DNA from: a virus
Reading direction: 5' to 3' (one strand)
Virus record (IMG/VR): IMGVR_UViG_3300027850_000169
Location: 1 to 64,000 of that record
DNA: 64,000 nucleotides
Part shown: piece after piece, positions 1 through 64,000 of the stretch
How positions within the stretch are numbered: position 1 is the stretch's first letter
Layout of the letters: the number at the start of each line of letters is the position of its first letter
Translations under genes and position numbers: made by a program
The notes under the pieces: model-generated
Seen by the model: only the letters and a program-made list of their open reading frames with translations
Databases searched by the model: none
Told to the model about the DNA's origin: nothing

Positions 1-1186
1 TAGGTTCTAGTTCCCAAATGTTAGGAGCTTGCAATTTTGAAGCATTTAAAGTGCCACCTACCCCAGCACCTCCGGTAATCACAGAAGCTCCGGTTGTTGT
101 CGATGTTGATGCTGTGGTATTAGTAATAACTATTGGTGCAGCAAAAGTTTTGGCACCTCCAATTGTTTGAGCGGCGGTTAAGTCCACAAAATTCTGAGTA
201 GCGCTACCCGTTCCCCCATTGGCAATAGGCAAAACACCCACAACTCCACTCGTCAAAGGCAGTCCCGTCAGGTTTGTCAATATTCCACTACTAGGAGTCC
301 CCAGTGCTGGAGTTGTAAAACTTGGTGATATTAAATTAGCTTTTAATGCGATTGATGCCGTGATTGTTGTGGCAAAATTAGCGTCACCCCCCAGCGCCGC
401 CGCCAACTCTCCCAGTGTATCAAGAATAGCAGGCGAAGAGTTAACCAAAGCAGCAACTTCTAATCCTACAAACGCCGTAGTCGCAACCTGTGTGGTTCTT
501 GTTCCTAAAGTCGCGGTTGGAACCGTGGGAGTTCCAGTAAATGCCGGAGATATGAGGTTTGATTTTAAATTAAGTGCGGTTTGAGTAGCGCTCGAAATAG
601 GTTTACCAGCGTCGGAAGTATTGTCTACACTGCCAAGCCCTAAATTTGCAGCAGTCAGAGTAATGTTACTTGAACCGTTAAAAAGAACACCGTTGATGTT
701 TCTCCCAGGTGTTAAAGTTGCAGCGCTTGCAACACTTTTGGCAGTATCAGCCGTATTGTTTACGCTACCTAAGCCGAGCGTAGCTCTTCCCGCTGCGCTG
801 TCAGCGTCATCAATTAAGGTTCCTCCAAAGGCACTGAGAGTAGCCGTGCTCGCAATGTTCCCATCTTTTCTAATCAGGCCGTTGGTGCTTAAATTCGCAA
901 TAGAACCCAGAATGCCTACAATCTGAGATACGTCTAATTTAAGGCTTTGAATGCAGCGTCCCGGACTCCCCGGAATTACCGAATCCGGTCGCACGACAGA
1001 GATTTCGTCAGGTGCGACTACTGACGCTGGTTGCCAGACCCAAACTTCGATATTGTTTGTTGAAGCATTTGGAACTACAAACCACACACCTGCGGGGTCA
1101 GCGCTACCAAAGTTGATAGCCTTTAGAGCGGGTAAGCCTGTGAGAAAATTAGCAGTAGTAAAAGCCCTACCTGTGTCAGTGGGCAT
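1..1186 (-). CDS. Phage tail fibre protein (partial, runs off left edge; not in ORF track)
   Basis: Open frame from ATG at 1186; typical fibre motifs [68 protein letters not shown]. Confidence 0.85.
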
Positions 1187-1227
1187 GAATATTAATTATG
1201 AATAGTTCATAGTTAATGTCACCAAAA

Positions 1228-2004
1228 CTACTCTTGAATACTGTCAAGGATATAATCAATTTCCTCTTGCTGCAATACTTTCTTGTATTTGGGAGTTGTA
1301 GGTGCTTCAATATCTCTGTCAATACCCTGATGCCACGGCAGTCCTCCCCCCAGGTTTAAAGCTTGAAATTTGTAATTAGTGAGCATAGCGGGGTTGTAGT
1401 CAATGCCAATAAAATTACAGCACTCGGTCAATACCTCGACTTTGTGAGAGATTAGTCGTTTGTATTCAACTATCAAATGATTCTTGTTCTCAGCGTATTT
1501 CTCGGTGATTTTCATAGAATCTTTCCATCTCTGTATACAATGATTCAACGTCCACAGTCCGCCCCATACTGGATTTTCGGTCGAGTGAGTAGCTTCCCAC
1601 AAAGATGCAATCGTATCTAACCCGTTTCTAGTGATATGAATGAATTTTGCGTCAGGAACATAGCGCTGAATTTCAGGAATAAAAAATATATGTTCGGGTG
1701 TCTTTTCTACCCAGATATTTTTCTCGTTCTCAATTGTCAATCCATCCAAAACACCGATAAACCATATTATCTTTTCTTTAGTTGTCTGACATCCTCTAAA
1801 AGGTTCTAGCAACTCTGGGCGCATTATTTCAAAATAAAAGAAACGCTCCAACCGCTCAGGCAGTGTGTGCCGAAATCCATCCCATAAGGTGTATTGAAAA
1901 ATCTTAGTTTCTGGAAATGTATTGATTTCTGGATGCGCGGCTAATAAGCTTTGAAAAATTGTCGTGCCACTGCGAGGACATCCGACTAAAAAGAATCGTT
2001 GCAT
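1228..2004 (-). CDS. Sulfotransferase (Sulfotransfer_3-like)
   Basis: 5'-PAPS-binding loop VGCPRSGTT, EKTP motif, 3'PB region HITRNGLDTIAS. Confidence 0.9.
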   Translation of the reverse strand: MQRFFLVGCPRSGTTIFQSLLAAHPEINTFPETKIFQYTLWDGFRHTLPERLERFFYFEIMRPELLEPFRGCQTTKEKIIWFIGVLDGLTIENEKNIWVEKTPEHIFFIPEIQRYVPDAKFIHITRNGLDTIASLWEATHSTENPVWGGLWTLNHCIQRWKDSMKITEKYAENKNHLIVEYKRLISHKVEVLTECCNFIGIDYNPAMLTNYKFQALNLGGGLPWHQGIDRDIEAPTTPKYKKVLQQEEIDYILDSIQE

Positions 2005-2038
2005 GATACAATTTTAATAACATTAAAACAATAATATC

Positions 2039-2890
2039 ATGCCTAGAACCGCTACTAAACAATCAATCCTTGAAAGAACGTTGATTCCATTACCATTGAA
2101 TCGAGACAGGCTATCAATGGCAACAATCGTAGAGCGAGAAAAACTACGGCACGACATGGTGCTACCCGATGCTGTTGAAGACCGATTCCGCCGCATTGAG
2201 TGTGAGTATGCAGCACGAGCTAGATTGGCTGTTCACAACCTGCACTACAGGCAAAAGATTCTGTTGTACGGAGTCCCTGGTTGTGGGAAAACCCTTGGAG
2301 CCGAGCGTCTAGCATGGAATACTGGCTTAACACTGGTTAAAGTGCAATTTGACTCAATTTTATCATCGTTTTTAGGAGATACAGCCAAGAATCTAAGAAA
2401 GGTTTTTGACGAGATTAGCGAAACTCCATGCGTTTTGTTTTTTGATGAGTGTGATTCTATCCTCAGAACAAGAGAAGACAATAAAGACGTTGGCGAGGTT
2501 AAGCGAATAGTTAATACTTTCTTGCAAGTTTTAGACGAATACAATCCCGACAATGGGTTGATTGTGATGGCAACCAACTTGACCAAATCTTTAGATTCGG
2601 CGGTTTGGCGACGATTTGACGACGTGATTGAGCTACCAAAACCGAGCAAGCGTGAAGTTCAATTGCTACTGGTGCATACGTTGCAAGTTTCTTTTCCCAA
2701 AACTCAAACGGAAGAGTTAGACTGGGATATTTTACTGCCAGAAATGGACGGATTCTCTGCCGCACAGGTCGTAAAAGTTGCTCAGAATGCTGCTAAATTT
2801 GCTATCTTGCAACATCAACTTAAAGCTGTAACTCAACCACTTTTGATGGATGCAATTCAAGAAATTAAGGAAATGCCAAGTCATGAATAA
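2039..2890 (+). CDS. AAA+ ATPase (type usually paired with an S8 peptidase)
   Basis: Walker A GVPGCGKT, Walker B LFFDE, ATN..LDSAVWRRFD second region of homology. Confidence 0.9.
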   Translation: MPRTATKQSILERTLIPLPLNRDRLSMATIVEREKLRHDMVLPDAVEDRFRRIECEYAARARLAVHNLHYRQKILLYGVPGCGKTLGAERLAWNTGLTLVKVQFDSILSSFLGDTAKNLRKVFDEISETPCVLFFDECDSILRTREDNKDVGEVKRIVNTFLQVLDEYNPDNGLIVMATNLTKSLDSAVWRRFDDVIELPKPSKREVQLLLVHTLQVSFPKTQTEELDWDILLPEMDGFSAAQVVKVAQNAAKFAILQHQLKAVTQPLLMDAIQEIKEMPSHE

Positions 2891-3665
2891 TCCTCCCAAA
2901 GTCTCAGTCGTCATCCCAGTTTACAACCGCGCGCGTTACCTTGAAACCGCCATCGAAAGCGTCATCTGGCAAACAGACAAAAACTGGGAACTGATAATTT
3001 CTGATGATGGTTCCACAGACGGGAGCTTAGAGATTGCTCAGAACTTCGCGGAGCATGACTCCAGAATTCGGGTATTGACTAACCCCAGCAGACCAGCAGA
3101 TGACGCGAACAGAGGCGCTGCAAATGCGCTGATTGCGGGGTTTAACGCGGCGCGTGGGGAATATATCGGACAACTCGACAGCGATGATTTACTGGAACAA
3201 CAGGCAATCGAGTTGACAGTCGCAGCGCTTGACAATAATCCCGACTGGGGGATGGTTTATAGCAATTATCTGGATATCAGTGAGAATGGGGAGAAGTTGC
3301 GACCGGGCTGGCGGTGTTCTATTCCGTACTCATTCACTGGACTATTGATGGCGTTTATGACTTTTCATTTTAGGATGATTCGTAAGACTGCCTATTTACA
3401 AGTTAATGGATTCGATGTAAATACAGATAGAATTGAGGATTATGACTTGTGTTTGAGATTATCCGAAGTTATTGAAATTGGGAAAGTTGAGGATTTTTTG
3501 TATCAGTATAGACGGCATCCTGCATCGTTGATGTATCTGAAAAACCTTGAGTTAATCTTGTTAGCAAGAGATGCAGTAGAGCGGGCAATGTCGCGACGAG
3601 GGATGCGCGATACTCACAGACTTAGAATTGAATTTAATCCTAAGTTTATCGTTGAATTAGTTTAG
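2883..3665 (+). CDS. Glycosyltransferase family 2
   Basis: VSVVIPVYN, DDGSTD, LDSDD, EDYDLCLRL; ATG at 2883 overlaps the ATPase stop. Confidence 0.92.
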   Translation: MNNPPKVSVVIPVYNRARYLETAIESVIWQTDKNWELIISDDGSTDGSLEIAQNFAEHDSRIRVLTNPSRPADDANRGAANALIAGFNAARGEYIGQLDSDDLLEQQAIELTVAALDNNPDWGMVYSNYLDISENGEKLRPGWRCSIPYSFTGLLMAFMTFHFRMIRKTAYLQVNGFDVNTDRIEDYDLCLRLSEVIEIGKVEDFLYQYRRHPASLMYLKNLELILLARDAVERAMSRRGMRDTHRLRIEFNPKFIVELV

Positions 3666-4363
3666 TAGCCACCGTTGTCAACAAATGGCGTATAAGCAGG
3701 GTATGTGGGATTCTCTTGGTAGTCTTGAGAATTCGGTGATTTCTTTTTCTTTTTACTATTACTTGCGTCGTATTTAGCGGCAATCTCTTTTTCAACGTAG
3801 AAAGCCATTGACATTAGGCGACCAAGAGGCCCCCACAATGCACGCGAATTGGCAAAAGCGTCTGTCAATCCCAAGTTGTTTGTTATCACTGTTTCCGATT
3901 CTAGCGGTCTTTGTAAATCGGTTAGGATAGTCTGCCCAAAACCAGGTCGTAGGCATGGAGTGATGGAATCATGATAACTACTGTCATACCGGTTGTCGTA
4001 TCGAATTAACCCCTCCCGCCATCTAGTAGTTACAAGAGTTGGTGTATTAGAGGAACCTAACAAAGCTAAGTTTATGCCGTTTACCTTAGCAGGGTAAATT
4101 TTCTTATTCTGCAAGGTAACAAGAGGAATATTAAACGATACATCATTTGCCGATTTTGAAACAACGTCTCGTTGTTCAATGAACCACACAAAGCTCTTGC
4201 TAGTGGTCAAGAAGGTTTGACACTGACCGGGTAGGAGCATTGCCCAAAACCCAGTACCAGGAACATCTATCCTGACTCTATGCCAAAGCCCCGGAAGGAC
4301 AGACCCTACTATTCCAAGCGAACCAATGGATTGTATTAAATCAGCTTCTGCGAAATACAACAT
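3662..4363 (-). CDS. Hypothetical virion-associated protein
   Basis: 233-aa ORF in the tail operon, 3 nt from the upstream gene. Confidence 0.6.
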   Translation of the reverse strand: MLYFAEADLIQSIGSLGIVGSVLPGLWHRVRIDVPGTGFWAMLLPGQCQTFLTTSKSFVWFIEQRDVVSKSANDVSFNIPLVTLQNKKIYPAKVNGINLALLGSSNTPTLVTTRWREGLIRYDNRYDSSYHDSITPCLRPGFGQTILTDLQRPLESETVITNNLGLTDAFANSRALWGPLGRLMSMAFYVEKEIAAKYDASNSKKKKKSPNSQDYQENPTYPAYTPFVDNGGY

Positions 4364-4366
4364 AGG

Positions 4367-7189
4367 TTACGAGTTGCGTAATAATTGACCAAAAACAGGA
4401 AAGCTTGAAGTAGTGACACGATACCACTTTGTTAGGACTCCATCTTCTTTCAATCCATTGCCTATCATTTGCTCTTTGTGAGATGTAAATAAAATTTCAG
4501 GCCCAACTCCCCCTCCTGAACCATAAGAAGGGCTCTGTCCACCAGTGAAAGAGCCGTTCCACCCGAAGGATGATGCTTCCATAATTCTTTCAGCCCTTCC
4601 TTGCCTACCAAACCTATTGTCCAAATCATAAATCATGTTAACTCTATGTACTCCACTCTGGCTAATAGATACTCCGACAGGAAGTACGGTAGTCAACGGA
4701 TTGAATTGCCGAGGCATTTCTTGCAGTTGATAATGTATCCAATCCATTGCCGTCCAGTCTTGTTTGTTCTTGTAAAGCAATCCGCCTATGGAAATATCAT
4801 TATTCGTAAAAAGAGTCGTAGGGTTGGTAGTGTACGGTAACCCAATAAACATTTGCTGGGTTAGGGCAGGAAGACCACCAAAGCTTGCGAATTCAGGATT
4901 AGTCGTTTTGAAAGTTAGATTTCTATCGTCTGTCCGATAGTCACGTATTAAAAATTTATTATTAAACTCACTGTCGGGATTGTTAGCAGTAAGTGTAATA
5001 CTCTCACCTCTATCATATATTTCATCACCAACTATAGTCAAGGTTTTATCTTCTTTGGTAGGCAATCTTACTTTAAAAGACCGGCAACGACTCCAGCAGT
5101 CTTTGACGATTCGTGGATGCTTTTCGTTTGTTTGTGCGGGAGTCTGGGGGAATCCCGATTCGTACATTCCACTGGACAAGGGAAATATACCGAGTGCTTG
5201 TTGTAGAGATATGTCATTGCCATAATTAGAACCAAATCCCGTTCTTGGGCTGCCAAATCCCTGAGAGGCTAGTCGTATTGGAAGTGGAAATGTTTTTGGT
5301 TCTTCATATATTCTTTCCCCTCCATAGAAAATATCAACATAAGCAAAATCCTTGTCGATAGATAGTGTTCCATGTGTTAAATCTAGACTAAACGGATCTA
5401 CAATGAAATGGCTGGTATACGTCTGAATGAAATTGCGAGATTTTCCAGATTCAAAATTAGTTCCAAAACTAAAACTACCTCCGCCCAATACTCTATGCTC
5501 TTCTATTACAGCGGCAAACTCAAAAGGCAATTCTATTTCTATCGGCTCATAATCTTGCTTATGACAAACAAGTAAAACTTTTGCTTTTCTACCATAAGCA
5601 TCAACTAAAAACCTACTAGCGTCGGATGGTGGTGCGGGCGGGTATCCACCCCCGCTATTTGGTATTTCACAACCGTAGGGATTCGCTGAACCAAGTCTGG
5701 TGACAGTGGAACCGCCGTCGATATTCCAGTAAGTTCCAAATGTTTGAAAAAAGCTTGTAGCTAATCCTATATTTTCCTTGTGCCCTTGCCAACAAACAAA
5801 CATTCCACTGGCAGATGAGTAGTGAGCATATCTATCTAGCGCTCCAGCGCTAGCGCCAATGCCTCTAGACCAAAACCATTGGTCGTTGGGGACGACATCT
5901 CCACATCCGACACCAGCAGCGTCTAGAGCTGAAACATTGACCCCAATCGCCCCCGCAGACATAGTTGCAATATATTGATTATCCCAACCGTAACGATACC
6001 AAGCGTTATGCTCTAGCGTCCCGGGCCAAGGACTGACGCCTGCAACGAACTCTGGAGGAAAGCTTGTTGGAACTGCGTTTATGTCTCCATCAAATGCCGC
6101 CCACAAGGATCTGTAAAAAAAGGTTCTATGTGAATTGTCGGAATAAAGGTCTTGTATTCCACGCCACTTCTTAATCCCTCCCCAGTAGCCTATTTTCCCA
6201 CCCAAGTCCGGGAAAGAATTTTTTAAAAAATAACTTAAAGGTTCAAGTCCGAAGCTTGCACTTGGATATAAACCCGCAGAAATACTACCTTGGCGATACA
6301 TTTCCATACAGAAACCAGGCCCTTGCTCAGTATTTTGGTTTTCTGGGTACATACTTGGGCCAGAAACTTGATATATTTTCCCACTACCACTGTCTACAAG
6401 TTCGGTTGCACTTTGATTTAAACTTCCAATGTAAAACCACACAATCACCGAACCTTCTGAACCCGAAGACACTGCGGCATTATCTCTTGCCGCGCCAGTG
6501 CTTCCGCCGCCAGTTGGTACAATTAAACACTCAGGTCTTAATTTATTATCTAAAGCGTCTTGAGCGGTTTTGTAGTTACCCAAATCATCAAGCCTTTCTG
6601 CGAATCCGTAAGCATAGCTATTAAAAGCAGTGTTAGAGTAAACTCCTCGTATTGAATCCCAACTGGTTTCCTCTACTCCTTGCGCCGCCCCGTTCCCCGT
6701 GAGTTTTTCTTTGTTTGGTTTAATCCTGGAGTATAAAAAACAGGATGTGACAGGCCAATACTCTTCATCAGCAGGTAGTTTTGGTACTGGCTTCGGAATA
6801 ACTATATCTCGTCCTTTTGGCTTAACATCAATCACAACCTGACCGTTAGGTGCGAAGAACGAACGCACCTTCTGACCATTGCGAACGTTGCCGTTACTCA
6901 AACTTTTGCCAAGTAATTTCTTGCCGTCGCTACCATCAACATTAAAAGCATCAGCTTCAGCGTTGAACTCACGAACTCTGTAGCTAGTGTCAGGTTTCAG
7001 TGTTTCCAATGGATTTGCTGGTTTGCGCTCACGACGTTCAGCCGCATCACACCGCAACCGCTCAACAGCAGCTTTTCGAGCATCTGCTTTGTCCCTTTGT
7101 TCTAAAGCCCACAGGTTCGCCTCTTGAATCGACATTGGTTCATCGGTTTCAATTGCGGGGCGGCCGTCAATGTCGTTAATATCTGGCAT
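4367..7189 (-). CDS. Large putative tail/baseplate protein
   Basis: 940 aa, Gly/aromatic-rich, in the tail operon; N-terminal module resembles the adjacent 97-aa ORF. Confidence 0.6.
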   Translation of the reverse strand: MPDINDIDGRPAIETDEPMSIQEANLWALEQRDKADARKAAVERLRCDAAERRERKPANPLETLKPDTSYRVREFNAEADAFNVDGSDGKKLLGKSLSNGNVRNGQKVRSFFAPNGQVVIDVKPKGRDIVIPKPVPKLPADEEYWPVTSCFLYSRIKPNKEKLTGNGAAQGVEETSWDSIRGVYSNTAFNSYAYGFAERLDDLGNYKTAQDALDNKLRPECLIVPTGGGSTGAARDNAAVSSGSEGSVIVWFYIGSLNQSATELVDSGSGKIYQVSGPSMYPENQNTEQGPGFCMEMYRQGSISAGLYPSASFGLEPLSYFLKNSFPDLGGKIGYWGGIKKWRGIQDLYSDNSHRTFFYRSLWAAFDGDINAVPTSFPPEFVAGVSPWPGTLEHNAWYRYGWDNQYIATMSAGAIGVNVSALDAAGVGCGDVVPNDQWFWSRGIGASAGALDRYAHYSSASGMFVCWQGHKENIGLATSFFQTFGTYWNIDGGSTVTRLGSANPYGCEIPNSGGGYPPAPPSDASRFLVDAYGRKAKVLLVCHKQDYEPIEIELPFEFAAVIEEHRVLGGGSFSFGTNFESGKSRNFIQTYTSHFIVDPFSLDLTHGTLSIDKDFAYVDIFYGGERIYEEPKTFPLPIRLASQGFGSPRTGFGSNYGNDISLQQALGIFPLSSGMYESGFPQTPAQTNEKHPRIVKDCWSRCRSFKVRLPTKEDKTLTIVGDEIYDRGESITLTANNPDSEFNNKFLIRDYRTDDRNLTFKTTNPEFASFGGLPALTQQMFIGLPYTTNPTTLFTNNDISIGGLLYKNKQDWTAMDWIHYQLQEMPRQFNPLTTVLPVGVSISQSGVHRVNMIYDLDNRFGRQGRAERIMEASSFGWNGSFTGGQSPSYGSGGGVGPEILFTSHKEQMIGNGLKEDGVLTKWYRVTTSSFPVFGQLLRNS

Positions 7190-7191
7190 AA

Positions 7192-7485
7192 TTAAGCGGG
7201 TATAAAGTCGGCTGTACCTTGAGCTAACAAGACTTTCTGTCCTTTGCCTAAACGTCCGTTACTAAGCATCTGACTAGAAGGGACGGCGACTGATTGAGTG
7301 TTGCTGGTGAAGACATAGCGCCCCGCTTCAGCGTCAAATTGTTGAAACTTGCCAATTTCCGCTGCTGGAGGCGTTCTGTTTGCTTCAGCCGTAACGGGAG
7401 TTAGCGAGTTTTGAATATTAGAGGCTGATTGAGATTGGGAGTAGCGTCTCATTGCCGCTTGTAAGCTTAACTTATATGGTTTCAT
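7192..7485 (-). CDS. Small tail-operon protein
   Basis: FDAEA...LSNG....GQKV motif shared with the downstream ORF. Confidence 0.55.
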   Translation of the reverse strand: MKPYKLSLQAAMRRYSQSQSASNIQNSLTPVTAEANRTPPAAEIGKFQQFDAEAGRYVFTSNTQSVAVPSSQMLSNGRLGKGQKVLLAQGTADFIPA

Positions 7486-7807
7486 TATATTTCTCCATCA
7501 TCCAATCATAAAAAGCTAGCCACATTTGTTTGTCACAATCCATCCCCAGCCTACCATCTTGAATTGCTTGAGCGACATCTTTGAGAATGGTAGCCCTATC
7601 CTGTGGGGTTAGTAGGCTCCAATTTGCTTTAGTTAATTCAACAATTAACGACGGCATATATGTCATCCGTCCAAAGCAATATCGAATGGCGCAGATTGTC
7701 AAATTTCCGAATTCTTGAACTCCTGCAATAGTTGAAACTTCCGCCACATCTTGACAGGAATTAGGAATAGTATTTTTATCTGCTTTGTAAGGTAGTTTTT
7801 GTTCCAT
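7472..7807 (-). CDS. Hypothetical protein
   Basis: 111-aa ORF overlapping the next start; AIRYCFGRMTYMPS motif. Confidence 0.6.
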   Translation of the reverse strand: MEQKLPYKADKNTIPNSCQDVAEVSTIAGVQEFGNLTICAIRYCFGRMTYMPSLIVELTKANWSLLTPQDRATILKDVAQAIQDGRLGMDCDKQMWLAFYDWMMEKYNETI

Positions 7808-7823
7808 TTTGTTTAGATTTTTT

Positions 7824-8210
7824 TTAGGCTTTTCGTGTCAACTTACTTAGTATTTCGCTTAAATCAACTTCTGGAATCGGCTCTTGAGATGTAATAGTGA
7901 ATCCTCTTGTGGTATTATCTTCTTGACAACCCATAAATCCTTTTTTCATAGATTCTACTTCTTTTGTGACAGCGTTCACTTTGAAAATTCTGTATTCGCG
8001 CTTAAAAGTATTGTACTGTTCCTCTGTTTCTTCTCGTCTTACCGGAACAAACCCCAAGGTAATGAACCAGCAATTTAAAGGCTCTGCAAACTCAAACTCT
8101 TCTAAAGTTAACTGCGTCCCGCCAGCAAACGTAGTTTTGAATTGAATACTTTTGAAAAATTCAGTCGCAGCACAATAAGCTTCTTCTATTGTGATAATAT
8201 TGTCACTCAT
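7824..8210 (-). CDS. Hypothetical protein
   Basis: 128-aa ORF (LEEFE...WFITLGF...REYRIFKVN), 1 nt after the upstream stop. Confidence 0.6.
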   Translation of the reverse strand: MSDNIITIEEAYCAATEFFKSIQFKTTFAGGTQLTLEEFEFAEPLNCWFITLGFVPVRREETEEQYNTFKREYRIFKVNAVTKEVESMKKGFMGCQEDNTTRGFTITSQEPIPEVDLSEILSKLTRKA

Positions 8211-8211
8211 C

Positions 8212-10833
8212 TTAAGTCACCTCTAAAACTAACCAATTACCTAAACTCAATTCTAGCCAATCTTTGGCAGAAGTTTCTAACCACGGTTTGAGCTCCGCAA
8301 ACGCCAAAACAGGTTCTTTCGCTACAACTGTTGTGATTCTCGGTTGCCCAATGATAGCACCAGTTACAGGTACAGCCGCGCCACCTTCAGTCACCGAAAG
8401 CTGAATCTGCTGTTTACCTTCAACGACTTGTACTGCTGACACCCAATAGCGACTAGGCTCAACACCGGGGATAATTCCACCAGTCGAAGCAACTTCAACT
8501 CTGTCGCCAACTACGAACACAACGGCTTTATCAACAATATTAGCATTACTTGCAAGCCAATTTCCTTGTGCGCTGCTAATCAAAGAGTTTGCCGTTCCAC
8601 CAATCCACCACAAGTCACCCAGAATCAAGTTAGCGTCAGGTTCGCAAGAAAAGTTTAAACCTGTAAGCAAGTAGGTTATTGCGTTCTCATCTGGCTCAAC
8701 CACCTGCACTGTCAGCACCGGACGGTATAAGTTGGACAGCCACCAGTCGCTAAGGGCGATTGTCAACTCATAAGCCTTACTCTTTCCTTGCCTGTAAAAA
8801 TACAGAATTGCTGCGATTTGCTTGAGAATTGCTTCAGTCGGAACCTTGCCAATACTTGCAAACTCTTTGGGCGGTGTTTGACCCGAACATTCTAGGTCGA
8901 AGTTCCAATGTTTTTTAATCTTTTTCTCTTCATCTTCCCAATCATCCAAGCCTTCGCCATCTGTTCCAGCGGCTGAATATGCGGGTAAGTATTCAGTTGC
9001 CGGAGCATTGGCAAGTCCAGAGCGACTGAGTTCTATTTTGTCGCCATCTTTCTCAGTCATTAGCGACATTCGCGTTTGATGTTTGACTTGAAAAGTGTTG
9101 ATATTCCGAGTGCTGTAGCTTACTGTACTAGAAACCTCAACATCTCCCACACGAGTGTAAGTAGGAATAGCTGTAACTTCGGTAATATTCACTGAAACTT
9201 TATCCTTCCACAATTTTTCGTCCAGCGCTTCAATCTCAGCGGAGAATCTAGCTTGATAAGTTGTTTTAGCTGTAACACGGTGCATCTCATTTGAGCCCCA
9301 ACGCATCCACTGTTCAGTAGTTTGTCCGCTAGGTGCAAGTGTTCCGATAAACGGCCAATAATTAGTCAGGATTTTAGAAATATATTCTTCAGTTACTGAG
9401 GTTGTAGCGGTTTGCACTCCATTAGAATTGTAGGTATAATTTGTCCGAGTTTTGCTGCTTAGGATTTGAGTAGTATTTAACAGCCAGTTATCAGCAGGGA
9501 AAGTCTGTCCACCAACGCCCGTAACACTTGAAGGCATTGTAAAGTTTACGTCGGCATAAGCTCCAAAGAAGCCAGCAAAGACTTTGCAGACAGGCTCGTT
9601 GATGACTTCTTCTTCATAATCTAGTCTGCCATTATTACTGGGAATCTGGCTGAAATATTGAGTTTTGATACTTCTGTAACTTTCTACAAAGGTGCTGCGA
9701 TTAGTTTTAGCGCCGGGAACTGCTAGCCCGCGCCGCTCTACTTTTGTTGTTGTAACAGTTTTTTGACCAGGCTCTATTTTTTCTACCGTTGTTGTCGTTG
9801 ATAGCAGCACTTCCGTTGTGGGACTGCCGTTAATATTGATGATTGTCTCAGGCCCAAAATCTTGCGTTATCGTAGTCTTACTTTTAGTACCATCGGGGTT
9901 AATAACTTCATCAATGTTTGCAATCTTTTTGTCAATACTTCCCGATACAACTAACTCTTTAATTGCGTCTAGTCCGCTGTCCAAAGGTGCGTATTCAATT
10001 TCATCTTTGCCAATTACAACTACCAGCGCGGTCGGATTGTTTGTAATATTAATCTTAGTAATCCGGATGCCGTCTTTGTCTGCCCAAAGGTAGCTAGGGG
10101 GAGAAGCCTTAAAGCACAAATCTCCGGCTTGTTGAATCAGTGAACCGCTAAAGTTGATAGGGCCCCTAATTTTTCCAGTAACACTACCGTAAATCTTAGT
10201 TGCTCCAGCCCTACCCAGCAAAAAGGTAACAACTTTTTGAATGTCGTAAAACTTTGATTTCTGAAACTCTCGAAATATCTCAGGTAATGTCAAATCGCCT
10301 TTTGGTACGACAATGGGCGGAGGCGGAGAACCTGAACTACTGGATGACGTAAACGATACACCTGGTGAGGAGTACGAAATTACGATTACAGACGTTGACT
10401 CTGTGTAGCCGTCTTGCTGTTCCTGCTGCGTAGAAGGCGTTTCTTTAGGAATCTTATTGTCTTCCCTGAAATCGTCAATTGACCGATTTTTCAGCAGCGA
10501 CAGCAGGCAGCCAGTTTGAATTGTCAACTTACAATCGGCAAAGTTGTAGAACGACCGAATCAAGTATTGAGTACCGCGCGGGTGTAGCTTGTAGGTTCCG
10601 TTGCCATTCAATATTTGAATTTCTAACTTTTTCCCCCAGCACCACCAACGATTCAACCTGTCGTTGAGTTCTTGCGGGTTTAAGTGATGGTCGTGGATTT
10701 CAACCGTCCCCGTAGCGTAAATGAGGCCGCTGGTGTCCAACTCGTTCTCGTCGCACACGAATCGAGCGAAGCCGGGAAACTCTAATCCGGCAACGAGTAA
10801 TTTGTTAGGTCTAGCGGCTACATTAACTGTCAT
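8212..10833 (-). CDS. Putative tail tip/hub protein
   Basis: 873 aa, Thr/Ser/Val-rich, heads the distal tail operon. Confidence 0.6.
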   Translation of the reverse strand: MTVNVAARPNKLLVAGLEFPGFARFVCDENELDTSGLIYATGTVEIHDHHLNPQELNDRLNRWWCWGKKLEIQILNGNGTYKLHPRGTQYLIRSFYNFADCKLTIQTGCLLSLLKNRSIDDFREDNKIPKETPSTQQEQQDGYTESTSVIVISYSSPGVSFTSSSSSGSPPPPIVVPKGDLTLPEIFREFQKSKFYDIQKVVTFLLGRAGATKIYGSVTGKIRGPINFSGSLIQQAGDLCFKASPPSYLWADKDGIRITKINITNNPTALVVVIGKDEIEYAPLDSGLDAIKELVVSGSIDKKIANIDEVINPDGTKSKTTITQDFGPETIININGSPTTEVLLSTTTTVEKIEPGQKTVTTTKVERRGLAVPGAKTNRSTFVESYRSIKTQYFSQIPSNNGRLDYEEEVINEPVCKVFAGFFGAYADVNFTMPSSVTGVGGQTFPADNWLLNTTQILSSKTRTNYTYNSNGVQTATTSVTEEYISKILTNYWPFIGTLAPSGQTTEQWMRWGSNEMHRVTAKTTYQARFSAEIEALDEKLWKDKVSVNITEVTAIPTYTRVGDVEVSSTVSYSTRNINTFQVKHQTRMSLMTEKDGDKIELSRSGLANAPATEYLPAYSAAGTDGEGLDDWEDEEKKIKKHWNFDLECSGQTPPKEFASIGKVPTEAILKQIAAILYFYRQGKSKAYELTIALSDWWLSNLYRPVLTVQVVEPDENAITYLLTGLNFSCEPDANLILGDLWWIGGTANSLISSAQGNWLASNANIVDKAVVFVVGDRVEVASTGGIIPGVEPSRYWVSAVQVVEGKQQIQLSVTEGGAAVPVTGAIIGQPRITTVVAKEPVLAFAELKPWLETSAKDWLELSLGNWLVLEVT

Positions 10834-10892
10834 AGGGGTAAGATAGGAGGTAAGCAGATTGAATTGCCGCCAATTACTAGATATTTTTAATT

Positions 10893-11606
10893 ATGACTGA
10901 TTTATTGACACTGAAGTATATCTCAATTTCACAGGTTGAACTTTTCGGCAAGAATGCTAAGCTGCACAACCTTGACCAAATTATTCAGTCAATTAAAAAG
11001 TACGGATTTAAATCTGCTTGCAAGTGGGAGGGGGTTCTCAATGACGGGCGCGGCGGGATAGTCGCTGGTAACGGGCGGGTTGAAGCCTTACGGGTAATGA
11101 AGCGACGCGGACACAACTTGCCAGTTGGAATTGCTCAAGATGAAACTGGAGAATGGTGCGTCCCGGTATTATTTGGTGCTGAGTCTGATTCGGAGGCAAC
11201 TGCACGAGCCTATGCACTAGATGATAACAACCTGACTGTAGTTGGCGGTGATTTTGATGTAGCAGATTTGCTGAAATTGTATAATCAAGATTTGTTAACT
11301 TCGGAGCTAGACCAGTTGTTACAGATAGGGGAAGAGCCTGTTACATTTAACGATAGCTTTATCGAAAACGTCATTCAACAACTTTTCACTGAAAGCGATT
11401 CAATCAACAAAGAGAAGAATTTAACCGATAGAGAACACCCTGAGATATCTAATAGTAATACCGCCCGAAACTACCCAGATGTAAACGATGACAATATTGA
11501 AAAAGCAGAACAAAAGCTAAAGTCTCAATTTACTCAAGCAAACAAGAAAAACTTAGAAAATCTGATAACTTGTCCACATTGCGGAGGCGACTTTGAGTAC
11601 AGATAA
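10893..11606 (+). CDS. ParB/Srx-like N-terminal domain protein with C-terminal CxxC
   Basis: NAKLH..IIQSIKKYGF, IVAGNGRVEAL, ALDDNNL, CPHCG. Confidence 0.75.
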   Translation: MTDLLTLKYISISQVELFGKNAKLHNLDQIIQSIKKYGFKSACKWEGVLNDGRGGIVAGNGRVEALRVMKRRGHNLPVGIAQDETGEWCVPVLFGAESDSEATARAYALDDNNLTVVGGDFDVADLLKLYNQDLLTSELDQLLQIGEEPVTFNDSFIENVIQQLFTESDSINKEKNLTDREHPEISNSNTARNYPDVNDDNIEKAEQKLKSQFTQANKKNLENLITCPHCGGDFEYR

Positions 11607-12426
11607 TAGATACGACGCTCTGAAAAGATTACATTATTTGTTCAGTGACAAGAGGTGGATATTTGCTAAAACTATGCCGCAAAACCCGCATGAGTACACA
11701 TTGAGAAAGCACTGGAAAAACGAAGATGATTTCGTTGAAGCGGTTCAACTGATTCGAGATTATGGATATGTTATCAAGTTTCAAGGAAGAAAATATACTC
11801 AGTTTAACGTTCTAGGACATTTCTATTGGTCTATGGGTGCGCCGCTTCCCGTGACAATACTAATCAATCGAGCTTGTATTGATAAAGACGCAAAAGCTCC
11901 CTATGATGATATTTCTAATTCTTATGACGATTGGTTTTTAAAGCCAGAATACGAACGAGAGAACGTCAATCTTACAAAACTGCTAAAACCTTATATTGGC
12001 GGTAAACTTTTAGATGTTGGCTGCGGCACTGGGCTATTGCTTGATTTGTTAAACGTTTCTTTTGACTTGTATACAGGCGTTGACCCCAGCAGGATGATGC
12101 TAGACAAATTTAAAAATAAACATCCATGCCACAAAATCATTCAGTCTAAATATGAAGACTTTCCCTATGAAGGATTTGATTCAATTGTTTCGCTATACGG
12201 GTCTTTCAACTATTGTGAGCCGTCATCCGCAATTCAGGTAATTAATCAGTTGTCGCCAGGGGGTAAATATTTTTTAATGCTGTTTAAAGAAGATTATAAT
12301 CCCGTAACTCATAAATTAGCTAATTGTTCAATCCCTTACTATAAGCTAAGTAATTACAGCTTTCCAGTAGGAAGTGTTTTTGCCGAATTTACTAACTATA
12401 TCGTGGTAACGGGAGTCAAAGAATAA
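11593..12426 (+). CDS. Class I SAM-dependent methyltransferase with an extra ~95-aa N-terminal domain
   Basis: LLDVGCGTG, GVDPSRMML, LSPGGK; N-domain WIFAKTMPQNPHEY. Confidence 0.85.
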   Translation: MSTDNRYDALKRLHYLFSDKRWIFAKTMPQNPHEYTLRKHWKNEDDFVEAVQLIRDYGYVIKFQGRKYTQFNVLGHFYWSMGAPLPVTILINRACIDKDAKAPYDDISNSYDDWFLKPEYERENVNLTKLLKPYIGGKLLDVGCGTGLLLDLLNVSFDLYTGVDPSRMMLDKFKNKHPCHKIIQSKYEDFPYEGFDSIVSLYGSFNYCEPSSAIQVINQLSPGGKYFLMLFKEDYNPVTHKLANCSIPYYKLSNYSFPVGSVFAEFTNYIVVTGVKE

Positions 12427-13562
12427 TGCCTACCTATTACGGCAATAAGACCGTTTTTGAGATGGGCTTAGAGCGCATTGAATATTTGTTTGATGAGTTT
12501 GAAAATATTGCAGTTAATTTCTCAGGGGGGAAAGATTCAACAGTTACATTGAACTTAGCTTTAATGGTAGCGGAAAAAAAAGGAAGATTACCACTAAAAG
12601 TATTATTTATTGACCAAGAGGCTGAATGGGATTGCACTATTGATTACATGAAATCGGTAATGTACGACACTAGGATTGAGCCATACTGGTTCCAAATTCC
12701 CTTTAGAATTTTTAACGCTACTTGCAGCGAGGACCCCTGGCTAAATGCTTGGGACATCAACCCTGAAATTACATGGATTAGGGAAAAAGACCCTATTGCT
12801 ATTCACGAAAGCCCTGCAAAAACTGATAGATTTGAAAAGTTGTTTGATGATTTAGGGAACTGGATATTTAAAGGGAAGTCTTATGCCTATCTTTCTGGAG
12901 TCAGGTGTGAAGAATCACCCGCAAGGCGGGCGGGCTTGACGACCTTTGCGACCTATAAATGGATTACTTGGGGAAAAGTAGAGAATAAGAAGCGCAATCA
13001 ATTCGTTTTCTATCCGTTATACGACTGGTCTTATAAAGATATCTGGAAATCCATTCATGATAATAAATGGGAATATTGTGTTTTATATGATTATATGTAT
13101 CAGTACGGTATCTCACCTATAAAAATGAGATTGTCAAACGTCACCCATGAGACAGCCGTTGACAATTTATTCTTTCTTCAGGAAATTGAAGGGGATTTGT
13201 GGACAAGGTTAACACAAAGATTAAGGGGAATTAATACGGCTGGCATTCTAAAAGCTGACTGGAAATGTCCTAAAGAATTACCGTTTATGTTTGAAGATTG
13301 GCATGAGTATCGAGACTATTTATTAGAAAATTTAATAACAAATCAGAGTGTTAAAAAAATAATGCTCAAACAGGTAGAATCGGATAAAAGGCAATACATC
13401 CCAGAGATTCAAGATAAAGTCTGCAAGTATCATATTGATATGATTTTGAAAAATGATTATCATGGAACAAAAGCAACGACATTCGCAGCTTCTCATCTTA
13501 AAGAAAGAACAAATACAAACAGAGACCGTGAAAAAAGAGATAGAGAATTATTTAAAAAATAG
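12426..13562 (+). CDS. ibrA: PAPS-reductase-family protein, IbrA-like
   Basis: FSGGKDS PP-loop, FIDQEAE, GVRCEES, YPLYDW, KMRLS, EIEGDLW. Confidence 0.8.
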   Translation: MPTYYGNKTVFEMGLERIEYLFDEFENIAVNFSGGKDSTVTLNLALMVAEKKGRLPLKVLFIDQEAEWDCTIDYMKSVMYDTRIEPYWFQIPFRIFNATCSEDPWLNAWDINPEITWIREKDPIAIHESPAKTDRFEKLFDDLGNWIFKGKSYAYLSGVRCEESPARRAGLTTFATYKWITWGKVENKKRNQFVFYPLYDWSYKDIWKSIHDNKWEYCVLYDYMYQYGISPIKMRLSNVTHETAVDNLFFLQEIEGDLWTRLTQRLRGINTAGILKADWKCPKELPFMFEDWHEYRDYLLENLITNQSVKKIMLKQVESDKRQYIPEIQDKVCKYHIDMILKNDYHGTKATTFAASHLKERTNTNRDREKRDRELFKK

Positions 13563-14193
13563 CGCTAATCCTATTGCCGCTATTGAGGAAATCAAAGCAT
13601 TGCTGCATGAACTGTCACCACTAAAAAGTCAGCCCATTAATTTAGTTCAATGGGTTTCAATTGAAATGGTAGAGGCTAACGACTACAATCCAAACTCCGT
13701 AGCAACGATTGAAATGAAGCTGCTGTATACCTCTATCAGCCACGATGGGTACACATCGCCTATAGTTACCATTTGGGATGAGTCAATTCAAAAGTATGTC
13801 ATCGTTGATGGGTTTCACCGCTATTCAACGATGAGGCAAAACCAAGATATCTACGACAGAAATATGGGCTTGATTCCTATCGTTGTTATTGACAAGGAAA
13901 TTAACGACAGGATGGCAAGTACCGTCCGTCATAATCGCGCCAGGGGGAAGCACAGCATATCTGGAATGAGTTCAATGGTCTTTTCTATGTTAGAGAACGG
14001 ATGGAAAGATTCAGAGATTTGTAACGAGCTAGGGATGGAGCCGGAAGAGCTTTTAAGACTAAAACATCTAACGGGTTTTTCCAAGCTGTTTGAAAACGTT
14101 GAATACAAGAAAGCATGGGAGACTAAGGCTCAAATTAAGTACAGAGTCAACGCCGAGAGAGAGGGGATAAGAACGCTTAAAACGAACAATTGA
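13453..14193 (+). CDS. ibrB: ParB-like protein, IbrB-like (true start may be GTG at 13528)
   Basis: ANDYNPNSVA..EMKLLY.SI..DGYT.PIV, VDGFHRY, ASTVRHNRARGKH. Confidence 0.85.
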   Translation: MIIMEQKQRHSQLLILKKEQIQTETVKKEIENYLKNSANPIAAIEEIKALLHELSPLKSQPINLVQWVSIEMVEANDYNPNSVATIEMKLLYTSISHDGYTSPIVTIWDESIQKYVIVDGFHRYSTMRQNQDIYDRNMGLIPIVVIDKEINDRMASTVRHNRARGKHSISGMSSMVFSMLENGWKDSEICNELGMEPEELLRLKHLTGFSKLFENVEYKKAWETKAQIKYRVNAEREGIRTLKTNN

Positions 14194-14195
14194 CG

Positions 14196-15674
14196 TCACC
14201 ACAGAATCGGCTCATCATCCTCAACTGGTTTCTCGACCACTACCTCAACAACTGGTTTAGGCTTCGTAAATGGCATTTCTTTCGCAAAAGCCGCCGCATC
14301 AGCCATATTTGCCGCTAACATCTGCTCTCGCTTGGTTCGTCCTCTTGGAAGTTTGGCTTGAACCATCTCAAAAGCCTTATTTCTGGCGGCTCGATTTTCA
14401 TCTGTTAGCGCATAAGGGTTTGTCGGGTCTGTTGCTGCTGTCTCTGGCATTTCAACTGTCTCACTTGCGGCAATTTGTGGTATTGAATTCTCGGTACAGT
14501 TGGTTGCGTAAGTTGGTAAATTATTCAAGAGTGCTTGCTCCTTTGGGACTCCTAACTCTACTTGTCGTTTTGCACCCTCTAAACAGCGTTCTAGCTGCAA
14601 TTTTACCGCATTGGCGACCGCTGCAACCACTGGCAATCGGCGTAACTGTCCAGCGGCACTCTTGGCCGCCTCTGTCGCCGTTGTACCTACCTTGCCGATA
14701 CAGTCCTGCGATATAGCCTCCACAACGACTTGCTCAGGTACACCGCGCAATCTGAAGCCGGGGGGAACCATGCGACCGCCTAACTCCTCACCCGCGTTAA
14801 ACTCGTCCCACAGCATCGCTACGCTGGCCTCTGGCGTTCTGGACTTAGATTCGCGCATCACCCAGTTAGCATAGCCTTCAGGAGAGTCGATATCTACCCG
14901 CTGGTAGCAGTACGCCAGCAATGCCTCGAAAAACTCCTTTCTCGCAACCGGACTCGACGGCGCGGAACATTTATCAACTTGCAAGGTTATCGGTTCTGTT
15001 GTTGAGTCTACTTCTTTGGCAACTTGGAAATTGACATTGCTTTGGTTGCTTTGGTTGCTTTCTTCATTTTCTTCAATCTCTAAATTTACTAAAACAGTCG
15101 CGCTCGCTCTTTCTGTGAGAGGTTCTTTTTGAATAACTTTCTTTGAAAATGTATCTTGATTTGATTTGCAGTCAGTCGTCAAATCGATTTGCTGAGACTC
15201 GACATATCGATTTGACGGATTTTGACAAATGGGTAGTGATGCGGGTTCCAGCAGTTCAGCTAGCTTTTCTGTGTCAATGGTGTAATACTTGCAGGCATCC
15301 CATTTTCCGGCTCGAAGCTTCTGACTGATGACTAAGCCGAGTTCTTCAAGTTTGGCGAATCCAGACTTGATTTGATAAAAACTCAAGAATGGAAAATTGC
15401 CGCGCCAGTCAATAAGCTTGCCGTGTTCTTGCACTCGCTCTTTCTTTTTAGGGTCTGTGCACTTGATAGGGTTGCGAATCCACTTTTGCCCATCTACGAC
15501 TGTTCCAGCCATTGAAGGACTCTCAACACACCACTGAAGCTTGTTGAAGATGGTGGCTCCAATTACGCCGATGATAATAGCTAAATCTTCATCAAAGTAT
15601 CCTAGTCTTGATGTGTCCAATCGATTCACCTTGTGTAGGGTTGTGGTGAATACAACGGAAGAAAATCTTGGCAA
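14196..15674 (-). CDS. Putative phage replication initiator (N-terminal winged helix)
   Basis: DGQKWIRN...W...FPFLS..QIK..F.KLEELGLVIS...WDACKYYTID resembles phage replisome-organiser N-termini. Confidence 0.6.
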   Translation of the reverse strand: MPRFSSVVFTTTLHKVNRLDTSRLGYFDEDLAIIIGVIGATIFNKLQWCVESPSMAGTVVDGQKWIRNPIKCTDPKKKERVQEHGKLIDWRGNFPFLSFYQIKSGFAKLEELGLVISQKLRAGKWDACKYYTIDTEKLAELLEPASLPICQNPSNRYVESQQIDLTTDCKSNQDTFSKKVIQKEPLTERASATVLVNLEIEENEESNQSNQSNVNFQVAKEVDSTTEPITLQVDKCSAPSSPVARKEFFEALLAYCYQRVDIDSPEGYANWVMRESKSRTPEASVAMLWDEFNAGEELGGRMVPPGFRLRGVPEQVVVEAISQDCIGKVGTTATEAAKSAAGQLRRLPVVAAVANAVKLQLERCLEGAKRQVELGVPKEQALLNNLPTYATNCTENSIPQIAASETVEMPETAATDPTNPYALTDENRAARNKAFEMVQAKLPRGRTKREQMLAANMADAAAFAKEMPFTKPKPVVEVVVEKPVEDDEPILW

Positions 15675-15691
15675 GAATTAATCTGAAGCAC

Positions 15692-15820
15692 TTGACAGCA
15701 TCGGTTGGATATGTGCTATGATTGATTCAGATTGAGTTCACCTGCAATCTATGATTTCTTTCCGTTGTATTCGTTGATTTGATTGAAGCCACTCGCTTAT
15801 AACGGGTGGCTTCCTGTTTT
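15692..15820 (+). ncRNA. Candidate antisense (countertranscript) RNA over the rep-like gene leader, promoter to terminator
   Basis: TTGACA..TGcTATGAT promoter; hairpin aagccactcg/cgggtggctt plus T tract; opposing TGcTATAAT at 15822-15830. Confidence 0.45.
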
Positions 15821-15857
15821 TATTATAGCATCAGACTAGCCCAGCACGTCAACATCC

Positions 15858-15992
15858 CTACACCGACGCTACCAACACCTTGCGAACACAACCGCTAAGC
15901 ACTATACATAGCAACACTTTCGATACCGTTTAAAAATACTTTCCCAAAACGCTTGACAAGCTACCGAGTAGCCTATATAGTGATAACAGATG
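15858..15992 (+). promoter_or_regulatory. Repeated strong sigma70-type promoter cassette, copy 1
   Basis: AAAAATACTTT..TTGACA(15953)-17-TATAGT; near-identical to 16776-16910. Confidence 0.85.
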
Positions 15993-16009
15993 AAAAAACT
16001 ACTAAAACT

Positions 16010-16243
16010 ATGACAAGAATAGCAGTACCAAGAATCGAAGTTCGCCTTTATTACAACTCAGAAGAAATTTGTATTGGTGCGTTAGCGCTAGACGAAGACT
16101 CAGAAAGGTTTAATTATGATGGTGACCACTCCAATCATGAAGACGTTTTTATCTACCCAGACCAAGACATCGTTGGTAAAAGATTTGTAGGGATTGCAAG
16201 AGATGCAGTCCAGATTCGGTATATGCCCAAAACCGAGCAGTAA
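16010..16243 (+). CDS. Hypothetical early protein
   Basis: ATG after the promoter; the ORF-track start lies inside the -35 box. Confidence 0.6.
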   Translation: MTRIAVPRIEVRLYYNSEEICIGALALDEDSERFNYDGDHSNHEDVFIYPDQDIVGKRFVGIARDAVQIRYMPKTEQ

Positions 16244-16356
16244 ATCACCATGAAGCTAAATGAGATTTTTTCTAGGCTATAGGTTTGGAAAACTTGGGTG
16301 CGACTCCTAAGTTAGTTTTTACCCTAGCTCTTATGGGTATTTTAAGGAAAACTCAA

Positions 16357-16698
16357 ATGTCTTACAACTATATCTCTGTGGCTACTGATTCAGAATTAAT
16401 GAGTGCTTTTACATCAGTGATGAAGGAAGTAGATAGTTCATTAGCAGTGAAAATGTCGTTTTGTGACCAAGTTCCTTATAAGGATTTGCCTAATGCTATG
16501 AGGTCAATTTGTTTAGCCGAGGAAGAAGTATGGAGTCGAGTTAATAACAAAATCGAGGAAGTGAGAACTGTTGAAAGTTTACAAAGACAAAAAATAAGAA
16601 ATGAAGAAAGCAGAGTAATTAATCTCATAGCAGATAAAGAAACGCTCTTTTTCTTAAAGTCTCTAGTTGAAAAAGAAGTAAAAGCAAAAGAAAGCTAA
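16357..16698 (+). CDS. Hypothetical protein
   Basis: ATG preceded by AAGGA. Confidence 0.55.
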   Translation: MSYNYISVATDSELMSAFTSVMKEVDSSLAVKMSFCDQVPYKDLPNAMRSICLAEEEVWSRVNNKIEEVRTVESLQRQKIRNEESRVINLIADKETLFFLKSLVEKEVKAKES

Positions 16699-16775
16699 CA
16701 CTATAACTTCTACTTACCTCTTAGTTCTAAGCTATCAACTAAGTGCAAGTCTTAGTGAGGGCTTTCTAGTTTTTA

Positions 16776-16910
16776 CTACACCGACGCTACCAACACCTTG
16801 CGAACACAACCGCTAAGCGCTATACATAGCAACACTTTCGATACCGTTTAAAAAATACTTTCCCAAAGCGCTTGACAAATCCTAGTGAGTAGCCTATAGT
16901 GATAACAGAT
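16776..16910 (+). promoter_or_regulatory. Repeated promoter cassette, copy 2
   Basis: TTGACA(16872)-17-TATAGT. Confidence 0.85.
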
Positions 16911-16939
16911 AGAAAAAACCACTCCAAGCGAGCCTAAAA

Positions 16940-17359
16940 ATGAAAATTGCAAAAGCTAAAAAGTACGCCCAAATTAAAGACAAAGATTTTCCAGCACTTC
17001 TCTTGTTAATAAAACGAGCAAGAAAAGTAATTCCGGGAGCTTGGGGGAAAGTTGAGCGTATTGACGCAGATTGGGGAATAGATGGACTTCTAGATATTCA
17101 TGTGGCGCTTTTGCAGGATGCTCCAACTAAAGGATTGAGAAATCTTACCCCAGGACGTTACCACATATATTTCACTTGGAAGCCTTATGAAGAAGGGCGT
17201 TATGGGTCGAGAGGTTGGAACGTGACCGATTACGAAAAAGGAGAATGGTGGCTACCATTTGAACCATCTGACGCTTATCTCAAGCTTCGTCAACCCCCGT
17301 GGGATGTTCTAAATAGTCGGAAGTGGGACGGTACAACATTGTTTACAAAAACAAGCTAG
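16940..17359 (+). CDS. Hypothetical early protein
   Basis: 139-aa ORF directly after the promoter. Confidence 0.65.
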   Translation: MKIAKAKKYAQIKDKDFPALLLLIKRARKVIPGAWGKVERIDADWGIDGLLDIHVALLQDAPTKGLRNLTPGRYHIYFTWKPYEEGRYGSRGWNVTDYEKGEWWLPFEPSDAYLKLRQPPWDVLNSRKWDGTTLFTKTS

Positions 17360-17419
17360 AACACTCACTTTATAACCTCTAAATTCAAAAATCTATTAAT
17401 CGCCGAAACACCTTCTCAG

Positions 17420-17689
17420 GTGTCTGGTAAAGCTTACTACTTTGCCACTGACGAGGCTAGTAAAATCACAGAGTTAGAAATTATGCGTCACTTTAAAATC
17501 ATCGACAATGACTTAGTAGCAAACTCTCGGTTTGGGGTCGAGGTTATGAACGGGCCCCGCCCAATCGTCTTACAACTTTCAAAAGATATAGATTGGGACG
17601 AGATTGAAGTCGATTTAGAACTGGAATTCGCTAAGGGGAACATAACAGGGGCTGAAAAACAGTATTTAGAGTTCATGCACAGACTGTAA
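17420..17689 (+). CDS. Hypothetical protein
   Basis: 89-aa ORF; start uncertain. Confidence 0.5.
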   Translation: MSGKAYYFATDEASKITELEIMRHFKIIDNDLVANSRFGVEVMNGPRPIVLQLSKDIDWDEIEVDLELEFAKGNITGAEKQYLEFMHRL

Positions 17690-17784
17690 ATATTAATGCC
17701 TAGCAGGTTGCTCCGATGAGGGTTCGACTCCCTCTTATGCTTTTTCCTATCTAATTCTTTCCCCGGTAGGGATTCTATAGACTC

Positions 17785-18135
17785 ATGCCCAAAATCAATT
17801 TTTCTCATCCTAATTCAGAGCTAGATGCTTTAGGGTTTGAAGACCATCAACTCCATGTTAGATTGGAAGACCCGGAGCTTTCAGATAAGCTCATTGCCTA
17901 CTTGTCCCCTCTCGTGGGAAACGGGACTGAGCTTGTGACGATTGTGTCTCCAGGGCTAGCTCATCTAGCGGTGCTAGTGCTAACTACTATCCACGGGCTA
18001 ACGGGGAGCTTCCCGTTAGTTGTTTCAATGGTAAGAGGAGAAGACGGCGGCTTTTCGCCACTACCTGCCGTTAACTTACAAAAATACCGGAATTCTTGCG
18101 CCCGGAAATCTAGAGAAGGGCTCAAAGTTCTCTAG
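17785..18135 (+). CDS. csx15: Csx15-like protein (cyclic-oligoadenylate ring nuclease or sponge homologue)
   Basis: Ordered motifs NFSHP, PGLA, IHG..G.FP, NLQ..R...AR match the Csx15 pattern as I recall it; 116 aa. Confidence 0.6.
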   Translation: MPKINFSHPNSELDALGFEDHQLHVRLEDPELSDKLIAYLSPLVGNGTELVTIVSPGLAHLAVLVLTTIHGLTGSFPLVVSMVRGEDGGFSPLPAVNLQKYRNSCARKSREGLKVL

Positions 18136-18223
18136 CAAACAACTCATCATCAGATGCAATGAAGTGAGTAATTAAAATGAGGTCACTTCCTCACCACCGC
18201 CCAAAACTAATTAAGGAGAAATA

Positions 18224-18421
18224 ATGGATTTCTTTAAAATCATAAGCAGTAAGGTTAAACTGCCACTTTCATCACAGGAAACCGAATCTTACGTTGAAGG
18301 GAAAGAGATTGACGGCAAACTATTTGTTCGGGGTCGAAAAATAGACTGCGAATACTTGCAAATTTCCCAAGATGAAGCTGTTGAGGCTCTCGATAAATGG
18401 ATTATCGAAGAGTATGGTTAG
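18224..18421 (+). CDS. Hypothetical protein
   Basis: Strong RBS AAGGAG before ATG. Confidence 0.6.
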   Translation: MDFFKIISSKVKLPLSSQETESYVEGKEIDGKLFVRGRKIDCEYLQISQDEAVEALDKWIIEEYG

Positions 18422-18528
18422 AAATTAAACTAAAGCGTTTTTTCAAAAATAGCAGTCATAAATTGATTGCTATTTTTTAATATTATTTTACCCAAGCCAC
18501 GATTACACCCTCAGTCCCAGAGTCCAGA

Positions 18529-18622
18529 CATAGCAACACTTTCGACACCGTTTAAAAATACTTTTCTAAAACGCTTGACAAGTCTTAGCGAGTAGCCTAT
18601 AGTGATAACAGATAGAAAAAAC
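18529..18622 (+). promoter_or_regulatory. Repeated promoter cassette, copy 3
   Basis: TTGACA(18575)-17-TATAGT. Confidence 0.85.
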
Positions 18623-18728
18623 AAGAGAAAAACCAATCTCTTCGCGGATGGGAGGTGACGTTAAAACTTATTAGTTCCTACCGCTCTACAGGTTCTTAGC
18701 AACGTAGCAATCAAAACTAAAAAACCCC

Positions 18729-18902
18729 ATGAAAGGAAACTATCGCAAACTATTAAACGGGCGGAATTATAGCGTGTGGGACGCTAAAATATCGACCACA
18801 AAACCGCGCACAATGCGGTGGGTAAAGCGAGATGCCTCTCGCACCGGCCGCCGACAACTCAAGCAGATTACCCATGAGATGGTAATCGAATCAACTAACT
18901 AG
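18729..18902 (+). CDS. Small basic hypothetical protein (57 aa, below track cutoff)
   Basis: MKGNYRKLLNG...IESTN*, downstream of promoter copy 3. Confidence 0.4.
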   Translation: MKGNYRKLLNGRNYSVWDAKISTTKPRTMRWVKRDASRTGRRQLKQITHEMVIESTN

Positions 18903-19023
18903 GATGGACAACCGCCAGCTTTATAACCTCTAAATTTGGCGACAATTCACGGTTTGCTCATTACCAGCGGGAGCATTAAAAGGGCTGGGGCAACTAATCA
19001 TTAACAACGAGGAGTCAAAATAA

Positions 19024-19299
19024 TTGAAAACAATTTTATATCACTGGTACGAACCCGATGGGTATCACAAATTTACCTTTGAGAATACCAAACTTTGGGA
19101 TGATTCCCCAGAAAATCAATTCAATATATGTGTGTATTTTGAGGGTGAATTGTTGGCATCTACCACTGTTGATGCTCCACAAACCTGCCACCCGCGGTCA
19201 AGTGTGGAAAAACTAAGTATCAAATGGTTTGAGAAATTAATGCAATCGGAAACACAAGAAAAAACTTTGCCTTACTCACTAAAAATCAAACCAAAATAG
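19024..19299 (+). CDS. Hypothetical protein
   Basis: GAGGAG RBS upstream of TTG. Confidence 0.55.
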   Translation: MKTILYHWYEPDGYHKFTFENTKLWDDSPENQFNICVYFEGELLASTTVDAPQTCHPRSSVEKLSIKWFEKLMQSETQEKTLPYSLKIKPK

Positions 19300-19506
19300 T
19301 CGAGCCAATAAATCCACAGGAGTCGCGCGTTGTGAGGATGCGCGACTAACCGTCCCTGAGTATCCTACCCGTTTGGGAGCGGCCGCAGACTGAACGCTCT
19401 AGCCCGCCTCAAACGTCGCAAAATCTACCACCAGCGCTGCAACGTTGCCACGCCAGCAACCCCAACCGCTAGACTCTGTACACAGTCATCCTTTCACCGT
19501 ATCTAC

Positions 19507-19555
19507 AAAATACTTTCCCAAAACGCTTGACAATCTCCGCACCGTGTATTATATT
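19507..19555 (+). promoter_or_regulatory. Repeated promoter cassette, copy 4
   Basis: AAAATACTTTCCCAAAACGC-TTGACA(19527)-17-TATATT. Confidence 0.8.
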
Positions 19556-19589
19556 AAAAGAGTCACGGAATTCAACAACAGCAAAAATA

Positions 19590-19964
19590 ATGAATATCGC
19601 AGCAGTCCCACAATCTCAATCTGATTTTGATGTCAAAGCGCTTGAAGGACAGCGGGTCACGTTAATGCTTGTTAATACGATTGGCTGTCCCGTATCACGG
19701 TGCGTCAAAATAGTGGAAGCTAACATCGTCTCTGCTGAACGGTATCAAGGCCACATAACTAACAAAAAGTGTCTTGAATTGAAGTACATTGCAAAGGGCT
19801 GTCGGAAAACTATAGGTACTCGATTTGCTGAAGCTGATTTAGCTATCGCTATGGGTTGGCAACATATCGAAACACCCAACTCCTTTGTCGGATTTAATAA
19901 CGGATTGCTTGATGGAATGATACGCCAAGCGAAAGACGTTGTTTACACTCAGCAAGGGCTATAG
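19590..19964 (+). CDS. Hypothetical early protein
   Basis: ATG at 19590; the ORF-track start is the -35 box. Confidence 0.6.
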   Translation: MNIAAVPQSQSDFDVKALEGQRVTLMLVNTIGCPVSRCVKIVEANIVSAERYQGHITNKKCLELKYIAKGCRKTIGTRFAEADLAIAMGWQHIETPNSFVGFNNGLLDGMIRQAKDVVYTQQGL

Positions 19965-20077
19965 CAAACCGCTAAGATAAGTCAAGTAGCGTCGCGAAAT
20001 CGCTTAACAAAGAAGCCCCTCTCTAGGGGCTTCTAGCTGCAACTTGTCACGGAAACAACTCATCTAAGTATAGCAGT

Positions 20078-20287
20078 ATGCCAACGCCAGAACCACAAAG
20101 AAAATACAATCAATCAGAGCGAGGTCGCAAAGTTCGCGCTGAGTGGAACCGAGAAAACAGGCAATACCTCGAACAAAAAAGAGAAAGTCGAGAAGGGGAG
20201 TGCGTTATTTGCGGGCAGATAAAATGGTTGGTTCGCAAGCATCCACCAACTTGTAGGAAATGCAATAAAAGTATTGACAGGCGATAA
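20078..20287 (+). CDS. Small Zn-ribbon protein
   Basis: CVIC...CRKC. Confidence 0.5.
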   Translation: MPTPEPQRKYNQSERGRKVRAEWNRENRQYLEQKRESREGECVICGQIKWLVRKHPPTCRKCNKSIDRR

Positions 20288-20376
20288 AAAAGTTTGCTAC
20301 AATTCCTGCGTTGCCCATACCGGGGGGATAATAGTAGTCTACACACGTTGAACGGCGTGCTAAGATTCTTAGCAGT

Positions 20377-20868
20377 TCACACGGCTAGTTTTTCTAATTC
20401 GCTCATTACAAAACTCAATTCCATCAACTCTCCTATCGCCTTCTCTTCAATAGTAGACAGGTCAATCCCGACTAAAAACTTAGCAAAATATTCGACATAT
20501 CCGCTCTGACTATTGATGAATGGGTCTGCTAGTAGACGGGTAGTAACAGGCTCTGTCAAACTGAGAAATACATCACTCAATATAATTTTATATCCGTCAA
20601 AAGGTGGAACAAATATTTTACTGTCTGCGCGTCTGACTACCGACCAAAACTGATTCCTCTCTTCCCAAGAAGCCAATACAGTCACATTCCACAGGTGTTT
20701 TGCTTCATGCGGCGTTCGCCTTATGAATGCGTTGCCACTAAAAGCGTAATCTATCTTAGCCCCGTGCAATAACTTTCTAGAGTAGCTTGGCAAGTTTCTT
20801 AGAGTTACCGCAAGAGTGTCGATTTCAAGTCTTAGGTATGGATAATCTTCTATTGTTGGATATGGCAT
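20377..20868 (-). CDS. Putative distal tail protein
   Basis: Start overlaps the tape-measure stop; size and position fit. Confidence 0.55.
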   Translation of the reverse strand: MPYPTIEDYPYLRLEIDTLAVTLRNLPSYSRKLLHGAKIDYAFSGNAFIRRTPHEAKHLWNVTVLASWEERNQFWSVVRRADSKIFVPPFDGYKIILSDVFLSLTEPVTTRLLADPFINSQSGYVEYFAKFLVGIDLSTIEEKAIGELMELSFVMSELEKLAV

Positions 20869-23800
20869 TATTTTCTCCTACCTAGGGCGCTTAAGATTTC
20901 AGCACATTCGGCTGCTGGATTCTGGGAAACGACAGTAAGGTTTCCCACACCGCCTTTACCCATTCCAGTTAACTTGTTCGAGATAGTTTCGAGTAAGTTG
21001 TAAATATTGCCTGCTGTTTCTTCTAGGGACATTGTAATTTGTTTGGCCTCGGTATCAATCTTTGGAGCAATTGGGGGCTGATTAGATGGAGCTACATCAC
21101 CTAATCTTTTTGCTAATATCTCATAAATCCTAGTAACGGTAGCCTCCAATCCTTTAGGTTTGTTTGCCTCTCCTTCAGCCTTGACTTGATTCCCTCTTGC
21201 CTCGTCTAATTGTTGTTGCAAACGTTCAAGTTCAGTTATAGGAGTCTGTCCACCTTCAAATGTTTTCAAAGCTCCATTAACGGGTTTCCCAAACTGCTCC
21301 ATTGCTGCTTTCGCTTCGCGCAAACCTCCCAAGGTGGATTCCTCGGCTGCTCCAATTGCAGCATTGACTTTACCTTCCTCGGTATTGAAATTAATACCTT
21401 TTCTTTTTGCGAAATCACGAGCCGCTAATTCATTTTCGGCTCTAGCTTCGGCATTCCATTTCTTAGTATAATCCTCCATCGCCTTCTGAGCGGCTACAAG
21501 GGATTTGTTCGCTGTTTCAACATCGGGAACCGCTGAAACGGTGTCAACAGGAACGTCAAAAATTGGCAGTGACTTAGCGATTTCTAAAGGTTTGCCAATT
21601 TCAGCACTGATGCCTTTGAGCCAGTCGGGAGTCATTTCAGCAACAGGTGCAGCCTTGGGGGTTTCAAACCCTAAACCTTTTAACCCTTCAGTTTGTACGG
21701 CTCCCAAAGCTTGAATAATCGCAGTTTGAGCGGTGACAGTTAAGGTTTGCTGCTGTTTCTTGTCCTCTACCTCTTTGGCAATTGTAACTTGATTAAGAGC
21801 GGGTTTTGCGTTGCCAAACGCATCAAAAACATTTGACGACTGTACAGAGCTTGTCGAACTAAGACTGCCAGCAGAGTCTTTTTTGGCTTGCGCTGCTTTG
21901 CGAACTTCCTCAAGTTGTTGTTGCTGTGTTAGGCGTTCTCGTCCCCCCTGTTGTTCGATGTTTAGCCGCTGCTGCTCAAGTTGGTTGATTTCACTTTGAG
22001 CTTTTTCAGATTCTCCAACTTGAACGAGTGCTTGTTCTCGAAAACCTTGAACCTGTTTTAACGCTGCAATTTCGCGAGGCGCTGCACCCGTTGCCTTAGC
22101 TTTCTCAACCGCCGCCTGAGACTCAAACAAGGCAATCTGAGCTTGAATTTTTTGGCGCTGTAGTTCTATTGCCTGCTGCTTCTGACTAATAGCTAGTGAC
22201 TGCTGTTGAGCTTGTTGTTGAACCGCAAGTGATGCTACTTGCTGGTCATAAATCTGTTTTTTGATTCCCTCAGCCTTGGTGGCGTCGCCGGACGCATCTG
22301 CAAGAGCAAGCTGGAATTCCAACCGTTGCTTGTCAAGGTCGGATACCGCAGAAGTAAGACCACCCGCTGCTGCCTGTTTGCGCGACTGTTGGTCTAGTCC
22401 AAACTTCTGACTGTCAAGAGTGTTTAGCTCGTTCTCAAGACTTTGTTTTTGTGCGGCTAATTGAATTTCAATTGCTAGGGTGGCTGCTTTGCGCTTGGCT
22501 TCTAACTGCTTCTCAATCAGCCCAAGGTTTGCACCCGCTAATTCTTGCTGGATTTGCCCTTCTCTGTCTGCGGCTTCTTTGGCAGTAATCACGCCCTGAG
22601 CACGTAACTGACGGGTTGCAACTAACTTGTTTTGCAGGATGATAATCTCGCGCCCTGCTGTTTTGAGTTGGACGGCTTCAATCTGTTTAGCGGCATCTTC
22701 TGCTGATAATCCCCCAGCAAGTTCGGCTTTACGGATTGCCAAGGTATCGGTTGTAGTCGTTAGCTTACTGATACGCTCTTGAGCTTTGAGAGCTTCTTCA
22801 ATTTTTTCAACAATCTTTTGCTTGGCTTCTTTCTGTTTTTCAATAGCGCGAGTTTGTTCTAGGTTTTCACGAGTTGCCTTCTGCTCAATTGCCAGTTTCT
22901 TGTCTTCAAGACTATTAATTTCAGATTGTGCAGAACGGACTTTACTGATTTGTCCGAGTGCCTGATTCCGTAGTCCTAGAGCCTGACTGAGGGCTGCAAT
23001 CTCTCCACTAGATGCACCAGTTGCTTTAGCTTTGGCTAACGATGCTTCGGCTTCCAGAATGCCAATTTTTGCGGTAATTTCCTGGCGCTGTAACTCGATG
23101 GATTGCTGCTGACGAGCTAGTCCAACATTTGCTTTTTGTTGTTCTTGTGACTGAGCAAGGGACTTTAACTGCTGTTGATAAATCGCTTCTTTCAGTTGCT
23201 CTTGCTGAACAGTATTACTAGCGAGGTCTGCCAATTGTAACTGAAAACCTAATCGTTGCTGGTCTAGTTTGGATTGAGCCTCTAGTACCCCAGTTATTGC
23301 ACCTTGTTTTTTCGCAACTAATTCTAAGCCTTGACCCTTGACCCCCAAATCGGCTGCTTGCTTCTCAAGAGGTAGCTTCTGCTCAGACAGCCGTGCTTCA
23401 ATTGCGTCGGTTGCCGCCTTTTTCTTGGCTGCGAGTTCTTTTTCGATTAGGTTGAGATTTGCTTGTGTTAAATCTTGCTGAATCTGTGCTTCGCGGTCTG
23501 CGGATTCCTTAACAGAGATTAAGCCCTGTGCTCGCATTTGGCGCGTGGTTGTCAACTTACTTTCTAAAATTCCGCGTTCGCGTTCAGCAGTTTTAACGCC
23601 AATTGCTTCAATTTGCTTGGCGGCTTCTTGTGCTGAAATACTGCCAGAAAGTTCAGCCTTGCGAACGCCAAGGGTTTCATTTGTGGTTGCCAGTTTACTG
23701 GTACGCTCTTGAACTTTGGCGGCTTGTTCAATCTGCTCTAGAGCTTTCTGCCTAGCTTCTTTTTGTTTCTCAATCGCTCGACCTTGCTCTGAGTTTTCCT

Positions 23801-26800
23801 TGGTCGTCCGCTGCTCAATAGACAGCTTTTTATCTTCAAGTGCATTGACTTGAGCTTGGCTTGCTCTGCCTTTGCCAATTTGAGCGGCTGCCTGACCTCG
23901 CAATCCTAGCGCTTGCTTTAATCCAGCAACTTCCTCTGCTGAGGCTCCTGTCGCTACAGCTTTAGCTAAAGCTGCCTGAGCTTCAATGATTGCAATCTTG
24001 GCTGAAATCTCTTGACGTTGTAGCTCGATTTCCTGCTGTTTGCGTGCGAGTCCTACGCTAGCCCGTTGCTGTGCCTGAGAGGCTACAAGATGACTAACCT
24101 GTTTCTGATAAATTGCCTCTTTCAACTCCTCCTGTTTTGCGGTGTTTCCAGCGAGGTCTGCTAATTGTAACTGAAAACCTAATCGTTGCTGGTCTAGTTT
24201 GGATTGAGCATCGTTAACCCCTCCAGCCACCGAAGCTTGTTTAGCAGACAAATCTAAGTCTTGAGATTTAACTCCTAAATCTGCCGCTTGCTGTTCTAAA
24301 GGTAACTTCTGCTCAGATAGTCGCGCTTCAATCGCATCAACAGCAGCTTTTTTCTTAGCCGCTGCACGAGTTTCGTTAGCTTCTTGTTGAGCTTTTAGCA
24401 GTTCCTCTTGAGCTTTTTTCTGAGTTTCTTTGAGCTTCTCCAAATCTTCAGGTTTCTCTTTCTTTGCATCGCCTAAACTTTTAACAGACTTATTGGCAAA
24501 GTTTGCTTTGTCTGTTGCCGCTTGTAACTCGATTGCCGCCCGCCTTTTAGCGGCTTCTTTTTCATTGATTTTACCAGCAGTCAAATCACTTTCAATCGCA
24601 AATTTTTGCTTTAGGACTTTTCCCTCAAGCGCTGTTGATTGTTTCTTAATTGCCTCTGTAACTGAGTCAACTGTAGGTTTTGCTTTTTCCTGCTGTACAG
24701 CTTTTTTTTTGTCAAGTTCAATTGATTCTTGAATTGACTTTTTCTGCCGATTAACTTGGTCAATCTGCATTTTAATTTGACCAATTGCAGCGTTTCGTGC
24801 ATTGTTTTGAGCTTCGGCTTCGTTTCCGCCTATGCCAAATAATCCTGCCTTGGCTTCGGGGACGGCGTTGGCTTCTGCTAATTGTTTATCTAGCAGGGGC
24901 AAAGTATTATCTGCGCGTTTTAAAGCTTTTTTCTCGGCTTCTTTCTCAACCGCAGTCAGCCCTCTCTTTTCTGTTGTGGCTTTGGCACGGGTGCTTTGAA
25001 CATTGCCTAAGTCTTGAGCGCTACCCACTCCAGCCTTGCCCACAATGTCAGTGTTGGCTCGTAGGTCATCAAGCGCAACGTTAAGCTCCTTCATTTCCTG
25101 AGTTTTTTGGACAATAGCAATCAATCCAATGGCTGCACCCAACGCTGCAAGAGGTGCTAATGCCAAGGCGGCGCTAGTTGCTATACCACCAAGACCAACA
25201 GCAGCAAAGTAAGAGGATGTCCCAAATAAGTTAGTTACAATGGTTGCGCGAAGGTAGTTCGCCGTCATTGCTACTAACCGAAGTTGGGTAACTACCATCG
25301 CCGCATTATTTGCAACCATAACAACTGTGACTTGGGTAGTAGCTAAAGCGTAAACCGTTTTAGCAGCAGCGGCAGCTTTTGTAACGACAATTCCGGCAGT
25401 AGTTGCAGCGGCTCCGGCGATTTCTTGTGCAGTTTTGATAATCTGCAATTTCTCAAGAATGGTATAGCCAACAATCAACCCAGATGTGGCCGTAACAAGG
25501 GCGATTGTTCCACCAATTAATGTTTGAACTGGTGCGGGTGCGTTCAAAAAAACACCTAAAAGCGAATTGGCGGCTGTTGCTGCTGCGGCTAGTGAGGGAG
25601 CAAGAGATTTTCCTAATTGTAATTTTAGAGCGTCTATACTTCCACTTAACTCTTCCGTAGCATTCCCCAAACCTTGTTGTAACTGTGCTTGTTGTTCAAT
25701 AGCTGAGCCTGCGCCAGTATCTCCTTTTTGAGCGTTTTTAATTTTTGTATAAGTTTTGTCTATTTTGTCTTGAGTTTGACCTAGTAAACCAAGAAAGGCT
25801 GGCCCGCCTTCATCTCCAAAGATTATTCTTGTCAAACTGGCCTTTTCGTCCGGTTGCATTTTATTAAGGGCGGAACGAAACTCTGGAACTAATTCAACCA
25901 GATTTCGCATTTCTCCGGTTGTAGAATCTCGGATATCTACCCCTAGTTTTTTCATGGCTTCAGACGCTTCTTTTGTAGAAGGTGCTGAAAGTCTGCTAAT
26001 AACTGTTTTTACCGCTGTGGCGGCAGTTGAGGCACTAAATCCGGCATCTCTAACTAAACTAAAAGTTGTTGCTAAGGTTTCTAAGTCTTGATTGTTTGCT
26101 TTTGCAACTGCACCAGCTTGAGACAATATTTGCAGAAAGTCAGGCGCATCAATCGCACCAGCCGCCGCCGTGGCTGAAACTACGTTTGCAATTTCGTTGG
26201 CACTTCTGCCGTAAATAGTGGTAGCAGCACCAACAACTGAAGCAGATACTTTAACACTAGCGCCAGAGGCTTCTGCCATTGCGACTAAGCCGCGTAAGTT
26301 TTTAGCGGTATCTTTAGCGCTGAAACCCAGCTTTGCCAACTCAACAGCAGCCTCTGCCGACTCGTTGCTTGTTTTACTTGTCGCGATTCCAATAGCAATC
26401 GCTTCTCTTTCAAGTGCTGCTACTTCTTCGGCACTCGCACCTGCTGCCGCGCGGAATGAGTTGAGGGAACTTTCAAAGCCCTTGTAAGTATTAATTCCTT
26501 CTTCTGCGAACCCTTTTATAGCCCCAAAGGTAAATTTTGCTGCATCCGCCAACGCCTGGAAACCTACAATTGCTGGAGCTGGGTTGACGGGTGGGATTTC
26601 TATCGGGGGAACTACTATTGGAGGAATGGTAATACCCGCCATAGTATTGTTCAATGCTTGAACCGCAAGGGTAAGCTCTCTTAACGCTGTTACAGCTTGA
26701 CTATTATCCAGTCCAGCACGCAGGCTTATTCCTTGCGAACCAACAGAAGAACGAAGCTGCGAGATATCTTGGACTACTCTAGATGTGTCCAGTGCTACTT

Positions 26801-26870
26801 GAAAAGAAACTGACCCTACTGATGTAACCACAAGATAGTAATTATAAATAACTATCTTTAAAGTCAACAA
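20868..26870 (-). CDS. Tail tape measure protein (TP901-family domain)
   Basis: ~2000 aa, Ala/Gln/Lys coiled coil; ELAKLGFS, AATAVKTVISRLSAP, MKKLGVDIRD, IFGDEG. Confidence 0.93.
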   Translation of the reverse strand: MLTLKIVIYNYYLVVTSVGSVSFQVALDTSRVVQDISQLRSSVGSQGISLRAGLDNSQAVTALRELTLAVQALNNTMAGITIPPIVVPPIEIPPVNPAPAIVGFQALADAAKFTFGAIKGFAEEGINTYKGFESSLNSFRAAAGASAEEVAALEREAIAIGIATSKTSNESAEAAVELAKLGFSAKDTAKNLRGLVAMAEASGASVKVSASVVGAATTIYGRSANEIANVVSATAAAGAIDAPDFLQILSQAGAVAKANNQDLETLATTFSLVRDAGFSASTAATAVKTVISRLSAPSTKEASEAMKKLGVDIRDSTTGEMRNLVELVPEFRSALNKMQPDEKASLTRIIFGDEGGPAFLGLLGQTQDKIDKTYTKIKNAQKGDTGAGSAIEQQAQLQQGLGNATEELSGSIDALKLQLGKSLAPSLAAAATAANSLLGVFLNAPAPVQTLIGGTIALVTATSGLIVGYTILEKLQIIKTAQEIAGAAATTAGIVVTKAAAAAKTVYALATTQVTVVMVANNAAMVVTQLRLVAMTANYLRATIVTNLFGTSSYFAAVGLGGIATSAALALAPLAALGAAIGLIAIVQKTQEMKELNVALDDLRANTDIVGKAGVGSAQDLGNVQSTRAKATTEKRGLTAVEKEAEKKALKRADNTLPLLDKQLAEANAVPEAKAGLFGIGGNEAEAQNNARNAAIGQIKMQIDQVNRQKKSIQESIELDKKKAVQQEKAKPTVDSVTEAIKKQSTALEGKVLKQKFAIESDLTAGKINEKEAAKRRAAIELQAATDKANFANKSVKSLGDAKKEKPEDLEKLKETQKKAQEELLKAQQEANETRAAAKKKAAVDAIEARLSEQKLPLEQQAADLGVKSQDLDLSAKQASVAGGVNDAQSKLDQQRLGFQLQLADLAGNTAKQEELKEAIYQKQVSHLVASQAQQRASVGLARKQQEIELQRQEISAKIAIIEAQAALAKAVATGASAEEVAGLKQALGLRGQAAAQIGKGRASQAQVNALEDKKLSIEQRTTKENSEQGRAIEKQKEARQKALEQIEQAAKVQERTSKLATTNETLGVRKAELSGSISAQEAAKQIEAIGVKTAERERGILESKLTTTRQMRAQGLISVKESADREAQIQQDLTQANLNLIEKELAAKKKAATDAIEARLSEQKLPLEKQAADLGVKGQGLELVAKKQGAITGVLEAQSKLDQQRLGFQLQLADLASNTVQQEQLKEAIYQQQLKSLAQSQEQQKANVGLARQQQSIELQRQEITAKIGILEAEASLAKAKATGASSGEIAALSQALGLRNQALGQISKVRSAQSEINSLEDKKLAIEQKATRENLEQTRAIEKQKEAKQKIVEKIEEALKAQERISKLTTTTDTLAIRKAELAGGLSAEDAAKQIEAVQLKTAGREIIILQNKLVATRQLRAQGVITAKEAADREGQIQQELAGANLGLIEKQLEAKRKAATLAIEIQLAAQKQSLENELNTLDSQKFGLDQQSRKQAAAGGLTSAVSDLDKQRLEFQLALADASGDATKAEGIKKQIYDQQVASLAVQQQAQQQSLAISQKQQAIELQRQKIQAQIALFESQAAVEKAKATGAAPREIAALKQVQGFREQALVQVGESEKAQSEINQLEQQRLNIEQQGGRERLTQQQQLEEVRKAAQAKKDSAGSLSSTSSVQSSNVFDAFGNAKPALNQVTIAKEVEDKKQQQTLTVTAQTAIIQALGAVQTEGLKGLGFETPKAAPVAEMTPDWLKGISAEIGKPLEIAKSLPIFDVPVDTVSAVPDVETANKSLVAAQKAMEDYTKKWNAEARAENELAARDFAKRKGINFNTEEGKVNAAIGAAEESTLGGLREAKAAMEQFGKPVNGALKTFEGGQTPITELERLQQQLDEARGNQVKAEGEANKPKGLEATVTRIYEILAKRLGDVAPSNQPPIAPKIDTEAKQITMSLEETAGNIYNLLETISNKLTGMGKGGVGNLTVVSQNPAAECAEILSALGRRK
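21950..24380 (-). repeat. About three tandem 930-nt (310-aa) internal repeats in the tape measure (ends approximate)
   Basis: Near-identical blocks at 24151 and 23221; diverged copy at 22291 (LDQQRLGFQLQLAD / LDKQRLEFQLALAD). Confidence 0.85.
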
Positions 26871-27016
26871 AATAAGGCAATTTTATTGTTGCAAACTGCA
26901 CAGTAATTGCTGGGTGACTTGTTTTTTTTCTGCATACAAGAAACCCCAAGATTTCTCTCAGGGATGTGTCTCTGCAATATTGTTTACAGTATTGATTGTA
27001 TCGTCTTTCTCATGTG

Positions 27017-27448
27017 TCAATCGTTAATAGTTTGTTCCGAGAATTTGAACCCAGGATGCTCTGAGGGCGCACCCCAAGACGAGCCTATTACTTTAGCTTG
27101 ATAGCCAGCAACAAATATTTCAAGCGTTCCAGTAACACAGGTTGGTTCGTCTAAAATTGAATAGCTCCAGCCACCTTGTCCGTCATAGTCGCATTGCTCT
27201 TGTTCTACCAACTCTCTGAGTTCTTTGTCGGTAGGGGTCTCCCAATCTTTCAATTCTGGAAATCTAGTTAGAAGTTCAGCGCGTTTTTTGGGGTCTTGCA
27301 AATCTTTGACAAGTTCGTCGTAACTGGCTCGCAATTGGTTGAAAAGACAAGTCTCGATTAAGTCTCGAACTTCTCTAGCCAAAACGGGAAGCAGCTTTGG
27401 TTTGACACTATCTTTGGCAATGTAAACTCGACAGATTTTCTTAGCCAT
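27017..27448 (-). CDS. Hypothetical protein
   Basis: 143-aa ORF at the end of the minus-strand operon. Confidence 0.55.
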   Translation of the reverse strand: MAKKICRVYIAKDSVKPKLLPVLAREVRDLIETCLFNQLRASYDELVKDLQDPKKRAELLTRFPELKDWETPTDKELRELVEQEQCDYDGQGGWSYSILDEPTCVTGTLEIFVAGYQAKVIGSSWGAPSEHPGFKFSEQTIND

Positions 27449-27552
27449 GATTTTAGTGGGTAGTTTTTACTAAATTGCTGAATTGACTCGCTAGGTTGGG
27501 ATAGAAGCAGCCATTTTTGACGGTATATAAAAGGCCGCTAATCCGTTTTAAT

Positions 27553-28476
27553 TCAATTACACCAGTTGGAGTAAGCCTGAACTGGGATACCAATCTTCTC
27601 CGGCAACTCAGAAGGAAATTCAAAAGGGTCGGGGGATGGAGACAGCAATTGCTGCTTAATCTGGGCAACTTGTTTTGCTTGGTTTGCTTGCTGTGATTGA
27701 TTCTGAGAGCTGAAACCCGTTTTGATATGCAGGTTTCGCCACTCCTGATAGTTGGGCTGACGCGGAGATTGACCACCGTAACGCTTAATTTTCTCCACTG
27801 CGTTTGCGTAGTCAACACTCAAAGTCTCCAATTGGAGCAAGGCTTGTTCGGCTGCTTCCATGCAACGCCTTTCTTGAGTGGCGTACTCTTGTTTTAGAGC
27901 CATCCATTCTTCAGTTATTTGAGCCTCCCTTGCTTTGATAAACTCTACAGCTTTTAAAGCAGTTGCCGTTAATAGCTTAGGGTCTTTTCGCGCAATTCCT
28001 GCCTGTTTTGACTGAGGGTAGAAATTGACCCCTAGGGTTTTCCCGGTTGGGTCATAGTAGTCGAAACTTCCAAGTATTGTCGGACTTTCAGCTTGGTACA
28101 CCGCTACCGGAACCTTAAAGGCATCCGCCCAATTTCCTTGAGCCGGAGTGACAAAATCCAGTCTAGGGGCTTTCACTTTGGCTTCCCGTGCTGTTACACA
28201 ACGATTACAACATTCATCGAAATACCCCTCTTCCGGTTCAATTTCGTTGCTAATCCAAAGTGCTTTAACTTTATCCCAGTCAAACGAGTCGGTGTCCAAA
28301 ATGAGCATACTTCGACAGAATCTACCGCCCGTATTAGGTTCTTCTGTTACCGTGCCATCTGTTTTGAAAAGTCCTCCCCGCTCTCGGTATACATCACCGG
28401 AGTGGACAATTTTTATCATCTTCTCGATTTCGTCTCTTGAGATTTCTAATTTCCCAAGATTTTTTTTATTGAACAT
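27553..28476 (-). CDS. Hypothetical protein with C-terminal coiled coil
   Basis: 307-aa ORF, 5 nt after the CAP gene. Confidence 0.65.
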   Translation of the reverse strand: MFNKKNLGKLEISRDEIEKMIKIVHSGDVYRERGGLFKTDGTVTEEPNTGGRFCRSMLILDTDSFDWDKVKALWISNEIEPEEGYFDECCNRCVTAREAKVKAPRLDFVTPAQGNWADAFKVPVAVYQAESPTILGSFDYYDPTGKTLGVNFYPQSKQAGIARKDPKLLTATALKAVEFIKAREAQITEEWMALKQEYATQERRCMEAAEQALLQLETLSVDYANAVEKIKRYGGQSPRQPNYQEWRNLHIKTGFSSQNQSQQANQAKQVAQIKQQLLSPSPDPFEFPSELPEKIGIPVQAYSNWCN

Positions 28477-28481
28477 TGCTG

Positions 28482-29003
28482 TTACGCTCCAAATATTTGA
28501 GTTGCAAAATAATTGATTCTTCCATCATCACCCTGGAGTCGTGAGACGGAAATACCAATTCCGGTATGCGTGAAATAAGGTTGAATCATTACTGTGTGAT
28601 GTCCTGGACTTTTTATCCAGCCAGGGACAATCAATGTGCGTTGCTCGGAAAATTGATAATCGTAACACTCTCCACCCGCTAAGTTTTCTCCGGCTCTCGC
28701 AAAAGATTTCATAACTTGCGGGCCCCTTTCCTCATTCCAACCATCATGAGTTAGGCGACTGCTTTTATTCATCCACCTACTATGATTAGTAGCAATCTCG
28801 TTAAGCCTTGAATCCATTGTCAAAGGATTGAGTTTTCTACTCTTTCTGTAGTCATTGACCTCAATCAAGATTTGATTTTCAAGGCTCGAACCTGAGTCTA
28901 TCCTTTGTCTGCTAGCGGTTTCAGTAGGTACTGATTCAGTGGTATTACCTTTTTTAACGATTGGCGGTGTCCAGACATCGACAATCCTTTGAAATAAATC
29001 CAT
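28482..29003 (-). CDS. CAP/SCP domain protein
   Basis: EVNDYRKS..LNPL, HSRWM, GENLA, WIKSPGH, TGIG, ATQIF. Confidence 0.9.
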   Translation of the reverse strand: MDLFQRIVDVWTPPIVKKGNTTESVPTETASRQRIDSGSSLENQILIEVNDYRKSRKLNPLTMDSRLNEIATNHSRWMNKSSRLTHDGWNEERGPQVMKSFARAGENLAGGECYDYQFSEQRTLIVPGWIKSPGHHTVMIQPYFTHTGIGISVSRLQGDDGRINYFATQIFGA

Positions 29004-29014
29004 TTGCTCTCCTG

Positions 29015-29380
29015 CTATTTAGAATTTGGCTTGACATCTTGCTTCAAGCACTCTTCTAGGTGCTTTGTTGTTAGCTCTGCGTTTAACCCAGTGAGAACAC
29101 CTGTCTTTTGCAGGAAGTCGTTATTTTCCACTTGCGTCATTACGGCTTTTTTCCGTACTAACTTCTGTCTTTTGAGCGCTAACGAGCTTGCCAAAACTCC
29201 TATGGCAATAGCAAGCAACAGACTTGCCGTTTTAAGATTTGATGGCTTACCACCAAGGAATAGACTTCCTAACCACGCACCACCAGATATCGATATTGCT
29301 ACGGTTGTTTTGGTGGTTAGAGCGTTGAAATCTTTTTCGTTAAAAAGATTTCCCAAAAAATGTTCAGTTGTGTTTGACAT
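29015..29380 (-). CDS. Small membrane protein
   Basis: Two hydrophobic segments; ATG at 29380 overlaps the upstream stop. Confidence 0.55.
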   Translation of the reverse strand: MSNTTEHFLGNLFNEKDFNALTTKTTVAISISGGAWLGSLFLGGKPSNLKTASLLLAIAIGVLASSLALKRQKLVRKKAVMTQVENNDFLQKTGVLTGLNAELTTKHLEECLKQDVKPNSK

Positions 29381-29634
29381 TAGGTTGCAATCCCTACGAT
29401 AAGTCCACAAGTGATACAAAACCAGAATCCGATAGAGTAGGCGATAACTTTATTGGCCGGAAAGCTCCACAACTCTGAGAACAGTGTAGGCATCAAGGTT
29501 GCCAAAAGATTTGAACAGATAACTAACCCTAGAATGATAATCCCTATATTGGCGGCTAGTAACTGAGATTTGATTGCATAAATTAGAAAGTTGGTCGAAA
29601 CTAAAACGGTCAATCCTAATGCGAGTGGAAACAT
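29380..29634 (-). CDS. Small multi-TM membrane protein
   Basis: MFPLALGLTVL..., three hydrophobic stretches; ATG right after the upstream stop. Confidence 0.55.
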   Translation of the reverse strand: MFPLALGLTVLVSTNFLIYAIKSQLLAANIGIIILGLVICSNLLATLMPTLFSELWSFPANKVIAYSIGFWFCITCGLIVGIAT

Positions 29635-29635
29635 T

Positions 29636-30070
29636 TTATTTCCTGTAAGGTAGTTGTAGAAAATTGCGAGATTGCTCAACTTGTTCGGGACGGCTAGATG
29701 GGCTATCCCCAGAGAGTAAAGCCGCATAATCAGGGAGAACTTGTGCTGCAACAGATTTGACTCGCTGCTCGGCTTCGTAATATCTTTGCGACTCGGTAAC
29801 GACAACTTCTATGGTGTCTGCCGCTGCTACGGCTACATCAGTTGTTGCCCTAGCTTTTTCTGATACACCTTGAAGTTGGGCAATGGTAATGTCTGCTTTG
29901 GCTCGGAGAACCTGACTTTGTAGTCTCAGGTTCTCCACTGTTGGGTTCACGGCTTCCTGTAGTCTCTTTGTTTCACCCGCGAGTTCGTTTGTCTCTTCTT
30001 GAGTGTAGAGACGTATTTCGCCCAAACCGCCCAAGAGTTTATTGATTGCTACTGAGATGATGTTGCTCAT
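29636..30070 (-). CDS. Hypothetical coiled-coil protein
   Basis: 144 aa, translationally coupled. Confidence 0.6.
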   Translation of the reverse strand: MSNIISVAINKLLGGLGEIRLYTQEETNELAGETKRLQEAVNPTVENLRLQSQVLRAKADITIAQLQGVSEKARATTDVAVAAADTIEVVVTESQRYYEAEQRVKSVAAQVLPDYAALLSGDSPSSRPEQVEQSRNFLQLPYRK

Positions 30071-30396
30071 TAGTTTACTCCTGTCGGTTTGGCGAGTCTT
30101 GGTAAACAGTGAAAATCAATCCAGCTAATAGCAGAAGTTTCTGCTTCGCCGACTGAAGAATAGAACTCATCTTCGCCCTCGCAGATTAAGTCGCTTTGAT
30201 AGATACTCCATGTTGTTGTGTAGCTTTGGTCAATCTCCGTTCTGAGTTTGATTGAATAACCCTTGTACAAGGTTTCAATACATGAATCGTCATCGGGAAA
30301 CTGGATATCACCTCGATTGACCAATTCACCAAAAACAGCATCGTACAAAGCGTTAAGAGGCTTACTTGGAATTAATTTGACAAGCTTGTTTAGCAT
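30070..30396 (-). CDS. Hypothetical protein (YKG..I / EA...A..WID family)
   Basis: Motif shared with 45677-46021 and 42908-43171. Confidence 0.55.
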   Translation of the reverse strand: MLNKLVKLIPSKPLNALYDAVFGELVNRGDIQFPDDDSCIETLYKGYSIKLRTEIDQSYTTTWSIYQSDLICEGEDEFYSSVGEAETSAISWIDFHCLPRLAKPTGVN

Positions 30397-30474
30397 TTGT
30401 TAGTTGTGTTAATTGACCGTTGCCGATATCCGGCAGACCTGCACACTCCGACTCCGAGGTGGTGTGCAAGAAGT

Positions 30475-30909
30475 TTATTTCTTTTTCCTTGCAATCTTCC
30501 ATATCTGTGTGAAAGCGTATTTAATCCAACCGCCAACAAGGTAGAAGTAGAACCACAAAGGCTTATTACTTTCACTCCAACAATGAAGTAGATATCGAGC
30601 TTTCCAATGTTCTGAGTAAGGTAGTCGAAAGAACTCTGTACCCCCTGACTTCCGACCCATGTAAACATTAAACCTGTCGAAATGATTGTGCATCTTAACT
30701 TCTAACGCTCTCATGCTTGAGGTATGTACCAACTCTACCAACTCTAGCTTGCCCCAATCTTCCTCTAATTCGCGTTTTCGTAGGTGAATTGCGCGACCAG
30801 TAAATCCGATTTTGTAGAAGCCTTTTGTGTCTTTAAAGATGTAGACACTGCCTGGCACATAATCATTGCGAACGCCATTGATATAGCGATTGCTAAGCTT
30901 CCTCACCAT
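30475..30909 (-). CDS. GIY-YIG / T5orf172-like domain protein
   Basis: GSVYIF..YKIGFT..R..EL, LEVKMH..F, TEFFRL. Confidence 0.8.
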   Translation of the reverse strand: MVRKLSNRYINGVRNDYVPGSVYIFKDTKGFYKIGFTGRAIHLRKRELEEDWGKLELVELVHTSSMRALEVKMHNHFDRFNVYMGRKSGGTEFFRLPYSEHWKARYLLHCWSESNKPLWFYFYLVGGWIKYAFTQIWKIARKKK

Positions 30910-32711
30910 GTCAACTCCTTATATTCTGCAAGTGCTGATTCGTAAGCTTTAGTCTTGCCTGGTCGTGCGTTCCATAACATCCAAATAATTTCGGTTTGAT
31001 TGTGTTTCATTTCCTGTTTCAGTTTTTGAATTAGCTCAATTGCTTGATTTCTGCCGAGTTTCAAGGGCGTGAAATAAACAATATCCGAATTGGTGAAACC
31101 ATTGTCAGATGGTTGTTTCATGCCTTGAGCGGTATCTGAAATCATTTCAGATTCGCCTAACTCCGGCTTAAGACCGAAAATCCGTTCCAGCCTCTCAATC
31201 TCACTCTCTTTGTCTGTCTTGATTTCAGTTTGCGACTCAATCAATTTCATTTCTTTAGGTTGTTCTAATTCAATTACAGCAGTATTTTGATGCTGCTGTT
31301 GATAGTACCTGACATCAGCTTGAAGGCAAACACTCGCTGGTTCCAATGTCGAAAAAATAATAGGACGTTCGCTGTGTTGCGAGATTGGTCTAAGCTTCTC
31401 GAATTCAGCAATCAATCTAACTCGAATATCCTTGTCACTGATGATGTGCTGACTTTGAATCATGTAGGACAAGACACCATAAGAATCATTCACTCCTTCA
31501 TCAGTTGTATAGTAATTTCCTAGCCCAATTAGGTTGAAGTTTTGACGCGAGTTGTTGTCGGCTTTCATGCCAATTGCTTTTAGATTGAAACTTTGTAAAT
31601 CTGCCCACAAGCAAACATTGAAGTCACGCCCATTGAGAACAATATCTACCAATTCAACTAAGTAGTTAGAGTCTTTAACGTCGGGATGAGCGGTTAACTT
31701 CTCTAACGCTAAGCTGATGCTGAACCAGTCAGCCAGTAGTAGACGAACAGGTGATAGATTCTTCCTCTTTTCCTCGTCTAAGTGTCTGCGCTTGTCATAG
31801 ATACTCCATACATGGTGAATAGTATCGAGTGTTTTTTTGACTTGGTTGATGTCAAAGATTGTGACTCTTCCCTTCTCTTTCAACCCACAGAAACTATCAT
31901 TTTTCTGACTAACTACCCAGAACTCTGCGGACGGCTGTTTCTCTTTGAGTATTGAAATCAAAGCCGCTTGAGTAACGCTTTTACCGCCGCCTGTACCTGC
32001 AATCAATAGCAGGGATTTTCTCGATAACGCTAGCTGATTAAGAATAGCTTTCGCTTTAGTTTCGGACGGATGCAACAAACCCGGTTCAAGCACTGGTTGG
32101 CTAGCAATTTCAGTCACCCCAAACGTGTCAACGATACCGTCAGTCAAGATACTTTTTTTTTCAGCCTCGTTTTCACTTACTGACGGCAAGGAAGCTTGTT
32201 GATTGACTGATTGAGTGTCAACGGCGGGTAATTGCTGTTGCTGGCGTGTTTCCGGCTCACTAGCGTACCAATTGCTAGCTTCTGCAAGTTCAATAAACGC
32301 GCTTTCGAGGTCTTTCTGGTGTGCTGTAACAGTTGTTGTTTTGTTTGCCTCGCACAACTCCCGCTCTGTCTGAAGTTCGGACTCAGTGCGAATCTTGCGA
32401 ACGCGCGTTGCTTTCTGGTATTCTTCTGCCTCTAGCTCGACTTCTGGGAGTCGATTAGAGACTATCAGGAATGCCATCACCGACAGAGGAACCGAACCCA
32501 TTAACAACAGAATGGCTAGAATTGTGTAGTTTGATGCAACTTTGGTGGCGGGCTTCTTGAGCGCTTTGTATTCGCGCTCTGTGACGATTTGCTCGGTACT
32601 GGTTAATTGATAGCGGGTTTGTTTGGGAACCATTGCACCGAGTATCATCAGCGCGTAAGCAGCCGTCACACAGCCAGAAAACATTGCTACTGCTTTGAGG
32701 TTCTTTTTCAT
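30903..32711 (-). CDS. Membrane-anchored P-loop ATPase (FtsK/HerA/VirD4-like)
   Basis: Two N-terminal TM segments, Walker A AGTGGGKS, degenerate Walker B LLLADW, NGRDFNV.L..DLQS. Confidence 0.7.
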   Translation of the reverse strand: MKKNLKAVAMFSGCVTAAYALMILGAMVPKQTRYQLTSTEQIVTEREYKALKKPATKVASNYTILAILLLMGSVPLSVMAFLIVSNRLPEVELEAEEYQKATRVRKIRTESELQTERELCEANKTTTVTAHQKDLESAFIELAEASNWYASEPETRQQQQLPAVDTQSVNQQASLPSVSENEAEKKSILTDGIVDTFGVTEIASQPVLEPGLLHPSETKAKAILNQLALSRKSLLLIAGTGGGKSVTQAALISILKEKQPSAEFWVVSQKNDSFCGLKEKGRVTIFDINQVKKTLDTIHHVWSIYDKRRHLDEEKRKNLSPVRLLLADWFSISLALEKLTAHPDVKDSNYLVELVDIVLNGRDFNVCLWADLQSFNLKAIGMKADNNSRQNFNLIGLGNYYTTDEGVNDSYGVLSYMIQSQHIISDKDIRVRLIAEFEKLRPISQHSERPIIFSTLEPASVCLQADVRYYQQQHQNTAVIELEQPKEMKLIESQTEIKTDKESEIERLERIFGLKPELGESEMISDTAQGMKQPSDNGFTNSDIVYFTPLKLGRNQAIELIQKLKQEMKHNQTEIIWMLWNARPGKTKAYESALAEYKELTW

Positions 32712-33229
32712 CAGTAGCCCCTCTTTCTTTTGGGCAGGAAGCTACTAGCGAACTTAACGGCTGTAAGTAAACAAACAGCCAGGAAGCCGATAAGCACTGT
32801 AACAGCCAACTGCTGATTCTTGGCGAGCCAATCCAACATTAGGTCGGAATTACTGATAGCAGCAGCGAAACCAGTTCCGACGCCACCAGCAAACAATCGA
32901 AATTTGTCAAGTGTCTTGAGTTGCCCCCAAGCAAAGGCGAATATCAGCCCGACTCCGACTAACACTAATCCAAACAACGCCATGACGACAACAAACCAGT
33001 TGATTGAGCGAAAGATTAGGAAAAGTAGTGATGCGCCGCTGATAAAGATGGTCAAACCCGCTAATTCCTGAGCGAGTAGCCATTGCTTTGTCACCCTTTT
33101 ATAAAGGTCGTTTTCAATTGGAATAACATCGTTTTCTGCGTAATCTTCAGATACTACATCAATCACCTCGGCTGATTTGTAGGGGGTAATCGGAGTGTTT
33201 CCTTCCTCCCCCATTGGGTACATAAACAT
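32711..33229 (-). CDS. Four-TM membrane protein
   Basis: Hydrophobic helices; coupled to the ATPase gene. Confidence 0.65.
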   Translation of the reverse strand: MFMYPMGEEGNTPITPYKSAEVIDVVSEDYAENDVIPIENDLYKRVTKQWLLAQELAGLTIFISGASLLFLIFRSINWFVVVMALFGLVLVGVGLIFAFAWGQLKTLDKFRLFAGGVGTGFAAAISNSDLMLDWLAKNQQLAVTVLIGFLAVCLLTAVKFASSFLPKRKRGY

Positions 33230-33234
33230 TCCGA

Positions 33235-33864
33235 TTACCTCTTACTAAAAAGCTTTTCAAGCTTGGTTCTGGCTGCCGCTATCTTTTGGTCGTCTTCCGT
33301 TTCTTCTTTTACCTTGTCGGAAACTTGACTTTTGGTTTTCTCGACCTGACCGTCTGACTTCTCTCTCTTCCTTTTTGTAGCGTCAGCAGCTATTAAAAGA
33401 CGGTTTTTGAAGTCTTGTGTTAGGTAATCCCTTTCTATATCTCCTTTTCCTTGAATAAACCCTTGTTCTTCTGTTAGTTGATGTTGCCAGGTGCGGTAAT
33501 GTTCTTCATACTCTGTGCCTGCCAATAAGGAAGACATAATAAAGGCGTCTTCCTTTTTTTTGGTGGCGTACATGAGTTTAACCGCCTCGGCTCTTAAGCT
33601 TTCGATTTCTTCGTGTGACTCGCAGATAGTCGCAAGGTACTCAAAGAATTTATTAGCCATTTCAACTTGCAGCAAAGCTCCTTCTGACAGGGCTTTTGTT
33701 TGTGCCAGATTTTCGAGATTTAAAGCACCAATTAAACCAGGATTGATGCCAAACAATCGAACTAATGCTGGCGGAATCTTAACACCTGAAAGCCATTGCG
33801 GGACATTAGCTAACGCAAGGTCTACGTCGTGAGCTTTTGCCAACTTCTTTTCAGCCTTAGCCAT
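33235..33864 (-). CDS. Coiled-coil hypothetical protein
   Basis: 209 aa, coupled within the operon. Confidence 0.65.
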   Translation of the reverse strand: MAKAEKKLAKAHDVDLALANVPQWLSGVKIPPALVRLFGINPGLIGALNLENLAQTKALSEGALLQVEMANKFFEYLATICESHEEIESLRAEAVKLMYATKKKEDAFIMSSLLAGTEYEEHYRTWQHQLTEEQGFIQGKGDIERDYLTQDFKNRLLIAADATKRKREKSDGQVEKTKSQVSDKVKEETEDDQKIAAARTKLEKLFSKR

Positions 33865-34184
33865 TACTTGTTTCCAAACGATGAATTAGTTTTGCAAAAC
33901 TCGTCAATCTTGGCTTGATTTTGCCGTAGGTTGAAACTAGCAACTATTCTTTCTTTTTCGGCTTCAGAAAGCGCTTTTTGATTGATAGCGTTCGTCGCTA
34001 AGTAGCCAGCAATTGCACCCGCAGCCAGCAAGCTTAACGCGCCTCCAAACACCAAGAATTGTTTACTGTTCGACGGTTCTGGGTGTTGATTGAAATCCGA
34101 TTGAGAACTGCTAACGACTACCGCTCCACCTGCGTTTAGATGCAGATTGGCTAGTTGTTGACGTTCTTTCGTAACTGTGTTCAT
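33864..34184 (-). CDS. Single-TM protein
   Basis: FLVFGGALSLLAAGAIAGYLA. Confidence 0.6.
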   Translation of the reverse strand: MNTVTKERQQLANLHLNAGGAVVVSSSQSDFNQHPEPSNSKQFLVFGGALSLLAAGAIAGYLATNAINQKALSEAEKERIVASFNLRQNQAKIDEFCKTNSSFGNK

Positions 34185-34510
34185 GAATTAACCTCTTTAA
34201 GTGTTGGCTCTCGGTCGTTGATTAACAATACTTGGCTTATGGCAATGTCGGTAATCCACCAATGGCTTTCTCTCTTGTCTGAAGGGTTGGAACCTTTTTC
34301 AATAATCCCCATACTCTTCAATTCGCTCAAAGTTACTGAAATGCTGTTTTCCGTGCGAAAACACCTCCTCGCTATTTCTTTGTTCGTACTAATACCGATT
34401 TCGTGAATCGCTATTAAAACCTTTTTCTCTCCTTGACTTAGGCGGTTTATTCGTCTCTTTGTTGCTAAATACTCTGCATGAGTCAATGTGATAGCCATGT
34501 TTTTTAACAA
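34181..34510 (-). CDS. MarR-like winged-helix protein
   Basis: LSQGEKKVLIAI, NKEIARR, ISVTLSELKSMGIIEK..NPSDKR. Confidence 0.75.
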   Translation of the reverse strand: MLKNMAITLTHAEYLATKRRINRLSQGEKKVLIAIHEIGISTNKEIARRCFRTENSISVTLSELKSMGIIEKGSNPSDKRESHWWITDIAISQVLLINDREPTLKEVNS

Positions 34511-34682
34511 TGTAAAAGTTCAAGAGAAAGAATGCGGTCATTTGCTAGAATACTATTAGAAACAATCCGAGAAAACAGTCGAATAATCTTGGTAAACATT
34601 GGTTGATTTTCCGTGGTTAAACATTGATTGATTAGTATTAGGAGAATCAACCGAAACAGCAACTGATTCTCCCACCGATTGA

Positions 34683-35048
34683 CTACGCTACGTCTATGAC
34701 ATCCGCAGCCGCAAGCATTTTTTTTGGGTCTGTCGAAGGCAGTTGGAAACGCGATTCATCTTCTAGTTCTGCAAGAGAGGTAGAAAATCCTTCAAGATGT
34801 CCAAAAATTTCGTCTCCAATGTCGCCAAAATCTCCTCTTGAAATGTCGCCGATAGCGTCAGTAATTCCGCCTAAAACGTATGCCTTAGTGCTCCGCCGAA
34901 CGTCGTTTCTAGCCTTGTCTAGTTGTGCCTGAATGTTGCCGACTCCGGCATTAGTATCAAGCGGTTTAGCTGCTTTACCCTTCCGACCGCCGCTACGATT
35001 TGCAGATTTGGCTTGATTGATTGCTTCTTGTTCAGATTGAGTAGTCAT
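34683..35048 (-). CDS. Hypothetical protein
   Basis: 121-aa ORF overlapping the upstream gene. Confidence 0.6.
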   Translation of the reverse strand: MTTQSEQEAINQAKSANRSGGRKGKAAKPLDTNAGVGNIQAQLDKARNDVRRSTKAYVLGGITDAIGDISRGDFGDIGDEIFGHLEGFSTSLAELEDESRFQLPSTDPKKMLAAADVIDVA

Positions 35049-35397
35049 TGAAGTAGTCCTCTATGGTTTGGATGATTGACTTGATTGCAGGTATTCGTCC
35101 GCGTTGCCTAACAGCTTGTCGGAATAGCCAGATAACCTGCGCTTCTTCCCGTGTAAACCCTTTTCGGCGACATCGAAAGGGCTTCTTTCTGTCTGGGAAC
35201 ATCTCAGTAAGTTGAGTTTCCCTTGTTACTTCTTCCAACTGAATCAACTCCAGCTTTCGGAGTGTCACCACATCCCGACGCAATTGCCCTAAAGAGATAC
35301 CCATCGTTGCAGCCATCAGATCAGTATTTAACCAGTCAATCTCGTCTGGAACTATTGCCGATAACGGTTTGAACTGGCTATGAACCTGGGCGTACAT
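35032..35397 (-). CDS. Putative HTH DNA-binding protein
   Basis: LMAATMGISLGQLRRDVVTL. Confidence 0.55.
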   Translation of the reverse strand: MYAQVHSQFKPLSAIVPDEIDWLNTDLMAATMGISLGQLRRDVVTLRKLELIQLEEVTRETQLTEMFPDRKKPFRCRRKGFTREEAQVIWLFRQAVRQRGRIPAIKSIIQTIEDYFNDYSI

Positions 35398-35626
35398 GGT
35401 AGATTTCTAAGGTTGCTAAATGTTCATTATGTGCACGTTATTAGTTCGACAAATTTCTAATGAACTTGCAACGAACTTTTAACGAACATGAACACACTGT
35501 AAAGGATACTGCGCGAAGTTGTCAAGGGGCAACGCAAACTATTTTTGTACTTTTGCTGAAACCCGCTAGACGACTAGGTTTTTCTGTGAGACACTTAAAG
35601 AAGTCGCGAAGTAGTAGAGCATTTCC

Positions 35627-35857
35627 ATGTCAAAAAAAGAAGACCCCACTTATTCACCACTGCGGGGTCACGTCCCGAAAGAACTGTATAAACGTTTCAA
35701 GGCGTATTGTGTTGAAGAAGAGATGAACAACTCCGAAGCACTGGAAAACGTACTCAAGTTTTATTTTGACTACCGAGAGAAGGTAGCACCTAAAAGCGAG
35801 ATAGCGACAGAGTTTGAGAAGATTCAGAAAAAACGAACTAAGGGGAAAAGTGCATGA
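35627..35857 (+). CDS. Ribbon-helix-helix (CopG-like) regulator
   Basis: LRGHVPKELYKRFKAYC....NSEALENVL; divergent from the membrane/ATPase operon. Confidence 0.75.
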   Translation: MSKKEDPTYSPLRGHVPKELYKRFKAYCVEEEMNNSEALENVLKFYFDYREKVAPKSEIATEFEKIQKKRTKGKSA

Positions 35858-36204
35858 TTGCCAAAAAATCAATTTCTATTAATACGGTTTTATTGACATT
35901 ACTGGCTTTATCGCTGGTCGGTTGTGGCGGCGAGAAAGGTAAAGCGATTCGGCAGAACGAGTATGGAGTAGATTGGCCGTTTACAGTGGAGGAAGGGAGG
36001 CTGTCTTGTGTCTGGTTTTCCGAACGTCGGCAAGTTGTGACGTTCATCGCACCAAACGGAACTGAATATGCGCTGAATGGTATTGCCCGTAGCTCAGGCT
36101 TTTTCCGACCTGTCGAACCAATCCACAAACCTGATCCAAGTAGCCCACGATTGTACAAAAGCTTGAACCCGGTGATTGCGAACGGGTTGAAGCTTTGTCC
36201 TTAA
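35854..36204 (+). CDS. DUF2511/YebY-like lipoprotein
   Basis: Lipobox LVGC, YG.DWPFTVEEG.L.C, YALNGIA, GLKLC. Confidence 0.75.
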   Translation: MIAKKSISINTVLLTLLALSLVGCGGEKGKAIRQNEYGVDWPFTVEEGRLSCVWFSERRQVVTFIAPNGTEYALNGIARSSGFFRPVEPIHKPDPSSPRLYKSLNPVIANGLKLCP

Positions 36205-36213
36205 GGTGTAGAA

Positions 36214-36961
36214 ATGGAAAAAATAAAGACAGACCTAAAAAAGCTGATTCTATCCCATCAAAGCCTCAGTCAACTCCAAAGACAGCGACAAGAGTACATT
36301 GCCAATCAATTAGTTACAAGGAAACTAGCGGAATGCGGAAAGCTCAGCGACTTTAGTCCTGAGATGAAAGCGAGCGGGGACTTCAGTCCCCTTCAATCTT
36401 TCTTAAATTTATTCCTCAAACTACGGAAAATTTCATTAATTGTGTTATACTGCAATAGTCAAGGTTAAACTCCTTTGCCATCGTGGAAAACAGGGACTAA
36501 GACACACTTTTAGGCACAAACCGGGGGACAAAGAGCGACGATAACTCTATAAACAGTCAGGGGCTAAACAAAACAGTCCTAAATCCAGTAAACAAAATAA
36601 TTCTTTTTGTTAAGTAGGGTAGGGCATACCCGAACTCTAGGTCAATATCCTAGTACGCTTTTGGAGATAGACCCTCTGGAGTGACTGCGAATCAGGCTCG
36701 TTAATTGGTAGGTTTCTACGGTTAAAAAGTTTGAGTATTGCCGAAAGGACGCAACATTTAAAGGTCAGTCGCTGAATTAAGAATCTCAGTGGTTTTAACC
36801 CTGAGAGTGTCAACGTATTCTGTAAAGGCAAAAACCTAAAAACTGCACTTAGAGAAATTCATCAAACTTGCGGAGAGCGAAGCAAGCTTATCGCAGTTAA
36901 GGTGACGGAAGACTTGGCATTGCATCTCGCCAAGGTTGCGGCAATGCCTGACGAACCTTAG
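36214..36961 (+). pseudogene. Small gene interrupted by the 496-bp element
   Basis: Joining 36317 to 36814 gives a continuous frame ...NQLVT-VFCKGK...DEP*. Confidence 0.45.
36318..36813 (+). mobile_element. Non-autonomous IS200/IS605-family element with RNA cargo (left boundary less certain)
   Basis: TTAC target; LE guide AAAG plus ctcag..ctgag hairpin; RE guide GAAT plus ctcag..ctgag hairpin ending TCAA; no tnpA or tnpB. Confidence 0.75.
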
Positions 36962-36985
36962 CTTGAACAAACAGGAAATCAACAA

Positions 36986-37027
36986 AAACCACTCACAGTC
37001 CCAACCGCTGTGGGTGGTTTTTGTTTT
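36986..37027 (+). terminator. Intrinsic terminator
   Basis: aaaccactcacag/ctgtgggtggttt hairpin plus T tract. Confidence 0.7.
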
Positions 37028-37107
37028 GCCAGCCTTGTTATAGCAGAATCGAGCGCACCCGCTCGCGCGCGTATTATATGCAGCCAGCGCAAGCGTTAGC
37101 TACCTTG

Positions 37108-37226
37108 TCGCCACAGCAGCCGAAACGCTTACACCATATACGTTTCAAACACGCCAAAAAATACTTTTCCAAAACACTTGACAAACCTTTGCGGGTAGCC
37201 TATATTAGTTTACATAGCCACTAAAT
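37108..37226 (+). promoter_or_regulatory. Repeated promoter cassette, copy 5
   Basis: TTGACA(37178)-17-TATATT; near-duplicate of 37945-38063. Confidence 0.85.
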
Positions 37227-37238
37227 CAAAGCAAGCAA

Positions 37239-37910
37239 ATGACTACACTCGCAGCAGCACTCAAAAAAGACCTCAAGCAAAATTTCAAAGATATTAAATT
37301 TTCAGTAACAACAAAGCGCAATGATGTCGGTGTCGCATGGGAGATGACTCTCGGCACAGCCGCAACCAAGCAAGCCGTTAAAGAGATTTGCAAAAAGCAT
37401 GAAACGGTTCAATATCACGGCTCTTTGATAGACGATACCGCTTGGTCGTCTGGGACGGGTGTTTACTACCACCCCAGCTACACCCAAGAAATGAAAGATT
37501 CGGCAGTTGCCGGAGTTATTGACTACAACAAGTTCGCTGACGCTACTTGGGACGACAGATATGAACGATTTGTGCAGGCTGACGGCAAGGAACATCTTCG
37601 CGCAACCAAACTATTCTACTACTATGTAGAGAATGGCGTAGCGTCACAATTAATTGACGAATACGGTAACGAACCGTCAGACAAACGCTGGTATTATGAA
37701 AAACTCAATACACCCGCACCGATTGAATTAGAGCCCGTTTTGCAACCCGAACCCGACTCCGCGCCCGATTGTATAAGCCTGGAAGAATGGGTTGCAACAA
37801 AAAGTAAACGGAATCAGCTAGAAGAAGAATCGGCACTAAAATCTGAGATTTGGGAGCTTCAGCAACGACTGATAGCACTACAGTTGAAGCGCTCGAAGAC
37901 TAACAGATAG
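37239..37910 (+). CDS. Hypothetical early protein (LPD29-like N-terminus)
   Basis: AAALKKDLKQNFKDIKFSV...V.W. Confidence 0.6.
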   Translation: MTTLAAALKKDLKQNFKDIKFSVTTKRNDVGVAWEMTLGTAATKQAVKEICKKHETVQYHGSLIDDTAWSSGTGVYYHPSYTQEMKDSAVAGVIDYNKFADATWDDRYERFVQADGKEHLRATKLFYYYVENGVASQLIDEYGNEPSDKRWYYEKLNTPAPIELEPVLQPEPDSAPDCISLEEWVATKSKRNQLEEESALKSEIWELQQRLIALQLKRSKTNR

Positions 37911-37944
37911 CACACAACTGGGAGGAACAATCCTCCCGTTATTT

Positions 37945-38063
37945 CGCCACAACAGCCGAAACGCTTACACCGCATACGTCTTTGACCACGCCAAAAAATA
38001 CTTTTAGAAAACACTTGACAAACCTTTGCGGGTAGCCTATAGTAGTTTACATAGCCACTAAAT
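37945..38063 (+). promoter_or_regulatory. Repeated promoter cassette, copy 6
   Basis: TTGACA(38015)-17-TATAGT. Confidence 0.85.
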
Positions 38064-38071
38064 TGAAGCAA

Positions 38072-38476
38072 ATGAAAAAACGCAGCCCCGTTGACATCGA
38101 CTTATTCCAGCATGAAAGCTTGATTCATAAGCTCAGTGAAAGTAATAGCGCATTTATCAAGTCCTCGGCTCCTTTCATCACAATCCCCGGTTTCTCTAGA
38201 GGTAACGATAAAATCGAGTTTGCAGTTGGCGACCTAGTGAAAGACGAAAAGCGGTCTTTCTATAAAACACCGATGACGTGGAAAGTTTTGGAAGTTTTCA
38301 GACAAAATGGATTTGTACACTATCAGTGCGAACTGGTGCTGACTCCTGCCGATTTAGCGGGAGGTGTTTGGAAGAAGAATGACCCACGAACCAAAACGCG
38401 GCATTCTCAAAAAGACCTTGAATTGACAGAAAGAGTGACTCAAGCCAATTTTAACAAGTCTAAACCTCGCGCATAA
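38072..38476 (+). CDS. Hypothetical protein
   Basis: ATG after the promoter; FAVGDLV motif. Confidence 0.6.
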   Translation: MKKRSPVDIDLFQHESLIHKLSESNSAFIKSSAPFITIPGFSRGNDKIEFAVGDLVKDEKRSFYKTPMTWKVLEVFRQNGFVHYQCELVLTPADLAGGVWKKNDPRTKTRHSQKDLELTERVTQANFNKSKPRA

Positions 38477-38516
38477 CGCACCACAGGGAGGATTACTCCT
38501 CCCGTTATTTCGCCAC

Positions 38517-38822
38517 ATGAAAAAACACGAAATCCCTCTCCTTTTTTTTGAAACCAAAAGCGAATCAATCAGCGAAACTTGCAAATGTGAATTTTGCGGC
38601 AAAAAGATTCAATTCTATTTGCACAAGCGCTGGATTAGCGGAGTAAATTCAGACTACCACGTACAAGACGAGAGCGGACCACACCGCAATTGTTACAGAC
38701 CTACGGGATGGTCAAAGCTTGGAGTTAAAGCTATTCCCGACGGTTGGGAATACCGAGACTCAGACAATGATGACGATAGGGCCTGCTTTACTCAAAAGAA
38801 ATACACCCAATTTTACAAGTAA
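38517..38822 (+). CDS. Hypothetical protein with CxxC
   Basis: CEFCGK. Confidence 0.55.
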   Translation: MKKHEIPLLFFETKSESISETCKCEFCGKKIQFYLHKRWISGVNSDYHVQDESGPHRNCYRPTGWSKLGVKAIPDGWEYRDSDNDDDRACFTQKKYTQFYK

Positions 38823-38875
38823 TACAACCGGGTCGCGCATGGTACACGCGAAACAGCAACTAACTGAGAAAAACA

Positions 38876-39103
38876 ATGAATAACGCCGAGCTAAAAACTC
38901 TTATCGAACATTTCAAAGCTTACTGCCTCGAAAAAAGGGAAATTTTGCAATCAGTTCCAAACGAAAAATACCACCACTCAGTCATCTTAGACAAGATGAT
39001 TATGAACGAAGAAAAGAAGTTGAAAGGAGACGAACAGCTTACATACACAAGAAATCAAGCTTACTTTGAGGCGAAAATCCCTCAATATTTCTTGAATAAG
39101 TAA
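38876..39103 (+). CDS. Hypothetical protein
   Basis: 75-aa ORF between two repeated hairpins. Confidence 0.55.
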   Translation: MNNAELKTLIEHFKAYCLEKREILQSVPNEKYHHSVILDKMIMNEEKKLKGDEQLTYTRNQAYFEAKIPQYFLNK

Positions 39104-39165
39104 ATTCACAGGGGTCGCGCATCCTACACGCGAAACGGCAAACCACTCAACACCAATAGAAAACA

Positions 39166-39498
39166 ATGATTTTCAAAGCAAAAGCAGAAATAGTTAAAGT
39201 GACCGAAGTTGAAGTAGCAGAAGTTGAAGCATCTGAAACAGCGAAGATATATAAACTTGGTCAAACCATGTTCTCGGAAGAATATTTTACACTGCCGTGT
39301 GCAGGTCATTGGCCATTAGTTTTTAAAAATAAAAAGGAATTCTTGAAAGCTACGGAATGCTATAAAGGCATCGGCCACATTCTTCAAGGTCAAGGTGGAA
39401 ACTATTGGGCGTGGCCAGCATACTCAATCATCGGAAACTTATTCTCGACTAAGGCTGAGGCAATGAGCTACCTTGATGCTGTAAATTCTAGGCGCTAA
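39166..39498 (+). CDS. Hypothetical protein
   Basis: 110-aa ORF in the early cluster. Confidence 0.55.
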   Translation: MIFKAKAEIVKVTEVEVAEVEASETAKIYKLGQTMFSEEYFTLPCAGHWPLVFKNKKEFLKATECYKGIGHILQGQGGNYWAWPAYSIIGNLFSTKAEAMSYLDAVNSRR

Positions 39499-39565
39499 CC
39501 TTTTTCGCCAATCTGCGGTACGGCTGAATAAAACCGCAAGAAAACCATATCAAAACCAAAATCAA

Positions 39566-39880
39566 ATGTCTATCTTCACAGATTTTATTGGAATATATTG
39601 CCTCATCCGCTCTAAGGATGCAGGTGTCTTTGCTGGCACTTTAATAGAGGTGGAGGGGGGCAATGCGCGAATTCAAAATGCTCGTCGGCTCTGGAAATGG
39701 AAGGGGGCGTCGTCCCTTTCTGAATTGTCACAGAAAGGAGTGTTACATCCCGAGTCGTGTATGTTTCCTTGTGAAGTCCCAGAGATTCTAGTTTTGGGAA
39801 TTATCGAGGTAATTCCCTGCTCTACAAAAGCAATAGATTCGATTGCCTCTGTACCAGAATGGTCGTCACATTGTCCTTAA
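39566..39880 (+). CDS. DUF6948-like phage protein
   Basis: IRSKDAGVFAG, NARRLWKWKGA.SLSELS..GV, IEVIPCS.KA. Confidence 0.75.
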   Translation: MSIFTDFIGIYCLIRSKDAGVFAGTLIEVEGGNARIQNARRLWKWKGASSLSELSQKGVLHPESCMFPCEVPEILVLGIIEVIPCSTKAIDSIASVPEWSSHCP

Positions 39881-39929
39881 ATGGTATCAAATCAGATTAG
39901 GTCAGATTAAGAGGAAAAGGACAAGGACA

Positions 39930-40007
39930 ATGAAAAACGACGGCTACGGCTACGGCTACAGCGACGGCTCCGGCTCCGGCGACGGCGACGGCTCCGGCTA
40001 CGGCTAA
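39930..40007 (+). CDS. 25-aa Gly-X repeat peptide
   Basis: AAGGA RBS; MKNDGYGYGYSDGSGSGDGDGSGYG*. Confidence 0.5.
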   Translation: MKNDGYGYGYSDGSGSGDGDGSGYG

Positions 40008-40224
40008 CACAAAACGCCAATCTGCGGTACGGCTGAAAAGAACCGCAAGAACCATGACAAATAAAACCCCATGAACAAACCAGTTGTAGTTTATCACCAA
40101 GTCAAGCCTGGTACTGACTGTCCTGACGGCATCTGTGCTGCGTGGGTAGTTTTAAAAGCAATTCAAGAGCAAGGCTGCAACAAATTTGAATTAGTTGGCG
40201 ACAGCTATTTGAACGACAAAGACT

Positions 40225-41527
40225 TTGACATCCTCACCGACCTGAAGGCACGGTGATTCCTAAGACTCACAACTTAGGTTTCTGCTTCATAGCACCAGCC
40301 TTAACAGATTTACTCTGTTCAGGTCTTACAGTCGCTCCACAGACTGACACGGCAAGCCCTGCCGCCAAAATATTCTTTGCTGCATTGATATCTCGGTCAT
40401 GGTTTGTCCCACACTTAGGACACTCCCACTCTCGAATATTCAAAGGCAGCTTTTCCACAACGTGACCACAATGCCCACACATCTTAGAACTAGGAAACCA
40501 TCGGTCAATCTTGACAAAAGTACGACCATACCAGCCGCACTTGTATTGGAGTTGCCTGACCAGTTCCCCCCAGCTAGCATCACTGATAGCAAGGGCAAGT
40601 TTGTGGTTCTTGACCATATTCTTCACAACCAAATCCTCAACGGCGATGGTTTGGTTTTCACGCACCAGTCGAGTTGTCAGTTTGTGAAGAAAATCCTTTC
40701 TAGAGTCGCTAATTTCTTGGTGAACTCTAGCAACTTTAAGTCTAGCTTTGTGTCGATTGTTGCTACCTTTGACCTTGCGGGACAAACGCTTCTGGGCTTT
40801 CTTGAGCTTGCGACGTTTAGTTTTGAAGCATTTAGGGTTTGCAACTTTCTCGCCATTGCTCAGGGTAATCAAGCTAGTGATACCCAAATCCAAACCAATC
40901 TGATTAGTAGATTCTTGCCATGTTTCAATTTCAGTGTCAACCAACAAAGAAACAGTCCATCTTCCAGAGGGTGCAAGTTTTACTGTAATAGTAGATGGCT
41001 CAGTATCAGGTGGAATCTCCCGACTCCATCTGATATCCAACGGCTCAATACACTTTGCTAAGTAAACTTGTCCATCTTTCCACTTGAAAGCGGACTTGGT
41101 AAATTCTGCATTGCCACCATTATGCTTTTTCTTGAAGTTAGGGTATTTTGCCCGACCCGCAAAGAAGTTAGTAAAGGCGGATTGCAGATGCCTCAAGCCC
41201 TGCTGTACTGGCACACAGCTAACTTCGTTGAGAAATTGCAAGTCTTCTTGCTTTTTCCACTCGGTCAACATCGCAGAAGTTTCAGTGTATCCGACTCGCT
41301 CTTGCCTTTCATACCAAGCCTCCGTTCTAAGAGCAAGGGCTTTGTTGTAGACTAAACGAGCGCAACCCATCGTTCTTCTCAGCAAGTTTTCTTGCTCAGG
41401 AGTTGGATAGAATCGGTACTTGAATGCTTTCTGTGTCATACTTCACAGTATAGCATCTATTTCGTGAAAGTGTAAACTTTAATATAAAGCCGTCCTAGAA
41501 GGACGGGGTTTCAGACCTATTTTTGTA
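40225..41527 (-). mobile_element. tnpB-only IS200/IS605 (IS1341-type) element
   Basis: Target TCAT; LE guide GAAA at +16 plus ccgtcct/aggacgg hairpin; RE GAAT..hairpin..TCAA. Confidence 0.88.
40267..41439 (-). CDS. tnpB: RNA-guided endonuclease TnpB
   Basis: AFKYRFYPT HTH, GLDLG, AVEDL, CGHC/CPKC, DRDINAA. Confidence 0.97.
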   Translation of the reverse strand: MTQKAFKYRFYPTPEQENLLRRTMGCARLVYNKALALRTEAWYERQERVGYTETSAMLTEWKKQEDLQFLNEVSCVPVQQGLRHLQSAFTNFFAGRAKYPNFKKKHNGGNAEFTKSAFKWKDGQVYLAKCIEPLDIRWSREIPPDTEPSTITVKLAPSGRWTVSLLVDTEIETWQESTNQIGLDLGITSLITLSNGEKVANPKCFKTKRRKLKKAQKRLSRKVKGSNNRHKARLKVARVHQEISDSRKDFLHKLTTRLVRENQTIAVEDLVVKNMVKNHKLALAISDASWGELVRQLQYKCGWYGRTFVKIDRWFPSSKMCGHCGHVVEKLPLNIREWECPKCGTNHDRDINAAKNILAAGLAVSVCGATVRPEQSKSVKAGAMKQKPKL

Positions 41528-41898
41528 ATGAATGGGATTGTGACTCAAGATACATAGAGATTGCTGGGGTCAAGGTTCCTTATTTCCCCTTGCCGCCTCA
41601 CCTGTTTCGCTACTATTCGATGCTCGGAGCGATGGGTGCTACTCGTTATCACGAATACCCATTTGTGGTTGTCGTGACCGATGACCCACAGAAAGTTTCA
41701 TTACGTTCGCGTCCTGACGGTGCTGATGTTTCCGAAATCGCGAAAAAGTTAGGAGGCGGTGGACATAAACACGCTGCTGGATTCTCTCTTTAGGTTGAGT
41801 TCTTTCTGAAGCTTAAAATGCCCGACATCAACGCGCGAGAAGCATTTCAAACTTCAGGAATTCCCCATCATAGCCGATAATTTATCAACCAAAGTACC

Positions 41899-42543
41899 AT
41901 GAATTTGTATCAAATAAAGAAACAGTCAGCATGGCAAAAAGATTGCGAAAAAATCGCAACCTGGGCGGATTCGATTGGATTAGCTATTTTAAAAATTACA
42001 GACCGGGAAATTTCCAATATTATGAAGAAAGATATTTCCGAAATCTATAATCTTTCTTTTCTCCCGAACCTATGGATAATAAAAGGAATTGCCGTAATAA
42101 ACAATCAGACGCACCCTGGGAGCTTACTGCACGATTTAGGACATCTTGCAGTAACTCCTAGTTGGCTGCGTCCGCACCTCAGTGAAAATCTTGACTGGGA
42201 GCAATCTCCTAAACTGGTTGAACTTGTAGAAAGTAAATGTGATGCTACGGCAGGGAAGGGGCTGAAGTTGCAGAACTGGAATGCCTTAATACATGGAGAC
42301 GAGCAAGCTGCAATTGCATGGAGTTTTGTGGCGGCACAAGCCGCTGGGGTCGATAACTTCCTACCATTTGAAATAGGGTTTGACAATCCAGATAGTTCGA
42401 CAGGTGAAGAATTGCACGATAGTTTATTAATGAGTGCGGCAACTGGTAATTGTTACCATGCTGGAATAGCTTCGTTGTATCACGGTGGAATGCTCAAAAA
42501 TAAAGCTGATTTCCCCAGCCTGAGTAAGTGGATACAAGATTAA
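41899..42543 (+). CDS. Hypothetical protein with HxxxH...E metallo-motif
   Basis: LLHDLGHLA...GDEQAAIAWS. Confidence 0.6.
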   Translation: MNLYQIKKQSAWQKDCEKIATWADSIGLAILKITDREISNIMKKDISEIYNLSFLPNLWIIKGIAVINNQTHPGSLLHDLGHLAVTPSWLRPHLSENLDWEQSPKLVELVESKCDATAGKGLKLQNWNALIHGDEQAAIAWSFVAAQAAGVDNFLPFEIGFDNPDSSTGEELHDSLLMSAATGNCYHAGIASLYHGGMLKNKADFPSLSKWIQD

Positions 42544-42905
42544 TTGTACTTCAAAAACTCGCTAGCTACAGGTAGTAATTCATCAGTCAAAGCAAAACAA
42601 CTCAACATCTTCGCACTTGAAACTCTACTTTTATCGGTTCTAACATCGTAAACAAATCCACTTGTCGCCTGCGTAAATGCGCTTCTAATGTCAATCGTTC
42701 CCTGTTTCAGCCACTTCAACTTGGTCGGTGAAATAGCTGTGTAAAGCCACCTGTTGCCATCGTCTATTTCATCTACCCAAAGTCCAAGATAGTTTTGTTC
42801 GTCCTGATTTCGACAAGAGAAAAAGACGGGCTGATTATCGTATTGATTGAAAATATCTACATACTCAAGTTTACCAAGTCGAGTATTTTCGGGAAGGTAA
42901 CTCAT
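42540..42905 (-). CDS. DUF6575-like protein
   Basis: YD.QPVFFSC....YLGLWVDE, WLYTAIS. Confidence 0.6.
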   Translation of the reverse strand: MSYLPENTRLGKLEYVDIFNQYDNQPVFFSCRNQDEQNYLGLWVDEIDDGNRWLYTAISPTKLKWLKQGTIDIRSAFTQATSGFVYDVRTDKSRVSSAKMLSCFALTDELLPVASEFLKYN

Positions 42906-42907
42906 AA

Positions 42908-43171
42908 TTAATTGTACTTCAAAATCTCGTCAATAGTCTCTTGTGCCTTAATCACTGCCTCGGATTCAGTAGGATAATCTACAACGGGCAAGTCTCGTAT
43001 TCGGCAAAATCCCTTAAAACCCTGTTCAGGATTACAACGATGCCAAACATAGAAATAATGCCCAATAACTACTGGCTCAGTTGAACCCCTAGCAATTCTG
43101 TCTCGCGCCTCTTCAAAGGTCTTATTCGTTGTTATCTTGAAGCCCCTGTAATCGTGCCAAGTGTTAGTCAT
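42908..43171 (-). CDS. Hypothetical protein
   Basis: YRGFKI...EAVIKAQETID. Confidence 0.55.
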   Translation of the reverse strand: MTNTWHDYRGFKITTNKTFEEARDRIARGSTEPVVIGHYFYVWHRCNPEQGFKGFCRIRDLPVVDYPTESEAVIKAQETIDEILKYN

Positions 43172-43366
43172 AATTCAGTCCAAATTATCCACAATTGCAT
43201 CAATTATACCCTGCGCCGTATCAAAAGCAATGCCCACATTCGGATACTCCTCTGATTCGTTTTTCAATCGTCGTTTGCGTCCCTTTTCCACGGGTAACCA
43301 AAGTTGATACAGCCTCGATACTCTTGCCAAAGATTGCTCAAGCTTGTTTCCTCTTATTCGAGGTTA

Positions 43367-43939
43367 TCAATTGCCCGAAGGTAGATTATTCTGAGCATTT
43401 CTTGTTGCCATCTCGCGAACTATGTCAGTAGCGCGTCGGTATCCGGTACGCTGCTTAATCTTTTCGCTAGGTACTTGAACACCCATCATTTCTGCCTTTT
43501 CCCAATCCCGTGACCGCATATAAGCCAATTCCTGCTCTGTGGGCATGGTGACGGGAAGTTCGGTTAGAGTTAAAACGGATTGCTGAGCGACAGACTGCTT
43601 TGCTATTTTCTCGCACTCAAGAAAATACTTTCGGATTAGCTTACCTTGTTCTGTTTTGGCTATCATCCCAAACTCTCTTAAGCAGGTAGCCGTTAAGCAG
43701 TAAAAATGGCTAGAACGTCCAACAGGAGCCTTTTTAACCTGTTGGTTAATTTCATTCTGGCTGTTAGGGTCGCTTATCTTAAAGATGTAATCCACGCCCT
43801 CTTGAAAGTAAGATTCCAGTGTACTTAACGCCTTTTGCTTGGTTGAGTAACCGAGCCAAACCCACGCCTGATCCAAACCTACCGGAAACTCTTCAGCAGA
43901 TTCTAGGAATGACTTTGCCAATTCAATGTTAAAATCCAT
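43367..43939 (-). CDS. AntA/AntB-like antirepressor
   Basis: WVWLGYS.K, FQEGVDY, GR, EQGKLIRKYFLECEK. Confidence 0.8.
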   Translation of the reverse strand: MDFNIELAKSFLESAEEFPVGLDQAWVWLGYSTKQKALSTLESYFQEGVDYIFKISDPNSQNEINQQVKKAPVGRSSHFYCLTATCLREFGMIAKTEQGKLIRKYFLECEKIAKQSVAQQSVLTLTELPVTMPTEQELAYMRSRDWEKAEMMGVQVPSEKIKQRTGYRRATDIVREMATRNAQNNLPSGN

Positions 43940-44082
43940 GAGTGACCTCTGTTTTAGGCTACAGTCTCTGGAGTTTCGGTGCTATAACACCAGCTCGCGA
44001 GGGACATTTTAATTATACCATATTAGACAGCGCTCAAACTACCTATCCTGTTGCTGGCAGTAACTTGAGCGCGAGTCTGTCG

Positions 44083-44853
44083 CTACCAGTCTACGACTTG
44101 CTCTTTTTCTACCGTTGGAGAATTCGCGGAACATTTCCCCGAACTAGAATTTACTTCGTAGTCGAATTCATCTTTTAGGATTATTTTCCGGTCTAAGACT
44201 CTCAACTTGTATTCTGCCGCCAGAGTTTGAGCGTTCTTCTCAATCCACAGGGAAACCAAGATTGGTTGTGTTGGCATTCTAGAAGCTGCTTCCAAGCAAA
44301 AATTTTCAAAAGTCTCTCTCTCTCGTTCTGAAGAGAGAGATGAAAGAAAAGTTGAAAGGAAATTTGAAGAAAAAGATGAAGAAGAATATGAAGAGTTCTC
44401 CAAACCCTTGCCCTGATTAGCTTCTGTTTTTTCTCCTGTCACGATGAAAGACGTGCTGTCTACAATCGTGGACTGGTCGTCTTGAATCGTGGATTCGGTG
44501 TCTACAATCGTGGACTGGTCGTCTTGAATCGTGGATTCGGTGTCTACAATCGTGGACTGGTCGTCTTCATCTGTAGACAAACTGGAATTGAGACTAATGG
44601 AGAACTTTGTATTGGCGGGTGTTGACCAATTTATACTTCCTTCTGCTTTTAACTTGCTTAACGCTGAGTAGAAGGCAGCTCTACTAATCCCTAGCTTATC
44701 GGTAATCTCTTTTTGTGTTTCTTTGAGTACCCAGCCTTGCTTGAGTCGAATTTTCAGATAGAAGAGTAGAAGTCCTTTTGCCGTTAAATCGCCCTTTTGG
44801 TAGTGAGCGATTGCGCTAGTCAAAGTCACTTCGTAATGTTGTTGTCCTTTCAT
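44083..44853 (-). CDS. HTH protein with internal iteron-like repeats (putative replication initiator)
   Basis: EITDKLGISRAAFYSALSKL followed by a repeated DDQSTIVDTESTIQ linker. Confidence 0.6.
   Translation of the reverse strand: MKGQQHYEVTLTSAIAHYQKGDLTAKGLLLFYLKIRLKQGWVLKETQKEITDKLGISRAAFYSALSKLKAEGSINWSTPANTKFSISLNSSLSTDEDDQSTIVDTESTIQDDQSTIVDTESTIQDDQSTIVDSTSFIVTGEKTEANQGKGLENSSYSSSSFSSNFLSTFLSSLSSERERETFENFCLEAASRMPTQPILVSLWIEKNAQTLAAEYKLRVLDRKIILKDEFDYEVNSSSGKCSANSPTVEKEQVVDW
44459..44566. repeat. About 2.6 x 42-nt tandem repeat (21-nt sub-period)
   Basis: tctacaatcgtggactggtcgtcttgaatcgtggattcggtg; five aatcgtgga cores. Confidence 0.9.
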
Positions 44854-44916
44854 GGTTTTAAACCTTTATAAAGTTTGTAATGTTCAGAAACGGTGAGTAT
44901 TTCAACGACAAAGTAT

Positions 44917-45083
44917 TTGACAACAACAAAGTTATCTGTTAAGATGAACTTTGTTGTGTTATATCACAGTTGACCCAACCCGCTTGACAGCAGTTAAGGT
45001 TCTTGATTGACTCACACACTAGAAATAGTCAAAACAGCAATTAAACTCAAAAAGCAATTCGTTTGGTCGCGGGTTGCTTTTTG
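44917..45083 (+). ncRNA. Candidate antisense RNA over the leader of the HTH/rep gene, promoter to terminator
   Basis: TTGACA-17-TAAGAT with TG extension; aaaaagcaa/ttgcttttt terminator; opposing TGaTATACT promoter at 45149-45157. Confidence 0.45.
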
Positions 45084-45159
45084 TATGTGAGCAGTCTCAA
45101 AGCGCTAGCTACGGGCAAAGACACGGTTCAACTGCTCAACACAAATTAAGTATATCACG

Positions 45160-45211
45160 ACTGAATCCCTGACTCAAGACATCGTGCAATGTCTTGAGTC
45201 AGGGATTCAGT
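45160..45211. repeat. Perfect 23-bp inverted repeat with 6-nt loop
   Basis: actgaatccctgactcaagacat-cgtgca-atgtcttgagtcagggattcagt. Confidence 0.95.
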
Positions 45212-45243
45212 ATATAGCTTGCTTAAGCTAGACAATACACCAA

Positions 45244-45465
45244 CTACTTTATGTTATTCTTGGCGGCATATTGTTTCAATGTTTTGGCGCTAGCGTTTAG
45301 CACCAACCACTGTAACTCAGCCGCTTGTTCGTAGCTCATTAGTTCAGGATTCTTGCTTGCTGTCTCTGAAGGCTCTGTCGCTTTGCTTGCGTCAGAGATG
45401 CCAGCTCTAAAAGGAAAGCTTTTTGCTTTGGCTGGGTCTGGTTGTGATTGATTGGAGTTATTCAT
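45244..45465 (-). CDS. Hypothetical protein
   Basis: 73-aa ORF with an upstream -10-like element. Confidence 0.45.
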   Translation of the reverse strand: MNNSNQSQPDPAKAKSFPFRAGISDASKATEPSETASKNPELMSYEQAAELQWLVLNASAKTLKQYAAKNNIK

Positions 45466-45676
45466 TGTTTGATTGTTTACACTATCAATAATTTTATCAC
45501 GATTGGGTCAGTTTGGAAATAGTTTGCACAAGACTCTTGACTTAGGTTAATCGTATTGCTAAGATTATTTAATAGTGCCGATGTCAACAACAATGCGCCA
45601 GTAGCGTTAGATTACTGGATAGCACAAAACCGCAGATTCAAAGACATTAACTTCTAGTGAAGGTCAATTTAAATCT

Positions 45677-46021
45677 ATGTTATCTGAAATGTTTCGGTTA
45701 TTACCAACAGTTATACTTGCGGCTGTGAATAACGCTGCAATTGAAAACCTCAAGAGAAGAGGTCGCCTGTCTCTTTGTAACGCAACAAACGAAGTTTCTG
45801 TGTCTCAATACAAACTGTGTACTATTAAGGTTAATGCAATGAGAAACGAATACTACACGTGTAGTTACTCAATATATTTCGGTGACATCTTGTTATCTGA
45901 GGGTGATTACTGTTTTAATACGGAAGAGTCAAGAATCGAGGCGCGGGGATGGATTGACAACCAAGAAGCCTTGGTTGACGGTAAATTGGAGAGGTTGAAA
46001 CACAAGTTAAATTTAAAGTAA
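45677..46021 (+). CDS. Hypothetical protein
   Basis: Shares SIY...EA..WID with 30070-30396. Confidence 0.55.
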   Translation: MLSEMFRLLPTVILAAVNNAAIENLKRRGRLSLCNATNEVSVSQYKLCTIKVNAMRNEYYTCSYSIYFGDILLSEGDYCFNTEESRIEARGWIDNQEALVDGKLERLKHKLNLK

Positions 46022-46248
46022 AACGTAGAACTCTATTTTTACTTTTAATAGCTTTCGGAGGCGAAAGCTATTAAAAGACTAAACAAAACTGTTGAGCAGT
46101 CGGGACGTTTCTACGATTTCTTGTCGATTAAAAGGTGTTGAATTGATTCGGACAAAAGAGGCTGAACTCATTACACCCGGCGGGTTACAACGTGTTGCAC
46201 TAATTTCAGAAGACATTATCACAGACTCTATAAAGCGAAAGCTATTCA

Positions 46249-46686
46249 ATGGTTAAGCAAGCTACCAACAACTTTAAAACAAAAATAGGAAAAATTATGA
46301 CTGTTACAAATGAGAGAAAAGAAGTTTTGTTTAAATATCTAGTAGAAGGTATTGATGCGGCTAATATTGTCCATAACCCTGTGAAGATAGTTACTCCTCA
46401 ACAATTACATAACAACGTACTACTAAAACGTTATTATGAGAGGGGGACAAGTGAACTACTTTATTCTGATGATATCCATTTTCGTTCGATAGCTTGTAAA
46501 AAAAAGAAGAAAACAGAAACAGACGAAAAATTGTTTGCTAAAATTGTATCTGCTTATATCAAATGTCTAAAAGATGCTATACCTACTGGAGTAGAATTAT
46601 ACTTAGTAAAAGAAGTACAATATCTTATGATACTTTCCCCTGATAGCAAGTTCTATCTATCAACTATCTTAGTGGCTCTTGATTAA
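46249..46686 (+). CDS. Hypothetical protein
   Basis: AT-rich ORF; likely start ATG 46297. Confidence 0.5.
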   Translation: MVKQATNNFKTKIGKIMTVTNERKEVLFKYLVEGIDAANIVHNPVKIVTPQQLHNNVLLKRYYERGTSELLYSDDIHFRSIACKKKKKTETDEKLFAKIVSAYIKCLKDAIPTGVELYLVKEVQYLMILSPDSKFYLSTILVALD

Positions 46687-46718
46687 TTAAAAGTAAAAAT
46701 TTGTAATTGAGATTGTTT

Positions 46719-47057
46719 ATGACTAATCTAACAGAGTTTGACTTTAACACTCAACAAGTTCGAGTAATTACTATTGAAGGACTGCCTTGGTTTGTGGCTA
46801 ATGACGTTTGCGTCATTTTAGGTCTTGAAAATGTTGGTCAAGCATTGAGCCGCTTAGATGAAGACAAGAAAAGTATTGCTTCTGTATACACCCTTGAAGG
46901 TAATCAAGATATGTCGGTAATTTCAGAGTCTGGAATGCTTGCCCTAGTTTCCTCAAATGGCAAACCAGATGCTAAAGAGTTCCGTAGATGGGCGGTAGAT
47001 GTAGTCTTTCCGGTTGTATTCAGAACTGACAGTTATTCCCTTGAGTGGCTTGAGTGA
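46719..47057 (+). CDS. BRO-N domain protein
   Basis: VRVITIEGLPWFVANDVC.ILGL, ISESG, KPDAKEFRRW. Confidence 0.9.
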   Translation: MTNLTEFDFNTQQVRVITIEGLPWFVANDVCVILGLENVGQALSRLDEDKKSIASVYTLEGNQDMSVISESGMLALVSSNGKPDAKEFRRWAVDVVFPVVFRTDSYSLEWLE

Positions 47058-47090
47058 ATGCAATTAATACGCTCAAATCTTACCTACTAA

Positions 47091-47119
47091 GAACCCGGCA
47101 GTCACACCGGGTTTTTTTT
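47091..47119 (+). terminator. Intrinsic terminator
   Basis: aacccgg/ccgggtt hairpin plus T8. Confidence 0.8.
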
Positions 47120-47124
47120 AATAC

Positions 47125-47258
47125 TTGACGCATTCTAATTAACCTGCTATAATTAAATCAATCGATACATTTACAGCAATTGCGGTGAGTAGCGGTTTTA
47201 GTGTGTTGTTTTCATGTGAAGTGGTTTTTATCCCAAGCCTGCGAAAGCGGGTTTTTTT
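47125..47258 (+). ncRNA. Candidate ~100-nt small RNA upstream of the CRISPR leader, promoter to terminator
   Basis: TTGACG-17-TATAAT with TG extension; terminator cctgc-GAAA-gcggg-T7; no ORF inside. Confidence 0.6.
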
Positions 47259-47272
47259 ATCAGAAAATTGGG

Positions 47273-47428
47273 TTGACAGGATTCGTATCTTCGATTAGAA
47301 TAGACTTAACCGAACCACGAAAACTAAATAATATTCAATCTTTCCATAACACTTTTGCAATTGCGGGAGTCGATTTGCCGCAACCCAGCCTTGAAAACTA
47401 GACGCACCAACGATTTCACACGTCGGCG
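47273..47428 (+). promoter_or_regulatory. CRISPR promoter and leader
   Basis: TTGACA-17-TAGAAT; two GAAAACTA leader motifs (aaccacgaaaacta, agccttgaaaacta). Confidence 0.75.
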
Positions 47429-48571
47429 GTCGCAATCAACGCCACTCCCTACTAGGGATTGAAACTTGTAGCGTTGCTGGGTAACAGCCATCTGGTAAGG
47501 TCGCAATCAACGCCACTCCCTACTAGGGATTGAAACTCGCTCAAGCCCTCAATTTTCCCAGCCGTTCCTCGTCACAATCAACGCCACTCCCTACTAGGGA
47601 TTGAAACTACGATTTAGCTTTCACGGCTGGCAACAATTTGTGTCACAATCAACGCCACTCCCTACTAGGGATTGAAACCTCGGATTTAAAGCAATTAATT
47701 CCTGTATCAATGGTCACAATCAACGCCACTCCCTACTAGGGATTGAAACCTCAAACATCGTTTTCATGACCAACAGCAATTTGTGTCGCAATCAAGCTCC
47801 ACTCCCTACTAGGGATTGAAACGCCGATTTTGTATTCAATTCTGTCGTTAAATTGAGTCGCAATCAAGCTCCACTCCCTACTAGGGATTGAAACTCTTGC
47901 CAAACAGCAGATTCTCAAACTGCATCCCGGTCGCAATCAAGCTCCACTCCCTACTAGGGATTGAAACGCCCGATTCAGCAACTGCTGGCGCTTCTCCCTC
48001 GTCACAATCAAGCTCCACTCCCTACTAGGGATTGAAACCGCTGGGATGAAAGCGCTAGCCCCCTACTAGGGATTGAAACACAATCGAGCTAAGCCCCTAC
48101 TAGGGATTGAAACCATGAGTGCAGAATAATCACAACCGACCGCTACTGCCGCAATCAAGCTAAACCTCTACTAGAGATTGAAACTGAGAAATTAAAAATG
48201 GCACAAAATACAACAATATCGCAATCAAACCAAACCCCTACTAGGGATTGAAACGCAATAAACCTAAACCCCTACTAGGGATTGAAACTTGCTCCTGTAG
48301 TCGGTGGCGGTGGAAGAAAGGCAGTCGCAATTGAGCTAAGCCCCTACTAGGGATTGAAACCTGATGTCAACTGTTCTTCACTAGCAGATACCGAGTCGCA
48401 ATTGAGCTAAGCCCCTACTAGGGATTGAAACGCAATCAAAGTAAACCCTACTAGGGATTGAAACAAACGAGAGTGCGACTTTAAGATTTACCACAATCTT
48501 GTCATAATCAAAGCAAACCCCTACTAGGGATTGAAGCGCAATAAACTCCACTCCCTACTAGGAATTAAAAC
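47429..48571 (+). CRISPR. CRISPR array: 19 repeat units, 13 full spacers (33-36 nt), 1 short spacer, 4 spacer-less junctions
   Basis: Repeat GTCRCAATCAACGCCACTCCCTACTAGGGATTGAAAC (37-38 nt) that degenerates away from the leader. Confidence 0.97.
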
Positions 48572-48579
48572 GAAAGATT

Positions 48580-50415
48580 TCACCGGGATAATAAATCTAT
48601 CCTTTTTGTTTTTGCCTGTAACGCCCACTTAGACAAACCAATTGAAACTTCCTTCTGTAGAAGTTCAAGGCTTAATTCGCCCCATTTTTTCGCTTTCTTT
48701 GTTGCTACCAATCCTGCGAACAGTGCTAGTTCATCGTTGACCGCCGCATTGATATCACGGTGACACTTCCAGCCGCAGGTACATTCATACAATTTAATTT
48801 TAGGGTCACTCATTGATGCCATCTTGTTTAGGCAGACTGGGCAAGTTTGCGAAGTGTAGGCAGCCGGATTTCTCAAAAAAGTACGTCCGTCACGTGCAGA
48901 TTTCTGTTCTAGTTGTGCAATGAAATCGCCGTGTCCCGCGTCAGATAACGACTTTGCCAACCCAGTTTTTTGAGCTTTCCGGTTTTTCTTGTAGCCACCT
49001 TTCTCTGTATCTTCTTGTGGCTTAGCTTGTGCTCGAAGATTTTGTGATTGCAGCCCGTTTTCACAGGAAATAAATTGATAGTTGGTTACAATCTCAGAGC
49101 TAAGCTTTTGGTTGAATCCCTTGCGTTGACGTTTAATCTTCTCGTGTAGTTTACTAATCCGATTCTGAATCTTTTTCTGTTCACTGGAAAGTGCTTGACA
49201 GTTCCACTTTAACTTTTGCCAGTACATCCCTCCGATTAGGGCAATACCTTCAGCTTCACTTTTGATTTCACAAAGCTTTTTGGCTTTGTCAGGCGAGCAA
49301 TTAATAAGAGCTTTGATGTCTTTGTGTCGCCGTTCAGGATGATTTAACCAGAGAATCAGTCGGTGAGTCATTTTGTTAGCTAGTTCTTTCTGAAGCTCCG
49401 CTAATTTAATTTGAGCGTTCCGGTAGTAACGCGGATTTCCGTACTGCTTGCCGTTGCTTAAACTGATAAAGCTGTCTAGTCCAGGGTCGATTCCTATCGA
49501 CTTAGTTGTTTGTTTAATGCGTCGCCCCCGAACCAATTCGCCCGTTAGTTGGACATAGAAGCCTGAAGCGTATTGACATATTTTGAAGGCGGCAATTTCT
49601 GGAATTGTGCCGTCTGGATTTTTCCACCGACGTGCTAGTCCTTTTAGCCGCAATTCACGAAGACCTGGTATACCTATTAGAGATTGAGAGTTTGCCTTGG
49701 GAACGATGACACCTTTTGGGTTGTTGTGAACCAGGGTTGCAACCTTGTCACGTCTGCGTTTAAACCGAGGCCGCCCCTTTTTTGCACCATTCTGAACCCC
49801 GGCTCTTGACTTTGTGTACTCTTGCCAGCTAGTATCCAATCCAGCAAGAACTCCAGAGCGAAACTTGTACGGCATTTCTGTCATGAATTCGCGGTGTGCT
49901 GTTAGGTTGTTTCCTTTGATGACTTGACCTAACCCGCCCGCCTGTTGCAAACCCGGCTTAGAAATCAACGTTTCGCTGAAATCAACCGACAAAGGGCAAC
50001 TGTAACCAGTAACCGACCCATGTTCTGAGTTCTGCCAGCCCCAAGATTCTTTCTTCTCTGCTGGCTGCGGAACTTTTACCCGCTTCAACTCTCGGATATA
50101 CCAATGAGACTTATCATCGTAAATGACACTGTAGGGCGCTTGGATTATTGACTTACCTTTGTCTTTTGAAACGATTGCACCTTCCTCATCTACAAAGTGA
50201 CTCCAATACTTCCAAGGTAATCGACAGCATGGAGCGTACCCGCCACTCTCTTTACCATCTAAACCGTTCGTAGCTTTGTAGTAGTAATAATTTGTTTCAA
50301 AATCTTCTAAGGCTGACAATCCACAATTCCACACAGACTTAGAAATTTGCAACCACTTTTCTATTTTTTCTTTCTGTTCAAGAGATGGAAAACATTTAAA
50401 TTCTAGTGTGAGCAT
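48580..50415 (-). CDS. c2c8: CRISPR-associated TnpB-derived type V effector, C2c8 (V-U2)-like, 611 aa
   Basis: Start MLTLEFK; PCC, PRFK.RRDKV.TLV, RuvC-I GIDPG, HEKI.RQRKG.N, RuvC-II ISCEN, AKP...GYKKN...K.GL, TSQTCPVC, RuvC-III HRDINAA; stop codon 8 bp from the array. Confidence 0.75.
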   Translation of the reverse strand: MLTLEFKCFPSLEQKEKIEKWLQISKSVWNCGLSALEDFETNYYYYKATNGLDGKESGGYAPCCRLPWKYWSHFVDEEGAIVSKDKGKSIIQAPYSVIYDDKSHWYIRELKRVKVPQPAEKKESWGWQNSEHGSVTGYSCPLSVDFSETLISKPGLQQAGGLGQVIKGNNLTAHREFMTEMPYKFRSGVLAGLDTSWQEYTKSRAGVQNGAKKGRPRFKRRRDKVATLVHNNPKGVIVPKANSQSLIGIPGLRELRLKGLARRWKNPDGTIPEIAAFKICQYASGFYVQLTGELVRGRRIKQTTKSIGIDPGLDSFISLSNGKQYGNPRYYRNAQIKLAELQKELANKMTHRLILWLNHPERRHKDIKALINCSPDKAKKLCEIKSEAEGIALIGGMYWQKLKWNCQALSSEQKKIQNRISKLHEKIKRQRKGFNQKLSSEIVTNYQFISCENGLQSQNLRAQAKPQEDTEKGGYKKNRKAQKTGLAKSLSDAGHGDFIAQLEQKSARDGRTFLRNPAAYTSQTCPVCLNKMASMSDPKIKLYECTCGWKCHRDINAAVNDELALFAGLVATKKAKKWGELSLELLQKEVSIGLSKWALQAKTKRIDLLSR

Positions 50416-50474
50416 AATTGAAAATCTTTTGCAAAGGGCTTTACAAACCCAGTATATCATGTTATCTTAGTAAT

Positions 50475-50668
50475 ATAAAGGTAGGGAGCTTTCACCCCAT
50501 TACCTGTGAGCTTTGACTCAAGAAAGCGAGTGTAGCGAAAGCAGCTTGAAGCTAGTCGTAAGACAGCAATCCTGAAAAATCGAAAGATGCGGGGAAACCC
50601 AAACAGGATAATTATCTAGTAGGGCAAAAGAGTGGGAGTAATCTCGCTCTTTTGTTTTGGATTGAAAC
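50475..50668 (+). ncRNA. Candidate tracr/omega-like scaffold RNA ending in the CRISPR repeat 3' end
   Basis: TTTACA-17-TATCTT (TG-extended) promoter; five GNRA hairpins; anti-repeat CTAGTAGGG; terminal GGATTGAAAC. Confidence 0.7.
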
Positions 50669-50694
50669 TGAAATTGAAATTGAAATTGAATATC

Positions 50695-50723
50695 TTGACA
50701 AGATTAACAGTATCGTTTATAAT
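50695..50723 (+). promoter_or_regulatory. Consensus sigma70 promoter
   Basis: TTGACA-17-TATAAT. Confidence 0.85.
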
Positions 50724-50751
50724 AGTAATATTTACCACTTCCTTCAATATC

Positions 50752-51348
50752 ATGCAATTACTCCTTAATAGCGACTCACCGCAATCCGAAATTGAGATTA
50801 GCCAGCAGTTGCAACTATCTAATAGCGACTCACCGCAATCCGAAGGCATTGAAGAAATTAACTGGCAGTTGCAGCTAGCCAGCAAGGTACAAATCAAACG
50901 GTGTAGCAAATGTGGAGTTTTCTCCAAGCTGTATCAAAGTATCCCGCCAAAACGACTTGACGCTTGGTGCGATGACTGTTTTGTCAATACTCCAGCAATA
51001 GAACGCACTCGAAAAACCTCAGTCGGTGAACATTGGAAGTTGATACAGAAACAAGAAAAAGAAGCTCAAGAAAGAGCGGAATTGGTAGCACAGTTACAGG
51101 CACAAAAGGAATTGCTAGCCGAAAAACGTGCTAAGGAGAGGAAGAATGCACCTAAAAAGTCAAAAAAGAAGACCGTAGAAGGCGCTTATTTGTTAGCCCT
51201 GGACTTTGGGGAGTTGAGCGTTGATGTAGAGGAAGACGAAGCACGGGACGCGATACTGGCACATGATGCACGACGGGCGTACATTGCACGAGCGCAAGAT
51301 AGGACAATTTTTGATGAAGACTATTATGGCGAACGGAATGATGATTAG
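50752..51348 (+). CDS. Hypothetical protein (duplicated N-terminal unit, CxxC pair, coiled coil)
   Basis: ATG 50752 after the promoter; NSDSPQSE twice; CSKC/CDDC. Confidence 0.6.
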   Translation: MQLLLNSDSPQSEIEISQQLQLSNSDSPQSEGIEEINWQLQLASKVQIKRCSKCGVFSKLYQSIPPKRLDAWCDDCFVNTPAIERTRKTSVGEHWKLIQKQEKEAQERAELVAQLQAQKELLAEKRAKERKNAPKKSKKKTVEGAYLLALDFGELSVDVEEDEARDAILAHDARRAYIARAQDRTIFDEDYYGERNDD

Positions 51349-51545
51349 CCGTTCATCCACTGCGCCAATTTAACTAAATTGACTGGGCTCGGTGGCGTTC
51401 CTTGCGCCATCCGAACTCTAGTCCCGTGACTGAAAAGCGATAAACAGATAAAGCTCACTCGCTCCCGACAAGCGACCTAGAGCGCTGTCACCAGTTAAGC
51501 CCATCCACCGAAACCGTTACCCTGCATACGTTCCGAGCTTGTCGG

Positions 51546-51603
51546 AAAAATACTTTTACAAAACGCTTGACAATCCTAGTCGGGTAGCCTATAGTGATAA
51601 CAG
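51546..51603 (+). promoter_or_regulatory. Repeated promoter cassette, copy 7
   Basis: AAAAATACTTT..TTGACA(51567)-17-TATAGT-GATAACAG. Confidence 0.85.
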
Positions 51604-51653
51604 TTGGGAAGCAAATCACTACCCGACACACCAAACTGAACCATGAAAATTAA

Positions 51654-52274
51654 ATGAACACTCAAACTAAACTTGCTCAAGTTGACGCAGAGATTGCCGA
51701 GTTGCAACCCAAGCTAGCGGAAGCGCAAGAGCGTCGGGAACTGCTAGCGTCAGTTAAGCCCGTCTGTGACGCTGCACTAACGGTAATTGATAAGGCTCTT
51801 GACAGGTTGTGTCTAGTCAGTTTATTTAATGAATTTGGATCAAAAGACATTGCCGCCTTCAAGGCAGCAATTGACACTAAATTCAAGTTTATGGAAGACG
51901 AAATTACCTTTCCTGAAATCAAAGCTCTGCAAGTTGTGAAAGTCAAATACATAAGTCTTTCCGACTCCACTAACAAAGCTGTTATCGGTGCATATTTTTC
52001 AGATAGACCCGTCCAACATAAACAACTACAGGTGATAATTCAAGAGTTACAGGCGATTGGAATAAAAGTTGGCAAACCTATTGCTAACCGTTCCGACGTT
52101 AAAGGGTGGCCTCTCCGCTGGGGTCAAGACGAAGCTAGACTCTTCTGGACAGTTGGAGACGGTTGGGCAGTCGAAGCCCTAAAGTCAGGTGACAAGCTAA
52201 AAGGACAATGGGAAGGCTTCGACCTTGACCAGCAACTTGAGTGCAACGGCATTGACATCGACAACATTGACTAA
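51654..52274 (+). CDS. Hypothetical early protein
   Basis: 206 aa, after the promoter. Confidence 0.65.
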   Translation: MNTQTKLAQVDAEIAELQPKLAEAQERRELLASVKPVCDAALTVIDKALDRLCLVSLFNEFGSKDIAAFKAAIDTKFKFMEDEITFPEIKALQVVKVKYISLSDSTNKAVIGAYFSDRPVQHKQLQVIIQELQAIGIKVGKPIANRSDVKGWPLRWGQDEARLFWTVGDGWAVEALKSGDKLKGQWEGFDLDQQLECNGIDIDNID

Positions 52275-52344
52275 CTAATAGCAATCGGGGCTTAATTAGC
52301 CCCGTTCAATTCTAACCACTTTCAAATTACCACACACTAAAACC

Positions 52345-53094
52345 ATGCAAGCTACGAAAACCACAACAAAGACCGAGCAATTCACAGGTACGGTTACAGA
52401 AGCTAAGTTAGTAGAAGCGACCGTTTACGGTATTGACTACAGCGCCAATGAAAAATATGCCAAAGCGCTCAAAGTTACGTTGCAAGCCAATGACGGTCGG
52501 ATGGTGCAGTTTTACTCCCCTAGCGTTACAGCTACTGTTAGTTGCCCCGCACGCTGTCCGATAGCGGTTGTAATCTGTGAAGAAAATGATTGGATTGAAA
52601 AAGTGCAGAGGCAGGGTGAACATAAGGTTGTCGGCGACACCCTTCAACCGAGATTGAAACTAGGCGACCTGGTGACAGTTACGGGCCGGGTAAAAGCGGC
52701 TTATAACAATAGCAAATCAGTCACAATTAACTACACTAAGCTTGTCGAACTGGTATCGTTTGGTGGACGACTACCCCAAAAAGAGTATCTCGCAAATTCG
52801 GGTGATTTTCTTATAACTTACAACGCAAAAGGTGAGCGCGTCCGAGATGAACATAAAACCAACAACGGCGAGATTTGGAGTTACAAGCGCGTAATAAATG
52901 AAGCGCTAGAGAACGGTCACTCTTTTTCTATCCCCTTAGCGGAAATAGACTCCCTCAAGGATAACGCCGCCGACCCAGACGGTTATTGGCTCTATCAGTT
53001 GTTAGCCAGCCAAGAGACGTATTGCCTAGCCTGTTGGCTTGACAGTCGGAGGGAGAAGCCATTCATCAAGAAGCAAGCAACTGACATTCATTAA
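52345..53094 (+). CDS. Hypothetical protein (possible OB-fold)
   Basis: LKLGDLVTVTGRVK. Confidence 0.6.
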   Translation: MQATKTTTKTEQFTGTVTEAKLVEATVYGIDYSANEKYAKALKVTLQANDGRMVQFYSPSVTATVSCPARCPIAVVICEENDWIEKVQRQGEHKVVGDTLQPRLKLGDLVTVTGRVKAAYNNSKSVTINYTKLVELVSFGGRLPQKEYLANSGDFLITYNAKGERVRDEHKTNNGEIWSYKRVINEALENGHSFSIPLAEIDSLKDNAADPDGYWLYQLLASQETYCLACWLDSRREKPFIKKQATDIH

Positions 53095-53138
53095 TCCAAT
53101 GGGGAGCAATCCCCTTTGTTCACTTACGCAACACCAGA

Positions 53139-53822
53139 ATGACGAAAGAATCAGAATCAGTAAAAATGAAATTACACTTAATACTATCAGGCAAGGAGTG
53201 TAATAAATCAGACTTCAAAAACCTCAAAGATTTAGCTCATCGTCGGTTTAGTGACGAGTTCAACGAAGCTATTTGCGATACGACTCTGTGCAATCTTAAC
53301 CCTCCTTATTGGGCGTACTTAGAGTCTTGCGCTAAAAAACTAGAAAATAAGAAATTCAACAAAACTGAGAACAGTCAAGTTTTAGAAGTTCTTCGTTTGT
53401 GGGCGAAAATTATTCCTTTGTTTGAAGAAGTCGCCACACACATAGAAAATGTTCGCAAGGTAAGCGCAGTAAAAGCCCCGTCTCGAACGCTAGAGAATAC
53501 GGGAACTTGCGCGATATGCGCGCAGAACACCAAGCTGTCAACGGGAGGGAAAATAGTCAATCACGGGTACGAGGTTAAATGCCATCAGCACGTAGGAGGA
53601 AGCTGCTTTGGTGTGAATTACGCACCATTAGAAGTGTCATCAGAAGCACGTATTGAATATGTGAAGCATCTCAAAAAGCTTAAGATTGACTTAGAAAGTC
53701 GGGGCAAACTTGTCACGCCATTGTCCGTGGGAGAAAAATTAGTAACAGGAAATCTGAAAGGTGTAAATCGAGAGCTAGCGTTTTTTGAAAAACTTATCAC
53801 TAAAACTATGCAAGCGACCTAG
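53139..53822 (+). CDS. Hypothetical phage protein with Zn motif
   Basis: GTCAIC...HGY...C.G...PLEVS. Confidence 0.6.
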   Translation: MTKESESVKMKLHLILSGKECNKSDFKNLKDLAHRRFSDEFNEAICDTTLCNLNPPYWAYLESCAKKLENKKFNKTENSQVLEVLRLWAKIIPLFEEVATHIENVRKVSAVKAPSRTLENTGTCAICAQNTKLSTGGKIVNHGYEVKCHQHVGGSCFGVNYAPLEVSSEARIEYVKHLKKLKIDLESRGKLVTPLSVGEKLVTGNLKGVNRELAFFEKLITKTMQAT

Positions 53823-53906
53823 AGTACCGTCGTCAACCGATTCAATCCACACAAGCTGGGGGAATTCAGTCCTCCAGCTTGTTAACACCTACTCAACGCA
53901 ACCAAG

Positions 53907-55523
53907 ATGACATTAACACCTCGAACAGTTCCAGAATTAATTGCAGAAATTGATATCCTTACCTCTGAAATTCAAGAATTGTATTTGCAGGGAAATCCAT
54001 TCGTTGTTGGATGGAGTGGAGGCAAAGATAGCACAACCGTGCTTCAACTTATATGGAATGCTATTAAGCGACTACCAAAAGAACAGCGCAAATACCCTCT
54101 TTATGTGATTACTAATGACACTTTAGTTGAAAATCCAATTATTTCCGCCCATGTTAGGAATGCTTTGAAGTTGATAGATGCGGCAGCAAAAGAGCAAAAT
54201 ATACCTGTTATGACTAAAATGACAACCCCTGAAATAAAGAATTCTTTTTGGGTTTGTTTAATTGGGAAAGGTTATGCCGCACCACGACAAGGGTTTCGTT
54301 GGTGTACTGACAAGCTTAAAATTAGACCCGCTGAAAAATTTATCAACGAAGTGGTTACAATCGAAGGTCAAATGATACTTGCTCTTGGTGTTCGAGAGGC
54401 TGAAAGTGCGACGCGAGCTGCGAGTATGGAAAAACAACGTGAATTTAAAGTAAGTGAAAGATTAAATAAGAATCAACTACACGTTGGTTCACTTACTTAC
54501 AGTCCAATTCGGAGTTGGCGCACGGATGAAGTCTGGCTTTATTTAATGCAGTACGAAAATCCTTGGGGATGCGACAACAAGGATTTGTTTGCAATATATC
54601 GAGGCGCAACAGCGGATAACGAATGCCCTCTAGTTGTTGATGCTTCCACTCCTAGTTGCGGAAGTTCTCGTTTTGGTTGCTGGACGTGTACTCTTGTATC
54701 TAAAGACAAGTCTACAGAAGCAATGATTCAAAACGATGAAGACAAAGAATGGATGCAGGTTCTACTTGATATTCGCAATGAGTTAGATGTTCGTGATGAC
54801 GAAGGAAAACACGCTGACCATGACAAAAGAGACTGGAAAGGCAACTCAGGAAAAGTAAGGTTTTACACTAAATTTTACAATGCGAGGGAAGAAGATAATT
54901 CTACTATGCTTAAGCCTGTTCCAGGGCCCTACATCAAATTTTGGCGAGAACACTGGCTGAGGCGAGTCTTGGAAGCACAAACTCAAATACGCAAAACCGC
55001 ACCAGAAGAAATGCGCGACATCACCTTAATCACCCCAGAAGAACTTAGCGAAATCCGCCGCATTTGGAGAGAAGAGAAACACGAATTTGACGATAGTTTG
55101 CCCCGGATTTACGAACAGGCTACAGGAGAGTCGTTTGCAGACATTTCTTGTACAGATGAACGAAACGCTTTGGGTAAAGAAGAATGGGATATCTTGTCTG
55201 AAATATGCGAAGAAGATGAAACGCATTTTCACTTGATAGCAAGCCTCCTCAACGAAACAAATAAAACACATTTAAAGACGCGCCGCAAAGATGTATTCAA
55301 AGCATTGGAAAAATGCTTTGACGCTAATTCCCGCTCTATGGAGGAAGCGGTTGCAAGCAGTCATGAAAAAAACAAGTTGACCAAGACTGTTGAATCCGTA
55401 AAAAAAGAAGGTCTTGGCGAACTCAATAAAGTTAAACAAATGTTAAACAAAGATACTCCCAATAGCAAACAGCTTTCTTGGGCTGACGTTAAATTCGCAC
55501 CGTCTGTCGAACAATTACAATAA
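53907..55523 (+). CDS. dndC: DNA phosphorothioation sulfurtransferase DndC
   Basis: WSGGKDS, DTLVENP, FWVCLIGKGY.AP..FRWCT..LKI.P, ECPLVVD.STPSCG.SRFGCWTCT. Confidence 0.9.
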   Translation: MTLTPRTVPELIAEIDILTSEIQELYLQGNPFVVGWSGGKDSTTVLQLIWNAIKRLPKEQRKYPLYVITNDTLVENPIISAHVRNALKLIDAAAKEQNIPVMTKMTTPEIKNSFWVCLIGKGYAAPRQGFRWCTDKLKIRPAEKFINEVVTIEGQMILALGVREAESATRAASMEKQREFKVSERLNKNQLHVGSLTYSPIRSWRTDEVWLYLMQYENPWGCDNKDLFAIYRGATADNECPLVVDASTPSCGSSRFGCWTCTLVSKDKSTEAMIQNDEDKEWMQVLLDIRNELDVRDDEGKHADHDKRDWKGNSGKVRFYTKFYNAREEDNSTMLKPVPGPYIKFWREHWLRRVLEAQTQIRKTAPEEMRDITLITPEELSEIRRIWREEKHEFDDSLPRIYEQATGESFADISCTDERNALGKEEWDILSEICEEDETHFHLIASLLNETNKTHLKTRRKDVFKALEKCFDANSRSMEEAVASSHEKNKLTKTVESVKKEGLGELNKVKQMLNKDTPNSKQLSWADVKFAPSVEQLQ

Positions 55524-55542
55524 AACACCTTGAAGACAAAAC

Positions 55543-55576
55543 AAACCCCGCAACTAGCTAGCTAGTTGCGGGGTTT
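55543..55576. terminator. Perfect 34-bp palindrome, likely bidirectional terminator
   Basis: aaaccccgcaactagct|agctagttgcggggttt between convergent genes. Confidence 0.75.
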
Positions 55577-55588
55577 TTGCGTACAGAT

Positions 55589-56185
55589 TTAAAGTCCTGT
55601 AGGCTTGCCGTTGACGCGAGTAAACACCCGTCCCCAGCCATCGCTCGGATTAGCCCAAAGTTCACGCATCAAGTCAAAGCTGTAGCGGTCATTCTTGCCA
55701 GTATAACCCCCAATGCTCCGATAGAAGTTCTGAGCGCCTTCGCGGACACCGTATGGGTCATTTATAATGATTTGCTTGGTGTTTTTATCGTATCCAACTA
55801 TGCAAACAATATGTCCTGAACTCTTGTAAATAAGCCCTGCTGGCATAGGCATATCTGCGTCAATGGAGGCGATTACATGGTCAATATTTAGCGACGTGCT
55901 GAAGTATGATTCCAGTTCTAGTTCTGCGAGTGCACGAGTGTTTGCGGTATGGTCTGTCGTATCCCCGAAAGTGTTCAATATGCGGCCATAATAAGACTCT
56001 CCCTCGCTGTAACCTAAACGTTTCGCCGCATCAGTCAACGACTCTAATCCGTGACGCTTCAAAATGTAATTTGCAGCCATCGCATTCGATGTCATGCAGC
56101 ACTGTCTCGAACCCGACCCAAACAAGTTAGAATCGTTATCATTTTGGTCAAAGTGGTCAACATTTAACAGCTTTTTAGTAGTCAT
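55589..56185 (-). CDS. Peptidase C39-like protein (putative endolysin)
   Basis: QNDN..QCCMTS, GHIVCIVGYD, NDPYG; located in the lysis cluster. Confidence 0.75.
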   Translation of the reverse strand: MTTKKLLNVDHFDQNDNDSNLFGSGSRQCCMTSNAMAANYILKRHGLESLTDAAKRLGYSEGESYYGRILNTFGDTTDHTANTRALAELELESYFSTSLNIDHVIASIDADMPMPAGLIYKSSGHIVCIVGYDKNTKQIIINDPYGVREGAQNFYRSIGGYTGKNDRYSFDLMRELWANPSDGWGRVFTRVNGKPTGL

Positions 56186-56191
56186 AAATTC

Positions 56192-56407
56192 TCACGGTAA
56201 TTGAACTTTTTTATGAATTCGTAGTTTAATTATTTTAATGATACAGAGAGTTCTTACTAGGTCAGCTTCAGCATTTTCCCTTAATCCATGTGCCGCCATT
56301 CCCGATATGTAACCATATTGAATCGACATATCTTCTAAAGCATACAGCAATTCTTGCAAGGTAGAATCTGGATTTTCCAATACTTGAGAAACTTGATATT
56401 CTGGCAC
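56192..56407 (-). CDS. Hypothetical protein
   Basis: 71-aa ORF within the operon. Confidence 0.4.
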   Translation of the reverse strand: MPEYQVSQVLENPDSTLQELLYALEDMSIQYGYISGMAAHGLRENAEADLVRTLCIIKIIKLRIHKKVQLP

Positions 56408-56442
56408 GTTCTTCAGAATTAAATCTGTAAAATTTTACGATT

Positions 56443-56862
56443 CTAATTATTGTTGTCAATGTCTTCTAATGAGCCATCTTTTACGGTGTTAGAATTTCTG
56501 AAAGTTGTTCCAGATACTACTATTGTCACCATAGTATTGATTGCAACTATCATCTGAGAGGGGATTTCGCGGTCTGCCCATATTAGAAAGTTGTAGTTGA
56601 TAACCGCAGTTACCATAGCAAGGGCTAAGCCCATCAAAGCATAATCAATGGTTGATAGTTTTACTTTTGATTCTTGTTTAAGACCTGTCGCTTTGAATAC
56701 ACTAGACATAACGCTTCCTCCGCCAAAACTACCAAGCAATGCGATTAAGTCTGTTGGGATTGTTTTATTTGTCCAGGTCAAAAGCATATAACTAATTATT
56801 ATCAATATAGCGCTTGTCGCCATAGTGACAATTACATAATCCGCTAAAAATAACTGCTTCAT
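56443..56862 (-). CDS. Holin-like four-TM protein
   Basis: Two repeated TM hairpins (DY...W..K/R.IP). Confidence 0.55.
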   Translation of the reverse strand: MKQLFLADYVIVTMATSAILIIISYMLLTWTNKTIPTDLIALLGSFGGGSVMSSVFKATGLKQESKVKLSTIDYALMGLALAMVTAVINYNFLIWADREIPSQMIVAINTMVTIVVSGTTFRNSNTVKDGSLEDIDNNN

Positions 56863-56867
56863 TTATC

Positions 56868-57317
56868 TCAACCCTCATAAAAATCGGACTCGTTAACTTG
56901 ATTTAGTCGTCGTCTTTCTCTCTCCCATTTAAGCTTTTCTCTTAGTCCCTCTACTCGGTCTGCGGGTGAATCATATCCACCCGCGATGAAGTCACTAGCA
57001 CCCATGACCGTTCCTAATAGTTCATGGACTAGAGCCATTTGCTGTTGAAGCGTTTCAATATTGTTGGCATTTGGTTCGACTCTGCGAAGAAGTTTGTTTA
57101 CATTGTTCTGGTTTTCTTGAGTCTTCGTTTTCGCCACATAAACCAATTTGAAAAGTATTGCATAAGCACCTTCAAGTTTCCTAATTTTTTTCGACAGGAA
57201 AAGAAAAGCAACAATATTGATTGCACTTAATATGATAGACACATATAGCAATAGCTGTAAATAATTGCTATATAAATCAAGGTCAACGTTAGTCGCGTTC
57301 CAGCCAATAATTTCCAC
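56868..57317 (-). CDS. TM plus coiled-coil protein (lysis-associated?)
   Basis: N-terminal TM followed by a coiled coil. Confidence 0.5.
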   Translation of the reverse strand: MEIIGWNATNVDLDLYSNYLQLLLYVSIILSAINIVAFLFLSKKIRKLEGAYAILFKLVYVAKTKTQENQNNVNKLLRRVEPNANNIETLQQQMALVHELLGTVMGASDFIAGGYDSPADRVEGLREKLKWERERRRLNQVNESDFYEG

Positions 57318-57379
57318 TGTAGTAATAGAGGTTTCAATGTAGTGAATCTAGATCAATTGTTTATGTATTTCACAAACCT

Positions 57380-57721
57380 TTATAACAACCTCCGTAAGTT
57401 TTCTGCAAACTTCCTTTCCCAATCAAACCGTCTCAACGCTTCCCAAGTCCAAGGTCTGCCCGGTCTACTGCTTCCATTCCGGTAAGTTACTCCTTCGTGG
57501 AGGTAGATTGCATAGTTAACACCCCATATATAATTAGCGAGAAACCTAGTAGGGAAAAGTGGTAGTTGACTAGCTCTGAATGCTCCTGTGTCCACGATAT
57601 CACCACTGTAATCTGGAAAAGCGCCAGGTTCAGAAATAACTTGCGTCATCTCCGCCCCAAACTGAAAAGAGGTTTGTTTAAAAGCTTGCTCGATTTTGTT
57701 TTCCAATTCTTGCAGTGACAT
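57380..57721 (-). CDS. HK97 gp10-like tail completion protein
   Basis: IVDTGAFRAS, YAIYLHEG, PGRPW. Confidence 0.7.
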   Translation of the reverse strand: MSLQELENKIEQAFKQTSFQFGAEMTQVISEPGAFPDYSGDIVDTGAFRASQLPLFPTRFLANYIWGVNYAIYLHEGVTYRNGSSRPGRPWTWEALRRFDWERKFAENLRRLL

Positions 57722-58093
57722 TAATCAATCTCCAAATAGCTGGTTGCCCAGCTTGGGACTTTTCCTTCTTTCGATAACTGAGAGAAGGTGTCAGATACAT
57801 AGCCTGGAATTCCGGCATTCATTTCATCAAAACTTTCAAGCATTTTAGCGTAAGGGTTAAACCATTCAATCTTTGGGTTTTTAACTCCCTGAGAGGACAA
57901 GGTTGCGACTCCTAGACCTGCGATTGGGATAGCACTTTGATTGGCATTCTCTAGTAAATGTTTATCAATCGCCCTCAAGGCTTGAAAGACTAAAGTTAAT
58001 GGTTGATATGCAAAATTATCAGCATTAAATCGAGCATCATTGGGGAAATAGAATTGCAACTTCCACCAATATCCAGCCCAATCTATTTTTTTT
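57721..58093 (-). CDS. Tail assembly chaperone, -1 frameshift extension (gpT-like)
   Basis: The -1 frame is open from A-AAA-AAA: ...PEKK-IDWAGYWWKLQFYFP. Confidence 0.75.
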
Positions 58094-58541
58094 CAGGCTT
58101 GGCCACAGCATCTATTTCAGCTTGCTGCTCTGGCGATGGAGGAACTTCTAGCTTGCGTTCTTTCCATCCACTTTTTTCATCAATCGTGAAATATTCATAG
58201 ATGGCATGAACTAACAACGATGACATCGGACGCTTGGCTTTACTACTTTTGGACGGCATAACCAAAACTTCTTCTTTCGACAAAAACTCGTTTGGCTTCT
58301 TGCCAGCCCGAAACTGCAAAAGTTGAGAAACAATTTCTGATTCAGCCGCGCTCATAGGTAGCTTTTGACCGTCCTTATCTTTTTCTGCGTTGAGGATGTA
58401 AGTGTTAAGTAAATCTTCCTCAATCCAGGTTAAACTACCGTATTTTGGTAATATAATTTCATTGCCAATACCATCGGATACCGCGTGAGTGCCGGGGTCT
58501 TCTTGATAAGATTTGAACGGGAATAAGTTATCTTCTGGCAT
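58083..58541 (-). CDS. Tail assembly chaperone (gpG-like)
   Basis: Follows the tail tube gene; ends in a slippery A8 run. Confidence 0.75.
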   Translation of the reverse strand: MPEDNLFPFKSYQEDPGTHAVSDGIGNEIILPKYGSLTWIEEDLLNTYILNAEKDKDGQKLPMSAAESEIVSQLLQFRAGKKPNEFLSKEEVLVMPSKSSKAKRPMSSLLVHAIYEYFTIDEKSGWKERKLEVPPSPEQQAEIDAVAKPEKK

Positions 58542-58544
58542 AAT

Positions 58545-58769
58545 TTAGTGATTGATTGGTAGCTCAATATTCAGATTCACAAGATTTAAACTGTCAGGTA
58601 ATCGAACCGTTATTCGCTTGACAGAATCACCATCCTTCAAAATGCAAACGGTTCCTTGGATTTTGGTTTTTCTTACTAACAGAATTCCGACCTGTACATT
58701 GCCCTCGGTAGCCCAACAATGACAAGCAAATACATCCAAGGAACGCAAGCACCTAAAAAATTGCCGCAT
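58545..58769 (-). CDS. Hypothetical protein
   Basis: 74 aa, tightly packed in the operon. Confidence 0.55.
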   Translation of the reverse strand: MRQFFRCLRSLDVFACHCWATEGNVQVGILLVRKTKIQGTVCILKDGDSVKRITVRLPDSLNLVNLNIELPINH

Positions 58770-58773
58770 AAGC

Positions 58774-59472
58774 TTAAACAGCTACGGGAACTGGGTCTGT
58801 TTCAACTATCTTCCCAAGTAGGGTTATATCCATGTCTGCGTTGATGAACCCATCGTCCGGCGCGCCTTCCTTGATACCAGTACAAACGGCAGGGCCTTCA
58901 ATACGGTCGCCTGCCGTATAGGCATCAGTAGGCGCGGGCATTTCGCGAATCAAATGAAATTCGCGGTCATTCTCAGCACACCATTTGATTGTTTTATAGC
59001 CTGCATTCTTGAAATAATACAGACCAGGTAACGAGATTTTTTTCTCAACGCCTGTGATGATACCGTCTTGAGCGCCACCAGTATTAAACGTGGTCACGCC
59101 AGAGAAGTTGTAACTCCGGTCAAGGTCGGCACTTTTTCTATCCCAAATATAGGTAGGGAATTCGGCAATTGCGCCAGTAGGAATTGCTTCAGGTAAAACT
59201 ACAACAGTTAGGGAGGTTGCATTGGCCGCAGTAGTTGTATCAACTTGACAGAGAAATTCTTCGCCATCAGTTCCCACAAACATTAAGTATTGGCCTTTCT
59301 GGATAATCCCAGTCAATCCGGCGACTGTGATTGAAGTTGCACCCTTCGCGGCTGCCGTTGCCGTTAGCGTAGACTTTATGGGTTTTGTTCGTTTACCTTT
59401 GGGAAGGACGGCAACATATATCTCGGTTGCCTTTCCTTCTACCGGAGCGTGAGAAGCCAGTCTTACAGCCAT
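58774..59472 (-). CDS. Major tail (tube) protein
   Basis: Position before the chaperones; tube-like pattern with inserted beta domain. Confidence 0.7.
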   Translation of the reverse strand: MAVRLASHAPVEGKATEIYVAVLPKGKRTKPIKSTLTATAAAKGATSITVAGLTGIIQKGQYLMFVGTDGEEFLCQVDTTTAANATSLTVVVLPEAIPTGAIAEFPTYIWDRKSADLDRSYNFSGVTTFNTGGAQDGIITGVEKKISLPGLYYFKNAGYKTIKWCAENDREFHLIREMPAPTDAYTAGDRIEGPAVCTGIKEGAPDDGFINADMDITLLGKIVETDPVPVAV

Positions 59473-59516
59473 TTACTTTAAGAATATTAACCGTACTATT
59501 ATTAGTATCAACAAAA

Positions 59517-59927
59517 TTACCTTTGCCAATTGATGACAGCAGATTCTTTCAAGTAAAACGATTGACTCTCAACTGTTTGCATAGACCCGTCAGCCAAGAT
59601 TCGAGGCCCTATTCTTTGTACCAAGTCCCAAAGATTCGCAACTAATAAATCGTGAGCAAAGGTTGTATCTTTTGTCAAATTCCACTGATTCACAACCAAC
59701 CTACTTTCATGCTCAAGCAATGTTCCGCCCAACAAAAATCTAATATTGGTTGAAATGCGAGGGTAAATAACCACTTCCAATCCCGTGATATTTGTTCCGG
59801 GCTGTGGATAAGGCCTGTTTGAAGCGATAGCAATCGCGGGAACAGAAGTATTGTTAGCAAAAGTATAGACCCCTAATTCGCTTGCCAACACTTTGATAAT
59901 TCGTTCTCGCAATTTGCTATAATCCAT
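59517..59927 (-). CDS. Putative tail terminator
   Basis: Size and position before the tube gene. Confidence 0.5.
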   Translation of the reverse strand: MDYSKLRERIIKVLASELGVYTFANNTSVPAIAIASNRPYPQPGTNITGLEVVIYPRISTNIRFLLGGTLLEHESRLVVNQWNLTKDTTFAHDLLVANLWDLVQRIGPRILADGSMQTVESQSFYLKESAVINWQR

Positions 59928-60298
59928 TATTCAATGACCGAGGCTTCTATTTTAAGTTTACCTTCTTCTACTACAACGTCTTGAGTTCCAATTGAGCGCT
60001 GAATTCCGTAAATTAAGCTCAAGCCGCTTTCAAGGCTTTCGGTATCAGAACCAGCTATAACAAAAGTTGCACTTAACGAGTTTGTTCCGATTGTAGTTGT
60101 CATTGCAGCACCCGCAACCGTAAGAACTGCCGCAGAGTCAGGGTCTGTTATCAATTGTTTGGCCAAGAATTTTAACGTTGCACCTGTTTGGTTTGCGCCT
60201 TGGATGACAATTTGACAAAAATAATCTTTCCCCATTTTTAGCGATTGACCGTCAGCGTCTTCATCGTCAATTGTGAATCGAGAATAATTTTTAAGCAT
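59927..60298 (-). CDS. Virion protein (BppU-N-like)
   Basis: GATLKF.AK, DT..L, YGIQ, EGKLKI. Confidence 0.45.
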   Translation of the reverse strand: MLKNYSRFTIDDEDADGQSLKMGKDYFCQIVIQGANQTGATLKFLAKQLITDPDSAAVLTVAGAAMTTTIGTNSLSATFVIAGSDTESLESGLSLIYGIQRSIGTQDVVVEEGKLKIEASVIE

Positions 60299-60300
60299 CG

Positions 60301-60990
60301 TTAATCCTTGGCTAAAATAAGGGTTCCACTTGCAACATTAGCCCTTTGACTGATTGTGCTATTTTCAACTATTACCACAAAATCAAACTCTGACTCTGTA
60401 CCAGAAAAAATAACTTGATTAGGGCGTAACTGCAAGGCTGCCAAAAGTAATATTTTCCCATCTCCCAAATCTTGAACAAAGTCAGTTATTATTCCACCTG
60501 GCGCCCCGAACCTGGTTTTAGTCAAAATAACGACATCTGTTCCAGGTTGGTTGATTTTAAAAATTACTTGCAGTAATTCAACGGCTAAAACGGTTGTTTC
60601 TGTAAAGTTAATTGCTAAGCTGATTTGATGGGAATTACCCTGTCTTAGACTCTGCCGGTGCAAGTTTTTCCCAACACAAGAAATTGCCGCTGTGGGCGCT
60701 GGCGATTCGGGCCAAATAGCTAGACTACTGCAAACAGTTTCGGTTTCAGTATCAATCAAGCTTGCCGGAAAGTGTTTGATAAGCGCGGTAGCTTTACCAT
60801 TTGACTCCGTTCCTACCTCTCCTAACCATTGACTTGATAGAAACCATTTAAGACCTAGCTCGGTCGCCATAGATTCGGTCTCTGAAACTGTTGCAGCGTC
60901 AGGATAAATACGTTTCCTTAGTCCCGATGCTAATATTTCAACAGTTTCAGTTTCGGTTAGCGCTGGTGCAGCGGGGAAAAACTGGGGCAT
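60301..60990 (-). CDS. Hypothetical virion protein
   Basis: 229 aa in the head-tail region. Confidence 0.55.
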   Translation of the reverse strand: MPQFFPAAPALTETETVEILASGLRKRIYPDAATVSETESMATELGLKWFLSSQWLGEVGTESNGKATALIKHFPASLIDTETETVCSSLAIWPESPAPTAAISCVGKNLHRQSLRQGNSHQISLAINFTETTVLAVELLQVIFKINQPGTDVVILTKTRFGAPGGIITDFVQDLGDGKILLLAALQLRPNQVIFSGTESEFDFVVIVENSTISQRANVASGTLILAKD

Positions 60991-61038
60991 GATAATAAAC
61001 CAAGAATTTAAAAAGGCATTTCAACAATACCCTTTCGA

Positions 61039-61839
61039 TTATTTAAGTTGGAAAGTGAACGAACCCGCCTGTAGAATCATTTGCGCGTTAGTAGCCATGT
61101 TTACGTTTGGAACAAGAGGGGCGCTAGCAAGATATGGCCCACCATCCTCTGAACCAAATAAAGCGACATGAGAAATATTACCTTGAGCGCTTGCACTTAT
61201 TGGAAATTGTAAGTTTAGAGCGGTTCCCAAACTACCATTTACGGCTGAGGTAAATGAAGTCTTATTATTGTTAAGTGCTTGCCTAACGTATTCAGCAGCG
61301 GCGGGTTCGATTCCGCTGGCGGTCGCCGTTGGCGCTGAACTCGTGTATCCCGCCCACAGAATTGGCTCAAGCGGCAAAGGTGTACCCAAGTAAAGGTAGT
61401 TCATAATCGCAGTTCGCCAGTATTGACTGTAGTGCGAAGTAGCTTTAAATCTATGGGTGATAACACCAGCAGGGATTATTAAACTATTTCGATTCTGAAT
61501 AGTTAAAGACCCGTCTATCGGGATGAAAAGCAACGGGTTTCCGCCCACACTGGAATCGTAAATAGTCAAAGCGACTGGAGTTCCTTGGGCCCCGGATGCT
61601 CTTGGCATTTCCAGGTCTGCAATATTAGTGACCGTGCCATCTACAGCTACGCTCCAAACGGTTGGAATAGCGCTAATTCGAGCGTAGTTAGCGCCAACAG
61701 GTTCGGTTCCAAAACCGTTTGGAGCCGATGCTGTCATCGTGTACCCGATATGCTTGCTCGGTGGTGGAAAATTAATCCCACCGAGCAATGCGTCTTGGAT
61801 TTTGTTAGCAAGCCAGCCTGATATCGTTCCGTTAGCCAT
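61039..61839 (-). CDS. Virion structural protein with two homologous domains
   Basis: Duplicated GYT.SAP...G.EP..A.Y.R ... GG..L. Confidence 0.65.
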   Translation of the reverse strand: MANGTISGWLANKIQDALLGGINFPPPSKHIGYTMTASAPNGFGTEPVGANYARISAIPTVWSVAVDGTVTNIADLEMPRASGAQGTPVALTIYDSSVGGNPLLFIPIDGSLTIQNRNSLIIPAGVITHRFKATSHYSQYWRTAIMNYLYLGTPLPLEPILWAGYTSSAPTATASGIEPAAAEYVRQALNNNKTSFTSAVNGSLGTALNLQFPISASAQGNISHVALFGSEDGGPYLASAPLVPNVNMATNAQMILQAGSFTFQLK

Positions 61840-62044
61840 TGCCTTCTACCTCTTTTGGTGGCTTATTCTTTGCCTTGGATTCAAGCAAAAGTTGTTGCTG
61901 AGGTTCGGTGGGTAGATTGGGAGATATCGGGATTGCTTTTTCTTCAATCTTTGTGTGGAAAGCTTCGTCAAAATCCGTAGTTTCAATTAGTACAAAATCT
62001 AACTCAGGACGGCGATTGTCTTTAACTTTGATTAGTTCAACCAT
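61832..62044 (-). CDS. Small head-associated protein
   Basis: Directly after the capsid gene. Confidence 0.5.
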   Translation of the reverse strand: MVELIKVKDNRRPELDFVLIETTDFDEAFHTKIEEKAIPISPNLPTEPQQQLLLESKAKNKPPKEVEGNG

Positions 62045-62055
62045 GATTTTGACCT

Positions 62056-63198
62056 TTACCCTAAGATTCTACAGGCACATTCGGGCCTGATAACAGCACA
62101 TCCGTAGAGAACGTCGAAACAGAATTTTGTCTGTTTGTATTCGCGAGAAATCTCCAACCGCATTGTCATTCCCGACAGGTCATCGGTAAAAGATTCAATC
62201 CGATTTCCGATTGGGTCAATGTCTAACAATGGGCGAACAGCAAGCGCAAAGGAGTCTCGGTGGAAAGCCATGTTGACGACGTGACTAGCTACAACCGTGA
62301 TAGCTGTACTCGCAGCGGGAGCAGTTTTTAGTGCTGGAGAAATTGGCCAACTTGTTAAGGTAGCGTCCTTTCCTACAACGTAGCCGTTCGGGTCGCCTGC
62401 AATCTTGAACAAATCACCTTCGGCAGGTGCGACTGTTGCACCAGAAACAGTTAAAGTTTTCACCCCAATCGTGTTGGCTGCGCCCGTCGTAACAATCGTA
62501 CCCGCAGCTTGGGTTACGTGAGTAAGGGAGTTTTGGGTCATGTACCAGTCAAAGCCAAGTTTTCGACCAATCATCCCCTCTTGAATTGTTGCAACAGAAC
62601 CAGAGTCGGATGCAGAAATAAATTGAGGGAGTGAGGTTGCGTTTGCCTCAGCATCAACATCTAAGATAATTCGGCGGTCAGCCATTGGAGCAAGTTGTCG
62701 GTTCAGAACTTTTCTTGCTTCTTGTGCTGCACCCAACCCACGATGTGAGGCATAAGTTCCAGCTACTTCCGGTTGAAAAGGTGTTTGTCCAGCGGTTCCG
62801 GCGATACCTGGAATCTGTTTGTACAAACCCATAATTGACTTGTCAATCGAGTTCGCCAAACTACGAGCGGCTTCGAGAACTTGCAAATTTTGAAATCCAT
62901 CCATTACTTGAAGAAGGTCTTTGTCTGTCATCGCAAATTCAACCTTCTTCCACTGGTCAAGCTTTACTTGCACCATGCTCGGCGAAATTGCTGGAGCGGG
63001 GTAGGGGATGTGATTGGGAATTACATCTACGGCATCGCCCATGCTGGAAGGAATTGGAACATCGACAGTTGAACCGCGTTGCCTTGCGTCGGTGTCAAAG
63101 TTTCGATTAACGAGCGCACCCATGATTGAGTTTTCGCGCAACGCCACAATACCTTGGGCGAGAATTTTAGGGATTACTGCTTCTAAATTATTAGCCAC
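62056..63198 (-). CDS. Major capsid protein (P22 coat-like)
   Basis: LVNRNFD..RGSTVDVPIP, SLANSID, EGMIGRKLGFDWYMTQN, FDVLYG..VIRPE. Confidence 0.9.
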   Translation of the reverse strand: MANNLEAVIPKILAQGIVALRENSIMGALVNRNFDTDARQRGSTVDVPIPSSMGDAVDVIPNHIPYPAPAISPSMVQVKLDQWKKVEFAMTDKDLLQVMDGFQNLQVLEAARSLANSIDKSIMGLYKQIPGIAGTAGQTPFQPEVAGTYASHRGLGAAQEARKVLNRQLAPMADRRIILDVDAEANATSLPQFISASDSGSVATIQEGMIGRKLGFDWYMTQNSLTHVTQAAGTIVTTGAANTIGVKTLTVSGATVAPAEGDLFKIAGDPNGYVVGKDATLTSWPISPALKTAPAASTAITVVASHVVNMAFHRDSFALAVRPLLDIDPIGNRIESFTDDLSGMTMRLEISREYKQTKFCFDVLYGCAVIRPECACRILG

Positions 63199-63344
63199 TT
63201 TTTTGTAAATGAAGAGGGGAGTATTCAGCCGCGCTCCGAATCACTCGTAGAAGAAAGGCATCACGCCAACCTTGGGCTAACTTTATAGTCAACAAAAAAG
63301 CCGGAGACCGTCCGGCTTGTAAGATATTCAGCAAAAAGTTTTGA

Positions 63345-64000
63345 TTATCGGGTAATAATTGCCTTGCCAGAGGCAATATCATCCATACTGGCACGACCAT
63401 TTCGAGCTTGCTCTACTGAATAAACTTTAACCTGTTTTCCGTTTGAGCTAACCGTTGGAGTTGCACCCGTGCCAGAGTTGGTATTTTCAGGTTCAAACAG
63501 CACGCCCGTCGAACCCTTTTTCAGTTCAATCATTTTTTCACCGATTGACTTCGGCCGTCCATCGCTATTCATCTCAGTATTTCCGACCGAATTGAGGAAG
63601 ACAATTTTGCCGTCTTCTTCTAGCTTGATGCGTTTTTGAAGTACAGATAAAATCGTTTCAACAGGTGTAATGTCTTCCATGCCTTGTGCTGTCAAGTCAA
63701 AACTTGACTTTCTGCCACCAGCCTCAAAAAAAGCTTTTTCAATTGCTGTCGTTGTACGCAGATTGTTGATTTCATTTTTTAGCTCGGAAGCTTGTTTCCG
63801 AGCCATCTCTGTCTCTGTTAAGTATTGCTTTTTCGCTTTTTCGTACTCCCTTCGCATTAGCAAGTCTTGCTCTTCTCTTTCTTCATTAGCTAGTTTTAGC
63901 TTTTGGTATTTGTCTGGGTCAATAGCTTTGACTCTCTCCAACTGAGCCAAAAGCTCTTGTTCTTTGGCGGATTTTTCGTTAAGTAACTTTTGTATCGCTG
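63345..64000 (-). CDS. Capsid scaffolding protein (partial, starts beyond the right edge)
   Basis: Coiled coil, IDPDKY, LFEP...SGTGA, upstream of the capsid gene; frame open to the edge. Confidence 0.7.
   Translation of the reverse strand, partial: AIQKLLNEKSAKEQELLAQLERVKAIDPDKYQKLKLANEEREEQDLLMRREYEKAKKQYLTETEMARKQASELKNEINNLRTTTAIEKAFFEAGGRKSSFDLTAQGMEDITPVETILSVLQKRIKLEEDGKIVFLNSVGNTEMNSDGRPKSIGEKMIELKKGSTGVLFEPENTNSGTGATPTVSSNGKQVKVYSVEQARNGRASMDDIASGKAIITR

Follow-up and report, generated by a model that had tools for sequence, protein, structure and literature searches.

An uncultured, tailed freshwater phage, whose host is probably a cyanobacterium, encodes a 116-aa protein that by sequence is a true member of the Csx15 family. 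On analogy with characterised Csx15 proteins, this protein rather probably acts against type III CRISPR by quenching cA4, either through cleavage or at least through sequestration. The gene, csx15, lies in a 64-kb window (the whole stretch of DNA analysed, 64,000 nucleotides), which is the first part of a 91,696-bp IMG/VR virus record with a CheckV completeness of 100%, a GC content of 42.7% and no tRNA genes found. In the model we favour, the phage would make this compact, stand-alone Csx15 early in infection; its dimers would bind cA4 (perhaps also cA3 to cA6) between head-to-tail stacked dimers, at a composite site to which one dimer would contribute H8 and its neighbour R107/R110 (along with H70), and which would cleave or at least hold the ring; and the removal of cA4 would keep host CARF/SAVED effectors (e.g. 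Csx1) silent, an anti-type III CRISPR activity of the vCsx15/“AcrIII-3” type. In this model we infer the ligand, oligomerisation, catalysis, expression timing and a type III-bearing host. The role fits the location in a phage, where no Cas10 was found, as well as the purifying selection on the gene and its place in a variable early/accessory region; the points against it are the slow kinetics of Csx15, two motif deviations and a hairpin between promoter and gene.

Would a Csx15 be of any use to a virus? Two laboratories differ. Chi et al. did not see Csx15 in phages and describe it as a slow nuclease or a sponge, of doubtful anti-CRISPR value given how much cOA type III systems produce (10.64898/2026.01.21.700848). 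An October 2026 preprint, by contrast, names viral Csx15 AcrIII-3, as a proposed viral ring nuclease, on the basis of Lokiarchaeota virus Skoll and more than 20 metagenomic viral sequences, and finds the viral copies “predominantly restricted to prophage regions” (Klimavicius et al., 10.64898/2026.10.26.761840). The locus described here is a test case between the two views, Csx15 as absent from phages and probably useless as an anti-CRISPR versus Csx15 as the viral AcrIII-3.

The first-pass annotation had called the product Csx15-like from a set of motifs, and each of these is present in the ORF at 17785-18135 (plus strand): NFSHP at residues 5-9, PGLA at 56-59, HGLTGSFP at 70-77 and NLQKYR at 97-102. 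The family assignment stands as well, with a likeness well above chance: the protein scores 39.5 bits (E 5.5e-10) against the NCBIfam equivalog NF040560 (CAS_Csx15), above the curated cut-off of 35 bits, and matches the PADLOC Csx15 model at E 1.6e-6. On its own, the sequence aligns with the C-terminal half of NF040560 only (model positions 62-125). An exhaustive search of 1.8 billion representatives returned no more than 39 relatives at E ≤ 0.001, with lengths of 113-124 aa in almost every case; NF040560 is matched by 33 of the 34 that were aligned (best E 1.6e-25), and the N-terminal start, M-[IP]-K-[IL]-N-F-S-H, is kept across all close homologues. The profile of this 34-member alignment finds two solved Csx15 structures over their full length, 9tet (E 1.1e-12) and 9teu (E 1.4e-10), which residue offsets equate with PfCsx15 and CliCsx15, respectively (Chi et al., 10.64898/2026.01.21.700848), and also the Csx15 domain of CbCash, a Schlafen fusion. 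A Pfam scan gave no matching model and a PHROGs scan one match at chance level; a resemblance to “Pam3 gp32-like” phage clusters (ESM Atlas, 0.87) fell below the trust level of the tool, had no Pfam support and was dropped.

The residues needed for cleavage or for cA4-induced stacking have been mapped by mutagenesis in cellular Csx15 proteins: a head His (H8 in HaCsx15 and CsCsx15, H13 in CliCsx15, H11 in PfCsx15), a central His (H90 in CliCsx15, H82 in PfCsx15), an adenine-stacking aromatic (Y113 in CliCsx15) and a tail-face Arg triad (R118/R122/R125 in HaCsx15, R116/R120/R123 in PfCsx15), with H8 and R125 of HaCsx15 forming a composite active site between stacked dimers (10.64898/2026.01.21.700848; 10.64898/2026.10.26.761840). 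All of them are retained in the phage protein: in our alignments, H8 corresponds to Pf H11, Cli H13 and Ha H8; H70, within HGLTGSFP (H-G-x-x-G-x-F-P), to Pf H82 and Cli H90; F90 to Cli Y113; and R102/R107/R110 to Pf R116/R120/R123. These positions are invariant across the 17-member close clade, R107 is the sole invariant column of the wide alignment, and H8 and R110, the counterparts of the HaCsx15 catalytic pair H8/R125, are nearly invariant in the wider family. Two features deviate from the canon. The head motif reads NFS-HP, lacking the Gly of the canonical N-[FL]-S-G-H and keeping the His (elsewhere in the family, too, either the Ser or the Gly is lost while the His stays), and the Arg helix has the spacing R-x4-R-x2-R instead of R-x3-R-x2-R, with one residue inserted between the first two Arg. 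The geometry of the active site could therefore differ.

If the critical residues are in place, does the protein cut? The same His and Arg residues are present in PfCsx15, which nevertheless acts as a sponge, so the residues alone are no proof of turnover. The phage protein might likewise be a non-catalytic cA4 sponge, stacking on its ligand and sequestering it without cutting; its head motif and Arg spacing are unlike those of the active enzymes, and the only Csx15 structure matched in a single-sequence search of the PDB was that very sponge (9tet, “CRISPR-associated Csx15”, E 3.6e-6). We nonetheless consider a pure sponge unlikely: the H8/R110 pair is maintained throughout the close clade and almost throughout the wider family, and sequestration was judged a poor counter to type III output by the authors of the sponge study themselves (10.64898/2026.01.21.700848).

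The predicted structure (pLDDT 93) is a Rossmann-like α/β fold whose nearest relatives among solved structures are SAVED and CARF domains, in agreement with published work on Csx15. The structural kinship with Csx15 or CARF on which the first-pass annotation had staked its proposal is supported: the profile recovers 9tet and 9teu and the closest folds are of the SAVED/CARF type. Foldseek of the model against the PDB gave nothing at E ≤ 1e-3. The closest of all are the SAVED domains of CBASS, and HaCsx15 and CsCsx15 cleave not only cA3 to cA6 but also 3′3′3′-cAAG and 2′3′3′-cAAA, broad-spectrum viral homologues having been suggested as possible (10.64898/2026.10.26.761840). Could other cyclic oligonucleotides (CBASS trinucleotides, cA3/cA6) then be the main target, instead of or besides the cA4 of type III systems? 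We find this improbable: across genomes, the link of Csx15 to Cas10 is much stronger than that to CBASS cyclases (10.64898/2026.10.26.761840), and nothing within the 64-kb window points to CBASS.

Returning to the anti-type III reading, how would the phage deploy the protein? The gene is the third of a four-gene unit (g139, g89, then a hairpin, csx15 and g65), part of a plus-strand block of small genes that has the replication gene on one side and the end of the tail module on the other and is punctuated by four copies of a promoter module:

14196-15674, minus strand: replication initiator
15858-16000, 18528-18622 and 19456-19555, plus strand: the other copies of the promoter module
16776-16919, plus strand: promoter module heading the csx15 unit (-35 TTGACA at 16872, -10 TATAGT ending at 16900)
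16940-17359, plus strand: g139, which opens the unit, 139 aa, of no known family; a 95% identical copy occupies the same place in related loci L002/L003
17420-17689, plus strand: g89, 89 aa, no known fold match; a homologue lies directly upstream of csx15 throughout the close clade
17716-17747, plus strand: invariant non-coding block of 32 nt, a 5-bp hairpin (17718-17734) with a T-rich run after it
17785-18135, plus strand: csx15 homologue, 116 aa (H8, H70, F90, R102, R107, R110)
18224-18421, plus strand: g65, which closes the unit, 65 aa, of no known family
18445-18477, plus strand: 14-bp AT-rich hairpin and T-run, terminator-like, at which the unit ends immediately ahead of the following promoter module
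20377-35397: tape-measure gene (2000 aa) and tail genes
62056-63198: major head protein

Each module spans 100-145 bp, carries a near-consensus sigma-70-type promoter (AAAATACTTTCCCAAAACGCTTGACA-N17-TATAGT/TATATT) and heads one of the successive small-gene units; it recurs in sister phages and may double as a recombination site. The claim that csx15 sits among small genes behind strong promoters holds, with a qualification: the four modules, each TTGACA-17-TATAGT/TATATT, are there, but the nearest lies 885 bp upstream of the gene, with the terminator-like hairpin in between. In one metatranscriptome run, contigs cover the replication gene of a related phage and the gene corresponding to 20060-20304, and none falls on csx15. 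The gene was also said to be far from any cas operon. It does lie outside any cas locus, with its synteny kept in sister phages, and no Cas10 (Cmr2 or Csm1) was found across the whole 91.7-kb record; a CRISPR array with a Cas12u2-like gene is, however, about 29 kb away. No homologue of g65 was found in the related loci. The virus record has a ParB-like gene; at 12426-14193, a PAPS-reductase/DUF3440 gene and a ParB-like gene overlap as an IbrA/IbrB-like pair, and a second PAPS-reductase gene, DndC-like, lies at 53907-55523.

The csx15 gene is under purifying selection, with a dN/dS of 0.04-0.20 in every pair among nine loci, and it has also been exchanged. In DNA, its flanks share 94-97% identity with those in a sister phage (L011), whereas the segment 17716-18209 shares only 74.5% and has saturated synonymous sites; the allele has therefore been exchanged, not merely mutated. 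Mosaic exchange of this kind is typical of counter-defence loci. The left edge of the exchanged cassette coincides with the block 17716-17747, which does not vary among five loci despite coding flanks of just 49-72% identity. What is this block? Its hairpin (17718-17734) exactly matches the T-arm of a tRNA-Glu(UUC) gene carried by another phage contig (L025:5344-5419) and scores as terminator-like; the block could be a tRNA relic that bounds recombination, a terminator or a site of processing. That contig, a viral one of 57.8 kb, packs 28 tRNA genes into 5.9 kb (L025:1-5940). The hairpin is not itself recognisable as a tRNA gene or a known RNA (nothing from ARAGORN and Rfam), and the intergenic RNA upstream of csx15 has no extra stability relative to shuffled sequences (z = +1.0). 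An attP site is unlikely because no tyrosine or serine recombinase (integrase) was found in the virus record.

The gene on the other side of this block appears to be a steady companion. A g89 homologue lies directly upstream of csx15 in every close-clade locus, with tandem duplicates in three (L004:9470-9904, L010:294-719 and L014:1180-1605), and the family shares the core HF.I.EN...NPRPIV.QLSKD...GNI.G.EKQYLEF; the AF2 model of g89 (pLDDT 83) matches no fold in the PDB or BFVD, and neither Pfam nor PADLOC has a family for it. We tentatively suggest, while doubting it ourselves, that g89, the tRNA-like hairpin and csx15 make up a mobile two-gene counter-defence cassette, exchanged among freshwater cyanophages at a tRNA-derived boundary, with g89 as a new Csx15 partner; within such a cassette, g89 could be a second inhibitor, or an accelerator of filament turnover, through which a slow cellular ring nuclease becomes of use to a virus. 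Sister phage L011 has the N-terminal 18-20 residues of g89 (SGKAYYFATDEASKITE) at the start of two different genes (L011:8049-8102 and 9162-9284), and its g89 homologue appears frameshifted, which suggests either a shared leader module or assembly errors.

The same companionship can be read in another way. A quarter (25%) of Csx15-bearing RefSeq genomes are without type III CRISPR, so the family may have other roles, and a gene that travels with a conserved partner behind a tRNA-like boundary might have no counter-defence role at all, as a nucleotide-binding regulator of the phage programme or a passenger of a mobile cassette; this seems to us very doubtful for a gene that is under strong purifying selection, retains its ligand-site residues and recurs as a small stand-alone gene in unrelated phages, in a phage whose own CRISPR effector is a Cas12u2-like protein of type V. 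Signalling by cOA is not known from type V CRISPR.

That CRISPR locus (array and effector region, 47429-50460) also bears on the host. The array (47429-48574) has 17 repeats, the 3′ half of which, CCCTACTAGGGATTGAAAC (last 19 nt), equals that of the I-D repeat DR1b of Microcystis aeruginosa; the repeats also resemble the repeat family of an array in Nostoc phage N-1. The adjoining 626-aa protein matches Cas12u2 (type V-U2) at E 9.6e-117, and, since this effector is of type V, we rejected the idea that Csx15 works together with the CRISPR system of the phage itself; an 8-nt identity between the csx15 leader and the CRISPR repeat (TAGGGATT) is too short to interpret. An ordinary TnpB encoded at 40267-41439 is nearest to cyanobacterial clusters, and the phage DNA is present in several freshwater metagenomes. 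In M. aeruginosa, type III-B systems with Csx1 and CARF proteins are common. In the 91,696-bp record, GATC is almost absent, with 10 sites where base composition predicts 343, GGCC is depleted (65 versus 190 expected), and neither CGATCG nor the cyanobacterial HIP1 octamer occurs, which looks like strong avoidance of restriction sites.

Viral Csx15 is thus an already known kind of protein, to which this locus adds the anatomy of a cassette (promoter module, g89 and tRNA-like boundary) and a clear case of allele exchange. The closest parallel is vCsx15/AcrIII-3, likewise a stand-alone, virus-encoded Csx15 and a proposed ring nuclease known from metagenomes only; unlike that set, the present copy sits in a tailed freshwater phage without a detected integrase, and one related record has terminal repeats. 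The cellular, type III-associated CliCsx15, HaCsx15 and CsCsx15 belong to the same family by HMM and profile, share the key residues and are similar in single-domain size (116 aa in the phage versus 125 NCBIfam model positions and 139-146 residues in the solved chains), but they have the head NFSGH instead of NFSHP, one residue fewer between the first two Arg and, unlike the phage gene, Cas10 nearby. PfCsx15 (9tet), an orphan cA4 sponge, is chromosomal in Pseudomonas and a divergent outlier according to Klimavicius et al. (10.64898/2026.10.26.761840). The two other viral quenchers are of different families: AcrIII-1 (DUF1874) is a fast enzyme of unrelated fold, and AcrIII-2 (viral SAVED, 9r8s) consists of a duplicated domain of double size, each monomer of which has one active site. 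The cellular ring nucleases Crn1-4, Csx16 and Csx20 resemble Csx15 in removing cOA and in their Rossmann-like, CARF-type fold, but they show no sequence match to the phage protein and hold the ligand atop one dimer, as opposed to between stacked Csx15 dimers; the exception is Crn3/Csx3, which also stacks.

As an experimental object, the locus offers a short protein that looks catalytically complete, a complete-looking genome in which no integrase was found, many natural alleles under purifying selection and a defined transcription unit, and the immunity of its likely host group, Microcystis and other freshwater cyanobacteria, depends heavily on type III-B/Csx1. An active protein would add a third family to the viral ring nucleases and provide a tool for switching off cA4 signalling; an inactive one would favour another role for Csx15.

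Where did the gene come from? Capture from a host, as the first-pass annotation had proposed, would be one route; no cellular donor was found, and two scans of species-representative genomes with narrow patterns, which do not imply a virus-only clade, revealed no true cellular clade member. Searches of PLSDB plasmids and a tblastn of 50,697 deposited phage genomes likewise found no homologue. Three IMG/VR contigs carry close homologues (64-95% identity), as do several contigs from freshwater metagenomes. More distant Csx15 homologues occur in five further viral records (91-217 kb, GC 26-51%; terminal repeats in one), in none of which a match to the capsid gene of this phage or a Cas10 was found; the Csx15 neighbours in other viral contigs have no informative Pfam matches. 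Some distant relatives contain several Csx15-like stretches per chain, five in P0050 (955 aa) and two each in P0045 (319 aa) and P0056 (327 aa), an arrangement that recalls the duplicated-Csx15 origin proposed for SAVED domains.

What the first reader, a model, noticed from the sequence alone, without database searches (positions are those of the whole stretch)
47273..50700. Phage-borne minimal type V system: C2c8-like nuclease between a convergent CRISPR array and a divergent scaffold RNA
Seen: a 611-aa TnpB-fold protein with all three RuvC acidic residues (GIDPG, CEN, HRD). It has two insertions relative to the ordinary TnpB at 40267: one in the N-terminal lobe and about 90 aa after RuvC-I. 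Its stop is 8 bp from a leader-bearing array, it has no IS ends, and no cas1/2/4/6 occurs in the window. Known: C2c8 (V-U2) is a poorly characterised cyanobacterial TnpB-to-Cas12 lineage, and this repeat resembles cyanobacterial type I-D-class repeats (…CCCTAxTAGGGATTGAAAC). Inference: a compact anti-competitor CRISPR system that borrows host adaptation machinery. The array is transcribed toward the effector's 3' end, an unusual layout.
Basis: partly seen in the sequence, partly recalled or inferred. Interest (0 to 1): 0.92.

Follow-up and report, generated by a model that had tools for sequence, protein, structure and literature searches.

The report
Phage-borne C2c8 CRISPR system with tracrRNA
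A 92-kb cyanophage carries a compact, catalytically intact type V-U2 (C2c8) CRISPR nuclease with its own leader-bearing array, and comparison with related loci supports a guide-scaffold RNA upstream; the kind is known, also in a phage, but has not been tested in any paper I found.

Summary
Window 48580-50415 (-) encodes a 611-aa TnpB-fold protein. It scores above NCBI's curated cut-off for C2c8, the type V-U2 effector, and keeps the RuvC triad and zinc finger. Eight bases past its stop lies a 19-unit CRISPR array (47429-48571, +) with promoter and leader. The record is a complete 91.7-kb phage with no cas1, cas2, cas4 or cas6.

New here:
- Eight related loci have the array co-directional with the gene. 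Only this phage lineage has it inverted.
- The 254-nt block upstream is conserved in architecture across five lineages. It reads best on the + strand as a ~185-nt tracrRNA with an anti-repeat that tracks the local repeat. This includes a compensatory change between two 98%-identical sibling phages.
- Those siblings share no spacers.
- One spacer matches, 32 of 34, a small gene in integrase- or primase-bearing islands of cyanobacterial genomes. The same flank occurs in the source-like metagenome.

A phage-borne V-U2 system was already reported in cyanophage CL131 (2018), so this is a new member of a known kind. "Anti-competitor" is unsupported. Expression, PAM and cleavage are untested.

The parts
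47273..47301 (+). Promoter-like site of the CRISPR array (TTGACA, 17 nt, TAGAAT)
   Evidence: Consensus scan, 11 of 12 matches. It lies 127 nt before the first repeat.
47302..47428 (+). CRISPR leader
   Evidence: The last ~60 nt align with the leaders of C2c8-linked arrays in L004, L006, L007, L008 and L027. They share a CGCAA...CCT(G/T)GAAAAC...TTTCA motif at a fixed distance from repeat 1.
47429..48571 (+). CRISPR array: 19 repeat-like units of 37 nt ending ...GGGATTGAAAC, and 13 spacers of 33-36 nt. Repeat subtypes occur in blocks, and the distal units are degenerate or fused.
   Evidence: Orientation rests on the leader, the promoter, the gradient of repeat decay away from the leader, and the GAAAC end.
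47537..47570 (+). Spacer S2, the only spacer with a match outside the phage
   Evidence: 32 of 34 identical at four sites in two cyanobacterial genomes. The match covers the 3' end of a 115-119-aa ORF next to a D5/DUF5906 primase-helicase or a phage-integrase gene. The same 5' flank appears as loose ends in metagenome runs X1 and X4.
48580..50415 (-). c2c8 (type V-U2 effector), 611 aa plus stop
   Evidence: NF038192 394.6 bits, cut-off 350. Pfam OrfB_IS605 and Cas12f1-like TNB. AF2 pLDDT 80.3. Nearest solved folds are Cas12p, TnpB and LaTranC.
50451..50479 (-). Promoter-like site for c2c8 (TTTATA, 17 nt, TATACT, with TG)
   Evidence: It overlaps the divergent promoter-like site listed next.
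50440..50468 (+). Promoter-like site for the scaffold RNA (TTTACA, 17 nt, TATCTT, with TG)
50475..50658 (+). Predicted tracrRNA, about 185 nt. Elements: 5' hairpin 50480-50504 with CUUUC in the loop (50489-50493); a three-way junction (stems 50569-50574 and 50604-50609); anti-repeat 50610-50624; terminator hairpin 50625-50654 followed by a U-run.
   Evidence: The + strand folds at -57.6 kcal/mol (z -3.2); the - strand at -44 (z -1.25). The anti-repeat forms 15 bp with one bulge with repeat nt -19 to -5; 3 of 1000 shuffles do as well. The same architecture stands upstream of c2c8 in L004, L005, L006, L007, L008, L011 and L027. Ends are inferred, not measured.
50659..50668 (+). Repeat-end tag GGATTGAAAC just after the terminator. 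It marks the edge of the block conserved with sibling phages.
   Evidence: The joint 50669/50688 holds 4,204 extra bases in run X2. L011 has the same tag in the same place.

Best explanation
[quoted passage not shown] Three promoters drive three products:
- the C2c8 nuclease, on the - strand;
- a tracrRNA of about 185 nt, transcribed divergently from an overlapping promoter;
- a pre-crRNA, read from its own leader on the + strand towards the 3' end of c2c8.

The tracrRNA anti-repeat (50610-50624) pairs with repeat nt -19 to -5. By analogy with Cas12p, the closest solved relative, the last four repeat bases would pair with the loop of the tracrRNA 5' hairpin as a pseudoknot. The ribonucleoprotein would then cut DNA that matches the spacer next to a PAM, using the intact RuvC site.

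The phage has no adaptation genes. Spacers must therefore come from host Cas1-Cas2 acting in trans, or from recombination with host arrays that carry almost the same repeat.

Shown: the protein family, the intact catalytic residues, array and leader orientation, array turnover between siblings, and repeat/anti-repeat complementarity that follows the local repeat.

Inferred: transcription, crRNA processing, cleavage, the PAM, the source of spacers and the biological target. The one matched spacer points to integrative islands in cyanobacterial hosts.
For: Family: NF038192 over the cut-off; clade of 28 long C2c8 proteins with 100% support, separate from IS-type TnpBs; D310, E452, D554 and the zinc finger conserved.

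Array linkage: every one of eight other loci with a downstream array has it 138-818 nt after the stop.

Leader: homologous to the leaders of those arrays.

tracrRNA:
- The hairpin plus repeat-like stretch upstream of the gene recurs in five lineages that share about 30-45% protein identity.
- Folding is strand-biased.
- Cognate duplexes are 15-16 bp in six of seven loci, with at most 4 of 1000 shuffles as good.
- The sibling phage L004 has a different repeat core. Its anti-repeat carries the matching A-to-G change. Its repeat pairs at -15.3 kcal/mol with its own anti-repeat and at -9.9 with the window's.
- The mismatches are G.U wobbles that work only for + strand RNA.

Analogy: Cas12p is the best sequence and fold match. 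It uses a tracrRNA with a pseudoknot to the repeat's AAAC end.

Turnover: the window and L004/L010 are 97.8% identical over the gene and scaffold but share no spacer.

Host link: a repeat 35 of 37 identical occurs 406 times in one cyanobacterial genome that gave no C2c8 match (E <= 1e-70). Very high depth on the distal repeats in the same metagenomes points the same way.
Against: - No RNA data: no RNA run holds the locus.
- I found no paper showing that a V-U2 effector cleaves DNA.
- Only one of 13 spacers has a match. That match has two mismatches, and the four flanks give no consistent PAM.
- The upstream 'anti-repeat' could be a decayed repeat copy, which would also track the local repeat.
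- The candidate pseudoknot motif is imperfect in this phage: CUUUC against a repeat ending in AAAC.
- The repeat has the hairpin and 8-nt handle typical of Cas6-processed class 1 repeats, so host complexes could use the crRNAs.
- The distal half of the array is decayed, and the inversion places it against the gene's end.
- RNAalifold on the divergent RNAs gave no usable consensus.
Confidence: 0.62

Rival explanations
1. The array mainly or only feeds the host's class 1 (type I-D or III) effector complexes after Cas6 processing. The phage thereby redirects host immunity. C2c8 either sits beside the array by history or uses a different guide.
For: The repeat ends in a short hairpin plus the handle ATTGAAAC. 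It is 35 of 37 identical to a repeat present 406 times in a cyanobacterial genome that gave no C2c8 match (E <= 1e-70). One internal repeat variant changes both sides of the repeat's own hairpin (unit at 48148-48184). Spacer S2 is antisense to the mRNA of its target ORF, as type III needs. The literature notes shared 37-bp repeats across I-D, III, V-K and V-U2 arrays in cyanobacteria (bioRxiv 10.1101/2021.02.06.429022).
Against: The gene-array link is conserved in all related loci. The anti-repeat next to c2c8 follows the local repeat, including a compensatory change between siblings. Both uses could coexist.
Confidence: 0.15
2. The upstream RNA is a complete omega-RNA-like single guide: scaffold, internal stem, repeat-end tag, then a fixed guide read from the adjacent DNA. 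C2c8 would work as a TnpB-like nuclease with that guide, either alone or alongside crRNAs as a transposon-CRISPR intermediate.
For: GGATTGAAAC follows the last stem at 50659-50668, and L011 has the same tag. The block conserved with sibling phages ends one base after the tag. LaTranC and TnpB are among the best fold matches. An earlier first-stage note read the RNA in the same way (e1-6063187).
Against: The stem is followed by a strong U-run, so most transcripts should end before the tag. The supposed guide differs completely between 98%-identical siblings, and nothing matching it was seen apart from its own site. The Lyngbya, Planktothrix and L005 loci lack a tag.
Confidence: 0.12
3. The locus is a decaying remnant captured from a host, with no present function for the phage.
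For: The distal half of the array is degenerate, with spacerless fused repeats. The C-terminal tail of the ORF reads through repeat-like sequence (families D6 and D9). No phage target was found.
Against: The ORF is intact with all catalytic residues, and it is 98-99% identical in sibling phages from other samples. The nine leader-proximal repeats are clean. Gene, scaffold and leader are kept while the spacers differ.
Confidence: 0.08

Closest known systems
Type V-U2 CRISPR-Cas (C2c8), e.g. the Lyngbya sp. PCC 8106 locus (L007)
   Same: The same NCBIfam family and the same long-form clade. Single effector plus a 37-nt-repeat array, with no other cas genes. Shared leader motif and shared upstream hairpin plus anti-repeat architecture.
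   Different: Only 31-33% protein identity. The array is inverted and abuts the stop codon instead of lying about 140 nt downstream in the same direction. The locus is carried by a phage. A repeat-end tag follows the scaffold RNA.
V-U2 locus of cyanophage vB_AphaS-CL131 (PMC6293099)
   Same: A phage-borne C2c8 (450.8 bits) next to a small array, with no other cas genes and a Bro-N gene nearby. Its one matched spacer hit a primase pseudogene in a cyanobacterial genome.
   Different: Short-form effector of 466 aa on the other side of the tree, 32% identical over half the protein. Unrelated 36-nt repeat, co-directional array. That paper reported no tracrRNA.
Cas12p ('Cas12 hacker'), PDB 9jfs/9jg3
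   Same: Best sequence and fold match. Phage-encoded, 500-700 aa, uses a tracrRNA, and the repeat's AAAC end forms a pseudoknot with the tracrRNA 5' region.
   Different: Similarity is limited to the RuvC half (E 3e-16; 16-18% identity; TM about 0.5). It is a different family. Dependence on thioredoxin and a GTN PAM are unknown here.
IS200/IS605 TnpB with omega-RNA (e.g. ISDra2; the window's own copy at 40267-41439)
   Same: WED-RuvC-zinc-finger core, with TM 0.74 when normalised to TnpB length. The RuvC motifs align.
   Different: About 210 extra residues. It fails the IS200_TnpB cut-off (122 against 425 bits). It is single-copy and array-linked. The guide scaffold lies upstream on the opposite strand, not at the 3' end of the gene.
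ICP1 phage CRISPR-Cas against the Vibrio PLE island (recalled from the literature, cited within PMC6293099)
   Same: A phage-encoded CRISPR system whose spacer matches a host-resident integrative element rather than another phage.
   Different: ICP1 carries a full type I-F system with adaptation genes. Here one spacer matches imperfectly, and the island has not been characterised.

Membership tests
Type V-U2 / C2c8 (NCBIfam NF038192) | Whole-protein score above the curated cut-off (350 bits) | tested here: met
   394.6 bits, E 7e-118. The window's ordinary TnpB scores 108 bits as a control.
Type V-U2 / C2c8 (NCBIfam NF038192) | TnpB-like RuvC triad and zinc finger | tested here: met
   D310, E452, D554 and four Cys conserved. 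The AF2 model matches TnpB and Cas12 folds.
Type V-U2 / C2c8 (NCBIfam NF038192) | Adjacent CRISPR array with no other cas genes | tested here: met
   Array 8 nt from the stop. No Cas1, Cas2, Cas4 or Cas6 in the 91.7-kb genome. Homologues are array-linked.
Type V-U2 / C2c8 (NCBIfam NF038192) | Not part of an IS element (no TnpA, no IS ends, single copy) | tested here: inconclusive
   There is one above-cut-off copy per genome beside many TnpBs, and in the tree it is separate from IS TnpBs. IS ends and TnpA were not searched for explicitly.
Type V-U2 / C2c8 (NCBIfam NF038192) | crRNA-guided nuclease activity | not testable with these tools
   No RNA run holds the locus. I found no published assay of a V-U2 effector.
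Cas12p (type V-P) | Family-level sequence similarity over the whole protein | tested here: not met
   Only residues 397-553 align well (E 3e-16). Foldseek gives 16-18% identity and TM 0.50-0.58.
Cas12p (type V-P) | Activation by host thioredoxin | not tested
   No complex prediction was run. The feature is known only from bioRxiv 10.1101/2025.01.20.633832.
IS200/IS605 TnpB | Score above the NF038281 cut-off (425 bits) | tested here: not met
   122.3 bits.
Cas12k (type V-K, CAST) | Inactivated RuvC site | tested here: not met
   The catalytic triad is intact. No Cas12k structure was among the Foldseek matches listed. Tn7 genes were not searched for.
TranC (transposon-CRISPR intermediates) | Use of both an omega-RNA-like single guide and crRNA plus tracrRNA | not testable with these tools
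   The layout allows it, with a repeat tag after the scaffold, and LaTranC is a fold match. The concept is taken from Jin et al. 2025 as cited in PMC13565253.

The most novel reading that the evidence does not exclude
The phage uses C2c8 with a divergently encoded tracrRNA against integrative, satellite-like islands of its cyanobacterial host that carry an integrase or a D5-type primase. This would be a class 2 counterpart of ICP1 against PLE. It would renew its spacers by swapping array blocks with host arrays of nearly the same repeat. The scaffold RNA with its repeat tag might also act as a fixed single guide, making this a living transposon-to-CRISPR intermediate.
Probability: 0.2. Interest if true: 0.85.

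Novelty: new member of a known kind. Interest (0 to 1): 0.6.

Why it matters
I found no experimental characterisation of subtype V-U2 in the papers searched. The CL131 paper reported no tracrRNA for it. This locus, read beside its relatives, gives a concrete and testable RNA architecture: tracrRNA position, strand, anti-repeat and a candidate pseudoknot. It also gives a 3.6-kb self-contained cassette (47.1-50.7 kb) with three promoters that can be cloned as it stands.

At 611 aa the effector is compact, which is of interest as an editing tool. Biologically, sibling phages with identical effectors but wholly different arrays offer a way to ask how a phage without Cas1-Cas2 keeps an array current. 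So does the spacer that matches a host island.

Tried and rejected
**Searches that found nothing**
- Phages collection: no DNA match for the locus or the array.
- Rfam at gathering thresholds: nothing in the window.
- First 22 nt of spacers S1 and S2: no exact match in IMG/VR.
- Spacers against the phage's own genome and all fetched loci: no hit, so no self-targeting.
- Array against 401 cyanobacterial genomes: the 150 listed rows were array-to-array repeat matches and 259 further rows were not shown. Spacer S2, found, is the only spacer match I saw.
- No RNA holder listed for the locus.
- P0009 and P0010 (on contigs of about 93 kb): not found in IMG/VR.
- The window's major head protein has no match in the L005 virus, so the two C2c8-bearing phages are not shown to be related.
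- The target ORF of S2 has no tblastn hit in the phages collection.

**Analyses that were inconclusive**
The three-sequence version was unreliable.
- The similarity of spacers S3, S5 and S6 is weak: score 8 against a null 99.9th percentile of 9. No homologue of the implied peptide occurs in the phage.

**Steps that could not be run**
Contigs of the closest homologues (66-89% identity) could not be fetched.
The coordinates were instead read.

**Readings rejected**
- IS-borne TnpB.
- Cas12k-like (intact RuvC site).
- Member of the Cas12p family.
Full report
**What is there**

The window is the first 64 kb of a 91,696-bp IMG/VR virus record that CheckV rates as complete. It encodes a tape measure protein, a major head protein and tail fibres.

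On the minus strand, 48580-50460 is an open frame of 626 aa. Homologues and the catalogued protein start at the second Met, which gives 611 aa at 48583-50415.

- Pfam finds the OrfB_IS605 and Cas12f1-like TNB domains.
- NCBIfam places the protein in V_cas_c2c8 at 394.6 bits, against a curated cut-off of 350.
- It fails the IS200/IS605 TnpB model, with 122 bits against 425.
- D310, E452, D554 and the four zinc-finger cysteines are conserved in 21 homologues.
- They align with the catalytic residues of the phage's ordinary TnpB at 40267-41439.
- Against that TnpB, the protein has about 126 extra residues in the N-terminal lobe, 58 after RuvC-I and 27 after RuvC-II.

**The array**

From 47429 to 48571 there are 19 repeat-like units of 37 nt and 13 spacers of 33-36 nt.

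- Five clean repeats of one subtype are followed by four of a second subtype, then by mixed, decayed units.
- Four of the decayed units are fused without a spacer.
- The last unit ends 8 nt before the c2c8 stop codon.
- A near-consensus promoter lies at 47273-47301.
- The 60 nt before the first repeat align with the leaders of C2c8-linked arrays elsewhere.

Promoter, leader, decay gradient and the GAAAC repeat end all say that the array is read on the + strand, towards the 3' end of c2c8. The whole phage genome has no Cas1, Cas2, Cas4 or Cas6.

**Relatives**

The family is rare.

- Six of 401 sampled cyanobacterial genomes carry an above-cut-off C2c8.
- About 45 clusters at 50% identity match the long form over nearly full length, among 1.84 billion representatives.
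- A quick IQ-TREE tree puts the phage protein in a 100%-supported clade of 28 long proteins (595-718 aa) that includes Lyngbya sp. PCC 8106.
- Short C2c8 proteins and IS-type TnpBs fall on the other side of that tree.
- In each genome searched there is one C2c8 beside up to dozens of TnpB copies.

Eight loci outside this phage lineage have a downstream array. In every one it lies 138-818 nt after the stop and is co-directional with the gene. Only the window and its sibling phages L004 and L010 have the array inverted. The effector of those siblings is 98-99% identical.

**The scaffold RNA**

The 254 nt upstream of c2c8 are conserved at 97.8% with the siblings.

In gene orientation, all long-form loci examined show the same order: a strong hairpin, then a stretch that resembles the 3' half of the local repeat, then about 170 nt, then the gene's promoter. 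The loci are the window, L004, L005, L006, L007, L008, L011 and L027.

Read on the opposite strand, which is the window's + strand, this becomes an RNA with a 5' hairpin, internal stems, a single-stranded anti-repeat and a terminator hairpin with a U-run.

- The + strand folds at -57.6 kcal/mol (z -3.2; 1 of 200 shuffles as good). The - strand folds at -44 (z -1.25).
- A promoter-like site with an extended -10 lies at 50440-50468, overlapping the c2c8 promoter-like site on the other strand.
- The anti-repeat at 50610-50624 forms 15 bp with one bulge with repeat positions -19 to -5.
- Equivalent 15-16-bp duplexes exist in six of seven loci, with at most 4 of 1000 shuffles as good. L005 is weaker.

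The most telling case is the sibling phage. Its dominant repeat differs in the core at two adjacent bases. Its anti-repeat carries an A-to-G change that restores one pair as G-C and leaves the other as G.U. Its repeat pairs at -15.3 kcal/mol with its own anti-repeat but at -9.9 with the window's. The wobble pairs are valid only if both RNAs come from the + strand.

A decayed repeat copy would also resemble the local repeat, so this is not proof. The fixed position, the wobble pattern and the compensatory change make a tracrRNA the better reading.

**Analogy with the nearest solved relative**

By sequence and by fold the closest structure is Cas12p, followed by TnpB, LaTranC and Cas12f. The AF2 model has pLDDT 80.3.

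Cas12p is a phage-encoded nuclease that uses a tracrRNA. The last four repeat bases, AAAC, pair with tracrRNA bases 7-10 as a pseudoknot.

In the C2c8 loci the loop of the 5' hairpin carries one of two motifs (my reading):
- GUUUC where the repeat ends in GAAAC (L007, L008, L027);
- CUUUC where it ends in GAAAG (L005, L006).

In the window the loop has CUUUC against a repeat ending in GAAAC, so the match is imperfect. This point is suggestive only.

**The repeat-end tag and the indel**

Directly after the terminator U-run stands GGATTGAAAC (50659-50668), the last ten bases of the repeat. L011 has the same tag in the same place.

Homology with the siblings stops one base later. They carry 4.2 kb there, encoding a ParB-N protein, a radical-SAM enzyme, QueD, FolE, QueC and an unknown protein. 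Metagenome run X2 confirms the joint. The far end of that insert holds a degenerate full-length repeat.

The tag may be the remnant of an array that once followed the tracrRNA. Alternatively, it may let read-through transcripts act as single guides. I cannot decide between these.

**Turnover and host link**

The window and its siblings share the gene, the scaffold, the leader and the outermost decayed units, but none of their 13 and 11 spacers. Their repeat subtypes also differ.

A repeat 35 of 37 identical to the window's occurs 406 times in one sampled cyanobacterial genome that gave no C2c8 match (E <= 1e-70). In the freshwater metagenomes that hold the phage, depth over the distal repeats reaches thousands, with many different flanks. 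That is what abundant host arrays with the same repeat would give.

Either host adaptation enzymes serve the phage leader, or blocks of array are exchanged by recombination. The block structure of repeat subtypes favours recombination somewhat.

**Targets**

Twelve spacers have no match. Spacer S2 matches 32 of 34 bases at four sites in two of the first five cyanobacterial genomes searched.

- The site is the 3' end of a 115-119-aa ORF of no known family.
- In one genome the ORF lies next to a D5_N/DUF5906 primase-helicase beside chromosomal uvrC. In another it lies next to a phage-integrase-family gene.
- Loose ends in runs X1 and X4 carry the same 5' flank joined to S2, so the element lives in the same lakes.
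- The four flanks give no PAM.
- The crRNA would be antisense to the ORF's mRNA, so the match cannot tell a DNA-targeting type V system from host type III use.

This points to host-resident mobile islands rather than to competing phages. It echoes CL131, whose only matched spacer hit a primase pseudogene (PMC6293099).

**What is known**

V-U2 is an established candidate subtype. CL131 showed a phage-borne example in 2018, and its effector passes the same cut-off. That effector belongs to the short form, however, and has an unrelated repeat.

Cyanobacterial V-U2, V-K, I-D and III arrays are reported to share 37-bp repeats. Adaptation in trans by I-D modules has been proposed. I found no paper that assays a V-U2 effector or defines its tracrRNA.

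**Verdict**

- The C2c8 identity, the convergent array and the divergent scaffold RNA are supported.
- "Anti-competitor" is not supported.
- This is a new member of a known kind. Its value lies in a clear, clonable architecture for a subtype with no published assay that I could find.

Noticed in passing
window 47125-47258 (+): A stand-alone promoter (TTGACG, 17 nt, TATAAT, with TG) and an intrinsic terminator (47235-47254) enclose about 100 nt just upstream of the CRISPR leader, so this is a candidate small RNA. An earlier first-stage note (e1-6063201) proposes antisense seeds against early genes.
   Followed up: partly
window 50669/50688; L004 543-4746; L010: Sibling phages carry a 4.2-kb cassette here that the window lacks. 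It encodes a ParB-N protein, a radical-SAM (QueE-like) enzyme, QueD/PTPS, GTP cyclohydrolase I, QueC and a 338-aa unknown, which suggests 7-deazaguanine DNA modification. The cassette is flanked by repeat-like sequences. In the window the junction is an (ATTGAA)5 microsatellite at 50661-50690.
   Followed up: partly
window 48594-48660 (inside the c2c8 3' end): The last ~30 codons of c2c8 read through sequence that resembles a repeat end plus the start of a spacer, and also the 3' half of the tracrRNA terminator (repeat families D6 and D9). The inversion breakpoint may lie inside the former array.
   Followed up: no
window 47608-47641, 47750-47785, 47823-47857: Spacers S3, S5 and S6 align in register without gaps (up to 21 of 34). 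In one frame they translate to similar 11-residue peptides, as if taken from the same site of diverged copies of one gene. Statistically weak.
   Followed up: partly
L039 (G296:C19) 2683-6001; L040 (G296:C33) 1848-3625: The S2 protospacer sits in small islands of cyanobacterial genomes. One has a D5_N/DUF5906 primase-helicase next to uvrC; another has a phage-integrase gene. These could be satellite-like or P4-like integrative elements.
   Followed up: partly
window 48110-48391: In four freshwater metagenome runs the depth over the distal repeat variant is hundreds of times that of the rest of the phage, with many different flanking sequences. An abundant organism in those samples, probably the host, has arrays with this repeat.
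   Followed up: partly
window 40267-41439 (-): An ordinary 390-aa TnpB with HTH, OrfB_IS605 and TNB domains. It scores 408 bits on IS200_TnpB, just under the 425 cut-off, and is closest to a TnpB of a Lyngbya genome in the tree.
   Followed up: partly
window 46707-47057 (+): A Bro-N domain gene flanks the array leader. CL131 also has a Bro-N antirepressor gene next to its C2c8 locus.
   Followed up: no
window 12426-13562 and 53907-55523 (+): Two PAPS-reductase-family genes (DndC-like or deazaguanine-pathway-like), with no partner genes identified here.
   Followed up: no

Follow-up and report, generated by a model that had tools for sequence, protein, structure and literature searches.

A probable tracrRNA carrying a repeat end of its own beside the C2c8/V-U2 effector of a cyanophage

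A structured RNA gene located next to a Cas12 gene in a cyanophage genome, and oriented divergently from it, is quite probably the tracrRNA of a type V system (C2c8/V-U2 family) carried by the phage. This assignment is based on the position of the gene (~50476-50668), on its fold, on its complementarity to the repeat of the adjoining CRISPR array, and on the covariation and conservation displayed by homologous RNAs beside related effectors. The tracrRNA of this Cas12 system was previously unrecognised, and in the literature consulted V-U2/C2c8 is still listed as uncharacterised and devoid of a tracrRNA (PMC11641405). A conserved tracrRNA family upstream of C2c8 effectors would represent the missing part for a reconstitution from a ~610-aa nuclease, a ~190-nt RNA and a 37-nt repeat, and the phage carries a complete-looking effector module.

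In the mechanism proposed for this system, the RNA would be transcribed divergently from the effector gene and would fold into a multi-hairpin scaffold, in which the UUUC loop of the first hairpin would pair with the GAAA at the 3' end of the crRNA repeat to form a pseudoknot, and a split anti-repeat would pair with the conserved 3' half of the repeat. The RuvC-intact effector, associated with this dual RNA, would cut DNA matching the spacers of the array. The last hairpin would correspond to the structural or terminator end of the RNA, and the GGATTGAAAC motif located behind it to a retained repeat end. Owing to this retained end, read-through transcripts would be laid out as single guides. 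Behind the repeat end, this phage has a slippage tract and then the next promoter, without a specific guide.

Phage setting, effector and array

The DNA analysed, hereafter the window, is a 64,000-nt stretch of the 91.7-kb IMG/VR virus record IMGVR_UViG_3300027850_000169. It contains genes for a tail tape-measure protein, a P22-type coat protein, a Bro-N protein and a DndC homologue, and the carrier of the CRISPR-Cas12 system is a cyanophage. The features of the locus, with the basis of each in brackets, are as follows:

47429-48038, plus strand: CRISPR array of nine full 37-nt repeats ending in GGATTGAAAC, with spacers of ~34-36 nt (repeat search, direct reading)
48039-48570, plus strand: degenerate array tail of truncated repeat units, some of them spacerless (read directly)
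48580-50415, minus strand: effector of 611 aa, a Cas12 of the C2c8/V-U2 family (NCBIfam NF038192, RuvC residues)
50440-50479, both strands: overlapping divergent promoter-like sites, for the RNA on the plus and the effector on the minus strand (consensus matches only)
~50476-50668, plus strand: probable tracrRNA gene, ~193 nt (5' end placed from the -10 box; 3' end putative)
50480-50504, plus strand: 5' hairpin with the loop CUUUCA at 50489-50494 (predicted pseudoknot partner of the repeat's UGAAA)
50616-50638, plus strand: split anti-repeat made of CTAGTAGGG (50616-50624), a CAAAA bulge and GAGTGGGAG (50630-50638) (complementarity to the repeat)
50625-50658, plus strand: terminal hairpin of 13 bp with a GTAA loop, then TTTT, terminator-like (fold; compensatory changes in L013)
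50659-50668, plus strand: solo repeat 3' end GGATTGAAAC (no further copy except in the array; GGGATTGAAAG at the same place in L013)
50669-50690, plus strand: (ATTGAA)n slippage tract, the would-be guide (length-polymorphic, absent from relatives)
50695-50723, plus strand: promoter of the next operon, a perfect TTGACA-17-TATAAT (consensus match)

The effector, whose ATG at 50415 coincides with the start of the database protein P0001, scores 394.6 bits on the NF038192 model (type V C2c8, V-U2) against a cut-off of 350, and the RuvC acidic residues D310, E452 and D554 are conserved in its alignment with 22 relatives (alignment A1). It thus appears from its sequence as a RuvC-intact, active-looking nuclease. 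A search by sequence and predicted fold identified Cas12p (9jg3/9jfs) as the nearest solved fold, with 62 bits over the C-terminal 157 residues, 17-18% identity and TM values of 0.51-0.58; as the match is so distant, membership of the Cas12p (V-P) family was ruled out. No match to cas1, cas2 or cas4 occurred among the neighbouring ORFs scanned, in agreement with the description of V-U2 systems as being without adaptation genes. With a family model passed, a RuvC triad and an adjoining array, the system is classified by its sequence as type V-U2 (C2c8). The array and the effector gene are convergent, the former on the plus and the latter on the minus strand.

With respect to other genes, no tnsB/tnsC/tniQ-like gene was found among the ORFs scanned in the window. 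An ordinary TnpB of the IS200/IS605 type (390 aa, 40267-41439, minus strand), distinct from the Cas12 effector and scoring 408 bits on the IS200_TnpB model, occurs 7 kb from the CRISPR cassette. The DndC homologue is full-length (53907-55523, plus strand; 592 bits), and a second PAPS-reductase/DUF3440 protein is encoded at 12426-13562 on the plus strand; among the other ORFs scanned, no Dnd family match was obtained. Neither a megablast of the locus against phages, nor a tblastn of the effector against GenBank phages and PLSDB plasmids, nor IMG/VR scans with the effector relatives P0008 and P0009 returned any match.

The RNA gene, its homologues and its pairing with the repeat

The RNA gene starts 61 nt from the effector start, and the promoter-like sites of the two genes consist of TTTACA-17-TATCTT (50440-50468) on the plus strand and TTTATA-17-TATACT (50479-50451) on the minus strand, each of them matching the consensus at 9/12 positions. 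An overlap between the promoter of the RNA and that of the effector had been proposed from the letters of the DNA alone, hereafter the sequence-only reading, and is borne out at the level of consensus matches only. RNAfold gives the RNA a predicted energy of -60.1 kcal/mol (z = -2.72; 3/200 shuffles fold as well). Its minimum-energy fold recovers the helices listed in that reading, all of them at the expected places, namely the hairpins aggta/tacct (with the CUUUCA loop), tgag/ctca, gc-GAAA-gc and gtc-GTAA-gac, a three-way junction atcctg/caggat enclosing atc-GAAA-gat and ggg-GAAA-ccc, and the long terminal stem CAAAAGAGTGGGA-GTAA-TCTCGCTCTTTTG (50625-50654), whose 5' arm overlaps the second anti-repeat segment. 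At the Rfam gathering thresholds, the whole window yielded zero matches.

Loci with homologous effectors were gathered from cyanobacterial genomes, metagenomes and viral contigs, the comparison not extending to the contigs that encode the closer relatives P0002-P0010 (44-87% identity). A structured RNA gene beside the effector, as anticipated by the sequence-only reading, recurs there: homologous RNAs occupy the same position in eight other lineages (L003, L004, L005/6/8, L009, L011, L013, L023 and, less clearly, L007), where a sigma-70-like promoter, a structured RNA of 125-280 nt and, near the 3' end of this RNA, an anti-repeat to the repeat of the same locus succeed one another upstream of the effector and on the opposite strand. 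The z-scores of the folds amount to -5.56 (L013), -2.98 (L004), -4.66 (L003), -2.31 (L023), -7.47 (L011) and -1.99 (L005). As the nine divergent RNAs could not be aligned by MAFFT and RNAalifold, their modules were compared from individual folds; those in common are a first hairpin with a UUUC loop, a GUGUAGC...GCAGC hairpin, a hairpin before the anti-repeat, the anti-repeat itself and a terminal hairpin. The terminal stems differ wholly in sequence between the loci and keep their pairing. The regions upstream of L014 and of the classical short C2c8 loci L019-L021 showed no recognisable tracrRNA; in L014, many copies of a CTTCCGATC-like motif, spaced by 25-40 nt, occur there instead (L014:2980-3490, minus strand).

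A location beside the effector and outside the array, and an anti-repeat directed to the repeat of the same system, are two of the attributes of a type V tracrRNA, and both are found here. The segments CTAGTAGGG and GAGTGGGAG are complementary to the CTCCACTC-CCTACTAG part of the repeat, the longest ungapped helix comprising 10 bp and the second segment 6-8 bp, which agrees with the bulged complementary arm described in the sequence-only reading. In the related phage loci L010/L012, whose effectors are 98-99% identical to that of the window, the repeats read CCCTATCAG versus CCCTACTAG in the window, and the anti-repeat reads CTGGTAGGG versus CTAGTAGGG. The A-to-G change at 50618, found in L010/L012 and in a contig from another sample (X2), matches a T-to-C change in their repeats and thereby restores a pair that the window version would lose. 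The second anti-repeat segment does not fit the repeats of the L010-type arrays. Since the anti-repeat matches the array repeat, the RNA could serve as a tracrRNA in trans, a proposal of the sequence-only reading to which the compensatory change lends further weight. Most homologous loci exhibit an anti-repeat that pairs with positions 17-32 of their own repeat; these anti-repeats were read in L003, L008, L011, L023 and L005/L006, and by eye only in L004, L007 and L009.

The predicted pseudoknot finds support in covariation, the loop motif (C/G)UUUC tracking the last base of the repeat in 8/9 lineages. Repeats ending in GAAAG coexist with CUUUC loops in L003, L004, L011 and L013, and those ending in GAAAC with GUUUC loops in L005/6/8, L007, L009 and L023. 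The window lineage is the exception, with a GAAAC repeat end and a CUUUCA loop, which still allow a UUUCA:UGAAA pairing. The covariation was tabulated by hand from the individual folds, and the independent covarying events are few, at least two. In Cas12p, the tracrRNA forms a pseudoknot with the last bases of the repeat, an arrangement called general for Cas12 tracrRNAs (bioRxiv 10.1101/2025.01.20.633832). The pairing of the UUUCA loop with the repeat's GAAA, suggested from the window alone, is consequently well founded as a prediction, even though the window lineage departs from the strict covariation.

In this respect, the RNA resembles the tracrRNAs of the V-K (Cas12k) and V-P (Cas12p) systems (PMC12416283; bioRxiv 10.1101/2025.01.20.633832), which consist of a long multi-stem RNA encoded beside the effector, with an anti-repeat directed to the 3' half of the 37-nt repeat and a 5'-proximal UUUC/GUUU element that pairs, in the present RNA by prediction, with the terminal GAAA(C/G) of the repeat. 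Similarly to V-K systems, the cyanobacterial repeats end in GATTGAAA(C/G), and the phage association recalls Cas12p (the "Cas12 hacker"), a phage-associated miniature Cas12 that uses a 185-nt tracrRNA. In contrast, the V-K tracrRNA is located downstream of cas12k and in the same direction, whereas the RNA of the window and of its relatives is located upstream and divergent; moreover, unlike Cas12k, the effector is RuvC-intact. A built-in repeat end is undescribed for V-K or Cas12p.

The repeat end and the would-be guide

In the 64-kb window, GGATTGAAAC occurs in 17 copies, all on the plus strand, against a chance expectation of 0.15; 16 belong to the array, and the one at 50659-50668 is the sole copy outside it. 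Because the RNA ends, as the sequence-only reading had noticed, in these last ten letters of the repeat, it resembles a natural single-guide RNA. A similarity of the 3' arm of the terminal hairpin to the variant repeat of L004 was also considered and found not significant (337/2000 shuffles score as well), so that only the last 10 nt are called repeat-derived. A repeat end occurs at the same place in L013, whose effector, only 43% identical, belongs to the sister clade at a tree path of 1.76 changes per site, and where the RNA ends with an anti-repeat-like CCUAGAAGAG, a hairpin CAAAACCCUCGG-AAAU-UCCGGGGGUUUUG, a U-rich linker and GGGAUUGAAAG. Between the two loci, the terminal stem has changed on both sides with compensation and the repeat end has been kept. 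Judging from this comparison, selection probably acts on the repeat end in the window/L013 clade. The RNA of L004 continues directly into a mini-array with a repeat type of its own, which comprises two identical variant repeats of 37 nt and a spacer of 35 nt between them (L004:3076-3184, minus strand) and is located ~300 nt from the main array of 33 repeats. No repeat end occurs behind the terminal hairpin in six lineages (L003, L005/6/8, L009, L011, L023), and the fused end is patchy on the effector tree.

That the RNA is a working natural single guide, of the omegaRNA type, seems to us rather unlikely. According to this reading, the repeat end of a read-through RNA would complete the scaffold in cis and the adjacent DNA would act as a guide for regulation, cassette homing or a fixed target, alongside the role of tracrRNA in trans. 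The succession of anti-repeat, GNRA loop, complementary arm and repeat end is indeed the layout of engineered type V single guides, and the repeat end has been preserved in L013 and stands, in L004, at the head of two repeat-spacer units. In addition, the guide RNA resolved in Cas12p includes no more of the repeat than its last 10 nt (bioRxiv 10.1101/2025.01.20.633832), from which it follows that the tracrRNA and these 10 nt would make a complete scaffold, on paper. Against this reading stand the six lineages devoid of a repeat end and the U tract behind the hairpin, as a result of which many transcripts may stop before the repeat end. Moreover, the cis fold is predicted to engage some of the anti-repeat in pairing with the repeat end, beside the terminal hairpin (AUCUA with UGGAU for the window, UCCUA with UGGGA for L013), which would amount to a register shift with respect to a crRNA.

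The same predicted folds, together with the complementarity between the loop UUUCA and the UGAAA of the same RNA, speak for a cis-acting mimic, in which the pseudoknot loop and some of the anti-repeat would be taken up by the repeat end as long as no crRNA displaces it, so that it would either stabilise the free tracrRNA or limit the loading of the effector. This reading appears highly improbable, its basis being a thermodynamic prediction only, and it shares the termination problem of a single guide. We know of no such mechanism for type V tracrRNAs.

The would-be guide was described in the sequence-only reading as a low-complexity run, and a 6-nt tandem repeat is indeed called at 50661-50690, after GAAAC. 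The homology with close relatives stops directly after GAAAC-T. In L010/L012 and the X2 contig, the DNA is near-identical up to GAAAC-T, continues with a 4.2-kb cassette and becomes homologous again at GAATATCTTGACA (50688); the insertion in X2 between window positions 50669 and 50688 comprises 4204 letters, and the window phage has no such cassette here. This is the deazaguanine cassette of these relatives. Its genes specify GTP cyclohydrolase I, QueD, QueC and a DpdA-like transglycosylase (L012:430-3248, plus strand), a content which suggests a 7-deazaguanine DNA-modification module, and the stop codon of its last gene abuts the repeat end. Such an exact stop of homology is expected at the end of an omegaRNA scaffold and favours a single guide, but the same point marks the limit between gene cassettes in a phage region that is mosaic. 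The guide region is unrelated between 98%-identical systems and consists, in the window, of a variable-length (ATTGAA)n tract. The tract is shorter in L029 and in the X4 contig. From its sequence, the "guide" of the window arose by slippage of ATTGAA at the junction, and next to it comes the -35 box of a promoter shared by all these phages. This TTGACA-17-TATAAT promoter lies outside the RNA module and is kept in related phages whether or not they possess the CRISPR cassette.

Depending on the related phage, whole cassettes are present or absent: L028 is devoid of the whole CRISPR cassette (47258-50687), L026 possesses the array without effector or RNA, and L029 has kept the array and an intact tracrRNA but has lost the final C of the repeat end, with its effector truncated (N-terminal part only). 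The region thus corresponds to a cassette mosaic, in which the CRISPR cassette ends with the repeat end, and the cassette appears from these comparisons as an accessory unit that is gained, lost and decaying. Consistent with such a mosaic, the repeat end could be a functionless scar, left by the first repeat of a former tracrRNA-then-array layout or by the repeat recombination that moves cassettes. The layout of L004 and L007, with the array behind the tracrRNA and co-oriented with it, the exchange of whole cassettes at the junction, the decay in L029, where the effector is truncated too, and the six lineages that manage without a repeat end all agree with this reading, which we nevertheless hold to be unlikely: a neutral remnant of 10-11 nt would hardly have been kept at the same place, behind a wholly changed stem, between effectors as divergent as those of the window and L013.

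None of the guides derived from the flanks found a target. The flank of the window returned only self matches in the phage genome. The spacers of the L004 mini-array found, in their own genome of 6.6 Mb, self matches and one match each with three mismatches (~0.4 expected by chance), and the 17-mer of the L010 flank found one exact match, consistent with chance, in an unrelated 84.7-kb viral contig showing neither homology to these phages nor a GTN before the match. Homing by the window guide was considered and rejected: the cassette-free L028 has no (ATTGAA)n tract, so that the guide finds no seed match there. A two-mode Cas12, using the RNA in trans as tracrRNA for the array crRNAs and in cis as an omegaRNA-like guide taken from cassette-adjacent DNA, is quite unlikely; if it were true, the cassette could recognise, cut or home into rival genomes without the cassette.

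The omegaRNA-like fused guide, the central proposal of the sequence-only reading, is plausible at most: the layout is there, with the repeat end kept in L013, whereas the unconserved guide, the U tract and the six lineages without a repeat end speak against a functional fusion. The position differs as well, omegaRNAs overlapping the 3' end of the nuclease gene at the right end of a transposon, while this RNA precedes the gene in divergent orientation. The cassette shows no apparent transposon ends, and its other side is syntenic in relatives. The RNA might represent a snapshot of the split of omegaRNA into tracrRNA and crRNA, but its fused end is patchy on the tree, and the reverse course has been proposed for RpoE-associated TnpBs, in which half of a repeat would have become fused again to a tracrRNA (PMC10691335). 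More recent work describes transposon-CRISPR intermediates that bear on this split (Jin et al., Cell 2025, as cited in PMC13565253).

Related systems and motifs at the effector start

Partial precedents for a natural single guide exist. In the tracr-L of the type II-A system of Streptococcus pyogenes (bioRxiv 10.1101/2020.05.21.102756; PMC10120712), a repeat-like segment folds on the anti-repeat, as predicted here in silico. The polarity is mirrored, the type V guide being at the 3' end; moreover, tracr-L possesses a conserved 11-nt guide that matches and represses the cas9 promoter, whereas in the present system the guide position is unconserved, differing between 98%-identical relatives, and a matching target, in particular in a promoter of the system, was not found. 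The inactivated RpoE-associated TnpBs also possess a type V scaffold RNA joined to a repeat 3' end (PMC10691335), and the TranC transposon-CRISPR intermediates embody the idea of an interconversion between omegaRNA and tracrRNA plus crRNA (Jin et al., Cell 2025, as cited in PMC13565253). Those systems have either lost the array or are borne by transposons, whereas a full array, an active-looking nuclease and a fused end coexist on the phage; in addition, the RNA is not located at the 3' end of the effector gene. If working, the built-in repeat end would make the RNA a natural single guide of type V in a system that also possesses an array, and would bear on the interconversion of omegaRNA and dual guides.

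The truncated repeat-spacer units of V-K CAST (bioRxiv 10.1101/2021.02.06.429022) similarly correspond to a partial repeat outside the regular array of a cyanobacterial type V system. These units keep the tracrRNA-pairing part of the repeat and a 17-bp spacer which matches a tRNA attachment site with a GTN PAM. Such a unit was rejected as an explanation here: only the last 10 nt are repeat-like, they are covalently linked to the tracrRNA, and a matching target was not found in the searches made. The locus also resembles the "type V-U2" locus of the cyanophage vB_AphaS-CL131, where a CRISPR array adjoins a TnpB-like effector and no tracrRNA was reported (PMC6293099). The phage of the window, with its 91.7 kb, is a different one, and a contig of CL131 size appeared in the protein search with only a distant TnpB-like protein of 399 aa (P0027).

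In several loci, a second motif resembling the repeat end occurs within ~20 nt of the effector start codon, e.g., CTAGGGATTGAAGG in L013 (2249-2262, minus strand), TTGATTGAAAC in L007 (3288-3298, minus strand) and, in the Lyngbya loci, TAATTAGAGATTGAAC on the effector strand (L005:3466-3480, plus strand); the window possesses only ATTGAAAA at 50416-50433. These copies might link the repeat or the tracrRNA to the expression of the effector.
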